Shown: in pieces, positions 1 to 64,000 of the stretch
Layout of the letters: each line of letters begins with the position of its first letter
Numbering within the stretch: position 1 is the first letter of the stretch
From: Cetorhinus maximus
Taxonomy: Eukaryota
Direction of reading: 5' to 3'
Length of the DNA: 64,000 bases
Assembly (NCBI RefSeq): GCF_964194155.1
Contig: NC_135909.1
Span: forward strand, 21,080,001 to 21,144,000
Notes under the pieces: generated by a model
The model's database searches: none
Told to the model about the DNA's origin: nothing
What the model saw: only the letters and a program-made list of their open reading frames with translations
Program-made: the position numbers and the translations under genes

Positions 1-199
1 TGATTTAACCTTTCTATATCCTCTTGCAGACTCTTTGTGTCCCCCTCACAATCTGCTTTTCCACCTATTTATGTATTGTCTGAAAATTTGGTGATGCTCC
101 CTCCAATCATCAGAGTCATTAATATAGATTGTAAATAGCTGAGAACCCAGCACTGATCCCTGTGACTCTCTACTAGCTGCAGTTTGATAACTTGAAAGT

Positions 200-425
200 G
201 ACCCACTTCCATAGAGTAACAGAGACTGACGGACGGAGAATTAATTACATTCACCTTATTATAGATTGACAGAGAGTGAATTCCACACTCATACAGCAAC
301 AGATTTACAGAGTGTTAATGCCACACTAAAATACTAAAGCATAGAGAATGAATTCACTCTCAGACAAAGTAACAGAGACGGGCGTATATAGAGTTAATTC
401 CACACTCTCGTCCAATAACAGTGAC
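200..425 (-). repeat. Degenerate ~46-bp satellite patch (reverse orientation of the family at 47.3-52.9 kb)
   Basis: Recurring units like acagagactgac...agagttaattccacactc, the reverse complement of the gagtgtgg...attct...tgtcagtctctg unit seen later. Confidence 0.55.
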
Positions 426-639
426 CTGGTTCACACTTGAAGAATTCATCTGACATGCATCATGCTTCATTGCTTCATTATATTTTCTATTTTCCTCATC
501 ATTCATGGAGCCCTGGCTTTGGTTCCCCTCCCTTTCTGTATTCTGTATTCCTCTTAGATTCCTTCTTCATCTACTCCTATTTTATATGGTCCTACTTTCT
601 TCTCTAGCCATTCCTCTTTTCCACGTACGTATACTGGCG

Positions 640-1965
640 CCCAGTCTCCTGCCAGTTTAGTTCAAACCCTCCCCAACCATATGAGAGACCCTCCCCATGA
701 GGACATTGGTCCCAGTCTTGTTAAGGTGCAACCTCTTCCATTTGAATAGGTGCCTTCTGTCCCAGAACTGGTCCCAATGTCCCAAGAATCTGAATCCTTC
801 CCCCCTGCATTGGCCTCAAGCCACAGTTGATGTTCCTTATCTTCACATTTCTGTTCTCACCAGCACGTGGCACTGGCAGTAATTCAGAGATTACTACCTT
901 CGAGGTCCCACTTTTTAACTACCTCCCTTGCTGCTGCAATTCTGACGGAGGGACCTCAATACCTGTCCTCCCTGTGTCGTTAACACTGACGTGTACCACA
1001 ACCTCTGGCTCACTCCCTTCCCCCTGCAGAATATTCTGTACCCTCCCCGTGATGTCCTTTACCCTGGTACCAAGGAGACAACACACCATCTGGGACTCAC
1101 GGTGAAGGTTACAGAAATGCCTGTCTGTCCCCCTGACTATGAAATCTCCAATAATGACTGCATTTCTACTCTTTGCTGTTCCCCCCTGTGCAGTTTCTTG
1201 CCCATTGATGCCATGGTCTGGACTGCACTCCTTCAGGGTGTCACCATTCCCAGCAGTCTCCAATGCTGAATACCGGTTTGACAGTGGCACACACCCCGAA
1301 CACTCCTTCATTTCTTGCCTCTTCCTACTCTTCCGGATTGCCACTCATCTACCATCTTGAACTCTCTCTTTCCTTTTTGTGTGTTCCCTTCCTGTAACAT
1401 ACGACCCAGGAAGCTGTCATCCTCCCTGATTCTCCACAGTGACTCCAGCTGCCCCTCAAGCACGGAAACCCTGAGCTCGAACTCAAGCAGCTGGAGACAC
1501 TTCCTGCACATGTGGCCCCCAAGTCACATGAAGTGTCCTGAGGCTCCCACATGGGGCAGGAACTGCAAACAACAGGTCTCAGCTGCCCATCCATGATCGA
1601 AAACAAACCTCTAATCCCTCTTTTAGAATCCAGTTTGTACCTTGTTTAAATTATTAATTTTATGTTTTGCCTCTTGACCTGCTCTGCACTAATACTCTTA
1701 TTGCACTTATCCTTACTGTTGTACTTACCCTGATTGAAATGTTTAATTTTCCAGCTCCTAGTTTAAATCAAAGCCCTAATTTAGAGAAATCTGCACAAAC
1801 CAACCAGCTCCCTTCTTTCCCCTGATATCATGCTTTGACTATTTATTATAAACATGGCCGGTTTGCTCCAACCCCTCCCTCACAGCTCTTTATCCCCCCC
1901 GCACCGTCGTCGCTGTCACTCTTCTCTCCCTCTCTCTCTCGCTGCTGTTCTGCCGCTGCTTTTTA
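640..1965 (-). mobile_element. CR1 LINE, 5' portion (5'UTR and disrupted ORF1: zinc finger/leucine zipper plus SGNH esterase)
   Basis: Frame-split ORFs give CSSCPMWE, MCRKCLQLLEFELRVSVLEGQL, LSNRYSALE, VIIGDFIVRG and EPEVVVHVSVNDT; homologous to ORF1 at 18638-19600. Confidence 0.85.
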
Positions 1966-2504
1966 ACCATTGTCCAGCCTCGCTCAGGCTCGTCCACAAT
2001 CCCAAGTTTCTGACTGTTTAGGAAATTCTCTGATCTTTCTTTGCTCCAAGATGGGTGACCTCACAATTCCGCATGTAGACCACCATCGGCCACAGTTTTG
2101 TTTACTCACTGAATCTGTCAATGAGCCTTTGAAACTTGCTGCTCCCACCTACATTACTAACCATGTCACCCAACCTAGTGTAATCAGCAAACTTGGATAT
2201 AGGCTGGAAGTTATTAAAATTTAAAATAAAACTTCAGGGAATGGAAATAGAACAGCCGGCTGACCTGACAGAGCATCAGATCTGTCTCAACCGCAACCCC
2301 CCACTCTGAAAAACAACCGCTCGCCACCACTTTATCCTTTCTGTCCCTTATTCAATTTTGTATCCATGCTGCCACTGTCCTTTAATCCCATTTGCTTGAA
2401 TTTTACTGACAAGTCAATTATGTGGGAGTTTTTCAAACGCCTTTGTAAGAGCGGAAACATATCATTAACCTTACTATCCTACTCTGAAACTTTACCAAGA
2501 AATA

Positions 2505-3238
2505 TATTAAATATTTTTGGAGAGGATTTAAACTAGATTGGCAGGGGGATGGGAACCTGAGGGCGGATTCAGATCGGACAAATTCAGAGCAGGGAGCGGG
2601 AGACAGAAAATTAGCGGGTGACTGAAAGACAGAAGAAGCAAAGGTTAAAATGTTTAAACACAGGAATTTGGCAAAGTTAAAAGGTATTTATTTCAATGCA
2701 AGGAGTAAAGCAAAGAAAGCCGATGAGCTGAGGGCACAGATGGACACGTGGTAGCATGATGATATTGCTATGACGGAAACTTGGGTTAAAGAGGTGCAAA
2801 AATGGCAGCTCAACATCCCTGGATAAAGGGTTTTCAGGCAGGATATAGAGGGGGGCTGAAAAAGTAGGGGTGCAGCATTATTTGTCGAAGAATCAATTAC
2901 AGCTGTGAGGAGGGATGATATATCAAATGGTTCATCAAATGCGGCTAGATAGTTTGAGCTCAGAAATAAAAAGGCAGCAGCCACACTACTCAGAGTGTAC
3001 GAGAGAACCCCAAACAGTGAGAGGGAGATAGAAGAGTAAATGTGGGTGCAAATTTCTGAGTACAAAAACGTTGGGGGAAAATAGTTTGGTACTTCAATTA
3101 CCCTAATATCAACTGGGGTACGAACAGTGTAACAGGCACAGAATTCTTGAACTGCATTCAGGAGAACTTTTTTGGCCAGCACGTAAGCCCAATGAGAGGG
3201 AGTGAAATTCTAGATTTAGTCTCAGGAAATGAAGCTAC
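2505..3238 (+). mobile_element. CR1 LINE fragment (ORF1 end to APE endonuclease), degenerate
   Basis: Closely similar to 17850-18270 plus 22575-22890 (gcagggggatgggaacctga..., ttcagatcggacaaattcagagc, aaatggcagctcaacatccctgga). Confidence 0.85.
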
Positions 3239-4296
3239 ATTGTTCCTACACTGTTTCACTTTTGTTCAAGTTGTTTAGAGTCAAATGAAGAGAATAAACT
3301 GTCGGAGGGAATTTCCTTCATTGATGGAAACACCAACAAGCGCCAGTTGTCAATCACTCAGCCCCATCAGACCCACCCACACTGACGAGAGCTTCCTGCA
3401 TCCAGCACTGGCCCTGTCGCACTCACCAGCTGCTCACCCAGACCCCACTCTCCCAAACACTGAACTTGGCTACCCAACCCAGACTCGTCCCCTCCACACT
3501 GACAGATACAACACGGTCACACTCTGCTTCAGTGAGATGAATGTCGCGAGCGGTTTCTTTTGAAGAAATTGTGGCTGATTGAGGCACGTTGAAATTCCTG
3601 ATTATTTGTAGTGAATCAGTCACAAACCCCTTGGGATTTTCGTGGAGTGATACCTAACATCCCTCTTTGTGAAAGGCTGTTTAAGAAAAATGATAATCTC
3701 TTTCGGTGAAGCAGGTTGTGAGGAGAATTCCTTGAAACGTTTACGCGCTTTCACGTTAACAACATGTAAACAATTGACACTTTTATTCACAAATGAATTT
3801 AAACCAAATGTCCACCCCGATGTTAGCCCAGAATATTCAGCATTTTAAACGGAGTGGGAAAGAGTTTAAACACACATCTTCAGTGAGTTGTCGAAAAACA
3901 AGGTTAAGCAACTGATTGTTGCAGCGTTCATGCAGTCACCTGTTTTTATCTCTTCCTCTTATGAAGTTTGAATCCTCTCGCTGACCCAGTGATTTTTTTT
4001 TCTTGTTCTTTGTCTTGTTCTTCCAAAATCTCGATGTCAGTGTTCTGAGCTTCAACTATTAAATAGAAAAGCGCCCATCTCTTCCAGTAGAAACGCACGA
4101 GGGAGTTTCTCAGTGTGAGTGGCCAATTTCCACAAATCTCTTCTTTAGTCAAAGAAACGAAACTCTCCTTGCATTGAAAGAGTAGAAGATAATCTATTGC
4201 GCAAGGATGGACAATTTGAGCCAGCAATTCGGAAGTACTCACCTGAACCAAGCCATATTTTGCACAGGTCAGCTCAAAAACTTCGAAATTGGAATA

Positions 4297-4370
4297 AGGC
4301 TCTGCTGGGATTTGAACCCAGGATCTCCTGTTTACTAGACAGGCGCTTTAACCAACTAAGCCACAGAGCC
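4297..4370 (-). tRNA. tRNA-Thr(AGT)
   Basis: Reverse complement GGCTCTGTGGCTTAGTTGGTTAAAGCGCCTGTCTAGTAAACAGGAGATCCTGGGTTCAAATCCCAGCAGAGCCT: 74 nt, full cloverleaf, A and B boxes, anticodon AGT; T5 Pol III terminator at 4276-4280. Confidence 0.95.
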
Positions 4371-4813
4371 AAGATCAATTCAGAAGTACTTTAATCACAG
4401 ATCCAAACTTGAGGAGTTCCCAGAAAACAGGATTTAGTCATTGTTTTTTCCAGTATTTATACAGTCACCTGCTTTAATCTCTCTTCCTCTTATTCCCCGG
4501 GATGATGTTTGAATTCTGTCACTGACCCAGTGATTTTTTCACTTGGTCTTCCAAAATCTCGATGTCAGTGTTCAATTGTGAAATAGAATTGCGCCCATCT
4601 CTTCCGGTATCAAGAGTCTCTCTGTGTGAGTGGCCTCTTCCCCCAAATATCTTCCTCAGTCGCAGAAACAAAACTCTGTTCTTGTGTTAAAATCTTTGCA
4701 GCTGTTCAATGATACAGGGAAAGACTATTTTAAACTACAATTCTAGAACAAAGACAGATTTCGCCCTGTTATGATGGAAGTGCGTAATCGCACAGATCAG
4801 TTTCAACAAAATA

Positions 4814-4887
4814 AGGCGCAGCTGGGACGATGAACCCAGGAGCTCCTCTCCACAAGGCAAGTGCTTTATCAGCTAAACCAGTGAGAC
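4814..4887 (-). pseudogene. Degenerate tRNA-Thr pseudogene
   Basis: Reverse complement ...TGGTTTAGCTGATAAAGCACTTGCCTTGTGGAGAGGAGCTCCTGGGTTCATCGTCCCAGCTGCGCCT aligns with the tRNA-Thr at 4297 but has broken stems and B box. Confidence 0.7.
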
Positions 4888-4904
4888 TAATGATGCTCAG
4901 TTGA

Positions 4905-5112
4905 GCACATGGAAATACTGGAAATAATTCGCAGATCTGGCAGTATCTGCGAAACGAGGAATAGTTTACATTTCAGACAGCGACCTTTCACCAGAACGAC
5001 CTGAAACGTGAATCTGTTTCTCTCCCCACAGATGCTGTCAGATCTGCTGAATATTTCCTGCATTTTCTGTTTTTGTTTCAGATTTCCAGCATCCGCAGTA
5101 TTTTGCTTTTGG
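4905..5112. mobile_element. Palindromic non-autonomous element made of inverted Penelope-type terminal repeats
   Basis: ggaaataattcgcagatctggcagtatctgc ... cagatgctgtcagatctgctgaatatttcc form an inverted pair; same terminal sequence as 56950-57025 and 17520-17650. Confidence 0.7.
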
Positions 5113-5562
5113 ACCAAAGGACAATGTGTTGCCTTTCCTGCACTGAGGGTTATTGCAGGTCTCTCTGGCTGTGATTATCGTTGATTATCCATCTCTGGGC
5201 TCTTTATGATTCCGTGAGTTTGCCGTAATTTGGGAGTGAGCGCCAGACAAAAAAACGTAGTTAGCTGATTTCTCTGTAAATTTTTCGAATCTCTGCCTTT
5301 TCAGGACTTATAACAAATTCATAAATGAGGGAATCACACACATCACTCCGTGAAACTCCTCCGCCAAACATTGAGCGGTTTATCGTGAGGTGGTTCCATT
5401 TACTGTATTCAGACACACACCTGGTATCAAAGTAGCCGTGTTCGGGATGTGACTCACACACACAGTTTTATGCTTGGATGTCGGATATGCTGCGATATGA
5501 GGTGATGCTCTTTCCATAGAAATATAGAAAATAAGAGCAGGAGTAGGCCATTCGGCCCTTCT

Positions 5563-8360
5563 AAAAAGCAGGTCTACAGACCAATGAAGGCTGAGCTTTC
5601 ATAAAAAACGCCATGAACTGAAGAACAGATGTTGGGTGGAAAGAGCTCAAGAAATACAACAACTCACCAACAGTCAGGCATGTGAGGATTCTTCAGTGCA
5701 GTCAAGACCATTTACAGCTCAAGCACAAAAGGACCTACCCCACTGAGAGCTCAGAATGGAGTGGTGCTTATTAAGGACAGAGGAAGTAGCACTCGCTGGA
5801 AGGAACATGTCCAGGCTCCCCTCAACTGAGACTCAGTCCTCGACATGAGTGCCCTCGACCACATTCCACAGCGTGCTACCCGCCACCAGCTCAGCACAAT
5901 CCCAGCCCGACATGAGGTTGGAAAGGCCATCCGACAGCTAAGAACCATCAAGGCCAGCGGCACAGATGGAACCCCACCAAAACAGTGAAATATGCTGGAG
6001 AAATACTCTTAAAACAAATACATGACCTCATCTCCCTCATCTGGAGGCAGGAGAGCATGTCAGGGGATCTCTGAGATGCAGCATTTGTGAACACCTCCAA
6101 ACAAGGAGACCAGACTGACTGTGGTAACTATAGAGGAGTATCTCTGCTGTCTGCCACAGGGAAGGTCGCTGCAAGAGTCCTCCTCAATTGCCCTCTCTCC
6201 ATGCCTGAATAACATACCAGAGTCACAATGCGGATCTTGTCCATCAAGTGGCACAGTGGAAATGATCTTCACAGGAAGACAAGACCAAGGAAATGCAGAG
6301 AGCAGCAGCAACCTCTATTCATGGCCTTCTTTGACCCCAAAAAAGGCCTTTGACTCTATCAACCAGGAGGGGCTGTGGAGCATCCTCCTCAAATTTGACT
6401 GCCCGCAGAAACGAGTCACCCCCCTCCGCCTGCTGCAGGATGACATGGAGGCCGTGATCCTTACCAAGGGATCTGCTGCAGACGCACACTAGTGCAAACT
6501 GGGGTCAAGCAAGTCTGTGTCATCGCACCAATGCTCTTTTCCATCTCCCTCGCTGCAACACCCCAACCCATGTAAGATTTTGTGGGTTCGGGGGCCACAT
6601 ATACCAGAATAGACAGTCAACTAGTCAGAAGTAATTTTAAGTTAGTTTATTAAGAAGGAACTGTTTAGGTATGATATGTTAACTAATTGGACAGAAAAAG
6701 ATCTGTAATAGCCTGTGATAGCAGCATTCTGCCCTCTAATCAAAGCATTAGGGAACTCTTCCCTCGATATCTCCATCTTCCTCCTCCTCTGGTCCATCTT
6801 CCATCTGAAGAAGGCAGCAACCCAATCAGCACCTCACCAGCACCGTTTATGGGGGGCTAGTAGCTTACCACTTGTCCATCGTCTATCTAACTATTTTGAC
6901 CAATGGATACAGGACAGGTAATCAAAACGTTAGGATGGATTACACCCCACCCCATCCCCACCTCACCCCACACCGTGCATCACCCTGCTCAAGGTCAGCT
7001 TTTTAGTTTACATCTTGCTGAGGGTCATATCCTGCCCCTTTCTAAGCGCTCACATAGATAGAATGGCGTCTGGTACATCCGTTTATCAGCCTAGGAGTGT
7101 CAACATGGCAGCCTGAAGACTGTCTGGAGGTTAAATTGTTTAAAAATTCTCCTTCCAGTGCGAGAATTAAGGCTGTTTTACGATTCCCATAAAATGCAGA
7201 AAATACCCACTTATTAAAGACCCCAATGTCTTTCACCCACCTCCATGAAGCTGCGCACCAGAGTGGGGCTATTCTATAGGGCGAGTGGGAAACTACTCAA
7301 CCTGCGTCACCTCCATTTCGGAACCAAGATCACCCCAACCCCAGTCAACGAGCTGCAGTCCGCTGATGATGCTTGTGTATGCGCATACTCACAGGCCGAT
7401 ATCCAAACTATCACTAACATGTTCAAGGAGGTGTATGAAATAATAAGACTTGGGCTAAGGTCCTGAAAGTTAAAGGTCCTCTACCAGCCTGCTCCCGATG
7501 CAAACGCTGCCTCCCGACTGTCAAGATCCATGGCGAACCATTGGACAATGTGGATCATTTCTCACACCTTGGGAGCCTCCTCTCAGTGAGGGAAGATATC
7601 TATAATGAAACCAAACATCGCCTCCAGTTTGCCACTGCAGCCTTCGGCCGACTGTTTAAAGGAATGTTTGATGGCAAGGACCTCAAACCCAGCCCCCAGC
7701 TCCTGGTCTACAGCGCTGCAGTGCTACCTGCCCCCTGTATGCTTCAGAGACATGGACAACGTACAGCAGACACCTTAAATCCCTGGAAAAATATCACCAG
7801 CGGCGCCTCCACAAAATCCTGTAAATTCAATGGCAGGAGAGGTGCCCCAATATCAGTGTCTCCTCTCAGGCCAACATCCCCAGTATCGAGGCACTGGTTA
7901 TGGTTAATCAGTCACGTTGGCCGGGACACATCATCCGCATTCCTGACACAAAACTCCCAAAACAAGCTCTCTACTCCGAGCTTCGTCACGGCAAGCGGTT
8001 ACCAGGAGGGCAGAGGAAACGTTTCAGGGACGTCCTCAAAACCTCCCTGATAAAATGCAACATCCCCACCGATTTGTGGGAATGATTTGCTTGAGACACC
8101 GAAACTGGAGAAGAAGCATCCGCGAAGGTGCCAACCATTTGGAACGTCTCCGACAGGCCCAGGTGAAGGCCAAGCGCAAACAGCGGAAGGAGCGAAGCAA
8201 AATCCGAGCATCCAACCCACCCGCCTCCTCAAACACTACCTGTCCCAACCTGTGGCAGAGTGTGTGGAGCCAGCATTGGGCTTTTTAGTCACCTCAGAAC
8301 CCACAGCCCCAGAGTGGAATAGAGTCATTCTCAGTCAGGATGTACTGCCTAAGACAGCAG
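5563..8360 (+). mobile_element. RTE-clade LINE, degenerate RT and C-terminus, interrupted by a solo LTR
   Basis: Motifs CGNYRGVSLLS, KAFDSIN, GVKQ, ELQSADD, HFSHLGSLLS, RWPGHIIRIPDTKLPKQALYSEL.HGKR..GGQRKRF.DVLK; the sequence resumes seamlessly across 6571-7235. Confidence 0.85.
6571..7235 (-). mobile_element. Solo LTR (665 bp), ERV1 (gamma/epsilon-like) termini
   Basis: Minus strand begins TGAAAGAC and ends TCTTACA; 4-bp TSD CCCA at 6567-6570 and 7236-7239; AATAAA on minus at 6646-6651. Confidence 0.8.
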
Positions 8361-8528
8361 AGTAAATTTCCTGTGAGTGTCTCTGGGTGATGAGCTGATG
8401 GTGCTCGGAGCTCTCAGCTTTTAGTCATTGACCTTTGGAAGGGTTGATCCAGCTTTCGTGTTCACCTGTCTCTGGTCTCGTTTTACACAAATTCTTCACC
8501 CGATTTTCTGCTGCCTAATGAATCTCTC

Positions 8529-8728
8529 NNNNNNNNNNNNNNNNNNNNNNNNNNNNNNNNNNNNNNNNNNNNNNNNNNNNNNNNNNNNNNNNNNNNNNNN
8601 NNNNNNNNNNNNNNNNNNNNNNNNNNNNNNNNNNNNNNNNNNNNNNNNNNNNNNNNNNNNNNNNNNNNNNNNNNNNNNNNNNNNNNNNNNNNNNNNNNNN
8701 NNNNNNNNNNNNNNNNNNNNNNNNNNNN
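8529..8728. other. Assembly gap (200 N)
   Basis: Run of exactly 200 N; adjacency of the two sides is not established by sequence. Confidence 1.
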
Positions 8729-8904
8729 TTCAATCGCCATGTTTTTGAATAATTTTGTTAAAGGTTTTGCCCACAGCCAACTTCCAGGAACAGCAATGTG
8801 ATAAACACAAAGTAATTTGTTTTGAAGTGACAATATGACAATATTCAGCAATAAAGCGCATTAGAAACCAATCTTCCCCTCTTGGAGGGATGTGAACAAT
8901 GCAG

Positions 8905-9040
8905 CCAAACTATTGACAACAAGAAAAGAGGAGTTTTACCCAGAGTCCTGGGGTCAATATTAGTCCCTCAAACAGAATCTCTGAAACAGGTTATTCAGTC
9001 ATTGATCAGGCTGCAGTCTGTGGGATCTTTCTGTGTGCAT
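8905..9040 (+). mobile_element. DeuSINE central-domain fragment
   Basis: gagttttacccagagtcctggggtcaatattagtccctcaa...tgtgggatctttctgtgtgca resembles 39935-40060. Confidence 0.5.
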
Positions 9041-9574
9041 TCAAACAAAAACCTCATTTAAAAAGTCACGGCCCTTTCCCACCCCACCCCCTCCTGCCAT
9101 TGGCCGTGAGGCTTTGTGTCTTCTTGAGGCTGCAAAATGTGCTGGAGAAATTCAAGTTCCTCCCCCCTCACGCAATCCCTCCAGTTTCCTCTGTTCCTTC
9201 AGCTCTCACCTCACTCTCCCACCTCTTACTGCCTCCCTCCCTTCCTCTACCCCTCTCTACCTCCTTCCCACTATTGCATGCTCTTTCCCTCCCTCTCCTC
9301 CTTCTCACCATCCCTCTCCTCCTTCTTTCCTCTCTCTCTACCTCCCTCGCTCTCTCTCTTGTGAAAGTCAACTTACCTTGAAGTTGAGAGCAGAGGTCCG
9401 GAACTTCAAATCCCAACAAGCCTCGCAATTGAGCCTTTTTCAGTCCTTTGGGCTGAGGACTGGCCCAGCGCCCCTGCGCATAAAGATGACAAAGGGGCGA
9501 AAACCCAGGTCATGTGGCTAGGAGCATCAAAAACATTGGAGATAAAGTGTTCCAGGCAAGTAACAGTGAGAGGG

Positions 9575-11012
9575 GAAAGGGAGATTGCCCCAAAGGAAGA
9601 GGGACAGGGAGATATCCCACAGGGAGAGGGGCCGGGTGAAATCCCATAGGGAGAGGCAAAGGGAGAGAGGCAGGGAGAAATCACAGAGGGAGAGGGACAG
9701 GGAAATATCCCATAGGGAGAGGGAAAGGAAGAGATTCCAAAGGGAGAGAGGCAGGGAGAAATCACAGAGGGAGAGGGACAGGGAGATATCCCATAGGGAG
9801 AGGGACAGGGGGAGATCCCATCGGGACAAGGGCAGGGAGAGGTCCCGTAGGGAGAGGGGCTTGGAGAGATCTCATAGGGAAAGAGGCAGGGAGAGATCCC
9901 ATAGGGAGAGGAGCAGGGAGAGATCCCAAAGGGAGAGGGGCTGGGAGAGGCCCAAAAATGGGAGCGGCAGGGAGACATCCCATAGGGAGAGGGGCAGGGA
10001 GAGATCCCATAGGGAGAGGGGCCGGGAGTGATCCCGTAGGGAGTGGGGCAGGGAGTAGTCCCAAAGAGAGAGGGGCAGGGAGAGGCCCCAAAGGGAGAGG
10101 GCCAAAGGGAGAGTGGCAGGGAGAGGCCCAAAGGGAGAGAGATAGGGAGACGTATCAAAGGGAGAGGGATACAGAGATATCCCATAAGAAAAGAGACAGG
10201 GAGAGATCCCAAAGGGAGAGGGGCAGGGAGAGGCCCCAAATGGGGAGGGGCATGGAGAGATCCCATAGGGAGAGGAGCAGGGAGAGATCCCAAAGTGAGA
10301 GGGGCAGGGAGAGGCCCCAAAGGGAGAGTGGCAGGGAGAGGCTCCAAAGGGAGAGGCCCAAAGGGAGAGAGGCAGGGAGAGGCTCCAAAGGGAGAGGCCC
10401 AAAGGGAGAGAGGCAGGGAGAGGTATTAAAGGGAGATGGACAGGGAGAGGCCCCAAAGGGTGTGGGGCACGGAGAGGCCCAAAAGGAGAGGGACACAGAG
10501 AGATCCAATAGGAAAAGAGACAGGGAGAGATTCCAAAGGGAGAGGGGAAGGGAGAGGCCCCAAATGGGGAGGGGAAGAGAGAGGTCCCATAGGGAAAGGA
10601 GCCGGGAGAGATCCCAAATGGAGAGAGGCAGGGAGTGGTCCCATAGGGAGAGGGGCAGGATGAGATCCCAAAGGGAGAGGAGCAGGGAGAGATCCCAAAG
10701 GAAGTGGGGCAGGGAGAGGCCCCAAAGGGAGAGGGGCTGGGAGAGATTCCATAGGGAGAGGGACAGGGAAAGTTCCCATAGGGAGAGAGGCATTGAGAGA
10801 TCACAAAGGGAGAGAGGCAGGGAGAGACTCCATAGGGAGAGGGGCAGGGAGTGGTCCCAAAGGGAGAGGGGCAGGGAGAGACCCCAAAGGTAGAGAGGCA
10901 CAGAGAGATCCCATAGGGAGGGGGGCAGGGAAATATCCCATAGGGAGAGGGGCAGGGAGAGATCCCAAAGGGAAAGGGGCAGGGAGAGATCCCAAAGGGA
11001 AATGGGACAGGG
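9575..11012 (+). repeat. 27-bp purine-rich minisatellite (consensus AGGGAGAGGGGCAGGGAGAGATCCCAT), roughly 50 units with some ~15-bp short variants
   Basis: Directly visible; gives 9-aa periodic ORFs (PCPSPYGIS / RERGRERSH) in many frames. Confidence 0.97.
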
Positions 11013-11688
11013 TGAGCTATAAAATGAAGACTCCCAGACAGGGAGAGGAAGAGGCCGCAGTTAAATTGAAAAAGGTCTGCCAACAGTGAAGAGGGCTCAA
11101 GAGAAGGCCTGAATTTCCAAGAAGGCAGTGGAAGTTTGCTGACTCCAAGCTTCGGGTCTTTGGGGCGAAGGTTCCCCTTTGGAGCAGTGGAGTTCTGTTC
11201 ACTGCGGCTGAAGCTGTGCTGGGGAGATGCTTCTTGAGAGCAGATTCGGGAGATCAGTGAACAGAATCTCGGGAGACCAAACTGAAAACCGGAAAGGTTC
11301 GTAATAATTTCATCCCTCCGAGTTGGAGTAAGATCTTCGAAGGTGAAGGCTGGAATCCCTCGTGAGAGAGGCAGAGTTTCAGTGAGATTGATTGACTCCC
11401 AGTTTTTACTCATGTCTGAGTGGGTTGTTGTGAAATCCATGGATTCTGTCTTGGTCGCCATTTATTTTGTATTGTGCATTCGACCTCAATTTGGCTGTTA
11501 TTTCACGTGTACCTCACATTAATCCTGAATATACGACAAATATCCCCGTGGAATCCTGTGGCTTTATTCACTGAGCAAGTGTCATGAATCACACACTTTA
11601 TTCACATTAAAATAAAACGTTATTGGTCCCTAGCCTGATCTTACCAAAAACGCGTTGGGGGAAGGCTTGTCCGGACAAGGATCATAAC
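11012..11688 (+). mobile_element. Probable LTR fragment (3' part)
   Basis: TATAAAA at 11018, AATAAA near 11611, end ggatcataac resembling an LTR terminus; no TSD found. Confidence 0.4.
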
Positions 11689-11789
11689 TGCTTCTGATTC
11701 GTTTTCCTGGGATCTGTCTTCTCCCCAGGTTCCCACTGACCCCGGGCTCGGGGATTCTCAGGCCGGGCCGGGCTCTTTAACCGGCTCCA

Positions 11790-11946
11790 TTCACTTTGGC
11801 AATCTCCACCTATCACTGGCCCTCTATCCAGCTCTACTTGTCCCACCCCCCCAACCACCCCCACCCCCCTAAACCAGTTTATATTTCACCTCTCTTCTAT
11901 TTTTCCTTGGTTCTGTCGAAGAGTCTTACGGACTCGAAACGTTAAT
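11790..11946 (+). mobile_element. Penelope terminal-repeat fragment with hammerhead-like motif
   Basis: ctttggcaatctc..cacctatcactggccctctatccagctctac..gtcccacccccc matches 56815-56961; ends GGTTCTGTCGAAGAGTCTTACGGACTCGAAACGTTAA. Confidence 0.8.
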
Positions 11947-11977
11947 TATAGTTTACATAATAAAAGATGAATATAAT

Positions 11978-12017
11978 GTTGTTAACACTGCGGTCTAACC
12001 AACTGAACTCAGCGGCT
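11978..12017 (-). pseudogene. 5' half of a degenerate tRNA-Ile(AAT)-like gene
   Basis: Reverse complement AGCCGCTGAGTTCAGTTGGTTAGACCGCAGTGTTAACAAC vs vertebrate Ile-AAT GGCCGGTTAGCTCAGTTGGTTAGAGCGTGGTGCTAATAAC (31/40 by eye); 3' half absent. Confidence 0.55.
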
Positions 12018-12278
12018 GTATAGACGGAGGCGGCTGGGGTTAATGGACAGATTTTGTTTTACTTCTCATACTGGGTAACAGAGCAATTGCAAAAAGAATG
12101 GACAAACCACATTGTTCCGATATAAAACTGTGCAAACTAAGAGCTAAGCGGGTGATTCGGAAGCCGGGGAAGAGAACTTTAATGTCTCGAAATTGCAATT
12201 GACATTATCCTGTTCGCCAACATCCCCGCACAATGATTACAGATATAAAAACCCGCCATTTGAACAGTAAAGCTTTTT

Positions 12279-12350
12279 TGAGCCTGACATGATTTGAACA
12301 CGCAACCTTCTGAGCTGGAGTCAGACGCGCTACCGTTGCGCCACAAGCCC
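12279..12350 (-). tRNA. tRNA-Trp(CCA), variant
   Basis: Reverse complement GGGCTTGTGGCGCAACGGTAGCGCGTCTGACTCCAGCTCAGAAGGTTGCGTGTTCAAATCATGTCAGGCTCA: 72 nt, all stems pair (extra G-U pairs), C at position 38; T5 terminator at 12247-12251. Confidence 0.88.
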
Positions 12351-12649
12351 ATCCGTTAAATTATGGTAATTTACTGCTCCTAGATTCGCTTCTTTACACC
12401 TTGATTATACTCCGGGTATTGGAATTTTGCTTAATCCCCATTTTCCCTCCGTTCTGTCAGGTCAGTGATTAATTTAAACTGTTTTCTAGGCTGTCTGCTG
12501 TTTAACTATTTCCCAGACATTACTTATACTTTTTGCTTCTAACTTCTGCTTGATACAAAGTGCCCCGGAATATATGAAGGACAAATGCAGAACTCCGCCA
12601 ACTCCGAGTGACCTCGAAACAGCAACCTTGAATTTAATCGCTGAATCCA

Positions 12650-12850
12650 CAAACCAATACCGACGCTCACACTGCTGCTGCATTGAGCCTGTGTCAGAAA
12701 CCCTGAACTCGGGTGTCACTGAGTGACGGCTTCGTTTGCGGCCAAAGCCGCGCGTCCGCCATCTTTATTGGGGGCAATGCGCAGTAAGGCGCATGCGCAG
12801 TCGTCGCTGGCCCTGGAATTACGAAATTCACGCTTTTCGCAACCACTCCA
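12650..12850 (-). promoter_or_regulatory. CpG-rich Pol II promoter module (NRF1 and YY1 sites)
   Basis: GCGCATGCGCA at 12789-12799, AAGATGGCGG on minus at 12756-12765, palindrome GTCACTGAGTGAC at 12715-12727, locally high CpG. Confidence 0.6.
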
Positions 12851-13703
12851 TCCGCAGCTCAGCACAAACCTCACAGACAGGGCTAGAATGAGCAAATGGG
12901 ACCCACTCTGTTCCCCCATTCTCACCCCATCACCCAATTAAAATGACATGGTGGCGTCTTTTTAAAAAATATATCAAAGGATGAAATGTCGAAAGTAATT
13001 TCTGGCGGGGGAGAGAAAGTGGGAGAGACAGAGAAATGACCTCGGCCCTAGTGCCGGCCGCGAGGCTCAGGAAGCGCGGGATTGTTCGAAATTTCCGGCC
13101 AGCCATTTCATTAGTTCAGAAAGATGTGAAAGATATTTTCCGTGTGAAATATTTCCAGACCATGTCCCATATGATTCTCGTCAGCATGAAAATTCACCGC
13201 GGAAATAGCGAAAGATACACACATTTGATCAGGTCATGATTTACATCACTCACACCTTAAACATGAGGTCCCTGATGAAATCACGATGACTTGGAATTTC
13301 TCCGAAAATGTCAGCTGACCTCAGGGACTGGCAGAATTGCATTACCCACGTGATTGGCGAGGCCCAACCACAGGCCCAGCTGGCGAGTGGCGCAAACTGA
13401 TATCACTGCTTCTGATCTTCACCAGAACAGAGTGAGATGTAACATTGCTTAGCAAACACATCGAGAGATGTAACAAACATATTTATTCCAAATTCATTCA
13501 ATTCCACTTTAGTACTGGGTGGCTTTAATTCTTATTCCACAATTATTCTGGGAATTGCAACGCTCTTTATTAAAATATGCTTTTTATGTCATTTCATGTG
13601 TTAATTCCTAAGAGCCCTTTAATGTTTGGAAGAACAATCAGAACCTTCAGCTGCCAAGTAAGAACGTGGTTTTCAGGGAGTTCCACCAGATTTCCGTTTA
13701 AAA

Positions 13704-13763
13704 GGATCACGACAGGACTCAAGCCTGCAATCTTCTGAGACCTTAATCAACACCAAAGTCAGA
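13704..13763 (-). pseudogene. 3' part of an intron-containing tRNA-Arg(TCG)-like pseudogene
   Basis: Reverse complement TCTGACTTTGG-TGTTGATTAAGGT-CTCAGAAGATTGCAGGCTTGAGTCCTGTCGTGATCC matches the anticodon arm and T arm of vertebrate Arg-TCG, with a 13-nt insert after position 37; D arm missing. Confidence 0.65.
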
Positions 13764-15540
13764 TATAGTCATACTCATGGAATGATACCTGACAGATCAT
13801 GTCGCGGAGGTGGCAGCACAGTGTCAATGTCCATCACCAAAAGTGGCTCGGAACGACCAGCACAGGGCGAGCTGGCCGAGTCCTAAAGGGCATTCATGTT
13901 GACATTCACAATACAAGTATAGTATATTTACAGGCCCCCATTTATCCATTCAATATGTTACTCCTTAAAATAACTCTAATAAATGGGTTGTAGATCGATT
14001 CCCCTGGCTGGTGGGTCCAGAACCAGAAGGAAAAGTGTCAGAATAAAGGCCGGGCTATTTAAGACTGAGATGAGGCGGAATTTCTTCACTCAGAGGGAGG
14101 TGAATCTTTGAAATTCTCTACCCAGGAGGTCTGAAAGCCCGGATCTGTCACCTGGAGTTAATGCCTGTGCTCTGACAGATAAATTATACAATTTCGAGTT
14201 TCTTAGTATTTTCTGGCCACATTTTCTGCTGAAAGGTGACACTTTATTTGCTGGGCAGTTTAAGGACCCTCTATGAAACTCACTCACTAAACATTCAAAT
14301 GTGACAGTGTTTATTGCATGGGGCTTCCATTTACTCAGACACAGATCTGTTATAACAGTAGCTTGGGTTGGGATGTGATTCAGACCCACAGCTTTCTGAT
14401 CTGAAGTTCGATGTATTCCTGTGTGACACAAGAATTTGCTAACTTTTTCTGCGGGATGTTGTTCAATGGCATCAAGGGCGGAGATGTGACACTGATCCCT
14501 CGGGCACAGTTTTATTTTTTGCAGTTTCTAGTAAGGGAGAACCAGTTGCAGACATGGGAGACAAAATATGTGAATATCTTTACCTTGTTTTCGGAGAAGG
14601 CACTAAAACATTCACCAACATCAGCAAAGCAGGACTTTACCAAATTCTGGATAAAATTGTCTGTACATCAAAGCTCCTCCATCTTTTCATTACAACATGC
14701 ACTGTACTGTACAGTTTGACGGCACCAACAGCTTCAGGGTGAAGAATAGAGTGAAATGAAGAATAAGTTGTTTCCTTGCCCCACTTTGTTTAGTATTTAA
14801 TTTTCTCATGATCCTGCCCTTTGCCTTCCCTGCAGATTTCCTGCATAACAGGTCAGATAGCAAACGGTTAAATTGTCCCAGTTGAAAATGAAGGCAAAGA
14901 TACAGCTGGTCTTGATCAGAGAACTCCTCTATCTGATGATACCACACTCATCGCCAACAGGGATTCTCAGTTACAGAGATTCATGGATTGTCCTTCCCAT
15001 GCCTGTAACTTGTTCTCCCCAGAATACTTACAGTAGAATGTATTATATGAGGAATAAGTGTCCCATGGTGCAGCACAGGAGCGTCACTGCTTGTCTGGGT
15101 TCGAGTCCCACTCTAGGATTTGATGGCCAAACAGTTTAATCATCAATCTGTAAATCATTCCAATGCGCCTATGGCTGGCAGGAAGAGAAGGAGAGTCTCC
15201 TGGTTGGCAATGCTTGGTGCAGACTTGTGCACCTCAAGTTTTTGCCACGAGCGGCCTCTTTCAGGGGGAAAACAAGCTAGGCATAGAAACAGATGTAAGC
15301 ACTTGTTTTGTCTTCCTCAGACGCCACTGGGCATGGGAAGAGAAACGAAGGAAGAACAAGTATAAAATGGGGATATCAAGTCAGATAATAATGCAGCTTC
15401 AGGCCAATGGCTTCTGATGAAACAATTCATACATTACTTTCGGATGGCAGCTGTTCATCCGTCTGCCATTCACACCATCATCAGACAAATCTTTCATTTC
15501 TTTACTTGTCTCTTTACCACTCCCTTTAGCCTTGCCCCAG

Positions 15541-16812
15541 CAACTCGCTTATAATTTAAACTTTCCTGCCCTCCACGCTACCTTAGAAATGATAAGACAA
15601 CGGGTTATACTGGTTGTAACCCGTTGTAATGAATAACGACCCACAATAAATTAATAATATGACAATGAATGAACATCTAGTAATAAGTGACCACAAAATG
15701 TTAGTGGTAGATATTCAGTTCGCGGCTAAAGGTCACACACATGTCACAGTTTTCACCTTAAGTAAGGCCGATAAGGACGGAATGAGCGGTAAACTGAACA
15801 CGTTAAATCCCATGCAAAACAAGACAGGGAACAATCGGAGGCTCTCAAATAAGTATTTAGTGCAATATGTAGCTAATACAAGCCCGAAACGAACAAATAC
15901 AAATGAAACTTCACTTTAACAGTTCATGGTGATTTTTGGGGACGGGATTCCATGTTTTTAATCAGGGATTAAGAATTCGTGGTGATGTCTGTCCAAATAA
16001 TTATTTACTGCGTCTTTGTGAAAATGTTGTCTCCGTTTTGCTGACGTTCTTGTATTTCTGAATGGCACTTGTCACAGGGAGGACGCTGCTGTTCAAATAA
16101 ACATGGTGACTTACTGTCAGATCGTATAGATCTGACATTCTCTGACAAATATGTATAAACTGCACTAGACTGTTTCCATCTAAGGGAATAACTTTTGCTT
16201 TACAGATAATCCTCGAGTGCAGGAGAACAAACGAAGGGCAACTGCCTATGTCAGGTCTTTTGGAGAAACCGGCTGAGAGAAAGTTGAAAGCCTGAGCTGC
16301 TGTGTGTTTGCAGCATTTACAGTTTGCGTCCTTGCGTAAATAAAAACAATTTGAGATTGCAGATTGAAGTGTTGACTGGGCGTAATGAACTGATACAAAT
16401 ATTCTGTAAATAAAAGTGATTGAGTGTTGCATCAAATGCTACCTTTTGGTGTTAATGGGAATACAAATATTAGAGAATGGTTTTGATTCAGTGATCTGTG
16501 AGCTACAGGCAGATCACGACTCAGCTGCACCATTCTGCGAGATAAGGGCTCCAGCGTACAGCCCATGAGTAGATAGCTGGGCAATTTTTTTAAAGACAGT
16601 GAGTTGTGGTGATTCGGAAAGCACTGCCTGAAAGCCACGAACTGAATGTCGGCTACTAAAACTTTGTGGTCACTTATTGCTAAATGTTCATTCATTGTCA
16701 TATTATTATTAGATTGTGGGTCGTTATTCATTACAATATCTGGTAGAACCTGCTGTCTTGTTGTTTCAAAAGTAGCGTAGAGGGCAGGAAAGTTTAAATG
16801 ACAAGCAAGTTG
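15541..16812. repeat. Inverted repeat, ~185-bp arms (15541-15727 and 16633-16812) around a ~900-bp spacer
   Basis: ttgtaatgaataacgacccacaat...atgacaatgaatgaacat..taagtgaccacaaa occurs on both strands; both ORF tracks show MTMNEHL.ISDHK. Confidence 0.9.
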
Positions 16813-16949
16813 GTCATTCAATTGTGCATTTAAAAAAGAATTGGAATACCGAAATGACAATATTTTCAGGCTGATCGGAGACGATCAGAGAAATGGGACA
16901 GGGCCCATACTCTGAGTCGAATGTCCTCTATCTGAGTTGTTGTTGAATG

Positions 16950-17229
16950 GAATGGCGGACAGAATTAACCAGAATGCTCAGCGGCTCGGAAAGCGGCCTC
17001 TCGCCATCAGAAAGGCCACAGAGCGCAGGCGCAGAGAAGTCCCGCCCCCGGAGTTTTTCTGTTTGCCTGGGACATGCGCAGTGTGGCTCCTGGAAGCTGA
17101 GCCGGGGGTGACCGAGTCTCAGCGGCTCTCAGAGCCCGAATCGGAGCCGCCAGGATCGGCAGACGTGCGGCGAGGGACCTGGGCGGGCGGCACCATGAAG
17201 CCGGTGGTTGTTGCAGACTGAAGGTCAGT
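16950..17229 (+). promoter_or_regulatory. CpG-island promoter and probable first exon of the downstream ZNF gene
   Basis: NRF1-like GCGCAGGCGCA (~17023) and CATGCGCA (~17073), GC box CCCGCCCC (17041), splice donor AAG/GTCAGT at 17223/17224. Confidence 0.65.
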
Positions 17230-17234
17230 GAGAT

Positions 17235-17652
17235 GAAACATTGAGCTCAACAATTTCAGACCGTAAACTCCGTTCTTCATTTTGTTTCCTTTGCTTGTTT
17301 CGTTTTATTTTTTCAGTTCGCAGCTCAGCTGCTCCAGGCACAGGTTTTGTTTCTTTGCTTCTTTTCTTGCCCCATCTCCAATCCCTTTGGCCCTGGAGAC
17401 TAACTTTTCTGTCCCTCAACCTCTCCTGTCTTCCACCCGGTCACAAACCTTCCTTTTGTCCTTGTCCCACACACCCCTGGTTTCGAACCTATTCCATCTC
17501 TCACTTTTCCCAGTCCTGGTGAAAGGTCACAGCTGAAACACTAACTCTGTTTTTCTCAGGACACAGATGCTGCCTAATCTGCTGAGTTTTCTTTTTCAAC
17601 ATTTTCTGTTTTAATTTAAGATTTCCATCACCTCTTCCACATTCTGCTTTTT
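17235..17652 (+). mobile_element. Penelope terminal-repeat fragment
   Basis: ctggtgaaaggtcacagctgaaacactaactctgt...acagatgctgcctaatctgctgagttt...cattttctgtttt, the same terminal motif as 56925-57025. Confidence 0.65.
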
Positions 17653-18271
17653 GATGAGCACAGAGCTGAACCCAGTCAGAGTCAACACCTTCAGAAGAGA
17701 GAGTGGAGAGATGGTGCCGGAGGGAGGGCTTTGGATTTCTGGGGCATTGGTCCCGGTTCTGGGGAAGGTGGGATCTGTACAAACCAGACAGTCTACACCT
17801 GAATAGGACTAGGACGAGTGTCCTTTAAGGGAGATTTGCTAGTGTTGTTGGGGAGGTTTTAACTAGGTTGGCGGGGGGATGGGAACCTGAAGGCAGATTC
17901 AGCTCGGACAAATTCAGAGCAGAGAGCGGGAGACAGCAAATTAGCGAGTGACTCTGAAAGACAAAAGGAGCAAAGGTTAAATGCACAGGGATTTGGCAAA
18001 GGTAAAAGGTATTTACCTAAATGCAATGAATTTAGCAAAACAGCCAATGAACTGAGGGACAAGATAGTCACGTGGCAGCATGATATCATTGCTATAATGG
18101 AGACTTGACTTAAAGAGGTCCAAAAATGGCAGCTCAACATCCCTGGACTTAGGGTTTTCAGGCAGGGTACAGAGGGACCTAAAAAGGTGTGGTGGAGTAG
18201 CGTTACTGATTAAATAATCAATTACTGCTGTGTGGAGTGATTAAATATAAATTGATTCATCAAATCGTGCT

Positions 18272-21200
18272 TGTATACGAGCAGAGGAGAGACCTTATCC
18301 TGAGTGAGGCACAGCCAGAGTGAGTGTGGGTATTGGCAATTTGGTGCACAGTGGGAATTCGGTGCAGAGGAGAAGAGGTGTTCTTGCATTTTTTCTTTGC
18401 TATCCAACTTCTTAAATCTTCAGAGAGTGGTCTTGCCCTGCTGCCGCAGTAGAGGCTACAAGGGAGAGGAGTGACTGGTAAGTAGTGGGTAAGGTCGGGT
18501 AAGTATTTACTACTTTTATCACTTATAGTTTAAGGTCTTTTTGTGGTTTATAGTTTGTATATTCTGTAGTAACGAGGATCAGGAAAGAAGGGCCCTAGAG
18601 TGATTGATATAAAAGGCTTAATTTAAAGGGATAAGTCATGGCAGGAGAGCTCAAAGTCGTGGTGTGCTCCTCGTGCTCCATGTGGGAAGCCGGGAACATT
18701 TCTAGTGCCCGGGACCAGCATGTGTGCAGGAAGTGCATCCAGCTGCAGCTCCTGGAAGCTCGGGTTTCAGAGTTAGATGGCGGCTGGGGACACTGTGAAG
18801 CATCTGTGAGTCTGAGAGCATCGTGGATAGCACATTTAGAGAGGGGGTCACACCGCAGCAGAAGGGACTTGAGGAAGGAAGGAAATGGGTGACCACCAGG
18901 CAGTACAAGAGAAACAGGCAGGTCGTTCAGGAGTCCCCTGGGGTCTCGCTTGCAAATCGGTATTCCATTTTGGAGGCTGATGAGGGCGCTGGTTCCTCCA
19001 GGGAGTGCAAACAGAGCTAAGTTTCTGGCACCACATGCAGCCTGCCTGTACAGGAGGGGAGGAAGAGCAAAAGTAATAGGGGATACTATTGTCAAGGGAA
19101 CAGATAGGCGCTAATGTGGCTGTCAACGTGACTCTAGGATGATGTCTTGCCTCCCTGGTGCCATGGTCCGGGATGTCACTAAATGGCTGCAGGACATCCT
19201 GAAGAGGGAGGATGATAAGGCAAAGGCCATGGTACATGTTGGTACCAATGACATAGGTAGAAAGAGGGATGAGGCCTTGCATCAAGAATTCAGTGAGTTA
19301 GGCAGTAGACTGAAAAGCAGGACCTCTCGGGTTGTAATCTCTGGATTACTCCCAGTGCCACGTGCTAGCAAGCACAGAAATAGGAGAATAATGCAGATGA
19401 ATATGTGGCTTAAGAGTTGGTGCAGGAGGGAGGGTTTTAGATTCCTGGATCATTGGGACTGTTTCTGGGAAGGTGGGACCTGTACAAGCGGGACAGTCTA
19501 CATCTGAACCTGAGCAGGACTAACATCCTTGTGGGCGAGTTTGCTAGTGCTGTTGGGAGGAGTTTGAACTAATTCGGCAGGGGGAGGGGACACAGAACAT
19601 TAGCAGAATAGGGACACATCATAATACAGTAAAACAATCAAGTCAGAGGCAATACAGCTGCATTAAGTTTCAGTGGAGTAAGGCAAGTCAGGATGGCCTA
19701 TACTTTAATGCCAGGAGTATTATAGGTAAAACGGATGAGTTAAGGGTGAGGATTGACATATGGAATTGTGATATAACAGCCATCACGGAGACGTGGTTGA
19801 GAGAGGGGCAGGATTTGCAGCTCAAGATTTCGGGATATTGAATCTTCAGGCGAGACGGGGAGGGGGTAAAAGAGGCGGAGGCATTGCATTATTAGTTAAG
19901 GAGTCAGTTAATGCAGTAAGGAGAGATGATATCTTGGAGGCAACATCAAATGAAGCTTTCTGGACAGAGCTTAGGAATAAAAAAGGGGCAGCCACATTGT
20001 TAAGTGTTTATTATAAACCCCCAGATAGTCAGCGGGAAATTAAGGAGCAAATATGTGCACAATTTGCGGAGATGTGTAAAAACAATAGCAATAGGATAAT
20101 TACATTTGGTGATTTCAACTTTCCCAACATTAATTGAGATAGACATAGTGTTAAGTGGAGGGATTTCTTGAAACGTGTACAGGAGAACGTTCTAGGTAAA
20201 TTTGTAGAGGGTCCAACAAGGGACGGTGCATTGCTGGACCAAATTCTGGGGAATGAAGCCGGACAGGTGGCTGAGGTGGTAGTTGGGGAGCATTTTAGTG
20301 ATAACGATCACAACATGGCACAATTTAAGCTTGTTATGGACAAAAAGATAGACAAGTTGCAAAAAAAAAAAATGTTTTGGATTGGGGTAGAGTGGATTTC
20401 AGTAAAATAAGGTGGGTCTGGCCAAGGTAGACTGGGAACAGCTACTTGTGGGGAAATCAACAAAGGAACAGTGGGGGGGGCGTTGAAAAAGGAAATTGGG
20501 AGGCGACAAGCTCAACATGTTCCCTCTAGGGTGACAGGAAGGAGTAACAAGCCCAGAGAACCATGGATGACCCAAGATATTCAGGATACCATGCGAAGGA
20601 AAAGAGAAGCTTTTAGCAGGTAGAAGGGGAACAAATCAGCAGAGGCTTTAGTGGAGTACAGACAGTGCAGGGTGGAGATTAAGAAAGCAATTAGCACAGC
20701 AAAGGGAGGATATGAGAAAGCTCTTGCTAGTTAAAGTAGGGAAAATCCCAAGACATTCCATACGTATATCAATGGGCAGAGGATAACCAGGGAAAGAGTA
20801 GGGCCCATTAGTGACCAAGGGGGAAATCTATGGATGGAGCCAGAGGAGATCGGTAGAGTGTTGAACGAATTCTTCACATCCGTCTTCACCCAAGAGAATG
20901 AGGATGAAGGTGTGGAACTCAGGGAGAGAGACTGCGAGGTTCTTGAGCAAATTGATATAGGGAGTTACAAGGTATTGGAGGTTTTGGCAGGCTTAAAAGT
21001 GGACAAATCTCTAGGTCCGGATGATTTGTGTCCCAGACTGCTGAGGGAGGTAAGGGGGGAGATCGCAGGGACTCTGACCCAAATTTTTAATTCCTCTCTG
21101 GCCACAGGGGAGGTGCCAGAGGACTGGAGAACAGCTAATATGGTTCTGCTATTTAAGAAGGGTTGTAGAGGTAAGCCAGGGAACTGCAGGCCAGTGAGTC

Positions 21201-22572
21201 TCACGTCAGTAGTAGGGAACCTATTGGAGAAAATTCTGAAGGAGAGAATTTATCTCCACTTGGAGACGCAAGGTTTGATCAGGGATAGTCAGCATGGCTT
21301 TGTCAGAGGGAGGTCATGCCTAACAAATTTGATTGAATTTTATGAGGAGGTGACCAGGTGTGTAGATGAGGGTTGTGCAGCTGATGTAGTTTATATGGAT
21401 TTCAGCAAAGCCTTTGACAAGGTCCCACATGGGAGACTTATAAAGAGGGCAAACGCACATGGGATACAGGGTAATTTGATGAGGTGGTTCACAATTGGAT
21501 TAGTTGTAGGAGACAGAGGGTGATGACAGAAGGATGCTTTAGTGAGTGGAAGCCAGTGTCCAGTGGTGTACCACAGCGATCTGTGCTGGGTCCCCTAATA
21601 TTCGTCATTTATATAAAAGACATAGATGACTCTGTAGGGGATAGGATTAGTAAGTTTGCGGATGACACAAAGATTGACCGGGTGGTTAACAGTGAGGTTG
21701 AGTGTCTTGGGCTACAGGAAGATATAGACGGGATGGTCAAATGGGCAGATAAGTGGCAGATGGAATTTAACCCTGAAAAGTGTGAGGGGATACACTTTGG
21801 AAGGAATAATTTGACAAGGAAGTATTCAATGAATAGCATGACACGAGGACGTTCTGAGGAACAAAGGGACCATGGCGTGTGTGTCCTTAGATCTCTGAAA
21901 GCGGAGGGGCATGTTAATGGGGTGGTGAAAAAGGCATTTGGGACAGATGCCTTATCAATCGAGGCATAGATTACAAAAGTGGGGAGGTCATGTTGGAGTT
22001 GTATAGAACCTTGGTGAGGCCACAGCTGGAGTACTGTGTGCAGTTCTGGTCGCCACATTATAGAAAGGATGTGATTGCACTGGAGGGGGTGCAGAGGAGA
22101 TTCACAGGATGTTGCCTGAGATGAAATGTTTAAGTTATGAAGAGAGGTTGGATAGACTTGGGTTGTTTTCGTTGGAGCAGAGAAGACTGAGGGGTGACCT
22201 GATCGAGGTGTGCAAGTTTATGAGGGGCATGGAGAGGATGGATAGGGAGCAGCTGTTCCCCTTTGCTGAAGGGTCAGTCATGAGGGGACACAAGTTCAAG
22301 GTGAGGGGCAGGAGGTTTAGGGGCGATGTGAGGAATAATTTTTTGACCCAGAGGGTGGTGACGGTCTGGAATGCACTGACTGGGAGGGTGGTGGAGGCGG
22401 GTTACCTCACATCCTTTAAAAAGTACCTGGATGAGCACTTGGCACGTCATAACATTCAAGGCTATGGGGCAGGTGCTGGTAAATGGGATTAGGTAGGTAG
22501 GTCAGGTGTTTCTCATGTGTCGGTGCAGACTCGATTGGATGAAGGGCCTCTTCTGCACTGTGTGATTCTGTG
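18272..22572 (+). mobile_element. Near full-length CR1 LINE (5'UTR, ORF1 ~18638-19600, ORF2 APE-RT to 22492, 3'UTR), frameshifted
   Basis: ORF1 CSSCSMWE...CRKC and VHVGTNDIG; ORF2 GDFNFPNI, RPVSLTSVVG, QHGF, YMDFSKAFDKVPH, GVPQ.SVLGP, FADDTK; tail TTCTGTGA; TSD aaatcgtgct (18262-18271) / aaatcatgct (22573-22582). Confidence 0.95.
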
Positions 22573-23892
22573 AAATCATGCTATATGTGTTAAGCGCAGA
22601 AATAAAAAGGGGGCAGCCACACTACTGGGAATGTACTATAGATCCCCAAATAGTGAGATGGAACTAGAAGAGCAAATATGTAGGAAAATTTCGGAGTGCA
22701 AAAACAGGAAGGTAATAATAGTTGGGGACTTCAACTACTTGAATATCAATTAGGATACAAACAGTGTAATAGGCACAGAGGACATAAAATTCTTCAACTG
22801 CATTGAGTAGAACATTTTTAGTCGGCATGTAACAAGGCCAGTGAAAGGGAGTGAAATTCTAGATTTAGCCATAGGAAATGAAGCTGGGCAAGTGGATGAA
22901 GTCGCAGTGATTGACCATTTTGGCCATAGTGACCATATTACAGTTCGATTTAGCATAATTATGGAAAAGGATGAAGATAGAACAGGAGTAAAAGTTGTAA
23001 ATTGGGGAAAGACAAATTTTATGAAGCTGAGAGGTGATCTGGAGAGTGTGGACTAGTTACAGATCTTAATGAGCAAGAGAATAACTAAGGAAAGGGTAGG
23101 GCCTATCAGAGATGTATATGGTAACTTGTGCGTTGATACTGATAATGTAGGCAGGATTCTTAATGAGTACTTTGTCTCTCTCCTCACGAAGGAGAGGGAT
23201 GTTCTGGAGGGTTTGACATCCTTGAAGTTAGATAAATAACCAGGGCCAGATGGGTTGTATCCCAGGCTGTTAAAGGAAGCCAGGACAGAAATAGCGAATG
23301 CTCTGAGGACAGTTTTCCATTTCTCCCTAGATACATTCGAGGTACCAGAGGATTGGAGGTCTGTGAACATTGCACTGTTATTTAAAAAGGGCGCAAGGGA
23401 TAGGCCAAATGATTATAGGCCAGTCAGCCTGACTTCAGTGGTTGGAAAATTATTAGAATCAATCCTGAGAGACAGGATAAACTCTCGCTTAGAAAGGAAT
23501 GGATTAATCAGAGCGAGTCAGCATGCTTTTGTTAGGAGAAGGTCGTGTCTTACTAATTTAATCAATGCTTTTGAGGAAGTAACAAGGATGACTGTGGGTA
23601 AAGGAAGCATATCGAATGCTTTCTTTTATTGGATGAGGCATTGAATACAAAAGCAGGCATGTAATGCTGGAATTGTATAAAATACTGGTTAGGCCACAGC
23701 TGGCATTTTGTGTACAATTCTGGTCACCACATTGCAGGAAGTATACAATTCCTCCAGAAAGCGCACAGAGGAGACTTACAAGAATATTGCCAGGGCTTGA
23801 AAATTGCAGCTATGAGGAAAGATTGGATAGACTGGGGTTGTTTTCCTGAGGAGGCTGAGGATGACCTGATTGAGGTGTACAAGATTGAGGAG

Positions 23893-24080
23893 TTTTTGGT
23901 ATATTAATTCATGGGATATGGGCTTTGCTGGCTGGGCCAGCATTTGTTGCCCATCCCCATTTTCCCTTGAGAAGGTGGTGGTGAGCTGCCTTCTTGAACC
24001 ACTGCCGTCCATGTGGTGTATGTAGACCCACAGTGCTGTTAGGGAGGGAGTTCCAGGATTTTGACCCAGCGACAGTGAAG
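23893..24080 (-). mobile_element. Short 3'-end copy of the LINE family at 28975-31823, inserted into the outer CR1
   Basis: Reverse complement of 31645-31823; approximate TSD gaggagt / aaggagt. Confidence 0.75.
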
Positions 24081-25011
24081 GAGTCTAGACAGAGTAGACA
24101 GGGATGCTCGGTTTCCCCAAGGAGAGAGGCTAATTACAAGGGGACAGAGATTTGAGGTGATTGGTTGAAGGATTGGAGGGGACATGAGGAAAGATTTCTT
24201 CACCCAGAGGGTGGTGGATGTTTGGAATTTGCTGCCTGGTTTGGTGGTGGAGGCAGAAGCCCTCAGCTCATTTTAAAGGTACCCGGATCTGCACCTAAAG
24301 TGCTGTAACCTGCAAGGATCCGGACCGGGTGCTGGAAGGTGGGATTCGAATGGGCAGCTCGTTTTTTTTCTTTTCGCCCAGCCCAGGCACTAAAGGCTGA
24401 GTGGCTTCTTTCTGTGGTGTAACTTTCCTATAGTTCTATTGTTCTATGGAGTCAACACCTTCAGGAGAGGATAGTGGAACCAGTGAGTGTCGAACTGAAC
24501 CCAGCCAGAGTCAGCACCTTCAGGGGAGGAGAGAAAAGTCGATGAAAAGGAAAATAGCTGGAGTTGGTGCGATGGGTTTGGATTTCTGCACTGGGAGGAG
24601 GAAGTGTGTGTGGGACATGGTTTTACAGCTTTGGGGGAACAAGAGAGGAAAGAATGTTCCAGAGAAATTAAATTGTTCTGAATTTCTATCCTGTATTTAA
24701 TGATTTTTAAACTCCTTTTACAGGGTAGAAGGGGAGCATCTGCAGACAGAACACTCATTCCTCGGAACCTGAATATGATAGGTCTTTGAATGTGGAATGA
24801 GAAATATTTGTCTGTTCCCTCCTTGGGAAAAGATTTCATACATCAGTGTGACTGGAAAAGCACCGAGACACACACACCCCCCCGAGTGAGAGTGTTCCAG
24901 TGCACTGACTGTGGAAGTAGCTTTAAACAGTTATACAGCTAGAAAAAGGATCACATTATTCACAGTGGGGAGAAACCATACACACGTGTGCATGGACAAG
25001 GCTTCATTTGA

Positions 25012-26058
25012 ATGTCCGACCTGGAGAGACACAAGGGCTCCTGCACTGCGGAGAAACCGTGGAAATGTGGGGACTGTGGGAAGGGATTCAGATCTCCATC
25101 CCTACTGGAAACTCATCGACGCAGTCACACTGGGGAGAGACCGTTCATCTGCTCCGAGTGTGAGAAGGGATTCACTCACTCATCTGCCCTGCTGAAACAC
25201 CAGCGAAGTCACACTCTGGAACGGCCTTACACCTGTTTCCTGTGTCAGAAAGGATTCACAACGACATCCAATCTATCCGCACACCAGCGAGTTCACACTG
25301 GGGAGAGGCCGTTCACCTGCTCCGTGTGTCAGAAAGGTTTCAAAACTACATCCAACCTATTGACACACCAGCGAGTTCACACTGGGGAGAGGCCGTTAAT
25401 CTGCTCCAGGTGTGGGAAGGGATTCACTCAGTCATCCCAGCTCACTAAACATCAACTTGTCCACACTGACCAGAGACCGTTTCAGTGCCCTGTGTGTGAG
25501 AAGAGCTTTAAAAGCACAAAGCAGCTGCTGGAACACCAACACACTCACAGTGGGGAGAGGCAATTCCCCTGCTCCGTGTGTGGGAAAGCATTTCCTCGGT
25601 TATTCCATCTGCAGCAACACCAAGTAGTTCACACTGAGCAGAGGCCTTTTCAATGCCCTGACTGTGAGAAGAGCTTTAAAAGCAGCAATAATCTGCGGAA
25701 GCACCAACGCACTCACTCAGGAGAGAGGCCGTTCACCTGTTCTGTGTGTGAGAAGACATTTAATTGTTCATCCAACCTATTGACACACCAGCGAATTCAC
25801 ACTGGGGAGAGGCCATTCATCTGCTCTGTGTGTGGGAAAGGATTCACTCGGCCATCGAACCTCACTGAACATCAACTAGTTCACACTGAGCAGAGACCTT
25901 TTCAATGTCCGGACTGTGAGAAGAGCTTTAAAAGCAGCAATGATCTGCGGAAGCACCAACGCACTCACTCTGGGCAGAGGCCGTTCCCCTGCTCTGTGTG
26001 TGGGAAGGGATTCACTCGGTCATCCAATCTGCTGCAACATCAGCGAGTTCACATGTGA
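25012..26058 (+). CDS. C2H2 zinc-finger protein, 12 tandem fingers, no KRAB/BTB/SCAN domain visible
   Basis: Intact 348-aa ORF with 12 CxxC-x12-HxxxH fingers and TGERP-type linkers; splice acceptor ccttttacag at 24714-24723; start codon uncertain. Confidence 0.9.
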   Translation: MSDLERHKGSCTAEKPWKCGDCGKGFRSPSLLETHRRSHTGERPFICSECEKGFTHSSALLKHQRSHTLERPYTCFLCQKGFTTTSNLSAHQRVHTGERPFTCSVCQKGFKTTSNLLTHQRVHTGERPLICSRCGKGFTQSSQLTKHQLVHTDQRPFQCPVCEKSFKSTKQLLEHQHTHSGERQFPCSVCGKAFPRLFHLQQHQVVHTEQRPFQCPDCEKSFKSSNNLRKHQRTHSGERPFTCSVCEKTFNCSSNLLTHQRIHTGERPFICSVCGKGFTRPSNLTEHQLVHTEQRPFQCPDCEKSFKSSNDLRKHQRTHSGQRPFPCSVCGKGFTRSSNLLQHQRVHM

Positions 26059-27594
26059 CTGCAGGGGTTGGATTCTGCTGTCAATGCTGCTGTTAATCAC
26101 ATCCAGGACTGAACCATGTTCATTCTGACAGTCAGATATTTTGAGATTGATTCAATAATTAATCTAGTTTTAAATACATTATGTTGGGTCCTTAATTTCT
26201 CCAAGTTAAGTGGAGACTAATTGATGTCCTGTTACTGACTGTTCTATATTTGGGTCTTTTCCCCCTTACAACTTGATTATTTCAGTTATCATCCCTTCAA
26301 TTACTCTCAGGGACAAGTCTCAGCTCCCCGTACCTTCCAGAGTGCCTGTCCTAGACTTGGTATTCAGGAAAGGTATCAGTAACATTCCCGGGAGCACTAA
26401 ACACAAAATCCAGTCTGTTAATCACTTTCAGCTACTGGACATAGTGTGTGTCCTACAGCATCTCTCTCACCTTCGATGTGTGAATAAACATCACACCTAT
26501 AAACCTGGTTTCAATTTAATTTAATTCAATTTAATTCAAGCTACTGCCATTATAAATCTGTAGCAATTTATTTCAATCATTTCATGTTTAATATTGAATT
26601 GGGATTTATTTTGTGGCAATCTTTCGATGTCTGGATCAATCAGTATTTCTGTTGCAAACGAGTCAGCCTTTTCCGAACACTCGGAATAAGGTGATGGTGA
26701 TATCACAAAAAGAGATCAGTGGAGCTTGAAGTCAGCACCTGACTCACACCAGGTTGAGTCTGATTTCCTTCCACTCTGATTAATGTTGTTCTTAATCGCC
26801 ATCAGCCTCACGGACCCAGATTGGAAATGACTGGAGGCATTACAAACATAGCAACTTATAAATTAGGAGCAGGAATCGGCCATTCGGCCCCTCCAGCCTG
26901 CTTCCCCCATTCAATAAGATCATGGCAGATGTTCTTCTGGCCTCAACTCCCACTTTCCTCCCTACCTCCGATACCCTTTAACTCCTTTTTCAATCAAGAA
27001 TCTATCTAACTTTGCCTTAAAATGTTCAATGGCTCTGCCTCCAGCTTAACTCCAGGGAGAGACAGAGAAAGGCATCTAAAAACAGGACAGGTCTGCTGTA
27101 AAATAACCAGGCATTTAAAAGTGCCGTGCCTTCAGAACAGAAGAACTTTCTCTGCTCCCTGTAAACCTGATTCCAGCTACTAAACTCACATGTTTACGTA
27201 ACCTCCGGCAATTCCACTGTGGAAGCCATTGCAGCTGCCAAGACAATTCTATAACTTAAAAACCTTCATTTCAGACAGCACAACATCTCGACTTCAAAAT
27301 ATATCAGGCCTGCACTGAGTATGGACTAAAATGATCCAATTTTATAAGTACTGTTCTATCTTCATTTGTATCTCATCCACATGTGTATGTGTTAGCAACT
27401 TTATCTATTCTTCAGTAAATTCCAGAGCAATAGAGTAAAATAAACTAATCATTTATTTTTTTAAGGAAAAAGGTTTTTCCACTGGCTTATTTACAGTTGA
27501 ATTTCTCACTCCATGGGTAAGGAAATATACACAACTTACAAATATATTGTTCATGGGCAACTTCAGGGAAACACCTTTAAAGCATCCGTGACAT

Positions 27595-28460
27595 TATTAA
27601 TAACATCCATAGACATTCCACTGTCAACTACTTTAGTAACCTCTCCCAAAAATCAGTCCTATTCATCAGGAATGACCTCCCCTTTACAAATCCATGTTGG
27701 CTTTCTCTGAACAGCTGAAAAACTTCGAGGCGTACAGACTCCCTATTCTTCATAGTGAACTCTCGGAATTTCCTGACAACAGGGCTTAGTCGAACTGGCC
27801 GACAATTCCCTGGTTTCCATCTGACTCCTTTCTTAAATGTTGGAATGACAGGCAATATTTTCCAATCTGAGGGAATGGTCCCCAAGTGGAGAGAAGTTTG
27901 AACACTTTTGTTCTCAACTCCTTCCTTTAATTCCCTGCAATGAAACAATCTCCTCTTGGAGTTTTGTTACTCGTTAGTGCCATTAGTTTCTTCATTACTA
28001 TTATCTTGCTTATGTGAACTTTGTTGAGTCCTTCTTCCCGATTCAATAGTAGATTCCTTGGGATACCTGAAATGCTGACTCTTCCTCTATTGCACATACT
28101 GAAACAATGTCTTAAACTTCCTTATTTTCATTGACAACAGTACTGCTAACAGTTTTCAATTGGCCCACACGCTCTGATCATTCTCCTTCTCCTAATATAA
28201 TTGTAAAAGTTTGTGTTGATTTTGAAATCTATTACATTTTTATTATACTGCGTTTTAGGAGTTTGTTATCTGCTTTGTTCCCATTTCCTGCTCTTTGTAT
28301 CTTTCCTATTCACCAGGATCTCTCCTTTCTTTGCAGTTATGTTTGCAGAGTTTCATGTTGTTTCTTGCCTCCTTCCTTGTCCATTAGGCAAATAGATCTC
28401 TCGAAGGTTAATGGTAGAAGCTGGCTCTGCACCATGTTAAACTATTTGTGAACAGTTCCT
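27595..28460 (-). mobile_element. Old CR1 RT fragment
   Basis: PSDWK....PTFKKG.R.KPGNCRPV.LSPVV.K, ESQHGFVKGRS. Confidence 0.8.
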
Positions 28461-28650
28461 CCTCACCATTTGTCTTTTTCCTCATGAACAGATTTGCCCA
28501 GTTTACTGTGGACAATCTCTGTCTCATTCCCATTGAATTCAGCCTCACTGAAAATGAGAAACTTACTAGCTGTTTCATGCTTCTTCCTTTCAAGCATTGA
28601 GTTGAACTCAATCATATTAACACCACTGGCTAAGTGCTCATGCACTCTCA

Positions 28651-28940
28651 TGGGGAGGTGGTGGAATAGTGGTAATGTCACTGGGCTAGTAATCCAGAGA
28701 CCCAGTCTAATTCTCTGGGGGCCATGGGTTCATATCCCCCATGGCAGCTGGTGGAATTTAAATTCATTTAATTAAATCGGGATTTTTAAAAAGTAGAGTG
28801 ACCATGAATCGATTGTTGTAAAAACCCATCTGGTTCACTCATACCCGTTAGGGAAGGAAATCTGCCGGGCCTGGCCTGGCCTACACCTGACTGCAGACCA
28901 ACAGCAATGTTGTTGACTCCCAGCAAGCCACTCAGTTGAT
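28651..28940 (+). mobile_element. tRNA-derived SINE head and body, directly upstream of the LINE ORF
   Basis: A-box-like tggaatagtgg, B-box-like ggttcatatccc; same family as 42432-42752 (aaaacccatctggttcact...agggaaggaaatctgccg). Confidence 0.75.
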
Positions 28941-28974
28941 CAAACTGTTAAAAAGCAGAAAAAGGAATGAAACT

Positions 28975-31823
28975 GAATGGACCACCCGGCATCGAACCTA
29001 GGTACCGGAAATTATACCCAGCCTAGACCCTCCAAAAGCCTCCTTACTAACATCTGGGGGCTTGTGCCAAAGTTGGGAGAGATGTCCCACAGTCTAGCCA
29101 AGGCACAGCCTGACATTGTCATGCTCATGGAATTATACATTACAGACAATGTCCCAGACACCATCATCACCATCCCTGGGTATGTCCTGTCACCAGTGGT
29201 GGTGCCACTGTGCTATACAGGTGGGAGGGAGTTGCCCTGGGAGTCCTTAACTTCGACTCGGGAGCCCATGAAGTCTCTTGGCATCAGGCCAAAAATGGGC
29301 AAGCAAACCACCAGATGGTTACCACTTGCGGTAACTGGCACCCCCACCACCAATCCACAACAACCCCATCCCCTCAGCTGATGACTCAGTACTCCTCAAA
29401 GTTGAACACCATTTGGAGGAAGAATGCTACTGTGCTAAATGGGCTAGATTTTGAACAGATATAACACCTCCAAACTGGGCATCTGAAGTGTAGTGGGCAT
29501 CAGCAGCAGTATTGTACTCAACCGCAAACCATCACCTCATGGCTTGGCACAACCTCCACCGTACCATTATCATCAAGTTAGGGGATCAATGCTGGAACAA
29601 TGAAGAGTGCAGGGGGGCCATGCTCAGAGCAGCACCAGGTATACCTAAAAATGTGTTAACCTGTGTACCTATAATACAGGACTACTTGCATGCCCGGCAG
29701 CATTAGCAGCAAGTGAGAGAGCTAAGCGATCCCACAACCAATGGATCAGCTGTAAGCTCTGCAGTCCTGACACGTCGATGCATGAATGCTGGCTGGCAAA
29801 TAAAAAACTCTCAGGAGGAGCCGGTTCCACAAATATCCCCATCGTCAATGATGGGGGAACCCAGCACGAGTGCGAAAATAAAGCTGAAGCATTTGCAACT
29901 GCCAGAAGTTCCAGGTGGATGATTTATCTCAGCCTCCTCCTTTGATCCTCAGCATCTCAGAAGCCAATCTTCAGCCAATCTGATTCACTCCAGGTGATAT
30001 CAATAAACAGCTGAAGGCACTAGACACTGCAAAGTCTATTGGCCCTGACAACATACCGGCAATAGCACTGAAGACTTGTGCTCTAGAATTGGCTGCACCC
30101 TTAGCCAAACTGTTCCAGTAATAACAAGGCTTTGTCTCCCAGTGTGATGTCCAGTGGAGGCAAAAGCGGTAAAGGTCTTGGCATAGGAGGTGTTAAAAGG
30201 CACCGAAAAGTCTTCCGAGATAATATCCAGGGAATCACTAAACCTACCATTCATCACCTCACTCAATGTGAAGGTGTTGAACACATTTCCAGCCTCATTT
30301 ATGAGGAAACTCACAGGATTGTCAAGGTTTCCTTGGAAAATATCATCTGGGACTCGGTCAACTACAAAGAACATGCTAAACAAAAGACATTTACAGCTAC
30401 ATCACTGACATCGATCCAGCTATGTGGAAAATTGCCCAGGTTATGTCCTGTCCAGAAAAAGCAGGAAAACTCCAATCCGGCCAATTATCACCCCTTCAGT
30501 CTATTCTTGTTCATCAGTGAAGTGATGGAAGGGGTCATGGGCAGTGCTATCAAGTGGCACTTACACAGCATTAATCTATTCAGTTTGGGTTCTGCTAGGG
30601 TGTCTCAGCTCCTGACCTCATTACAGCATTGGTCCAAACATGGACAAAAGAGCTGAACTCCAGGGGTGAGGTGACAGTGACTGCACTTGACACCAAGGCT
30701 ACATTTGATCGAATGTGACATCAAGGAGCCCTATCACAAATGATGTCAATGGGAATCAAGGTAAAATAACTGTCCACTGTTTGATGCCATACCCAGCATA
30801 AAAGAAGATGGTTGTGGTTGTCGGAGATCATCTCATCCTCAGGACATTGTTGCTGCAGTCCCACAGGATAGTGTTCTAGGCCCAACCATCTTCAGCTGCT
30901 TCATCAATGGCCAATGACCTTCCCTCTATGATAAGGTCAGAAGTGGGATATTTGCTGCTGATTGCACTATGTTCAGCACCATTCCTGACTCCTCAGGCAC
31001 CTAAACAGTCCATGTCCACATGCAGCAAGGCTTGGGCAAGATTCAGGCTTGGGCTGACAAGTGGCAAGAGACATTCACACCACAGAAGTGCCAAACAATG
31101 ACTATCTCCAACAAGAGAGAATCTAACCATCTCCCCATGACAGTCAATGACATTACGCTTGCTGAATCCCTGACTATCAACATCTTGGGGGTGTTACCAT
31201 TGACTAGAAACTGAACTGGATGAGCCATATAAATAATATGGTGACAAAAGCAAGTCAGAGACTTGGAATTCTGTGGCGGGTAACTCACCTCCTGACTCCC
31301 CAAAGCCTTTCTACCATTGACAAGGCACAAGTCAGGAGCGTGATGAAATATTGTCCACTTGCCTGGATGAGTACAGCTTGACATGATCCAGAAGAAAGCC
31401 CACTTGATTGGTACTCCATCCACCACTTTCAACATTCACTTTCTCCACCACCATCCCCAGTGGCAGCAGTGTACCATCTACAAGATTCTCCACAGCAACT
31501 CCCAAAAGGCTCTTTCACCAGCAACTTAAAAACCCGCCACCTCTACCACCTAGAAGGACAGGAGCAGCAAATGCATGGTAACACCACAACCTGCAAGTTC
31601 CCCTCCAAACCACACACCATCCTCACCTGAAATTATATCACCGTTCCTTCACTGTCACTGGGTCAAAATCCACAAAATGCCTTCCTAAGAGCACTGTGGG
31701 TGTACCTATACCACATGGACTGCAGCAGTTCATAAAGGCAACTCACCATCACCTTCTCAAGGACAATTACATAGGAACAACAAACGATGGTCTAGCCAGC
31801 GATACCCACATCCCACGAATGAA
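28975..31823 (+). mobile_element. CR1/L2-superfamily LINE (APE and RT), degenerate, carrying an H4 insert
   Basis: LLTNIWGLVPKLGE, NPANYHP.SL, VPQDSVLGP, WADKWQ.TF.PQKCQ; 3' tail shared with the local SINE family. Confidence 0.85.
30121..30398 (+). pseudogene. H4: Histone H4 retro-fragment (26-nt leader plus codons 1-84, ATG at 30147) inside a LINE
   Basis: [37 protein letters not shown]...[10 protein letters not shown] aligns without gaps to canonical H4 (56/84 identical by hand count); C-terminus and stem-loop missing. Confidence 0.93.
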
Positions 31824-31829
31824 TTCAAG

Positions 31830-32450
31830 AAGCCCTTTAGGCTGTTACCTAACTCTGGTCCATTCATCTTTGTTAGATCTAATATAATCACCCACTCTTG
31901 CTGTTTCTCTGACAGGAATCTATCCCAGACACACTCAAAAAACTCCCTATATTTCTGACAAGTGTTATTCTTATCCCAATATACATGGAAGTTAAAATCC
32001 CCCAATGAAACCATTCTTCCTTTGCTACATGCTTGTCTAATCTCAGCATGTTTACAAACAGCCACTTCCAGGCTACTACCTGGAGACATATACATAACTT
32101 CAACTAAAGTGTTAAAAATATTCCATTTCTTAATTCTATCCATAAAGCTTCCACTCCTTGCTGATCTCAGCACATATCCTCTCTTATGATAGAACCAATT
32201 TCATCTGCAACAGTTAAGGTTACTCTTCTCCCTCTACCATTTTCCCTATCTCCCTGTAGACCTAATTATCTGGCATATTTATTTCCCAGTCCTGATGGTC
32301 ATGGAACCTGGTCTCTCTAGAAGCAACCACGTCATATCCTTCAAGTTGTATCTGTGTCTGCAATTCATTCAGTTTGTTCCTCAGATTCTGTGCGTTTGAA
32401 TAAAGAATGTTTGTTTGAGCCATTACCCCTATCCTGTCCTTCTGCTCGAA
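31830..32450 (-). mobile_element. Old CR1 APE fragment
   Basis: ILYSNAQNLRNKLNEL, YDVVA..ET, LGDFNFH. Confidence 0.75.
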
Positions 32451-33029
32451 CATTTTATCAACACATTTCCTATCCAAATTCATGTGACATATCTGCCCGC
32501 TAAAGCTGGCTGGTGAGTCCAAAACTAGGACACACTCACACAATAAGTTTCAGCTACTTTGGACATTTTTTTCACTCCAAGTGTTTTGGATCTTTGGAAT
32601 TGTCTCCCCCAGAGAGCTAGGGGTGCTCAGCTACTGTCTGTATTCAAACTGAAATCAATAACATGTTTGGATAATAAGAGACCTGGAGATAGAGTGGGGA
32701 GGTGCACTTCATTGAGTTAAGGTAATGGATCCGCTGTACTGTATTCAATGGGGGAACAGCAGGGAAGGGCTGAGTGGCTGACCGCTGCTCCAATTTCTAA
32801 TGTTCTTATGCTCATCTCTCTGCAATGTGCTATGTTCTGGGCATTTCTAAAACTTGTTTTCCTTTTCTTTGACAACCGTCTCTGTAACTGAAGCTGTTCG
32901 GTCAACTTGCAAATTGATCTTAAATATTTGAATAATTTGCAAGCCATTGCTGCTGATGTGCTGGGTGTATTTCCATATAGCTCACAAACCACTCAGGGGA
33001 GGCCAAATCGCAGCCTTGTTAAAAAACAT

Positions 33030-34280
33030 GAAAAAGGCCATTTAGCAAATTAATGGAAGGGCATTAGAGGAAAATAGCTAAACAAAGTTATGAAATGAAT
33101 AAAATTTATAGGTGATTAATCATGTGAGATTTAAACTACAGAAAATGATCTGGGAAGAAAAGGTAGGAAAGGGGAAAAGGGAATGGAATATTTACAGTGT
33201 GTTCAGGACTTACCCAGTAGATAGGAAGTCCAGCAAGGCAGTGGTGATGGGGTCTGGTCATTGAGGAATAAACCAGAGCAGATATGAGAAGTCAGCACAG
33301 TTCAAATCAATCATCGAACGGAACAACCAGGTTTGAGGTAATGATTGAGAAAAATGTAAAGAAGAAAAGCCAAAAATAGTAAATTGCAATAAAATAGTTC
33401 CGGAGGGTTGGGAATATAACTTATGAAGATAAACCTGGACAGAATATTTATGAACAAAGAGATAGAACAGCAGTGATCAAACAACAACAGGAGAAATACA
33501 TTCTGCTAGAACAGGAACCAATTATCCAATAGTGAAATTCCCTGGATAAGTAAAGGGATCAGGGCAAAACTGAAATTAAAGTAAAAGGCCTGTGCTGACG
33601 GACGTTGACAATAAAGGAGAGGATGATAAATGGACAAATCAAGAGGTTAGACAGCTGGTCAAATAGAAGTTCCAGGATTAAGTTATGAAGGAATATAAAA
33701 GCAAATAGGAAAATATCTGATGGACACAGAAACAACAAAGGGCAAATGAGAATATGGAAAGAGTCTCAGAAGGATGCACAAGAAAAAAGCTCAGGTAATG
33801 ACAGAGTTTAGGGAGAAATATTGGATTGTTACTTGGCCTCAGTTTTTAAACCAGATAAACTGACCACATGGATTAATATCATTCCAAATAGATTTTAAGA
33901 CATCTAACAAAGAAAGGAGGGGAGAGCAATGAAACATGGAAATGGTAAATCTTTGGAACTAGATGAATTACATCCATGTATGCTAAAACAGAGAAGGAAG
34001 ACTCCACTGGGACAGATGAATTCAGATCTAAACCCCACGCCTCAAGGTGCTTAAGATGGGGTGCAGGGCACAGTTTCTCCAGACTAATACTGAAGTTTTA
34101 AGGATTAAACGATGAGAATTGATTGTGTAAATTAGTCTTGCACTCACTTTATCTAGAACCGATTAAGAGATGATATTTGGAAATGTTTGAGCTGATTATA
34201 GGATTAAATAGGATAGAGAGAAACTAATTCTTCAGGTGGGTGAATCCTGAAGACGGTATTCCCCAAACATTAGAGCGAGG
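33030..34280 (+). mobile_element. Highly decayed CR1-like ORF2 fragments
   Basis: A-rich decayed sequence with residual CR1 motifs (ttacttggcctcagttttt, gatgaattacatccatgtatgctaaaa). Confidence 0.45.
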
Positions 34281-36343
34281 CCCCCCATCTCTGCCACTGC
34301 TATATCTCCCTTTCTGATTGTTTCAGTCCCAATTCATTCTCTATCACTATTTCTGCACCTCTCCCTCTCCCCTTTCTCTATAGCCATCTCACTTTCTCGG
34401 TCTTTCCCCCTTCTCTCTGCTTCGATTATCATTTTCTCCTCTCTTCCACATTCTCCATCTTTTGTCTTCTATGCAACTATTTCTTTTCCCCCTCCTGTGT
34501 TTCCATACCTCGTTCACTGTGTCTCACTCTCTCTTCTCTTGCTAAGAATCTATCTTCCTCTCTCTCAGTTACATTAATTTTCTTCTTCACACTGTAATCC
34601 TCTGCCTTCCCTCTGTCTTGTTTTATTTCACTCTGTTCCTTCCATCCCCTCTCTCTCTGTCACTCTCTCTCTCTTCCCATGTGTACCTTATAAATTGTCA
34701 AAATTGCTCATGCATCAGGTCAGTTTCCACATGAACCCACCCTGTGCTCCAAGAACATTATATGTGATGAGCTCAGCTTCTCCATTCCCTGTTTTTAATG
34801 AGCTGGCCTGGATGTTCCAGGCTCCATCGGTGGCTTCAAGAACTGTAACATTTTGCTAGAAGCCAGAGGAACATTTGCTTTTGATTCCAATGTTTGCTGC
34901 ACCTTCTGCCTCCCCATCTCCTAGATTCAATTCATGACATCATCACTAGGCGATATAGCCACCAGCTTATGTACATGTGCTGCCTGGGGAATGTAAAACC
35001 ACAGGACACAGTCTTATACTGTGGGTCAGCCATTATGGTCTAAGATTAAGATCAATTTCTTCACTGAAAGGGTTGTGAATCTTTGGCATTTCCTAACCCA
35101 GGCATTGAGTATATTGAAGAAATAATTTGACAGATGTTTGGATACCAAGGTGATAAAGGGATATGGGGGTAGGTCAGGAAGGTGGAGATAAAGTAAAATA
35201 TTGGCCATTATCATACTGAGTGGCAGCACAGGCTCTGGAGTAGCCCACTCCTGCTCTTATGTCTGATGTTTTCTTCATGTCCACATGCCTGTGATGTGTT
35301 TTGCTTGGTATATCTGATTAACCTTGATTTTTTTTTTTCCCTTTATTTTTGTCTGGCTATCTCTATAACTGAATTAGTTCATTCAGTTTACAAACTCATC
35401 TGAAACATTTGAATAGCTGGCAGGGAGTTGATCCTGATCTGTGGAGCTTATCTCCATACAGTACACAGGGTGAAGCACAAGGAAGAGTGAAGACCATCCA
35501 GGTTCAATAACACAAAAAATACCATTCTACAGGATAGATAATATTGGAAAAGCATTGGAGGGAAATATTTAAACAAAGCTATGGAATGAGTAAAATTCAG
35601 AGCATAAAAATCATGGGAGATTTCAAAGCAAGTGTTTTGTCAGGAAGATGTCGGGAAAGTTGAAAACTGGAATTGGGTAGTTATCCTGCGTTCAGGCTGC
35701 ATTTCTTCCCCAGAACCTCGGAAGCCCAACAAGAGATGAATCACTGCTGCATCTAAGAGTTTAACATGAAGCAGAACAGATAAGAACATTAAAGTTTCAG
35801 TGAAAATCGAGGCAATAATACTCACAGCCAAATAAAACTTATACAATAATTGAAGAAGATTCTAGTAAGGAAAGGCAGAAATGTAATATATAGAAAAAGC
35901 TTAATATTAGGAGATGGGAATACGACTTGGAAAGATAAACTGGAAAGAATATTACTGGACAAAGAGATAGAACAGCAGTGGGAATTATTTCAAATGGAGA
36001 TCAGTGGACTTCAGGAGAAATAAATTGCATGAAAAAGATACAGCGCAGCCACTATTAAAACACATCTTCTTCTTGAGCTCTCTGCCCGCAGGCAGACTGA
36101 CCCACAACATCACAATCTCCATTATGGGAAGGGTAAAGAGGCAGCTCCTGAATCTACCCCAGCTGGAGCGGGGATTGAATCCTGTGTTGTTGACAACAAC
36201 CTGTTTCACACCAGCTTTCCAGCCAACTGAGTCCCCATGGAGTACTAGTTGCTGTGGCTGCCTGCATTTTTACATGTATTATGGCCCAGTGATGGTAAAT
36301 GCTGAGCTGCTCCAATCTCAGAAACTTGAAACCCTGCCACAGC

Positions 36344-37082
36344 TGTTCTTGCAATTTGTATTTTTTATTTCGAGATGCGTGCCTTGAATTCAGTAGTAAT
36401 AAGACAACTGAGTCTTAGAGGGTTTTTACCAAACTAAATTAAACATTTATTAATAAAATAAACAATTGTAAGCACATACATAGGACTAAAAATTACGACT
36501 ATAATAACTCCTCGAATCCCTAATTAATCTAGCTCACAGTTACACCTCCGGTAAGGCAACAGTAAAACAACATAGATTTCAACAGACCCAGTCAAAGCAG
36601 ACAATACCCTGGACGGCAATATTTAAAATGGACTATTTTAGCTTCAGTTCCTGGAGACAGCAGCTTGGTACACAGAGGCTGGAGGCTTTTCACACATGTT
36701 AGACCTTAGAATCCTTCTTCTCACATATGACCTCATCTGTTTTATACAGGTTTCTCGCATTTTAACGTAAATCCCATTCTTCCAATATGTCTTTGCAACT
36801 TTTTCCATAATATAAATTTTCCATAGTACTCCCATTATCAGTAATCTTTGGGAAATATGAACACACTGTTTGGCTTAACCTCTGTTGGCTCAGTGTAGCA
36901 TCTTACAATCTCTTTGAAATTCACGACTTTGGTTTCTCTAAAAATGCAAATGTTCTTCACACCTCACATTCTAAAACTTCAGCCATATTTATGTACTTAG
37001 CATTTCAAACCAAGTTTCCCTTCGGATACATCAGAGCACCCAGACCAGCTGTCTATAATTCAATTCAGCGGCATCTGTAACA
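36344..37082 (-). mobile_element. Probable solo-LTR-like insertion inside the Harbinger remnant
   Basis: Starts TGTT and ends TAACA on plus; AATAAA on minus near 36447; both junctions carry ACAGCTG, so the TSD/terminus split is ambiguous. Confidence 0.4.
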
Positions 37083-38616
37083 GCTGCTTCCATGATACAG
37101 ATCACTGCCTCCTCCAGAGGGCTCAGGTGATGCAGGCGTGCATGTCCTCCTCTGGTTCTGCTCTGCTCCCTGTGGTTATGGATCACATTGTCCTGTGAAA
37201 GACCAAATAGAGAATGTCAGTGAGTGTGCTGAGTGTTTGAGTGATTTGTGTTTGAGTGATGTGGGTATCACAGTTGGAGGAGGTGGAGTTGTGTGAAGTC
37301 TCTGAGAGCTGTGTGCGAGGTTGGCAGCATTTCTGAGTGTTTGAGGCGGAGCATCTGAATGTTAGACCCAAGTCCTGACCGCCCGGGATTGCTAATGGGT
37401 GAGTGATGGGAGTGTGGTGTATGAAGCAGTGTGAGAGGTGGCTACTGTGGTGTGTAGGGAATGTCACGTGAAGATGTGGCAAACAGTCAGGATGATACCA
37501 ATCAACTACAACAGGACAGAGATAGACTAGTAGAATGGGCAGGCAAGTGGGAGATGGAATTTAATACAGAGAAGTTTGAGGTGATGCAGTTTGGAAGAAG
37601 GGATGGGGGAGGAAATCAGTTCAAAATAGTATGCAAGGTCATAGGGATGTGGGGGTTTATGTACATGGGTCTTTGAAGGTGGCAGCAGGTTTTGAGAATA
37701 CTTAGCAAAACATTTGGAACTTTGGGCTTCATAGATAGAGGTATTGAGTACAAAAACAGGGAAGTTATGATGAACATTTATAAAGCCCTGGTTAGGCCAC
37801 AATTAGACTATTGCTTCCAGTTTTGGTCACTATGCTTTAGGAATGAAGTGAGGGTCCCCGAGAGGGTTCAGAGGAGATTTCCTGGAATGGTTCCAGGGAT
37901 AAGGGATTTCAGCTGGAAGGTTAGGTTGGAGAAGCTGGAGGTTGGAGCTGGGGTTGTTCTCGTTGCTGAGAGGGAGATTGAGAGTAGGTTTGATAGAAGT
38001 GGACAAGATTATGACAGTGTCAGATAAGGTAGACAAGAAAACCTGTTCCCATCAGCAAATCGTACAAGAACTCAGGTACACAGATTTACAGATTATGGGG
38101 GCGGGGAGGGGGGGTTGTAGAGTTTGGAGGAGGGAGAAATGAAGCACATTTTATTTTTGACTCAGCAAGTGGTGATGACCTGGAAGTCGCTGCCTTCGAG
38201 GTTAGTAAAAGCAGAGATAAACAATGGTTTCAAAAGGAACTTGTTTGAACGCTTGGGGGAATTAAACATGCAGGGATATGGTCATCGAGCAGGTCAATGG
38301 GACTGGCTGGATTGCCCTACACAGAGCTGGCTTGGACTCTTCTGTGCTCTATGACATCATCATTCCTGACCAAAGTGAGGGAATTGAGCTTCAGGTGACC
38401 CTGCTGTCAGCTCATTGGGGTTAGACTCTGGGAATTGAGCACCATAATTGCCTCCTGATGGTGTTGCTTTAGGGTCTCTGGCACAGAGCACCCCCACCCC
38501 ACAGTTCCCCATACACTGCAGAGAAGTGGGCTCTCTCTTCCATCCAAGCCCTGGACTGTTGCCTTTAGAGCTGCATCCAAGAACCTGGGATCCCTTTCTC
38601 TTCCGTGTTGCTCCAT
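37083..38616 (-). pseudogene. Decayed two-exon Myb/SANT-like gene of PIF/Harbinger type, intron split by a CR1
   Basis: Exon 1 (~38360-38616) MEQHGRERDPRFLDAALKA...VLNSQSLTPMS*QQ...NSLTLVR; exon 2 after TTTCACAG (~37192) DNVIHNHREQSRTRGGHARLHHLSPLEEAV, resembling the RAPRFSD..LE / HN.RE..RTGGG / LSPLEE pattern of this family. Confidence 0.6.
37455..38355 (+). mobile_element. 5'-truncated CR1 LINE (3' end)
   Basis: LQQDRDRLVEWAGKWEMEFNTEK, YKALVRPQLDYC.QFWS, ERVQRR; tail ttctgtgctctatgac. Confidence 0.9.
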
Positions 38617-38863
38617 TTCGAGTGCTTTGTTTTACAGGCAATTTTTGCAAGTCGGCAGCAGCTTCCTTACAATTAGTGCAGTTCCCCTTTAAGAGGGGCA
38701 GGCTCGCTGGAACAGTAGCCATGCAAAACTGCTTTTCCTCCCTTTCAGGTATTCAGCAACCTAACCTCACAGTGAGCTCTTGCCTGAAGGCTACACTCAT
38801 GAAAATGAGTATAGAGGAAGAAGGGCAACACCTTTTACCCATAATAAGTTCAGTGAGTGACTC

Positions 38864-38867
<4 letters not shown>

Positions 38868-38897
<30 letters not shown>
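38868..38897 (+). repeat. (TG)n microsatellite
   Basis: About 15 TG units. Confidence 0.95.
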
Positions 38898-38898
<1 letters not shown>

Positions 38899-39759
38899 TT
38901 ATAAAAACAGCAAATTCTCCGAGATTAGATACAGAACATTTCTACTCCAGCATCCTGATACTGACTCTGAGGAACTCCATGGAAGATAATGAAAACTCTC
39001 TTCCTGCTGATTCAATTTCTGCTCCTGACTCAGCCAAGTCCGACTGCAGGGAATGGGTTTCTCCATCCTGATAGTAAACACCGGCACATTTCCCCAATCC
39101 CTTCACAGCCAGTGTTCAGACAGGATTCTTTTCAAACTACATTATTCTCTTTCAATTTCACAGTTTAATTGTTTGAACATCACAATATAATTGGTTGAAT
39201 TGTTATTTATGAAAGACTGAAGAATTTAATGTAAACCAGTTGCACAGGTAAATTCCCTGAATGATTAGTCACTATCTGAGCGGCTGGAGGGGATGGTGGG
39301 TGTTGAGGGCTGATCCAAATAGACCAACAAGAAAAGGGCAGTGCCGAGTTGGTGGATCACAGCCGGATGAGTTACTCAGTTGGGAGACTCTGTAATTGGC
39401 CTCAGTACCCAGGAACCACAGAGGAGTAACTCCCAGTTGCTGCTCCCCATCGCTGCTACCTGCTGCAGTGTGAGAGTGCAGATTGTGAGTGAGGACAGAG
39501 TCGGCAGTTCCCTCAGTCCCTTTCCTCCACATGCACTGTCCAGTCTAACAGGTGAAGAATGAGGAATTCGGAGCGATACTGGAGGTGTCTGTGGGATCAA
39601 TCCCCAGGCATGAGTCAGCTTTTCATAATGAGGGCAAGGAGTGAGAGTAAGAGGGTTTAAGACAGGTTTATTTAAATTGATTAATACTGCAGCTTTCACA
39701 CAGATTGGGTTGTGAGAACACAGATTGTGTAGATAAGAGAAGTGGTTTATTTATCCATT

Positions 39760-40172
39760 GTCACTCTGCCTCAGTTGGGAGTTGAGTGAACAAATTGTGG
39801 GTTGATGTCCCACTCCAGTAGATCCAGACCAGCACTGGGGGAGTGCTGCACTGTTGGAGGTGTCATGTTTTGGATGAAAAGTTAAACTGAGACCCTGTCT
39901 ACCTGTTAATACCAAAGGTTATATCTGGTACATTATTTGAAGAGCTGGCAGTTCTCCCCGTGTCTTGGAACAACATCACTCTCTCAACCAACATGACCAG
40001 AAACTCCTCACCCCGTCAAATCTCATTCACTCTTTGTGAGACTTTGCTGAAAGCTGATTGGCTTCAATGTTTCCTATAGAACAGTATCAGTACTTCAGAA
40101 GCAATCGCCAGTCTGTGAAACTCTTTGGACTCTTCTCATGACAGGAAAGGTTTGATATAAATGTCCGATTTT
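39760..40172 (+). mobile_element. DeuSINE-superfamily SINE (SacSINE1-like)
   Basis: gggagtgctgcactgttggaggtg..ttttggatga..gttaaactgag and gttctccccgtgtcttgg..ccctcaacc-type Deu-domain sequence; 3' end gaaagg..tatataaatg-like; family name is from recall. Confidence 0.65.
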
Positions 40173-41443
40173 TCATTTCACTCTCTCTGGTCTGAGATTG
40201 TGGGTCTGGTGGGGTCCAATCTGAGAAAAATCCCTTGGACTGCCCTTCCGGACAGAGAATGAGTCTGTACAGGTTGAGGGGAGGGAGGGATGTGTGGGTT
40301 TTAATTAAAAATAAAAGAGGTGAGGTTGATGTGTGATCCAGAGTCATTCCAGTAATACTGACAGAGTCAGCTTCAGGTTTTCACATTGATCTCCCTCCCT
40401 CTGTGTGCAGAAGAATCACTCAATTCATTCTTCATTTTGGATTTTAGTGTACAGGCGGGCTTGCTTTGTGAATGGAGGATAAACTGTTCAAAAGGCCTGT
40501 GAGGAAACTGGGGAGTTTCTCTTTAGAGAACCTGACCAGTCAATATGTTGTGTTCGAATACAGTGAAAGATCTGGTGATGGATTCCCAGCAGCCCGAGCT
40601 CTCCAAGTTCTTACTGCATGAAATCTTCGTTCCTGGGAAACAGGCTGTTTGATTGTTTCAGTCCAGTGAGCCCTGACCCTGTGTTCCTGCTGTCTGAATA
40701 ATGGGCTGTACTCTGAAATAAAACTTACTGCTTTGATCACAGCTTCATATCCATGTCTTGTTTCTCCTTAGGATCAGTGTGTCCCAGGACAAGGTGTTTA
40801 GGGATGAATGAGGCTGGGAGAAGATGTGGGAATTGCAAGGAATGGGAAGTGGGGAATCACTCCAGAGAATCTCTGAAAGTTCAGAATAACCCAATAAGGA
40901 AGGGACTGAGAGAAGACAGGGGTCTTAGGGTGTCAGCACTCTGACCATCCACAGAGCAAGCTATCTCACAAATATCAGAGGTGGGAGAAGGAGCGAAGGC
41001 GATGGTAGGCGTTTAAGGGGACGAGGAAAGTGGGTCGGGAATTGGTTCATGGGGTGGGGAAGGGTTTCAAAGGGAGGATTGGTGGCTAAGGGGCAGAGAA
41101 GGGGTTGGGAAGAGGAATGTTTTCGAACGTACGAACATATGAAGATAGGAATTCGGAGCAGGAGTCGGTCAATCAGGCCCTCGAGCCCGCTCTGCCATTT
41201 GATAAGATCATGATCGATCTGATCGCGGCCTCAACTCCACATTCCGCCTGTCCCCATAACCTTTCACTCCCTTGTCAGTCAGGGGAAAAAAATCACCCTG
41301 GCTGCTGCAATTTCAATAAGATGGACATTGTTGCAGATTGAAGGAGCATCTCCTTCACTCCCATTGAGGGAGCAGGAGAATCCAGCGGGAATTGCTCACT
41401 TTTCATGGCTTCCTGGGAATTGACCAAGTTTCGCTGGAAGCAG

Positions 41444-41513
41444 CAGCGAGACAGGGACTGGAATCCTCGGCCCTCAGATTACAAAGCTGATCCTTTCCCA
41501 ATGGGTCAGAGGC
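41444..41513 (-). pseudogene. Degenerate tRNA-Lys(TTT)-like sequence
   Basis: Reverse complement ...GGAAAGGATCAGCTTTGTAATCTGAGGGCCGAGGATTCCAGTCCCTGT vs Lys-TTT GTAGAGCATCAGACTTTTAATCTGAGGGTCCAGGGTTCAAGTCCCTGT. Confidence 0.5.
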
Positions 41514-41979
41514 TGGGGAAAGGGCTTTACCAGGTGGGGAAGAGTTTCAGTGGGTGGGGAAGGAGATCAGGAGGAGGAGACGAGGGTGCAGTGTTGATGG
41601 GAGGGGGATTGGGGCTCGTTCAGTGGTGCAGGGCTGTAGACGGGTTTCAGAGGGTGCGGCCATCACATACAAAATAGGCTGAGTGGCCTTTTCAGTGTTT
41701 TCTGTGACTCCTTTCTATGTTTCTATGAAAAAAGCAAAATATTGCATGTAAATATTTTCCTTCACAAACTCAGAACATCCCAAAGAGCTTTACAGACAAT
41801 GAATTCCTTTTAAAGTGTAGTCACTGCTGTGGGAAATACAGAAACTACATTTCACTGATGTCAATTAAAACAGTAACTGGACTGCGTAAAGCCAGAGGGT
41901 GAGAGAGGAGGAACCCGGGGGAGAGGAAGGGGGAAACAAATGGAGGGAATGGGATCCAGGTAGGGGAAGGAGGAAAGCA

Positions 41980-43260
41980 AGATACAGGCAGAGTGGTTTC
42001 GGGAGGGAATTCCAGAGCTTAGGGCCCAGGAGCTGAAGGCACAGCCACCAGTGATGGAGTGATTAAAATCAGGGATGTCCTGACATTAGTGGAGCTCAGA
42101 TTTCTCAGAGCATTGTCGGCCTGGAGGAGATTCCAGAGATAGGGAGAGGTGAGGTCATGAAGGAATTTCAAAACAAGGGTGAGAATTTTATAATTGAGAC
42201 CAGGATGCGGTATAGGTTAACGTGCTCAGGGGTGATGGGTGACCGCCATTTGGAGTGAACTCAGATCCAGGAAGCAGAGTTTTGGATGAGCTTCACTCTC
42301 TGGAGGGTGAAAAATGGGAGATTGGCCGGGAGTGTGTTTGAATGGTCAAATCTAGAGGTAACAAAAGCATGGACGAGGGTTTGAGCAGTGGATCAAGGTT
42401 TCAGGTACAGGTGAGTTGAGGCATAGTGACATGGGAAGGTTGTGGCATAGCGGTGTTGGTAATTATTGGTAATTAACTAGATTGGTAATCCAGAGACCTC
42501 GGGTAATGCCCTGGGGACTCTGGGTTCAAATCCCACCACGGCAGATGGTGGATATTGAATTCAGTATAAAAAAAAGTCTAATGATGACCATGAAACCATT
42601 GTCAATTGTTGTAAAAACCCATCTGGTTCACTAATTTCCTTTAGGGAAGGAAATCTGCCGTCCTTACCTGGTCTGGCCTACATGTGAGCCTCAAGGGCAA
42701 TTAGGGATGGACAATAAATGCTGACCTAGCCAGCGACACTCACATTAAAATAAAATGTGCAATGTTACAGACCTGGGAATAGGTGATCTTGGTGAAGGAA
42801 CTGGTATGTGGTCAGAAGCTCATTTCAGGGTGAAGTGAGGTGCCGAGGTTATGAGAGTTTGTTTCAGTCTCAGACAGTGACCAGGGAGAGGGATAGAGTA
42901 AGTGACTGGGAATGGAGTTTGTAGTGTGGTCTTTGGTCTTCTGAATATTTAGTTGGGGGAATTTTCTGCTTATCCAGTAAAACATGTTGGATAAGAAGTC
43001 TGGTCATTTAATGACAGTGGAGGGGTTGTGAGAGGTGATGGTGAAGTGGAGCTGGGTGTTATCAGCATACATGTAATAACTAACACTGTGTTTTCAGGTA
43101 ATGTCACCCACGGGCAGCATATTGATGAGAAATAGGAGGAGCCAAGGATATATCCCTGGGGGATTGCAGAGGTAACAGAGCAGGAGTGGGAAGAGAAGCC
43201 ATTGCAGGTGATACTCTGGAAAGATTAGAATGGGAACAGGCGAGTGCAGCCTGACCCAGC
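41980..43260 (-). mobile_element. L2-type LINE fragment, interrupted by a SINE
   Basis: Minus strand reads HMYADNTQLHF (~43045-43075), LLFLINMLPVGDI, AFVTSRFDHSN, LNIQKTK. Confidence 0.75.
42432..42752 (+). mobile_element. tRNA-derived SINE (internally deleted)
   Basis: tggcatagcgg A box, gggttcaaatccc B box, tail caagggcaattagggatggacaataaatgctgacctagccagcgac shared with the LINE 3' end at 31760-31820. Confidence 0.85.
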
Positions 43261-43884
43261 TGATCAATCCCTCCTCATCCTTCTCAACCGTTGACATTGT
43301 TGACTTCACCATCCTCCTCCAATGTCTTTCCACTGTCAGGTCAGTGTTCACAGCAGATGAAGATGATAATGTACCTGACATTCCAGGAAAACCAATGATG
43401 ATTCAAGGACTAGGGGTCAGTAAAGTTAACAAGTGTAGCGAAGACGTGAGTTCTTGATCACCTGTATCTTGGGATCCACGTCAATGTGTGTGGTGAGTGT
43501 GACAGGATAGGGGCATTCTGCTCAGTCAGGAACACCCAGACTAACTGTAAGAGAGAAGCTGTAATTCAAACCAAAGAATGAGGGATATCCACTCAGAGGA
43601 AACTGAGCCTGAGAGAGAGTACAGGGAAATCCCAGCCCTGTATGTGCTGAATGAGCTACTTTCACCAGGTGTGGTGCAGAGACACACAGGCACACAGTAT
43701 CTATTCACAGCCTGTGCTCAGTGAGGTGCTCTCACCCAGGCACTGAAACCCACACATGGAGCACAGGAAGATCCCAGTCTCTGTGCTGAGTGGTCTGACT
43801 CCAGGGGTTTGATGAATTACTGCAACACCTCCACTGGCGAGGCTGGTGAACTGCAGCATGACATGTTTACATAGGAAGCTGCCA

Positions 43885-44170
43885 TTGGAAACCCTGAGCA
43901 GAGAATTCCAAAGATTCACAGTGATGAAATTTCCCCTCATCTCAGTCCTAAATGATCATTATCTGAGACAGTGCTCGTGTTTTAGATTCCCCAATCAGCG
44001 GAAACAATCTCCCAGTTTTTACCGTATCAAGCCCCATTCAGAATCTTGTATGTTTCAATGAGATCGCCTCTCATTCTTCCAAACACTAGAGAGATAAAAA
44101 AGCCAAATTTGATCAGCGTCTCATCGTAGGACAATCACCACATCCCAGGGACCACTTTAGTGAAACTTTG
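43885..44170 (-). mobile_element. CR1 3' fragment
   Basis: agagaattccaaagattcac..gaaatttcccctcatctcagtcctaaatg, the CR1 tail region in reverse; similar fragments at 26855-27040, 41130-41280 and 48505-48945. Confidence 0.75.
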
Positions 44171-44765
44171 CTTCGGTTTTAAAATTCACTCCCAATTCAG
44201 TTTGATAGTTTCACATCGAAGGAACAATCTGTAATGGGCAGGTAGGAAGACCCATTCACAACATTCTGTAATGGGACCCAGTCCAATTCAATCATTGTAA
44301 AGATAACACATCACAGATTAGAGATTGGTGCCTGGTGACAGGAGCAGCCGAGGGAGTGAATCCAGAGTCCAGGCTTCTGGTGTAAGAAGTTAGAAAGTGA
44401 CATTAAAGTTTCTGCACCCCAGCGGTTAAAGGTTAATGAATTAACATTTCCCAACAAGTAAACACACTGGAAAAGGAGAAGACTGGCACATTCCCTTTAA
44501 ATCCACTTTAACTGAGTGGGAGGAGGTGGAACATTAACAGGTGAGGCCAAGAAATTGGACAAAGGGTCAGGGACCAATGTTCAGTTTACATCACAAACAC
44601 TGAATAGAGAAACAGACATTCCGCTGGGAGAGAAACTGCATTTTGGAGAAACATGTGATCGGATTGGAAAGCATTGGAAAATTGACCTACATTCCTCCAG
44701 CAAGATATTTATCATTAACTCAATATGGGAAAAGATGGTGCAGCTTTTTCAGAGAGATTGTGGGT

Positions 44766-44781
44766 GGCTCTTAAAAGAGCC
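44766..44781 (-). terminator. Histone 3' stem-loop of the H2B pseudogene
   Basis: Reverse complement GGCTCTTTTAAGAGCC followed by ACCCA and a purine-rich HDE-like GAAAAAGCTG. Confidence 0.92.
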
Positions 44782-44818
44782 GTTGTGTTGTGAATGTTTT
44801 TCAGTCCATTGTGGGGTT

Positions 44819-45175
44819 TTACTTGGAGCTGGTGTACTTGGTCACCGCCTTTGTCCCTTCCGACACGGCGTGCTTGGCCAGTTCCCCGGGCAGCAGCAGG
44901 CGCACGGCGGTCTGGATCTCCCGGGAGCTGATGGTGCTGCGCTTGTTGTAATGGGCCAGGCGGGAAGCCTCACCCGCGATGCGCTCGAAAATATCGCTCA
45001 CGAACGAGTTCATGATGCTCATGGCCTTGGAGGAGATGCCGGTGTCGGGATGAACCTGCTTCATCACTTTGTAGATGTAGATGAAGTAACTCTCCTTCCT
45101 CAAATTTTCCTGAACATTCCTGCCCTTTACTCAGAGGTTTCTTTCACCCTTTCTTGGCAACTGTTTCCTTCTCTT
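44819..45175 (-). pseudogene. H2B: Histone H2B pseudogene (histone fold intact; N-terminal tail decayed; no start codon or promoter adjacent)
   Basis: [27 protein letters not shown]...KYTSSK*; upstream reads GAA GAG AAG GAA ACA GTT GCC AAG AAA GGG TGA with a later frameshift, then the poly(A) of a LINE. Confidence 0.9.
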
Positions 45176-47215
45176 CTTTTTTTGCCTCCAGAAATATACT
45201 TTATTCATAAAACGTATAGGAGTACATTGCAAACCATTTCAACTTGAAAATTACCGCAAGTGCAACAAAGTTCAACTTCTCCCCACCCCTAGGTGCCTTT
45301 CCACAGTTGTAATTCCCCTGATGTTTATAATATATGTTCCATGTCAGGAATACAGCCCAAGGGCAATTTTTTTCAAACTGAAACATTACAGAAACTGCAA
45401 CAGAACTCAACTTGCCTTCATGCAGCAAGTTCCTCTCTGAGGTGCTTCAATCTAATTTCTGTTACTCATGATATTCACAAAGTACAATCAATGTCAGGCA
45501 TACAGCCCCAGGGGTGCTATAAAATTCTTCAGGCCCTCAGTGCACTATGGGTGAAAGGCATTCAGCAGTGACATTTCCCCATTGAACCTCTGTGGTGGCT
45601 GTTCCAAGCTTTAATGTATTCCTCAGCACATAGTCTTGGATCTTGGAATGTGCCAGTCTATATCACTCAAAAGATAGGCAAGTTTCGGGCAGACCAAAGA
45701 GCTGATGATCCTACAGCTGCAGCTGATGTTTATCTTGGTGTGTGTCCCTGGGAACAGGCCATAGAGCACTGAGTCCTACATCACAGAGCTGCTCAGGATG
45801 AACCTCGACAAACACCACTGCATCTCTAGCCAGACCTTCTTGGAAAAGGTACATCCCAGAAGGTGCAGAACAATGGTCTCTTCTCCACTACAGCCACCGA
45901 GTGTGATGAGCAGAAGGGGAGAGACTTTGGGCTTGGAGGAAGGACATGATGGGGAGGACCTTTCTCACCACCAGCCAAGCTACATCCTAGGGGTTGTTTG
46001 AAAGTTCTGGTGATGAGGCTTTCTGCCAAAAGACTTTGATAGTTCACTGAGCAGGCTATCTGACAGAATCTACCATTGCCTTATCCTGCTGTACCTGTAG
46101 ATCATTACGTGGGTACCACTGCTGGATGGAGTTGTCCTCAAAGATGTTTTTCTGCATAAAATTTTCTATAAGTGATCCATCCTCATGACACCGGGTCAGG
46201 TAGAACCTCAGCACATATTGACACTTGGTGTTTGCTTCCTGAGGGTCTATGCACAGCTTGATGCAGCCACACACAACAGGGCCATTAGGATGAGGGTGAT
46301 GTTGGTCACATTTTGTCCCCATCTATCTAGAGGTTTGTATGCCATGTCCCTGTGAACATGGTCCATTTTCAACCTCCGGATAAAGCAGAAGAAAGCTCGG
46401 GTGATCACCACAGTGTAGGAGTGATGAAAGGGCCAAACCTGCACCATGTACAACATCAAGAGTGTTATTACCTGATGACCAGTTTCTTAGCAGTGATGGA
46501 GAGGGAGCGTCGCTCCCGCATGCCCAGTTTTTCTTTGACCATAGCTACTTGCTCCTTTCAGTCTCCAGTCCATGCCCAGGACCATATCCCCAGCACCTTC
46601 AGGCAGCCTGACCTGACAGTGAAGGGGACAAAGAAATGGTCAGCCTAGGTCCCCAAAGAACATGACGTCACTCTTGACACAATTTAGCTTGGCTCCCGAG
46701 GCCAGTTTGAACCAATCACAGGTCTGTACACTATCAGTGGATCCAAGCAGAAGACGATGACGTTGTCCATGTACAGGGAGGCTTTGACCTGAGTGCCTCC
46801 GCTGCCTGGGATTGTCACCCTTCTTATACCCGAATCCTTCCTGATGGACTCAGCAAAATGTCCTATGCAAAATATGAACAGGAGAGGGGAGAGAGTGCTT
46901 CAGATTTATCAGAAAGATTTCCAATTCTCACCCATTGGCTGAAACTGCACTACTGAGGTTTATGTAGAGCAGCTGGACCCAACTGCAGATTCCCTCTCCA
47001 AACTCCATTTTGGAGGGCAGATCCATCAAGTAGGTGTGTGATATTCTGCCATAGGCCTTCTCCTGGCCCAAGCTGATGAGGTCGGTCTCCTGCCGCCCCC
47101 ATCCTGCAATTATTTCCCTGAGTAGTGAGAGGCTATCAGATATCTTCTTGCCATGTACAGTGCAGGTCCAGTCAGGGTGGATCACCAGCCCCAGAGCCCA
47201 TTGGAAATGGCCTTG
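45176..47215 (-). mobile_element. 5'-truncated Tx1/L1-clade LINE
   Basis: ISDSLSLLRE, SLGQEKAYGRISHTYL, ICSWVQLLY, ASLYMDNV (YMDD-like); minus-strand 3' end AATAAAGTATATTT...A8. Confidence 0.8.
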
Positions 47216-47299
47216 GACTGAATTTTGTAGTCCACATTCAGCAGTGAAATGGATCACACATTTCTAATTTCTTCCCTTTCCCGCTATTCAGCGATTGGA

Positions 47300-50200
47300 T
47301 TTCTATTCTGTCTCTTCAGATATTTGTCCTCTGTAGCTATGTGAATGTGGCCAATCAGTAACTGATATTTGGATAAAGCTTTTAATCTATGTCAGTTTGT
47401 GGCAGTTGATTACAACAATTAATTCATAACATTAATCTCCAATTTATGTTTTTTTAAATCTCCACACCATGCAGCTTCAAAGGACGTGTTTTCCTGTGTT
47501 CCTGTCAGTCTCTCCTATGTCAGTCTGTATTTTAATCTGCACCTGTCAGTCTCTGCTACATGAGTGTGGGTTTGACTCTGTCTCTTTCCATCTCCCAAAT
47601 GTGGATGTGGCTTTTCATCTGCTATTGTCAGTTCCTGATAGGTGACAATCTGTTTTTGTTTGTATTTGCCAATCTCTGTTCAGTGAATGCAGGTTTTGTT
47701 TCCATCAATCACTGATGTGTGTGTGTGTGGGTTTTACTCCTTGTCTGTCAGTAGGTAATTTTGTATTTTATTCTGTACTGTTGGTATTTGGTATGGAAAG
47801 TGTTTTTTTTACTCCATATTTCGCAGTCTGTGGTATGGTGTGCAATTTGTCTGCACATGCTCATTTCTGATATGTGAAGGTTTTTTTTACCCTGTACATA
47901 TCAATATTTGGCATAATTGGGTGTTTTTTTGTAGCTTCTAGTTTCTTATTTTGAGTGTGGCTTTACTGTGTTTCTGGCAGTGTCGGGTATGTGTGAATGA
48001 GTGTTTTTTTTAAACTCCCTGTGTCTAAAAGTTTCTCATATGTGAATGTGACTTTGACAATCTACCTGTCAGGTTTGGTAGGTGTGAGTGTGTTGTACAA
48101 AGCAGCTGTCAGTTCCTGTTGAGCCAGTGATGGCCTTACACATATACTCGAAATTAACAGGGATGATGTAAGTGTTTTATTTTGAACAAGTTGGTTGCTT
48201 GCTGGTGAGTTTAGTTTCACATTGTGTCTTTCTGTAGTTTGAGAGTGTGGGTTTTAGTCTGTATCTCCTGTTTTGTTTTGAGATGAGTGGGCATTTTATG
48301 CTATTATAATTTCCATTTCTGGAACGTCAATGTGCCTTTTACACTGAATTGGTCAGTATCTGATGTGTGAGCATGCCCTTTACCTGCCATTTTCTGTTAT
48401 GAGTGTAGGTTTTAGTCTGCCTATCATTTTCTGTCATGTAATTGTGGGATACACACTATTCTTATTAACTTCTCTCATGCAATTTCACATTTAATCTTAT
48501 TTTTTAAGAACATAATAAATAGGACCAGGAGTAGGTCATTCAGCCCCTTGAATATGCTCCACTATTCAATAAGACCATGGCTGATATAACTGTGACCTTT
48601 CCTGCCTGGCCCCCAAAGCCTCGACTCCCTCGTCAATCAGAAATCAGTCCAACACAGCTTTGAATTTATTCAAAGGTCCAGCCTCCACTGCTCTCCGGGG
48701 AAGAGAATTCCAAAATCTAACCATCCTTTGGGAGAAAAAGTCCTTCTCATTGCAGTCTAAAATGGGAGACACTTTATTATAAGCTGTGGACCATAGTTCT
48801 AGACTCCTCATGAGGGGGAACGTCCTCCCAGAATCTGCCCTGTCAAGTCCCCTCAGAAACTTATATTTCTAAATAAGATCACCTCCCATTCTTCTCAACT
48901 CCACTGAGTATTGGCCTAAATCGAGCAACCTTTCCTCATACGACCAATTTGTCTCATCTATGTCAATGTTGGTTTTACTCTGATTCCCTCACTGTCCGAT
49001 ATGTGATTGTGGGCTTTGTCCTGTAACTTTTGGTTCCTGCTAAGTGTCTGGATTTTAATCTCTATCTGTTAGACTCTGCTATGATCGTATGCATTTCCTG
49101 ATTTATTATATCTAACTCTATAACCGTCAGTAAGTGGTATGACCGTGTGGATTTATATTAAATATGTGATTTCCTGCCATGTTAGTGTTGTTTTCACTCT
49201 GTACAAGTCAGTATTTTGGAAGACTGGGTTATATACTGCACCGGTCAAACTTTTAAGTGGGGCAATGTGCTTTAATCTGTTTCTGTCAATCTCTTTTATG
49301 TAAGTACCTAATTTTATATCCACCTGTCTGTTTCTGAAAAATGGGTGTAATCTGTATTGTGTCCTGCCCAGTTTCTGGTTCAGTGAGAATTAGTTTGCTC
49401 TATCTCCATCTGTTTCTGCTATGAGAATCTGGGCTTTATTGTGCAAGTCACTTACTGATGTGTGATTGTGGATTTTAACTGTTTCAGTTTTGGATAGGTA
49501 GACTTAATTATTTTTGCCTATTTTTGTTACATGAGTGTGTATTTTATTTTGTTCCTGTCGTTTTTTGCTGTTGTGAATGCTGGTTTTGCTTTGGGTCTGT
49601 CAATTTCTTAAACATGTATCTGGGTTTTCCTTTGTACTTGGACATTTCCAGTGTGGGAGAAAAGGCCTTACTCTTTATATGTTAATTTCTGACAAGTGAA
49701 TATGGGATTGCTGTGAACCTCAGTGTCTGATTTGTTATTTTTGGCTTTAATCTTTACCTGACAGTTTCCAGTCTGTGAATCAGGATCTTCTTCTGCACCT
49801 GTCAGTTACAGCTAGGTGAGTGTCTATTTTTCTCTGTACAAGTTAGTCTCTGGTATGGAAGAAAGGTTTTTCTCCTGTACCTTTTAAATTCTGGCAAGTG
49901 AATGTGCGGTCACTCTGTGCCTATCAATTTGTTAGATGTTATTTTAGATTTAACTCTGCAATTGTGTGTGTCTGATATGAGAATGTTGATCTAATTCTGT
50001 ACCTGTCAGTTACTGTAACAGAATATGTTTTTATTCAGTACCTCTTCATTTTGTTTAATGAGATGTAGGTTTTACTGTGAATCTTTTAACCTGTAGAATG
50101 TAGATGTTGCTATGATTCGGTGTCTGTGTCTGATTGGTGAACATTTGTATTCATTTCCCTGTCTGTTCAAAACCTGTGAAAGTTGATTTTATTATGGACT

Positions 50201-52900
50201 TCTTTATAATTGAAATGTGACTGTGGGTTTTGTGCTTTGCCTGCACGTCTATGATAAGTGAGTGTGGCTTTTTCCCTACAATGGGATATCTCGCTCGAGT
50301 GTGACCATCTTTTTTTTTGTGCTTGTTAGTTTATGGTAAATGATTGAAAGGTTTAATCTTACTTCGCCACACAACTACTACAGCTTCAGGAACAGGTCAA
50401 AGCAGGTCCACAGTGAGTAACTGACCTTTGCACTCCTTAAAGCCTATTCTGTGAGTTACAACCTACTAGTCAGAAGTGTGATTAAATACTTTCCACTACT
50501 GAGCGCAATCCCAACAACACTCATGCAGATTAATAATATTCTGGATAAAGTATCTGAGTGACACACAATTCATGAGTCCATTCCCTCCCCCACTCTCACA
50601 CAGTTCGTACCATCTACGAGATCTGCTGCAGCAACGGAAAAAGACTACTTCAACAGCATCCTTCTAACCCGCAACCTGTTATACCTAGAAGAACATGTAC
50701 AGAAGGTGCCTGGAATAACACCACCTGCAAAGTCACCCCCAATTCAAACACCATCCTGACTTGACAATATGTCACCATTCAGTCATCATCACTGGGTCAA
50801 AATCCTGGAACTTGCTACCTAACAACAAATTTGCCACACCTATGGATGACAGACAGCATCAGACAGAAGGCAGTCCACCACCGCCTTCATAATGACAATT
50901 GGGGAGGAGCAAAACTCCTGGACTTTCTAGTGACACAAACATCCAAAGAAGAAATCAAACAATATTAGTAACTGCTCTATGTGTGAAATACATTTGTTCA
51001 GTATCTGCTCATCACTGGTTCAATCTGTGAGTATGTAAATCATTTTGTATCTGCCAGTCACTGCAAGTGAATGGATGTGGGATTCATTATGTATTCATCA
51101 TTCTCTGCTTCACCATGAGAGTTTTGGACTAATTCATTAGCTGATAATTGTATGCCTTTATCATATTCTGGTAATGAATGCGCTTGTTGTAATAATTCTA
51201 TATCTGACTGTTTCTGGTACTAAATGCAATTCTGGGATTCATGCTGTAACTTCTAGTTCTGTGAACTGTACATGAGTGAGATTTGTTCAATATCTGTCAC
51301 TGTTTTTTTGTGAGATGGTGGAATTCATTCTCTATCTGCAAATCTTGTACCATGTGAGAGCAATAGGGTTCACTCTGCATCTATCAATCTCTGGACTGAA
51401 TGTGTGAGAGAGATTTATTGTGTGTGTGTCAGTCTCTGCTTCTATATGCAAGTCCTGATGTCAATCTGTACCTCCCAGTCTCCGCTCTGTGAGTGTGGTC
51501 ACATTCACTGTCTGCCACTGTTCTGTGTGACTGTGGGATTCATTCTGTGATCATAAGCCCTTGGGACTCAGCAAGTGTGAGAGTCAATCTGCATCTCTCC
51601 ATTTGTCATCCATTATTAGGTTAATTCTGTAACTGTCATTCATTGAGGCTGTGTTGTTATGGCCTTACCTCTCCATCTGTTAGTCTCTGATTTGGGATGA
51701 GAGTGTGGGATATATTCTGTATCTGACAGACTCTGGTCATGTGTGTCAGTGTGGATTATTTTCTCTTTCTGCCATTCTCTGGTACTGAATGGGACAGTTA
51801 ATTTAGTTCTGTATCTGTCAGTCTCGTGTGCTTTTTGCAAAAGAGTTTTTAATAATGTATCTGTCTTTGCTACTGTGTGTGAATATGAGATGAATTATGT
51901 ACCCATCAGTCTGTGGAACTGAATGTGATTTTGTGATCCATTCCATCTGTCAGTCCCCAGAATTACAACTGAATGTGGAGCTCATTCTGAAGCTGCCATT
52001 ATCTGGAAGTGAGTGAGAGTTTAATGTTAATTCTACTGCCATTAGTCTTTGAATAATTATATGCGTACCTGATTTATTTTGTATGTATCAGTCTCTGGTA
52101 TTGTATCCAAATGCTGTTTTCTGTCTGTATCTGTCAGTTGTGGTACTTTGTACGAGTGCAGGATGAGCTACATAAATGCAATTCTTTGATCCTGTGATTG
52201 ATCTATTCAATTTGCTTCAAATTTTCTGCTGTGAAATGAAAAGTGTGTTTTATTCTTTGCTTTCTTTCCGTTTCCTGTGGAGTGTAATACTGTTGCATTC
52301 AACCTGCTTCTGTCAGTCTTTTATGTTGCATGTGAATGCCTTATTCCTTCTGTATCAGTCATCTCCTACAGAACTCCAGAAGCTTGACACAACCCAGGAC
52401 AAAGCAGCCTGCTTGATTAGTGCCACATCCACAAACATTAACTCCCTCCACCACTGACACACAGTAGCAGCAGTGTATACCATCTACAAGATGAGCTGTA
52501 GGAACTCACCAAGCCTCCTTAGACAGCACCTTCCAAACCTGTATTCTATATTTTTCAATCTTATCTGCTCAATGCGAATTAGTTATTGTTGGCCATCAAT
52601 CTCAGGTACAATAAGTGAGTGTGGACTTTGTGATACCTTTGTCAGTTCCTGGTACTGTATATGACAGTGGACTATATTCTGCATCTTTCTGTCAACGACA
52701 GTGTATATGAAAGTAGCTTTAATTTTGTAGTTTTCAATCTCTAGATTGAATGTGTGCTTGGAATTATTGTTTATATGTCTGTCTCTAGGTGGATGAATGA
52801 GTTTTGGATTTATTCTCTATCTATGCATCTCTGGTGTTGAATGTAACTGGGATTTCATAAATTATGGTATCAATATTTGTTTAACCTTTGCTTTCTTGTA
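47300..52900 (+). repeat. Long degenerate satellite, ~40-46-bp period (approx. tgtgagtgtgggttttattctgtatctgtcagtctctggtac), with CR1/LINE fragments at ~48505-48945, 50540-50960 and 52365-52540
   Basis: Recurrent ctgtcagt / tgtgagtgtgg / attctgtatct motifs at regular spacing; T/G strand bias; few ORFs. Confidence 0.75.
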
Positions 52901-53999
52901 AAATATTTATTCAATGTTTTCTTTCACAGCCGTAGGTTACATTCAGTAGTTTTGTATGGGATATGTAGTGCTGTTCAATTTGTATCTCTGTGAAAACAAA
53001 TTGAAATGATAACATATACATCGATCTGATACTTGGCCTGGTGTGTAATTTGTGCAGTTTTTAAAAGGAAATTGATACTTTAACTCGATGTTCTCGTCTA
53101 ACACTTAGTGAGATTTTGGAACTGGTATTTAATCTGTAGCCCGGTCTACACTCTGGGATACCTAACAGCAATGTATTCTGTATCTCACAAAAGGGTAAAT
53201 GTTGTCTGATGGAGTTAATAATTGGTATTTAATTTGTGGACAAGGTGACACTGTGTACTTAAAAATAATAGTGGGTTTGCTTTTGCCCTGGGATTGATGT
53301 ATCTAGTTCTCAGTTGTACTAGGTTGGAGTGCAATGGAAACAACTTCTCCCACCAATGCTCTGTTTTAATATTTTATTGAAAGGGCACCTCCCAACCTTT
53401 GGACCTATGTGGGTCTCTATACTGTTTCATTTTGGCCTAAAGGCCTGGCAGTATCTCTGTGCTTTGTGAGTGATATTGTACTCACTGTGAGTTGGAACCA
53501 TCAGGCTGCACTTTTCCTTGTTTCGAGGAATCATCTGGTTCCTTCAATTCTTTCCATGCACACAGAAAGCATAACTCCTTCACCTGAAGAATAGGTGAAG
53601 TAGAAGGTACAAAAGTGATAAATGTATTTTTTTCAAGTAATAATTATTATGAAGAATCAACAGAGCAAAACCAGCAGCACACGCAGTACTGGAACAATCA
53701 GTTTCTACTCATCTGTTTTTTGAGTAGATTTGTAACAAGTTTGTGACCTGCAGAGACAACCTGTCCTGTGCACTGCTCCTTGAATTAGGCTATCTGATGG
53801 AGAAGTGACCTTTGCAAGGGTCAAATTTCTCTTTACATCTCCCTTTGAACTAACAGTACACCCGGAAACAAGCAGGTACAGTTTAAAATGTCTCTTTCAC
53901 ACTTCTCACCTGGTGCCTGAAATTGATCTTCTTTGTGTAACTGGAAACATTGTTACTGTGCGGCTATTTTCCCCGCCATTCTCTGTCCAATAACAAGGG

Positions 54000-54620
54000 A
54001 CAGTGGGAGCCGGAACTAAGCCAGGAAGCTTCACTCGGGTTTGGGGAGAGAAAGCAGCAATGATCTTCAATGGCGAGTTCTTCTCACTCTGTCCAGACAC
54101 TGCTCGAGAATGGCCTCTCCCTTCCCCCCGCTCACTCCATGTTCCGGGAGCAGCTCGTGTTCCAGGGAGCCCATTAAAAACAGCCGCCGCCTCCGCCTCA
54201 GCTGCCCGGACACTCAATGCCAATCTCTGAGCATATCTGCGGACGCGGCTCCAAACCGATGCGCTGCTTTAAGCAGATGCTGTTTGTTCACTTCCCTCTG
54301 GGGCGGTGATGTCTCCGATCGCTGCTGAATTAAACCCTATTCCGCTCACTGAGTGAATGACGCTCTCGGCCATTGTTGGGGGAGGGGTTGCGCATGCGCT
54401 GTTATCCTCATGGTGACGACACTGGGGGCGGGCTTATACTGCGCGTGCGCATATTTGAGAAGCAATTCAGCCGCTAAAATCAATGGGAATTTTGCCCATT
54501 TCACTCTCATCACAGAGAGAACAAAATCTCCAAACCTGTGTCGGCGCGGGGGGCAAGGGGCGTTGGGCGCGAGTGGACGTGTAGCAGAAGCGGGGACCAT
54601 TCGCGCGTTTGAATCTCTGT
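54000..54620 (-). promoter_or_regulatory. CpG-island promoter with possible non-coding first exon
   Basis: NRF1 sites TGCGCATGCGC (54389-54399) and TGCGCGTGCGCA (54440-54451), GC box at 54424-54433, YY1-like AATGGCCG on minus (~54367-54374), TCACTGAGTGA at 54346-54356; candidate GTGAG donors on minus near 54089 and 53909. Confidence 0.6.
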
Positions 54621-54837
54621 TTGTCCCATTTCGATATTCATTTTGCGTCCATCCCCTGCAGATTGTTTGTTATTAAACTGTCTCTCATCCCGTTAAATTT
54701 ACACTTTCTACAATCTCGGATATTAGTATTTTTTAGTTTTCACATTTTTGAAATTTGTAATTGAATTGTATTCCATTATGCTCACTCGTAATAAAATCAT
54801 TGATCATAGAGTCAATTACTCAATACTAACTGTATTA

Positions 54838-57025
54838 TGGCCGTCTCCCCTTACCTCCCTCTGGACCATGACCCCACCGCCGAACATCAAGCCATTGTTT
54901 CCAGGACTGTGACTGACCTCACCTCCTCTGGATATCTTCACTCCACAGCTTCTAACCTCAGTCTCCCAACCTCGGACGGCCCGCTACTACCGCCTGCCAA
55001 AAATCCAGAAACAGGACTGTCCAGTTAGACTGACCTTGTCAGCATGTTCTTGCCCCACGGAACTCACTTCTTCTCATCTTGACTCCGTTCTCTCTCCCCT
55101 TCTCCAGTCTCTTCTCACCTACATCCATGATTCATCTGGTGCCCTATATCAAATCAACAATTTCCAGTTCCCTGGCCCCAACCGCATCCTCTTCACCATG
55201 GATGTCCAATCCCTATCAACCTCCATCCCCCACCAGGATGGTTTAAGGGCTCTCCGCTTCTTCCTTGAACAGAGGCCTGAACAATCCCCATCCACCACCA
55301 ATCTCCTCTGACTGGCTGAACTTGTACTCTCACTGGACAATTCCTCCTTGAACGTGACTCACTTCCTCTAAATAAAAGGTGTCATTATGGGTACCTGCAT
55401 GGGCCCCAGTTATGCCTGTCTCTTTATGAGGTATATGAAACATTCCTTGTTCCAGTCCTACTCAGGCCCCCTCCCACAACTCTTTTTCTGGTAGCCCCCT
55501 CCCACAACTCTTTTTCTGGTACATTGATGACTGCGTTGGTGCCGCTTCATGCTCTCGTCTGGACTTGGAAAATGTATTAATTTTGCTTCCAATTTCCACC
55601 CCTCCATCACTTTCACATGGTCCATCACTGACATTTTCCTTCCCATCCTTGACCTCCCTGTTTCAATTTTTGGTGATCGTTCATCAAAATTCAATACAAG
55701 CCCGCCGACTCCCACAGCTACCTCGACTACAACTTCTCACACCCTGCTTCCTTTAAGGACTCCATCCCATTCTCTTTGTTCCTTCGTCTCCACAGCATCT
55801 GTTCTGATGATGCCACTTTCCAAAACACTGATTTTAACATGTCTTCCTGCTTCCTTAACCGAGGTTTCCTGCCCACGGTGGTTGACAGAGCCCTCAGCCG
55901 TGTCCGACCCATTTCCCGTGCCTCTGCCCTCACATTGTCCTCTCCCTCCCAGAAACATGATAGGGTCCCCCTTGTCCTCACTTTTTACCCCATCAGCATT
56001 AAAAGGATCATCCTCCACCATTTCCGCCAACCCCAGGATGATGCCACCACCAAACATTTCTTCTCTTCACCTTGCCTGGCAGCATTCCATAGGGACCGCT
56101 CCCCTCAGGACACCCTGGTCCACTCCACCATCATCCCATACACTTTAACCCGCTGCCATGGTACCTTCCCATGCAACTGCAGAAGGAGCAACACCTGCCT
56201 CTTTACACTACCCCCTCCTCAAATCCAAGGGCCCAAACACTCCTTTCAAGTAAAGCAGCACTTCACTTGCACCCTCCCAACATGGTCTCCTCTACATTGG
56301 AGAGACCAAACGTAGACTGGGTGACCGCTTTGCAGAACACCTTCCGTCTGTTCACAATCATGACCCGGACCTCCCTGTCGCTTGCCATTTCAACATCCCA
56401 TCCTGCTCTCATGTCCATTCTTGGCCTGCTGCAACGTTCCAAACTGGAGGAACAGCACCTCATCTTTCGACTAGGCACTTTACAGCCTTCTGGACTTAAC
56501 ACTGAGTTCAACAACTTCAGATCATGAACTCTCCCCTCGATCCCCACCCCCTTTCCGATCCCCCTTTTTCCAATAATTTATATCTTTTTAAATGTATTTT
56601 TCTTTTCCCACCAATTTCCATTATTTTTAAATGTATTTCCATCCATTGTTTCATCTCCACCTTTTAGCCTATTTCGATCCCTTCCCCCCACCCCACCCCA
56701 CTAGTGCCATCTGTCACTTGCTCGTCCTGCTTTCTACCCTTAATGTCACCATCAGCACATTCCTTAGATAATATCACCACCATCAACACCCCTTTGTCCT
56801 TTTGTCTATGACATCTTTGGCAATCTCTCTTTTGCTTCCACCTATCACTGGCCCTCCACCCAGCTCTACCTGTCCCACCCCCCTCAACCAGCTAATATTT
56901 CACCACATTCCAATATTCCCTCGGTTCTGATGAAGAGACATACGGACTCGAAACGTTAACTGTGTTCCTCTCCACAGATGCTGTTAGACCTGGTGAGTTT
57001 TTCCAGCTACTTTTATTTTTGTTTT
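54838..57025 (+). mobile_element. Penelope-like element (RT and GIY-YIG endonuclease, degenerate) with 3' terminal repeat
   Basis: FTMDVQSL..IPHQDGL, MGTCMGPSYACLFM, YIDD (tacattgatgac ~55520), LYIGETKRRLGDRFAEHL (~56290-56345), KLEEQHLIFRLGTLQPSGLN.EF. Confidence 0.92.
56923..56961 (+). ncRNA. Minimal type I hammerhead ribozyme motif in the Penelope terminal repeat
   Basis: GGTT-CTGATGA-A-GAGAC-ATACG-GACTC-GAAA-C-GTT-AACT: core CUGAUGA and GAAA, stem II with one mismatch, palindromic ACGT stem III, stem I GGTT/AACT. Confidence 0.7.
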
Positions 57026-57026
57026 G

Positions 57027-57284
57027 GTGCACTATGGCAGAAAGGCTTTAGACAGCGACCTTTCCCCATTGCGCCTTTGCGGCGTTTGCCCCAAGCTTTA
57101 GTGCTTCCCTCAGCACATAGCCCTGGACCTTGGCATGTGCCAGTCTGCAACAGTCAGCCGGGGAAGACCAGCAAGTTTCAGGCAGACCAAAGGGTGTCTT
57201 TCACCGAGTTGATGATCCTCCAGCTGCAGTTGATGTTTGTCTCAGTGTGTGTCCCTGGGAACAGCCCATAGAGCAGAGTCCTGC
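57027..57284 (-). mobile_element. Tx1/L1-clade LINE fragment (same family as 45176-47215)
   Basis: Aligns with 45540-45780 (gtgcactatgg, tttccccattg, cctcagcacatag, ggcagaccaaag, cagctgcag.tgatgttt, gtgtgtccctgg.aacag.ccatagagca). Confidence 0.85.
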
Positions 57285-57560
57285 TTCCAGAGATTTTCCC
57301 AACCTCACACTTTCACAAAGAATGAGGAAATCCTCTCACATTCGCTTCTCTTACATCTTCGGGAGGAATGGTGCTGCGGGCGTTGCTGATTGGTCACTTA
57401 GTGCTGCCTCTCATAATGTTATTCATATCACCAATCAGATATCTACTGAACTCACCAATCCGGAGACTCCACGGGGAGAGGGCGGAAAATACCGGCGCCA
57501 AATTATCAGATTCCAACCGTTTTTTTTCACATTTTAAAAGCCCGCCAAACTTCTCAAAAA
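57284..57560 (-). pseudogene. Orphan histone-type promoter, 5'UTR and first codons (probably H2A)
   Basis: Minus strand GAAA-ATC-TCT-GGA-AG (ATG TCT GGA AGA with ATG>ATC, 57284-57294), decayed TATA-like GATGTAAGAG (~57347-57357), CCAAT boxes at ~57389, 57431 and 57455, E2F-like TTTTCCGCC, TTTGGCGCC and TTTGGCGGG. Confidence 0.55.
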
Positions 57561-58373
57561 ACAGGACATAATATAGTACTAATTGGAAAGACCGAACTCA
57601 ATATACGAATGTTAGATTTACTTAATCTCGCTCTCTCCTTTCCTAGTCTACAGTTTATCTCTGTCCGTTTCTGATTTTAATTCTGGGTTTATCTGTATCT
57701 AAAAACAAGCTGAAAATATCGGCGCCAAGTTTTAGGAATCCAAACTTTCTTTTTATTCGACGTCGAAGACGGACGATATATTTATAAAACAAAAAATAGT
57801 GTTCAGATAGAAATTCCCATTAATGGTTAACATTTTATCCCAAGTTCCAGATTCGCTTTTAGAATCCGGAATCTATGCGGGGTTAATTTCGATCCTTTAT
57901 GAAACCCTTTAACCAGACGGCAGAAAGTCTCATTTACACAGTTCTGCAAACGGACGGTTTATTGTAGATATTCGACAGTCAAAAGTTAACATTTTTGGTG
58001 TAAATTTGCCAGCGTTGAGACTGAAAGTTCCTGCACAACCGGGGCTGATAGGAAATGAACTGATCGATTATTGAGACCAAACTTGACCGAAACTGGAAAC
58101 TGTCGCATTTGCGTTCTATTCTCCCTCTCTCCAAAACCAGGGAAAGGGGCCGAATATGAACACGTCTGAGTACAAATTACAGAGGGTCAGCGGACAGTCA
58201 TTAATTTATGGGCCATTATTAACAACAGCGAATGATTGAACAGAGTGATAAATCTACATTAGCCTGAAAGTGGGAAAAAAAACTAACAGAAAACATCGTT
58301 CGAAAATGTTCAAATTAGAAACACGACAAATTAAACATTGAGATGATATAGCTTTCTCGGAGAGATTGTGGGT

Positions 58374-58389
58374 GGCTCTTAAAAGAGCC
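58374..58389 (-). terminator. Histone 3' stem-loop (SLBP site) of H2B
   Basis: Reverse complement CAAC-GGCTCTTTTAAGAGCC-ACCCA, followed by HDE-like GAGAAAGCT. Confidence 0.95.
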
Positions 58390-58426
58390 GTTGTGTTTCG
58401 GGTGTTTTTCAGTCCATTGTGGGGTT

Positions 58427-58804
58427 TTACTTGGAGCTGGTGTACTTGGTCACCGCCTTTGTCCCTTCCGACACGGCGTGCTTGGCCAGTTCCCCGGGCA
58501 GCAGCAGGCGCACGGCGGTCTGGATCTCCCGGGAGCTGATGGTGCTGCGCTTGTTGTAATGGGCCAGGCGGGAAGCCTCACCCGCGATGCGCTCGAAAAT
58601 ATCGCTCACGAACGAGTTCATGATGCTCATGGCCTTGGAGGAGATGCCGGTGTCGGGGTGAACCTGCTTCATCACTTTGTAGATGTAGATGGAGTAACTC
58701 TCCTTCCTCGACTTTCGCCGCTTCTTGCCGCCCTTTGCTACCGGTTTAGTCACCGCTTTCTTGGCGCCCTTCTTAGCAACTGGTTTCTTCTTCTCTTCAA
58801 CCAT
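58427..58804 (-). CDS. H2B: Replication-dependent histone H2B, 125 aa
   Basis: [16 protein letters not shown]...[27 protein letters not shown]...[10 protein letters not shown]; intronless; Kozak AAGATGG; TATA upstream, stem-loop downstream. Confidence 0.97.
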
Positions 58805-58854
58805 CTTCAATCTCAATTTCACACACACAAATAAACCAAACCCCTTCCGTCCGC

Positions 58855-59010
58855 TCATTATATAGACAGTATGACAGATATATGCTAATGAGGAATGGGA
58901 GAACAATGATTCTGATTAGACATTTTAAAAACAAAACGGGATTTATTTTGTGGTTTTTTTTGATTGGATAGCAAAACCGACCAATCATATTTAGGTTTCT
59001 CCACCAATCA
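58855..59010 (-). promoter_or_regulatory. H2B promoter
   Basis: TATATAA at 58858-58864, variant octamer ATTAGCAT at 58882-58889, CCAAT on minus at 58963-58967 and on plus at 58981 and 59004. Confidence 0.88.
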
Positions 59011-59168
59011 TAAGCCTCCTTACTACAATCAGGAAATACATTTTCCAAAGCCCCTCTCCAGCCGGAGTTTCTCAGTGTGTAAAGATACACCGGGAAATGT
59101 CGCCTGGCTGTCGGTGCGAGGGACTGTCCGGGAATGTGGGGTTCCTTCAGGAACTGTGAGTGTCTGGT

Positions 59169-60233
59169 CTTCTTCTTGTCGTGTCCACGGACAGTCTATA
59201 CATGGCCCAGCCAGAACTGGACACATTGTTGCGCCTTGTTGTTGAATTCGGCAAGATCTGCAACAGTGCAGGGTTCCTCTAGCGATAGGCATTGCAGGAG
59301 ATGTTGCATAGTCTGTGGCTCAGTTCTACATTCACAAGTTGTCGGACTGGTTGTATATCCTCATTTGCTTAGTGACACCTTTGAACGACCTACACCAGTC
59401 CTAAGTCTGTTAAGGCACTTCCATGTTGCCCAGTTGCAATTAGCTCCTGGGGGAAGGCTTTCATCCGGTAGAATTTCCAGCACTGGGGGTTGTTCGAGAC
59501 TGGCGAGCCAGTCTTTCCACGAGGCGATGCAGGCTTCAGATGGGGTGGATTGTAATGGAACAACACTGTTCAGGAAGCTCTTCCTTGACTTTAGGCGGCT
59601 GGGTGTAGGTGTATGACCATGTAGAGGGTGCCTCTCATCTGATGTTTGACGGAGTCGCTCTTTCTTGCTGGCTACCGTTCTTCTTATATCAGGGGGAGCG
59701 ATACCCGCCAGGATATACAGGCTGTTGGTGTTTGTTGGTTTTAAACAACCTGTGATACGTTGGCAGCTTGCATTCAGAACGACATCCATCTTCTTAGCGT
59801 GAGTAGATCTTTCCCATGCAGGGCAGGCGTATTCCCCAGTGGAATAGCAAAGAGCAAGTGCACTGGTTCGCAATGTTTTCGGGCTTGCTCCCCATTTTGT
59901 GTTATTCAGGATGTTGTTTTGTGCGCTCACTTTTGCCTTTGTCTTTTTGATGTGGTTCTTGAAGGTGAGGCATCTGTCAAGGGTGACTCCTAAGTAGATA
60001 GGGTGCTCGCAATGCGTCAGTGTTGCTCCACACCAGGTTACTTTAAGCTGGCGTTTGGATTCACGCTTTCTGAGGTGGAATGCACAAACTTGCATCTTTG
60101 ATGGGTTTGCGTAAAGGTGGTTTTCTTCATAGTAGGATGTTAGTCCCTCCAAGGCCTCAGAAAGTGTTTTCTCCACGGTGTTAAAATCAGTGCTTTGGGC
60201 AGTGGCACATAAGTCATCAGCATATATAAAACA
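59169..60233 (-). mobile_element. Vingi (Ingi-related) non-LTR retrotransposon, 5'-truncated, young
   Basis: FIYADDL, YLGVTLDR.LTF..H, WGA.P.TLRTSALALCYS..EYACPAW, ITGCLKPT, LAGIAPP.IRR, WKCLNRLRTGVGR, C-terminal CECRTEPQTMQHLLQC; (GAA)n tail; 8-bp TSD TGTCTGGT at 59161-59168 and 60234-60241. Confidence 0.85.
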
Positions 60234-60241
60234 TGTCTGGT

Positions 60242-61195
60242 AATGTGTGTGATTTACTCACTCTCTGATTCTGTGTGTGTTTGGAAGGCTGTGGTACAGT
60301 GTGCGAGTGTCGGGTTTATTCTGTATCTGTGACTTGATGGGACCATGTCTCAGTGTTGGGTTCACTTGGCATCCTGAAACTCATTGTGCATCTGTCCGTT
60401 ATTGGTGCATGTAAACAAATTCATTTTCTCCTCGGGACTATAAACCAGAGCGGAATTAAATCAGTATGTGTTTCTCTCAGCCACAGAAATTGTTGGATTG
60501 ATTCTGTACCTGTCAGTCTCTGTAACTGGATGTTAATGAGATTCTGTATTTGTCAGTCTCTGGCACTGTAGGTCAGTGTGTTATCGGTTCTGTATCTTTC
60601 AGTCTGTGTTACTATATCTGAGTCTGTGAACTTCTCATTCACTATCAGTGCCTGATACTGTGTGTGAATGTGAGATTAATTATGTACCTGTCAACATCCG
60701 TTGCTGAATGACAGTGTGGAGTTCAGTCTGTATTGGCACTGATTCAATGTGAGTCATTCTCAGTAGCCCCATCTCTTGCAATGTTTGACGCAGTTAATCC
60801 CAGTGTCACATACAGCACCAAAGACTGCCAAATCTGGAATCTGTCTCAATGGGTTGTACTGGATATGAGTGTGGTTAATTCTCTTTTAATCAGTGGTGCT
60901 GTGTGGAAGTTTGCAATCCATTTTCTTTCTGTTGAACTCTGGGACGCTGTGTAAGCGTTGGTTCCATTTTCTAGCGCAGTGCCTGATGCTTTGCTGAAAT
61001 GAAGAATTCATTTTGTCTCTATCAGTCTTTGGCTCTGAGATTCCTCTGTGTTTCTCAGTCTGTGGTACTGTGTGAATGTCAGATTCATTCTGTATCTCTA
61101 CATCTCTGGGACATTTGAGATTCATCCTGTATCTATCAGTCAGTGTGCTTTGTGTGATGTGGGATAACTCTGCATCATCTTCAGTCTGCAAAACT
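60242..61195 (+). repeat. Degenerate ~46-bp satellite (same family as 47.3-52.9 kb)
   Basis: attctgtacctgtcagtctctg, ggtactgtgtgaatgt units. Confidence 0.75.
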
Positions 61196-62089
61196 GTTAC
61201 AAAGCAGCTTTATAAACCCTCAGTTGTATCATGGGATCCACCCCACTACAGTCAGCTCCCATGCTCTTCTCTATTACCTTTTACATTCTTTGATAGCAGA
61301 TATGGTTGCCCTCAGCTGTGTCTGTTCCCTATTCCAATCCTCCTACTGAAGTATACCTGCTTTTATTTAATTACTCTTCTGAAATGAGCAATTAACTAGT
61401 TTGGTTCAAGTTGATTATGTGTCCTTCTTTTAACTCAAGGGAGCTCCTGTGGTTTGCTTGGTTTAGAACATAATTTTCCAAGTTCACAATCCCAGTAAGA
61501 AGGCTGATCTGTCCAGGATGTAAATGACTGATTCACACACACACACTCTACCTGATTTCCAACCAATGAATTTAATTTGCATCCAGACTTCCATCTTGCA
61601 CTATTCATTAGTGAGACTCATCATTCACATCATGAGGTCAGATAATTACAGGTTTAAAGTTCAGTTGATAAGTCTGACATGTTTAAACATTTATATGTAT
61701 AAAGGCCACTTGATAAGACTGACAATCTTTTGTTGTATTGTTGAAATGAAGGAATGGAACATGAATATTTGAACAGTGGTGAAATTTTCAGGCAGACCCA
61801 GTTCTGACAAACATCTAGAGGGTCAGTGATTACTGGTGGCTGCAGGAGATGTGAGCTTTCTTTTATTAAATCACAGGATGTGGGCTCATTCCTAATTGCC
61901 CTGGAGAAAGTATTGGTGAGTGGCCTTCTTGAATAGAACTGAATGGTTTACTTGGACATTGTAGGTGGCAGTTCAGGGATAAGCTGATTACTGCGGTTTG
62001 TTCTGAGATCATATATAAACCAGACTGGGTAAGGATTGGGATGGTAGTTTTACTTCCTGAAAGGTGTTAAGATGGTATATCATTTCCAA

Positions 62090-62700
62090 CACCATGCCTG
62101 AGATAACTATTGAGTACAGATACAGAATTAACCCCAGACTTACAAGCAACATCAAAGACTGAGAGTGACAGAATAAACCAGACACTGTGAAGTGCTCAAC
62201 AAATCCAACATGTTACTAGGCACTGACAAATACAGAATGAAGCCCAAGGCACTGACGACATAAGAGATACACAGATGCAGAGTAAATCACACACCCATTT
62301 ACAGTACCAGAGATAGACAAAGGCAGAAAGAATCACATTTCACACAGTACAACTGACTGATAGGTACAGAATGAATCTCAAGCAGTCCCAGAGATGAAGA
62401 GATGGAGAAAGAATCTGAAATTCACAGAGTGCCACAGATTTACACACACACAACATTCATGAACACATGTTCAGAAATAAGGTTTGATAAGTACAGAACA
62501 AATCCCACAGTCATGCACCACGTCAGGGATTGAGAGTTACAGAATGTATCTAACACTCACACAGAGTACCAAAGCCTAACAGAAACAAAATCAACCCCAC
62601 TCTCACACACAGTACCACTGACTTGCCAAATTAATCCTACTCTCCCTTACAATACCACGATCTGACAGAATTAATCCCACTCTCACATACAGTACCAAAC
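62090..62700 (-). repeat. Same satellite, opposite orientation
   Basis: cacacagtacca..actgac..atacagaat..aatcccac units. Confidence 0.75.
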
Positions 62701-62989
62701 AGAGAGCAGCTGATCCAGCTGAATAAAGGCTTGAAGTTTCATGAGGAGGGAGTTTAAAGTGCTAATTTTGTTCGTAAATTTTGCTCTTGAAACCTAATCT
62801 AGTCTGTAATTAACAGTAACTGGAAAGTACTGTGTAAGCAGGCTCAATTATTTATTTCTTGCAGTTTAGACAGGGAAAACTCACTCAGCTGTAGGAGTTG
62901 AGTAGTTCATTAGCAAACTAGTTCAATCTGGTTACTGTTGCCACCAGTTCAGTTTACAATAAATTCAGGGTTTTTTAGTGCAGCCAAGG

Positions 62990-64000
62990 CAAACCGAGCG
63001 CAGCTGAGCTAACTGTGTGAAGACTTGGAGCTTGGTGAGAGGGGAGCTCGGAAAAGGGTTGGGGGGAGGAAAGCAGGTAAATGTTTCCTTCTTCTATCCT
63101 TCTCACCCCATAGGAATTGGTCCTTGTTCTACTACAGAGAAAGGAGTTAGCTGTTTGGTGAGTATCTGGTAAGTGGGTAAGGGGTATTCTGTCCCCAAAG
63201 TTTAAAATAGTACACACATTTGTGGTAAAGTTAATAAATATGTAAGAATAACTGAATAATATCATTAAGTATTTATTGAAAAAACATTAAGGATGGCATA
63301 ACAGGTAACGTGTCCAGGCTGCAGCATGTGGGAACTCCAGGATAACATTATGATCCAGAGCAAATGTCTAAGTGTTCGTGGCTTGAGGAACTTTGGCTCA
63401 GAGTCATTGAGCTGGAGGCTGAGCTGCAAACTCTGTGACACATCAGGGAGAGGGGAACTTACCTTGATGTTTTATACCAGGAGCCAGTCACACCATTTAG
63501 AGTAGGGTCTTCTGATTTGGTCAGGGACAGGAGGGTGTGACTGCGAATGAGGCTGGTAATGGGACCCAGAGGGCAGGAGTGTGAGCCCCAGCAATGGTCC
63601 AATAGGTTTGATGTTCTCCCAGCTTGTTTGGATGAGGGCAGTGGCTGCAGGGTAGATGAGCAAACTGACCATGGCACCGTGGTACAGGAAGCCATTCAAG
63701 TTGGGGGAAGAAAAAGGAATGTAGTGGTAGTATGGGGCAGTATATTGAGTAGGAATGGCACTGTTCTCTGTAGCAAAGAGCGGGAGTCCAGACAGCTGTA
63801 TTGCCTGCCTGGTGCCAGGGTTCGGGACATCTGCTCAGGGCTGGACAGCAATTTTCAGTGGGAGGTAGATGATCCAGTAGTCATGGTCCATTTAAGCACC
63901 AACAACATAGGCAGGAGGAAAGAAGCTCTGCATAGTCAGTATGAGGAGCTCAGCACAAAATTAAGAAACAGAAGCTCAAAGGATTATTAGCTGAGCCATG
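62990..64000 (+). mobile_element. CR1 LINE 5'UTR and degenerate ORF1, running off the window end
   Basis: C.GCSMWE at ~63310, SNRFDVL, CLPGARVRDI, DPVVMVHLSTNNIG. Confidence 0.85.

Follow-up and report, generated by a model that had tools for sequence, protein, structure and literature searches.

A tail-less copy of a variant histone H4 mRNA in a decayed LINE of Cetorhinus maximus, likely inserted by an L1-superfamily, Tx1-like enzyme

How part of a histone H4 reading frame came to lie in the reverse transcriptase (RT) gene of a LINE, with apparently nothing lost from the LINE, is the question raised by a locus in Cetorhinus maximus. The window, i.e. the whole stretch of DNA analysed, comprises 64,000 nucleotides (contig NC_135909.1, here C32, positions 21,080,001 to 21,144,000). 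A first-pass annotation had described a 26-nt leader and an H4 segment between two parts of the LINE, and this arrangement was confirmed: LINE sequence runs to 30120, the leader occupies 30121-30146, the ATG lies at 30147 and the LINE is resumed at about 30392-30398. The features, in window coordinates, are as follows.

28651..30120, + strand: 5′ part of the host LINE, a decayed non-LTR retrotransposon with an endonuclease remnant and the start of the RT; colinear with 16 non-chimeric genomic copies at about 70-89%
30121..30146, + strand: 26-nt 5′ leader of the variant H4 mRNA; its start is the fixed 5′ end of an H4 retrocopy family
30147..30391, + strand: H4 coding fragment of the I65/S69 variant, running from the ATG to about codon 81; it belongs to the old subfamily and is decaying
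30392..30397, + strand: ambiguous 3′ junction, in which H4 codons 81-83 resemble the LINE target; two candidate nick sites of the family target motif
30398..31831, + strand: 3′ part of the host LINE, with the remaining RT and 3′ UTR; non-CpG distance to the LINE consensus 0.159

The coding fragment was identified as H4 by a PDB match (E 4e-31). A sister copy of the host LINE gave a Pfam RVT_1 match, and by its motifs the LINE is probably of the CR1 group. The insert is absent from all 16 non-chimeric LINE copies. As had been stated, no poly(A), stem-loop or clear target site duplication (TSD) was found at the window insert. The leader could be aligned without gaps to the leader of the retrocopy family but not to the canonical H4 leader, so that the check for a DNA-level insertion was negative; base 30120 is either the A of the LINE or a mutated cap-type G. 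Compared with canonical H4 of the same genome, 28 of 84 residues differ, with neither stops nor indels. These counts hold, but two of the differences (V65I and A69S) were inherited from the variant source gene, and the open frame is not special, as the H4 part is interrupted by a stop or gap in 15 of the 24 chimeric copies described below. Of 45 base changes, 19 are CpG transitions. The window piece is identical to the old consensus of the family at 203/243 nt and to canonical H4 at 167/243; the mean non-CpG distance of the H4 part in the 24 copies is 0.089 to the old consensus vs 0.123 to the young one, the old set being closest. The ratio pN/pS, which had been proposed as a check, is about 0.58 in the window copy; it was not taken as a sign of selection, since CpG sites inflate pS and 15/24 copies are broken. 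Most likely, the fragment has no function.

The chimera was found in 24 copies at 90-100% identity by DNA search, 22 of them on C32 between 9.3 and 21.1 Mb and one each on C450 and C678. A search with the 5′ junction, as suggested in the annotation, gave 24 exact matches on these three contigs only (one-mismatch matches: 7 vs 4 in the control). The right flank of the LINE also gave 24 copies at the same places, followed by a drop to 80-82%. The 3.3 kb fetched around the chimera were common to all 23 other copies, and 20 kb were colinear in 10/10. Because all 24 chimeric copies have common flanks (at least 58 kb where tested), there was one insertion event, followed by amplification through segmental duplication in a histone/zinc-finger region. 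The proposal that a multicopy chimera would represent a LINE subfamily is thereby refuted, the copies sharing flanks far beyond the LINE. A paralogue of the duplicated unit lacking the insert did not come up. The unit includes the following features.

3367..61165, strand not applicable: duplicated unit, minimum extent; colinear in 2/2 extended copies, with indels, mostly 92-98%
25012..26058, + strand: C2H2 zinc-finger ORF with 12 zf-C2H2 stretches
58427..58915, − strand: open frame with an intact H2B gene and downstream stem-loop (Pfam Histone)

A second H2B copy at 44733-45158 (−), 93% identical to 58341-58765, has a stem-loop and a disrupted 5′ coding region and is likely a pseudogene. Genes for tRNA-Thr (4297-4370, −) and tRNA-Trp (12278-12351, −) also lie inside the duplicated unit, and a long purine-rich degenerate tandem array (9563-11050) and a 200-base gap (8529-8728) were observed in the window. 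Of the 150 H4 matches scored, out of 665 candidates, most lie on C32.

The leader and the H4 piece belong to a dispersed family of at least 111 distinct retrocopies of variant H4 (I65, S69), which have unrelated flanks and occur on most large contigs. The number is a lower bound, and TSDs were scored in 107 copies (four loci added later were left out and the duplicate L204 was dropped). A family of more than 1000 copies, suggested by 1404 first-look candidates, was rejected, most of these likely being canonical H4 genes. The family has a fixed 5′ end: in 75 of the 111 copies the first base falls at leader positions 1-4. In these 75 full-length copies the preceding base is a G 30 times and a C 29 times, which, from known retrocopy behaviour, may reflect a copied cap and a slightly upstream start, respectively. 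At the other end, 73/107 copies reach the 3′ UTR and 34/111 stop within the coding sequence, 25 of them around codons 65-67 and four at codons 78-85. A stem-loop or poly(A) was present in 0/111 copies, vs a stem-loop in 24/25 canonical H4 loci. TSDs with a score of at least 10 were found in 40/107 copies vs 1/316 shuffled pairs; they measure 11-21 nt, mostly 13-17 nt, and also flank 11 of the 34 copies ending within the coding region. In the remaining 67/107 no TSD was scored, and many young copies are among those without one. As to complementarity between the target and the RNA at the 3′ end of a copy, a trait of tailless retropseudogenes, the last 1-7 element bases are usually overlapped by the TSDs, as might also come about by chance. 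Most end points are A-rich and predicted to be single-stranded (0.65-0.98 unpaired at four of six points vs 0.41 overall; 0.80 at codons 65-67).

The RNA origin suggested for the window insert is supported by its leader, which begins at the fixed 5′ point of the family, and by the sister copies with TSDs. The accompanying statement that histone mRNAs are poor substrates for retroposition does not apply to this genome, with 111 family copies and canonical-type H4 retrocopies besides. Dispersed copies of the canonical C39-type H4 that end before the stem-loop were observed at L170 (C5:84.63 Mb) and L172 (C2:111.0 Mb), L170, which is flanked by short direct repeats, stopping just before it. Retroposition seems to affect canonical H4 mRNA as well. 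Another 3′-truncated H4 retrocopy was duplicated together with its flanks (L203 and L204; C12:23.0 and 23.1 Mb).

We consider it likely that the window insert is a 5′-complete, 3′-truncated and tail-less copy of the variant H4 mRNA, amplified to its present 24 copies by duplication of the segment. The variant source gene would have been expressed in the germ line and its mRNA mobilised in trans by an L1-superfamily, probably Tx1-clade, enzyme. This enzyme would have made its nick at a preferred site of a LINE that had already decayed, and priming inside the H4 coding region at the window junction would have left the copy 3′-truncated and without a tail. Against this reading speak the lack of a normal-length TSD at the window copy, the 67/107 sister copies in which none was scored, the predicted pairing at the end point of the window piece and a junction too eroded for its exact form to be fixed.

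To the enzyme several observations pointed. From the 40 TSD-bearing H4 copies the target motif GTSCAHC^WWCA was derived (offsets were left free in the fit; leave-one-out mean 5.1, sd 3.8), and the window site fits this motif at rank 21 of 1837 LINE positions (top 1.1%). At L058 and L091 a second element lies beside the H4 copy, flanked by the same TSD. This element, with 1753 first-look candidates, extends into an ORF2 that is 45% identical to a turtle APE+RT protein (P0017), which in turn matches human L1 ORF2p (E 8e-76); the host LINE is only 22.5% identical to the turtle protein. By way of the turtle homologue, the ORF2 is placed with the APE- and RT-bearing ORF2 of the L1 superfamily; the endonuclease region of the element itself was not recovered. 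Presumably, its C-terminal motif resembles that of Tx1, although a zf-RVT match was below the Pfam cut-off; judged by this motif and by its target preference, the partner element is probably Tx1-like. One target site (right flank) is common to 16/30 Tx1-like copies and 4/111 H4 copies. Of 36 3′ ends of the Tx1-like element, two map in the host LINE, and both lie at the window junction: L258 carries a TSD of 15 nt, and L254, which has no TSD, shares the left junction of the window insert and has lost four target bases. Because target sites are shared with the H4 copies and two copies of its own lie at the same LINE site, a Tx1-like enzyme of the L1 superfamily is likely to have made the H4 copies. 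The sampled Tx1-like copies are near-identical to each other (97-99% among best matches) and therefore probably younger than the window insertion.

The Tx1-like element (L245-L286) is young and abundant, strongly prefers a single site within another repeat and often forms tandem stacks; a full-length copy was not recovered among these loci. A tRNA-headed SINE of about 145 nt ends directly upstream of four H4 copies (L062, L076, L054 and L166) and always lies 5′ of H4. It stacks in tandem at regenerated target sites, as in L062 (C3:68.63 Mb), where one and the same TSD follows each of five units; in L166 it is the H4 leader that was duplicated as the target. The 3′ end of the SINE resembles that of the Tx1-like element, and the H4 3′ UTR seems to be alike. 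As copies with internal ends exist, we argue that this likeness is not required for copying.

At the 3′ junction of the window insert, resumption of the LINE at 30392-30395 requires 10 parsimony steps and resumption at 30388-30391 or 30396-30398 requires 11. A 2-nt duplication, a blunt join and a 1-nt loss cost 10 steps each; the cost rises to 11 for a 4-nt target deletion hidden by H4 bases of similar sequence. That nothing was lost cannot be shown at an ambiguous junction where a 4-nt loss is only one step costlier; the window copy has a TSD of 0-2 nt or a short target loss. Five of six junction bases match H4, but the junction is eroded and such a match may be due to chance. The motif scores at the two possible nicks, 6.6 and 8.4, were the two best among 30 positions scored. 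The end point of the window piece is a minor one in the family and predicted to be mostly paired (0.33 unpaired). Two junction haplotypes occur among the chimeric copies, in 18 and six copies; with 24 assembled copies and two junction types, an assembly artefact is unlikely. Behind the seamless appearance lies either microhomology with a duplication of 0-2 nt or the loss of 4 nt, hidden because the H4 bases are similar, the latter being suggested by L254.

The same junction might also have arisen from a longer or full-length H4 retrocopy with a normal 11-16-nt TSD, the 3′ end and second TSD of which were removed by a microhomology-mediated deletion before the duplication. Such a course would suit the 3′ UTR present in most family members, the resemblance of H4 codons 80-82 to the last LINE bases left of the insert and the sequence TTCCA, which the six-copy clade has at the junction as in the left flank. 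The deletion would, however, have had to stop only a few bases from where the insertion took place, while copies truncated near these very codons exist with TSDs (L150 and L151) and L254 has a TSD-less junction at the same site; we regard it as unlikely. Repair of a double-strand break with H4 RNA as template or by capture of cDNA, without an endonuclease nick, would be compatible with the missing TSD, the microhomology at the 3′ join and the many young sister copies that are also TSD-less. It is not needed for the window copy and appears quite improbable, as the insert has the standard 5′ end of the family and lies at a site that is used by the Tx1-like element and ranks near the top for the family motif.

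Insertion by the proposed nick in a decayed LINE was further supported by the ages of the two parts. The comparison of H4 and LINE divergence that had been called for gave unequal values: changes near-universal in the 24 copies, and hence older than the duplication, amount to 184/1674 (11.0%) in the LINE vs 10/221 (4.5%) in H4 with CpG sites excluded (p=0.002), and non-synonymous shared changes to 86/1029 vs 3/178 (p=0.0005). In the ORF2 of the LINE, three stops and at least six frame-breaking deletions are common to the copies. Part of the excess divergence of the LINE is subfamily difference (pS 0.157 > pN 0.084), and the LINE consensus was built from only 16 best matches. As the damage preceding duplication is more than twice that of H4, the host LINE was likely dead before H4 arrived. 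A double template switch by the RT of the host LINE (onto H4 mRNA and then back to the LINE), which might have founded a LINE subfamily, as the annotation had proposed on seeing the common orientation and near-exact resumption, is accordingly the least probable explanation and hardly credible, given this older damage, the flanks common to all 24 copies, the eight of 111 H4 family copies inside the host LINE family, which are inserted both in sense (six) and antisense (two), and published LINE-1 chimeras, which carry the foreign RNA 5′ of a 3′ LINE piece (10.1101/2025.02.02.635956). The locus is like the U6/LINE-1-type chimeras described in the consulted part of that work in that a non-LINE RNA is joined in sense to a LINE, but differs in having LINE sequence on both sides (1.5 kb upstream), an older LINE and no TSD around both parts. 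The window junction is an ordinary nested insertion amplified by duplication.

H4 variants are rare in vertebrates. The gene from which the family derives was looked for. Hallmarks of a coding source were found in the copies: the consensus of the young copies (1.2% from consensus) and that of the old ones (6.2%) differ by nine synonymous and no non-synonymous codons (p ~5e-6), and I65 and S69 occur in both. Judged by this codon comparison, the source is a gene under purifying selection, and it was recently active; a self-propagating, SINE-like master does not agree with a consensus that drifted only synonymously. Four family copies encode the variant protein unchanged, and the identical protein was found under four database accessions from sharks, Chiloscyllium punctatum and Scyliorhinus canicula being named. 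The H4 element was also covered by sequencing-run contigs of two other organisms. One such contig (X19, organism B, depth 4.8, from a presumed RNA run) spans the coding region, with seven synonymous changes and one non-synonymous change beyond those of the query, and is too weak to count. The GC3 of the family is 0.56-0.57 vs 0.65-0.88 for five other H4 genes.

A source with promoter and stem-loop was not found in the assembly by four DNA patterns, by a protein search in which 150 of 665 candidates were scored, by a degenerate codon pattern with 47 matches or by inspection of 210 kb of the variant histone cluster on C22; most pattern matches were inspected, and an exon-split or unassembled source would escape this search. 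Nor was the variant motif found in viral contigs. Two stem-loop H4 genes on C22 were rejected as the source. Both have S69 and one of them also I65, but their UTRs are different, and for the one that was compared with the family, 46-47 synonymous codon differences and three residue differences were counted. An intron-type H4 on C16 was rejected as only 77% identical. The plainest reason for the missing source is a gap or collapse in the assembly; alternatively, the gene may have been lost since the last burst or may lie on sex-limited or germ-line-restricted DNA; the assembly gap at the C22 cluster falls within an H1-like gene. A bolder reading, which we hold to be doubtful, is that the copies are the footprint of a conserved and still-living shark germ-line H4 variant, read over a long time by a target-specific Tx1 enzyme, whose gene lies on sex-limited or germ-line-restricted DNA missing from the assembly.

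The C22 region (2.51-2.57 Mb; L317, L320-L339) was observed to be a small cluster of stem-loop histone genes, with two variant H4 (T54V/A69S in one, S1T/V65I/A69S/K79R/M84L in the second), a divergent H2B, two H2A and several basic H1-like genes. An apparent decayed retrocopy of the second variant lies on C13 (L319). At L171 (C16:76.29 Mb) a canonical H4 protein is encoded with a splice-acceptor-like sequence directly before the ATG, which makes it a candidate replication-independent H4.

The closest known system is formed by the tailless retropseudogenes of therian mammals, which include 51 histone-derived ones in human (PMC5322556); among vertebrates, the consulted part of that paper names only mammals and anole. 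The shark copies share with them the lack of oligo(A), TSDs (in 40/107 family copies, but at most 0-2 nt in the window copy), A-rich and single-stranded preferred 3′ ends, a model of internal priming and a histone template (PMC5322556). They differ from the human histone tailless retropseudogenes, described there as 5′-truncated, in being mostly 5′-complete, and from the therian class in occurring in a shark, in deriving in more than 100 copies from one H4 variant and in being made by a likely Tx1-type enzyme (PMC5322556). The target consensus given for therian L1 is TT/WAAAAWW (PMC5322556); it was not found here, the shark motif being GTSCAHC^WWCA, as above. The shark copies work like tailless retropseudogenes, made by another enzyme. 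For the Tx1-Mar/SINEU pair of crocodilians, as far as the consulted text goes, the partner was likewise inferred from target preference inside other repeats, and duplicated, truncated and unaltered targets were reported (PMC4494074). The reasoning on the partner is the same here, as are tandem insertions sandwiching a TSD and the range from TSD through target truncation to unaltered targets; SINEU is a self-propagating, snRNA-headed SINE, whereas the shark cargo is a protein-coding histone mRNA with only synonymous change in its consensus (PMC4494074). In cartilaginous fishes 14,081 retrocopies have been counted, with CR1 or Tx1 named as likely drivers outside mammals (10.64898/2026.06.26.734816); in the accessible part of that work the link is a correlation across genomes and the words histone and tailless do not occur, while here it consists of shared target sites. 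Our literature search returned no paper on shark histone retrocopies or on the H4 I65/S69 variant, though the species table of PMC5322556 could include cartilaginous fish.

With this family, retroposition of histone mRNA without a tail is extended to a shark, and shared target sites tie it to a Tx1-like enzyme and not to mammalian L1. Intact retrocopies are easily annotated as H4 genes, and the identical proteins listed in databases for other sharks may be retrocopies too. The copies also reveal a variant of H4 that is kept under purifying selection; its parent gene, which the searches of the assembly did not find, is the best lead that they offer.

Follow-up and report, generated by a model that had tools for sequence, protein, structure and literature searches.

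Recurrent insertion of a Keno-type LINE at a near-constant distance from the TATA box of core histone genes

Keno is a LINE of the Tx1 clade with an AP endonuclease and is described as specific for U2 snRNA genes in the accessible text of three papers that cite Kojima and Fujiwara (2004) (PMC4640811, PMC4494074, PMC6136364); its 3′ flank is given there as TCTGTTCTTATCAGTTTAAT, 37 nt into U2 (PMC6136364). The published tree, in the sections available, relates Tx1-Mar to Keno (PMC4494074). The same sections describe target choice in the Tx1 clade as mainly a matter of endonuclease sequence specificity, use a share of more than 20% of flanks as the criterion of U2 specificity, and propose for Tx1-Mar and SINEU a transcription from the flank (PMC4494074). 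The 5′ extension of SINEU-2B begins at Mariner position 275 and insertions cluster near 240 (PMC4494074), which is a gap of 35 nt by our own arithmetic, no rule being stated in the accessible part of that paper. Position-specific integration at Pol III genes has been described, again from the accessible parts of the papers, for TRE5 and TRE3 of Dictyostelium and for Ty1 and Ty3 of yeast (PMC5391098, PMC5006619, PMC6101501, PMC5911963).

Here we analysed a window of 64 kb from Cetorhinus maximus (the whole stretch, positions 21,080,001-21,144,000 of contig C32; genome size 4.0 Gb). A preliminary description had seen two related Tx1-like LINEs at the first codons of two histone genes and had proposed a histone-targeting retrotransposon. 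This proposal is supported in part. The 5′ ends of histone genes, those of H3 and H4 included, do form a hot spot that is precise to the nucleotide; the family, however, is not histone-specific. The features of the window are listed in Table 1.

Table 1. Features of the window; positions are counted from its first nucleotide.
Feature	Position	Strand	Description
Segmental-duplication block with both elements	40102..61165 (minimal limits)		At least 24 copies, mostly on C32 at 9-21 Mb
H2B pseudogene (target of element 1)	44766..45176	-	CDS nt 7 to stop codon 44819-44821, and 3′ stem-loop
Element 1	45177..47285	-	Old, decayed, 5′-truncated LINE of the Keno lineage (Tx1 clade)
Presumed Penelope-like element	54830..57025	+	RT and GIY-YIG remnants, from translation; breakpoint junction recurs in block copies
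Element 2	57026..57283	-	Remnant of an old Keno copy (4744-5020 of the family) without its 3′ end
H2A remnant (target of element 2)	57284..57530	-	CCAAT boxes, TATA-like box, 5′ UTR, codons 1-4
Intact long-UTR H2B gene	58427..58864	-	CDS 58427-58804, TATA box about 58857-58864; empty-site reference

Element 1 retains the C-terminal half of the RT, the zinc-binding region and the 3′ UTR with a 7-A tail (45177-45183). It is 74-80% identical to the young full-length element over positions 3148-5215 (blastn) and aligns with residues 534-1117 of the young-family ORF2, with frameshifts (tblastn). The tail adjoins GAAGAGAAG, the sequence of a decayed H2B gene from nt 7 of its CDS, so that the reported direct joining of poly(A) to an H2B pseudogene from codon 3 is confirmed at the junction itself. 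The pseudogene is 93% identical to the intact H2B and can also be read from its translation. The nick corresponds to TATA+66 of the long-UTR H2B type (TATA-ATG distance 60), and a young independent insertion is found at the same nucleotide (L275/L280). On its 5′ side, element 1 is not flanked by the H2B promoter, and the histone-side junction alone is kept.

Element 2 is 84% identical to the young family, and its translation matches residues 1054-1104 of ORF2 at 73% (tblastn). It adjoins ATC-TCT-GGA-AG of the H2A remnant, as had been described; the remnant has a TATA-like box at 57350-57355, and its ATG is decayed to ATC (57292-57294). The H2A call, initially tentative, proved right, since its promoter and 5′ UTR recur in intact paralogs (L086-L090), where a full H2A ORF follows them. 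The same site was used again in other loci (L079-81 and L131), with target site duplications (TSDs) of 9-10 bp. The 3′ end of element 2 and the H2A body have been replaced by an element which we take to be Penelope-like, and only the histone-side junction remains.

Both copies are in sense orientation to their histone genes, elements and remnants alike being on the minus strand, and the family alignment bears out that they are the only two family copies in the 64 kb. One junction is visible at each site, the histone side. The earlier concern that the junctions may be deletion breakpoints holds for the non-histone sides, which are rearrangement breakpoints, but not for the histone sides, which are true insertion junctions. 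Among 40 matches listed for the 3′ UTR of element 1, 25 are close copies, and all of these share its 3′ junction and the same decayed H2B; the 5′ junction is the same in all 24 full-span matches. For element 2, 18 copies match over the full span, with 91-100% identity. The 25 close copies of element 1 belong to one duplicated block, and we rejected their reading as separate insertions. The window holds two old single events, of which segmental duplication has made at least 24 copies. The excess over chance reported below is due to younger independent insertions elsewhere and not to duplicates of the window copies. In four block copies, the paralog of the intact H2B gene has a young Keno insertion at nt 15 of its CDS.

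The family to which both elements belong was characterized from a full-length copy of about 5.2 kb (L131). Its ORF1 contains zinc knuckles (PF23057 and PF23058 above cut-off, and a match to PF00098), and its ORF2 consists of an AP endonuclease, an RT and a zf-RVT region (PF03372, PF00078, PF13966); the endonuclease matches L1 endonuclease structures. A total of 783 tails adjoin the TCTGTTCTTATCAGTTTAAT flank at U2 nt 38. Arrays on C29 hold most of the 100 that were listed, and Rfam U2 was found in three of four scanned loci with a tail at this nucleotide. Assignment to the Tx1 clade is based on this architecture and on the U2 target; judged from sequence, the family appears to be a U2-targeting Keno element with a large dispersed population. 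The Tx1-like label given earlier to both window copies is borne out, as both align to ORF2 of this family. The old window subfamilies are tied to the young U2-resident family by 74-84% identity.

Genome-wide, the tail pattern detects at least 3,629 exact 3′ ends. The U2 site accounts for about 16-22% of the family (783 against 3,629 counted tails, or about 4,800 after correction for the pattern's 25% loss), the two patterns being non-identical; it is not an exclusive target in Keno's original sense. None of the 100 first-listed of the 3,629 3′ ends lies in a histone gene. By eye, no (TC)n or (TTC)n flank of the Kibi/Koshi type is present among 100 flanks listed, and about 13 of 100 genome-wide tails have TCT within the first four bases. 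To judge from 30 loci on C1, most genome-wide copies are surrounded by CpG-poor DNA without an evident promoter, and a general preference for CpG islands is not evident there. The 5′-end pattern has 581 matches, and nearly all of the 100 listed carry a head consisting of all or part of U2 nt 1-33 or 1-37; in one older copy the head, about 31 nt long, is derived from U1, with a weak Rfam match (E 0.6). U2 sequence from nt 38 onward has been 3′-transduced to new places (L253-L258).

Insertions at histone gene starts number in tens. A search for the tail followed by GTCTGGAAG, that is, with the H2A flank fixed in the pattern, gave nine occurrences, of which eight are H2A starts (six lineages) and one lies elsewhere; conversely, the tail was present at five of 100 listed H2A anchors (199 in total). 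Genome-wide patterns yielded 17 tail-to-H2B and six tail-to-H3 matches. After duplicate lineages had been collapsed (L079-81; L231/234/238/244; L249/250/252; L275/280), we count 30 events with distinct 5′ ends or subfamily (H2A 8, H4 3, H3 4, H2B 15), many of them found by patterns limited to gene starts. All are in sense orientation, most have TSDs and some are stacked in tandem. The TSDs of about 1-19 bp, the tandem stacks and the differing 5′ truncation points indicate that these insertions are independent. Both ORFs are open in five of seven near-full-length copies checked in histone genes. An inversion of about 8 kb is located between two histone-gene Keno copies.

A first census covered 60 regions, each 10 kb long with an H2A gene at its centre, one region being shifted to include a known H2B insertion and four loci with known H2A insertions being excluded. 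The regions contain 187 core histone genes (63 H2A, 52 H2B, 37 H4 and 35 H3) and 16 young copies, of which 11 are at gene starts (6 H2B, 3 H4, 2 H3), three in coding sequence and two between genes. A second sample of 40 regions added two young copies, neither at the site: one is intergenic and one lies in an H2B CDS at ATCT. A known duplicate (L327) was dropped from this sample, and an old fragment at 70% identity (L330) and an old duplicate of element 2 (L169) were not counted as young. Pooled over 0.99 Mb, 11 of 18 young copies are in the site window, which makes up 0.17% of strand-positions (binomial probability about 1e-26, with the window chosen post hoc); the other seven are four in CDS, one of them antisense, and three intergenic. 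About 4% of the sampled histone genes are struck, and by an estimate from this figure histone-start insertions suggest a share of about 1% of the family. No insertion was seen among seven H1 ORFs and the five H1 hits of the second sample. A young mini-SINE without poly(A), presumably mobilised by Keno, has six matches in the loci that were scanned, and four of these are located where an H2B or H3 gene starts.

What these sites have in common is their distance from the TATA box. In 24 of the 30 events, from four genes and six promoter types, the nick is 64-68 bases after TATA, a fixed promoter-element distance across unlike sequences; in five others it is 71-72 (with 1-3 bases hidden by the poly(A)) and in one it is 74. 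For six of the 30, the distance was taken from the modal TATA-ATG value, namely three H3 events (75) and two long-UTR H2B events together with window element 1 (60); the best paralog of the three H3 and two H2B events has no detected TATA motif. The modal TATA-ATG distance is 64-65 in H2A, 65 in H4, 75 in the H3 type of C32, 66 in that of C39, and 53 or 60 in the two H2B types. Relative to the ATG, the nicks are at +1 to +3 in H2A, +2 in H4, -8, -8 and -4 in C32 H3, +2 in C39 H3, +11 to +18 in the H2B type with a distance of 53, and +6, +6 and +14 in that of 60, which corresponds to a spread of -8 to +14 among the 64-68 events. The nick thus shifts with 5′ UTR length, and it does so as predicted between the two types of H3 and between those of H2B. 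The H3 and H2B offsets led us to reject a start-codon rule, and the first-codon site inferred from the window alone does not hold, H3 being struck upstream of the ATG. Nor is the target GAAG-rich as had been supposed, since the H3 site is not GAAG; a generic GAAG or microsatellite target was rejected on the listed flanks and the TATA-distance data. Taking the transcription start as about 32 bases after TATA, from initiator-like motifs and the 5′ ends of H2B retrocopies, the nick would be at approximately +33 to +37, compared with +37 in U2.

Similarity to the U2 site as the sole cause was rejected, as it fails for H2B and H3: of the 15 nt of the U2 site, H2B sites match two to three and H3 sites three to five. 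H2A and H4 sites match seven, which is about the top 5% of nearby positions, and off-site insertions in H2B CDS fall on ATCT; on both grounds, sequence matters too. The H2B copies dispersed through the genome are processed pseudogenes that lack a promoter (18 fetched). A tail is found at none of 70 dispersed H2B copies and at three of 30 on C32 among the matches listed (Fisher P = 0.025), and all 17 genome-wide tail-to-H2B matches are on cluster contigs; none in 70 dispersed copies against 13 lineages in at most 144 gives P = 0.006. The retrocopies share 80-97% identity with the genes, and their chromatin probably differs; the contrast between copies with and without a promoter is correlative, and both divergence and chromatin confound it.

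As the distance of about 66 bases is nearly always kept whatever the local sequence, we consider it likely that the U2-targeting Keno also lands about 66 bases past TATA in the four core histone genes by reading position, about 35 bases behind an active Pol II start, and not histone sequence. Where Pol II initiates or pauses, its complex would tether or expose the template strand, and the complex of the element would nick that strand immediately downstream. Reverse transcription would then be primed at the nick, as it is in other LINEs. The same position rule may yield the +37 site in U2, and on top of it there would be a weak intrinsic liking for ATCT or TCTG after the nick. The U2 heads suggest that Keno is transcribed from the promoter behind which a copy lands, and such transcription would give an advantage to copies inserted shortly after strong starts. 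Within histone genes, the ATG upstream of the insert opens a frame of 10-36 amino acids in six of seven copies (in L279 it is in frame with ORF1), and histone-resident copies are therefore probably mostly dead ends. Master copies driven by histone promoters were rejected, given these short frames and the fact that none of the 100 listed of the 581 5′ heads contains a histone leader.

The strongest competitor of this positional reading is a relaxed Keno endonuclease which reads a weak sequence or DNA-shape signal (ATCT- or TCTG-like, purine-pyrimidine steps) in the open chromatin of histone clusters, the TATA distance then reflecting a nucleosome-free edge with no link to the transcription complex. 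It would account for the U2-like H2A and H4 sites, the ATCT insertions in coding sequence and the TCT-bearing tails genome-wide, and for a density of young copies of about 27 per Mb in the first sample versus about 1.2 genome-wide; TTCTGGG is also the sequence at another hot spot, which lies in CR1-like 5′ monomers. However, the H2B sites, which are struck most often, match the U2 site at only two to three of 15 positions, promoter-proximal events are all in sense orientation, and the AT-GGCC start of C32 H3 is unused in three events, whereas C39 H3, with its shorter TATA-ATG distance, is cut exactly there. We regard this explanation as unlikely; it retains real weight because of the visible liking for ATCT and TCTG, and it is still partly positional and overlaps with the reading from promoter position. 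Far less probable is a retargeting guided by RNA, in which read-through transcripts carrying U2 nt 38 onward or histone sequence past the poly(A) anneal to similar nicked DNA. Transduction of just this U2 sequence does occur, and GTCTG follows the nick in H2A and H4 much like ATCTG in U2, but the H2B and H3 flanks, which are unlike U2, and the mini-SINE at the same sites are left unexplained, and the full-length heads listed lack a histone leader.

Recurrence might also be mimicked by a few insertions that were multiplied by segmental duplication, gene conversion or assembly error. This is true of both window copies and of the lineages collapsed above, but the events that remain still differ in 5′ truncation, TSD length, subfamily, gene and contig, which makes such an artefact a very improbable source of the whole pattern. 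Least credible of all is the idea closest to the preliminary description, a dedicated histone-specific Tx1 family recognising GAAG-rich first codons. The repeated precise insertions in H2A and H2B starts would be expected of it. Against it are the young copies resident in histone genes and in U2, which are about 97-99% identical to one dispersed U2-headed copy, the U2-site tails and the thousands of tails overall, the H3 site upstream of the ATG, the listed tails without a histone gene, and the divergent relatives of element 1, five out of five with non-histone flanks.

Position behind an active promoter hence remains the reading we prefer for the histone sites. In a wider form, which we hold with somewhat more doubt than belief, the Pol II initiation or pausing machinery would guide Keno-type LINEs to a template-strand nick about 35 nt past the start in strong genes whose transcripts are not polyadenylated (U1, U2 and the replication-dependent histones), and perhaps likewise at internal promoters of other retrotransposons; Keno's 'sequence specificity' for U2 and the successive acquisition of U1 and U2 heads by Tx1 and SINEU elements would then be by-products. 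A constant TATA distance across unlike sequences points to a second, promoter-linked targeting rule, which would show how Tx1 elements acquire snRNA heads and change from one target to another among U1, U2 and histones. As the family is active, with intact copies present in histone genes, the rule is open to direct test. For the host, Keno insertions are a constant cause of lost histone genes and rearranged clusters, and a LINE aimed just past Pol II starts may be of interest to builders of gene-insertion tools.

Our search, which lay outside Repbase and most subscription papers, found no published description of histone targeting or of a Pol II position rule for Tx1 elements. With Keno, the family shares the AP-type endonuclease and RT and the insertion at U2 37/38 with the TCTGTTCTTATCAGTTTAAT flank, as far as Keno is described in the accessible texts; it differs in its thousands of dispersed copies and in a second hot spot at the same promoter distance in histone genes, with unrelated sequence in H2B and H3. 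Utopia, in the accessible part of its description, has reached the same U2 site in parallel, but with a restriction-like endonuclease, and no histone target is described there (PMC4640811). The crocodilian Tx1-Mar and SINEU elements resemble the family in their U1 and U2 heads, in tandem stacking with a TSD between copies, and in a targeting that is preferential and not exclusive (PMC4494074). In the available sections their target is the Mariner transposon, treated as a sequence preference, and neither a promoter-distance rule nor a histone target is stated (PMC4494074). In targeting, as opposed to descent, there is a parallel with the elements that integrate near Pol III genes. In TRE5 and TRE3 and in Ty1 and Ty3 the site is set by distance from the transcription unit and is mostly outside the transcript, and TRE5-A is, like Keno, a non-LTR element. 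As in TRE5 and Ty3, the site of the present family is probably defined by distance from a transcription unit and not by sequence; unlike them, it uses Pol II genes, lies inside the transcript and is found in a vertebrate host.

Dispersed copies of H2B account for 70 of the 100 listed matches, on contigs C1–C31, whereas a search with the H2A anchor pattern gave no match on these contigs among the matches listed. Retrotransposition seems to have been selective for H2B mRNA. Many of the dispersed copies, loci L210–L227 among them, are processed pseudogenes, which span from near the transcription start site to an A-rich tract ahead of the stem-loop.

A full-length copy of the Tx1-clade LINE Keno is located in H2B at L279. 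Keno ORF1 can be read in frame from the start codon of H2B (open frame of 556 aa), and this copy is a candidate for an active element driven by the histone promoter. At another locus, two young Keno copies flank an inversion of ~8 kb and have exchanged their flanks reciprocally; one is located at the H2A site, ahead of a duplicate of element 2 (the old Keno fragment of the window), the other at the H2B site. Insert-free small duplications or deletions of ~10–20 bp are found across the +35 region of histone genes, ~35 bases past the inferred transcription start site. Possibly, these are scars of nicks which were repaired without insertion. Histone starts also contain a young mini-SINE (~130 bp), stacked together with Keno. 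Its 3′ end is ACTC, without poly(A), and its head is presumably tRNA-like. Keno insertions were also observed on both sides of a tRNA gene (L112).

A second recurrent hot spot of Keno consists of ~120-bp tandem monomers and the 5′ region of a probably CR1-like LINE. Several further cases are among the listed genome-wide Keno 3′ tails and 5′ heads. The monomers and 5′ region may represent the internal promoter of this LINE.

The window also contains a sequence gap and two internally repetitive ORF regions with a periodicity of ~84 bp, presumably C2H2 zinc-finger genes.

Coordinates of features (L, individual genomic locus; C, contig)
Feature	Locus	Position
Keno in CR1-like LINE	L290	C2:163.9 Mb
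Keno in CR1-like LINE	L291	C2:210.8 Mb
Keno in CR1-like LINE	L292	C1:47.5 Mb
Full-length Keno in H2B	L279	C678:61.5–66.8 kb
Keno tail ~19 bp upstream of tRNA gene	L112	1449–1520
Keno downstream of tRNA gene	L112	
Inversion between Keno copies	L133/L134	C32:18.689–18.699 Mb
Mini-SINE	L204	3197–3326
Mini-SINE	L136, L179, L188, L286, L291	
Insert-free +35 change, H3	L137, L195, L298	
Insert-free +35 change, H2A	L163, L176, L295, L140	
Repetitive ORF regions	window	9563–11047; 25044–26053
200-N gap	window	8529–8728

Keno is present in hundreds of tandem-array U2 genes (C29:0.17–4.8 Mb and beyond), and U2 from nt 38 onward has been 3′-transduced to other chromosomes (L253–L258). As seen from the 5′ ends of L229 and L115, the head of Keno consists of U2 nt 1–33 followed by a U1-like remnant; in an older copy, the head is U1 only. 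These U1/U2 heads parallel the heads of crocodilian SINEU elements.
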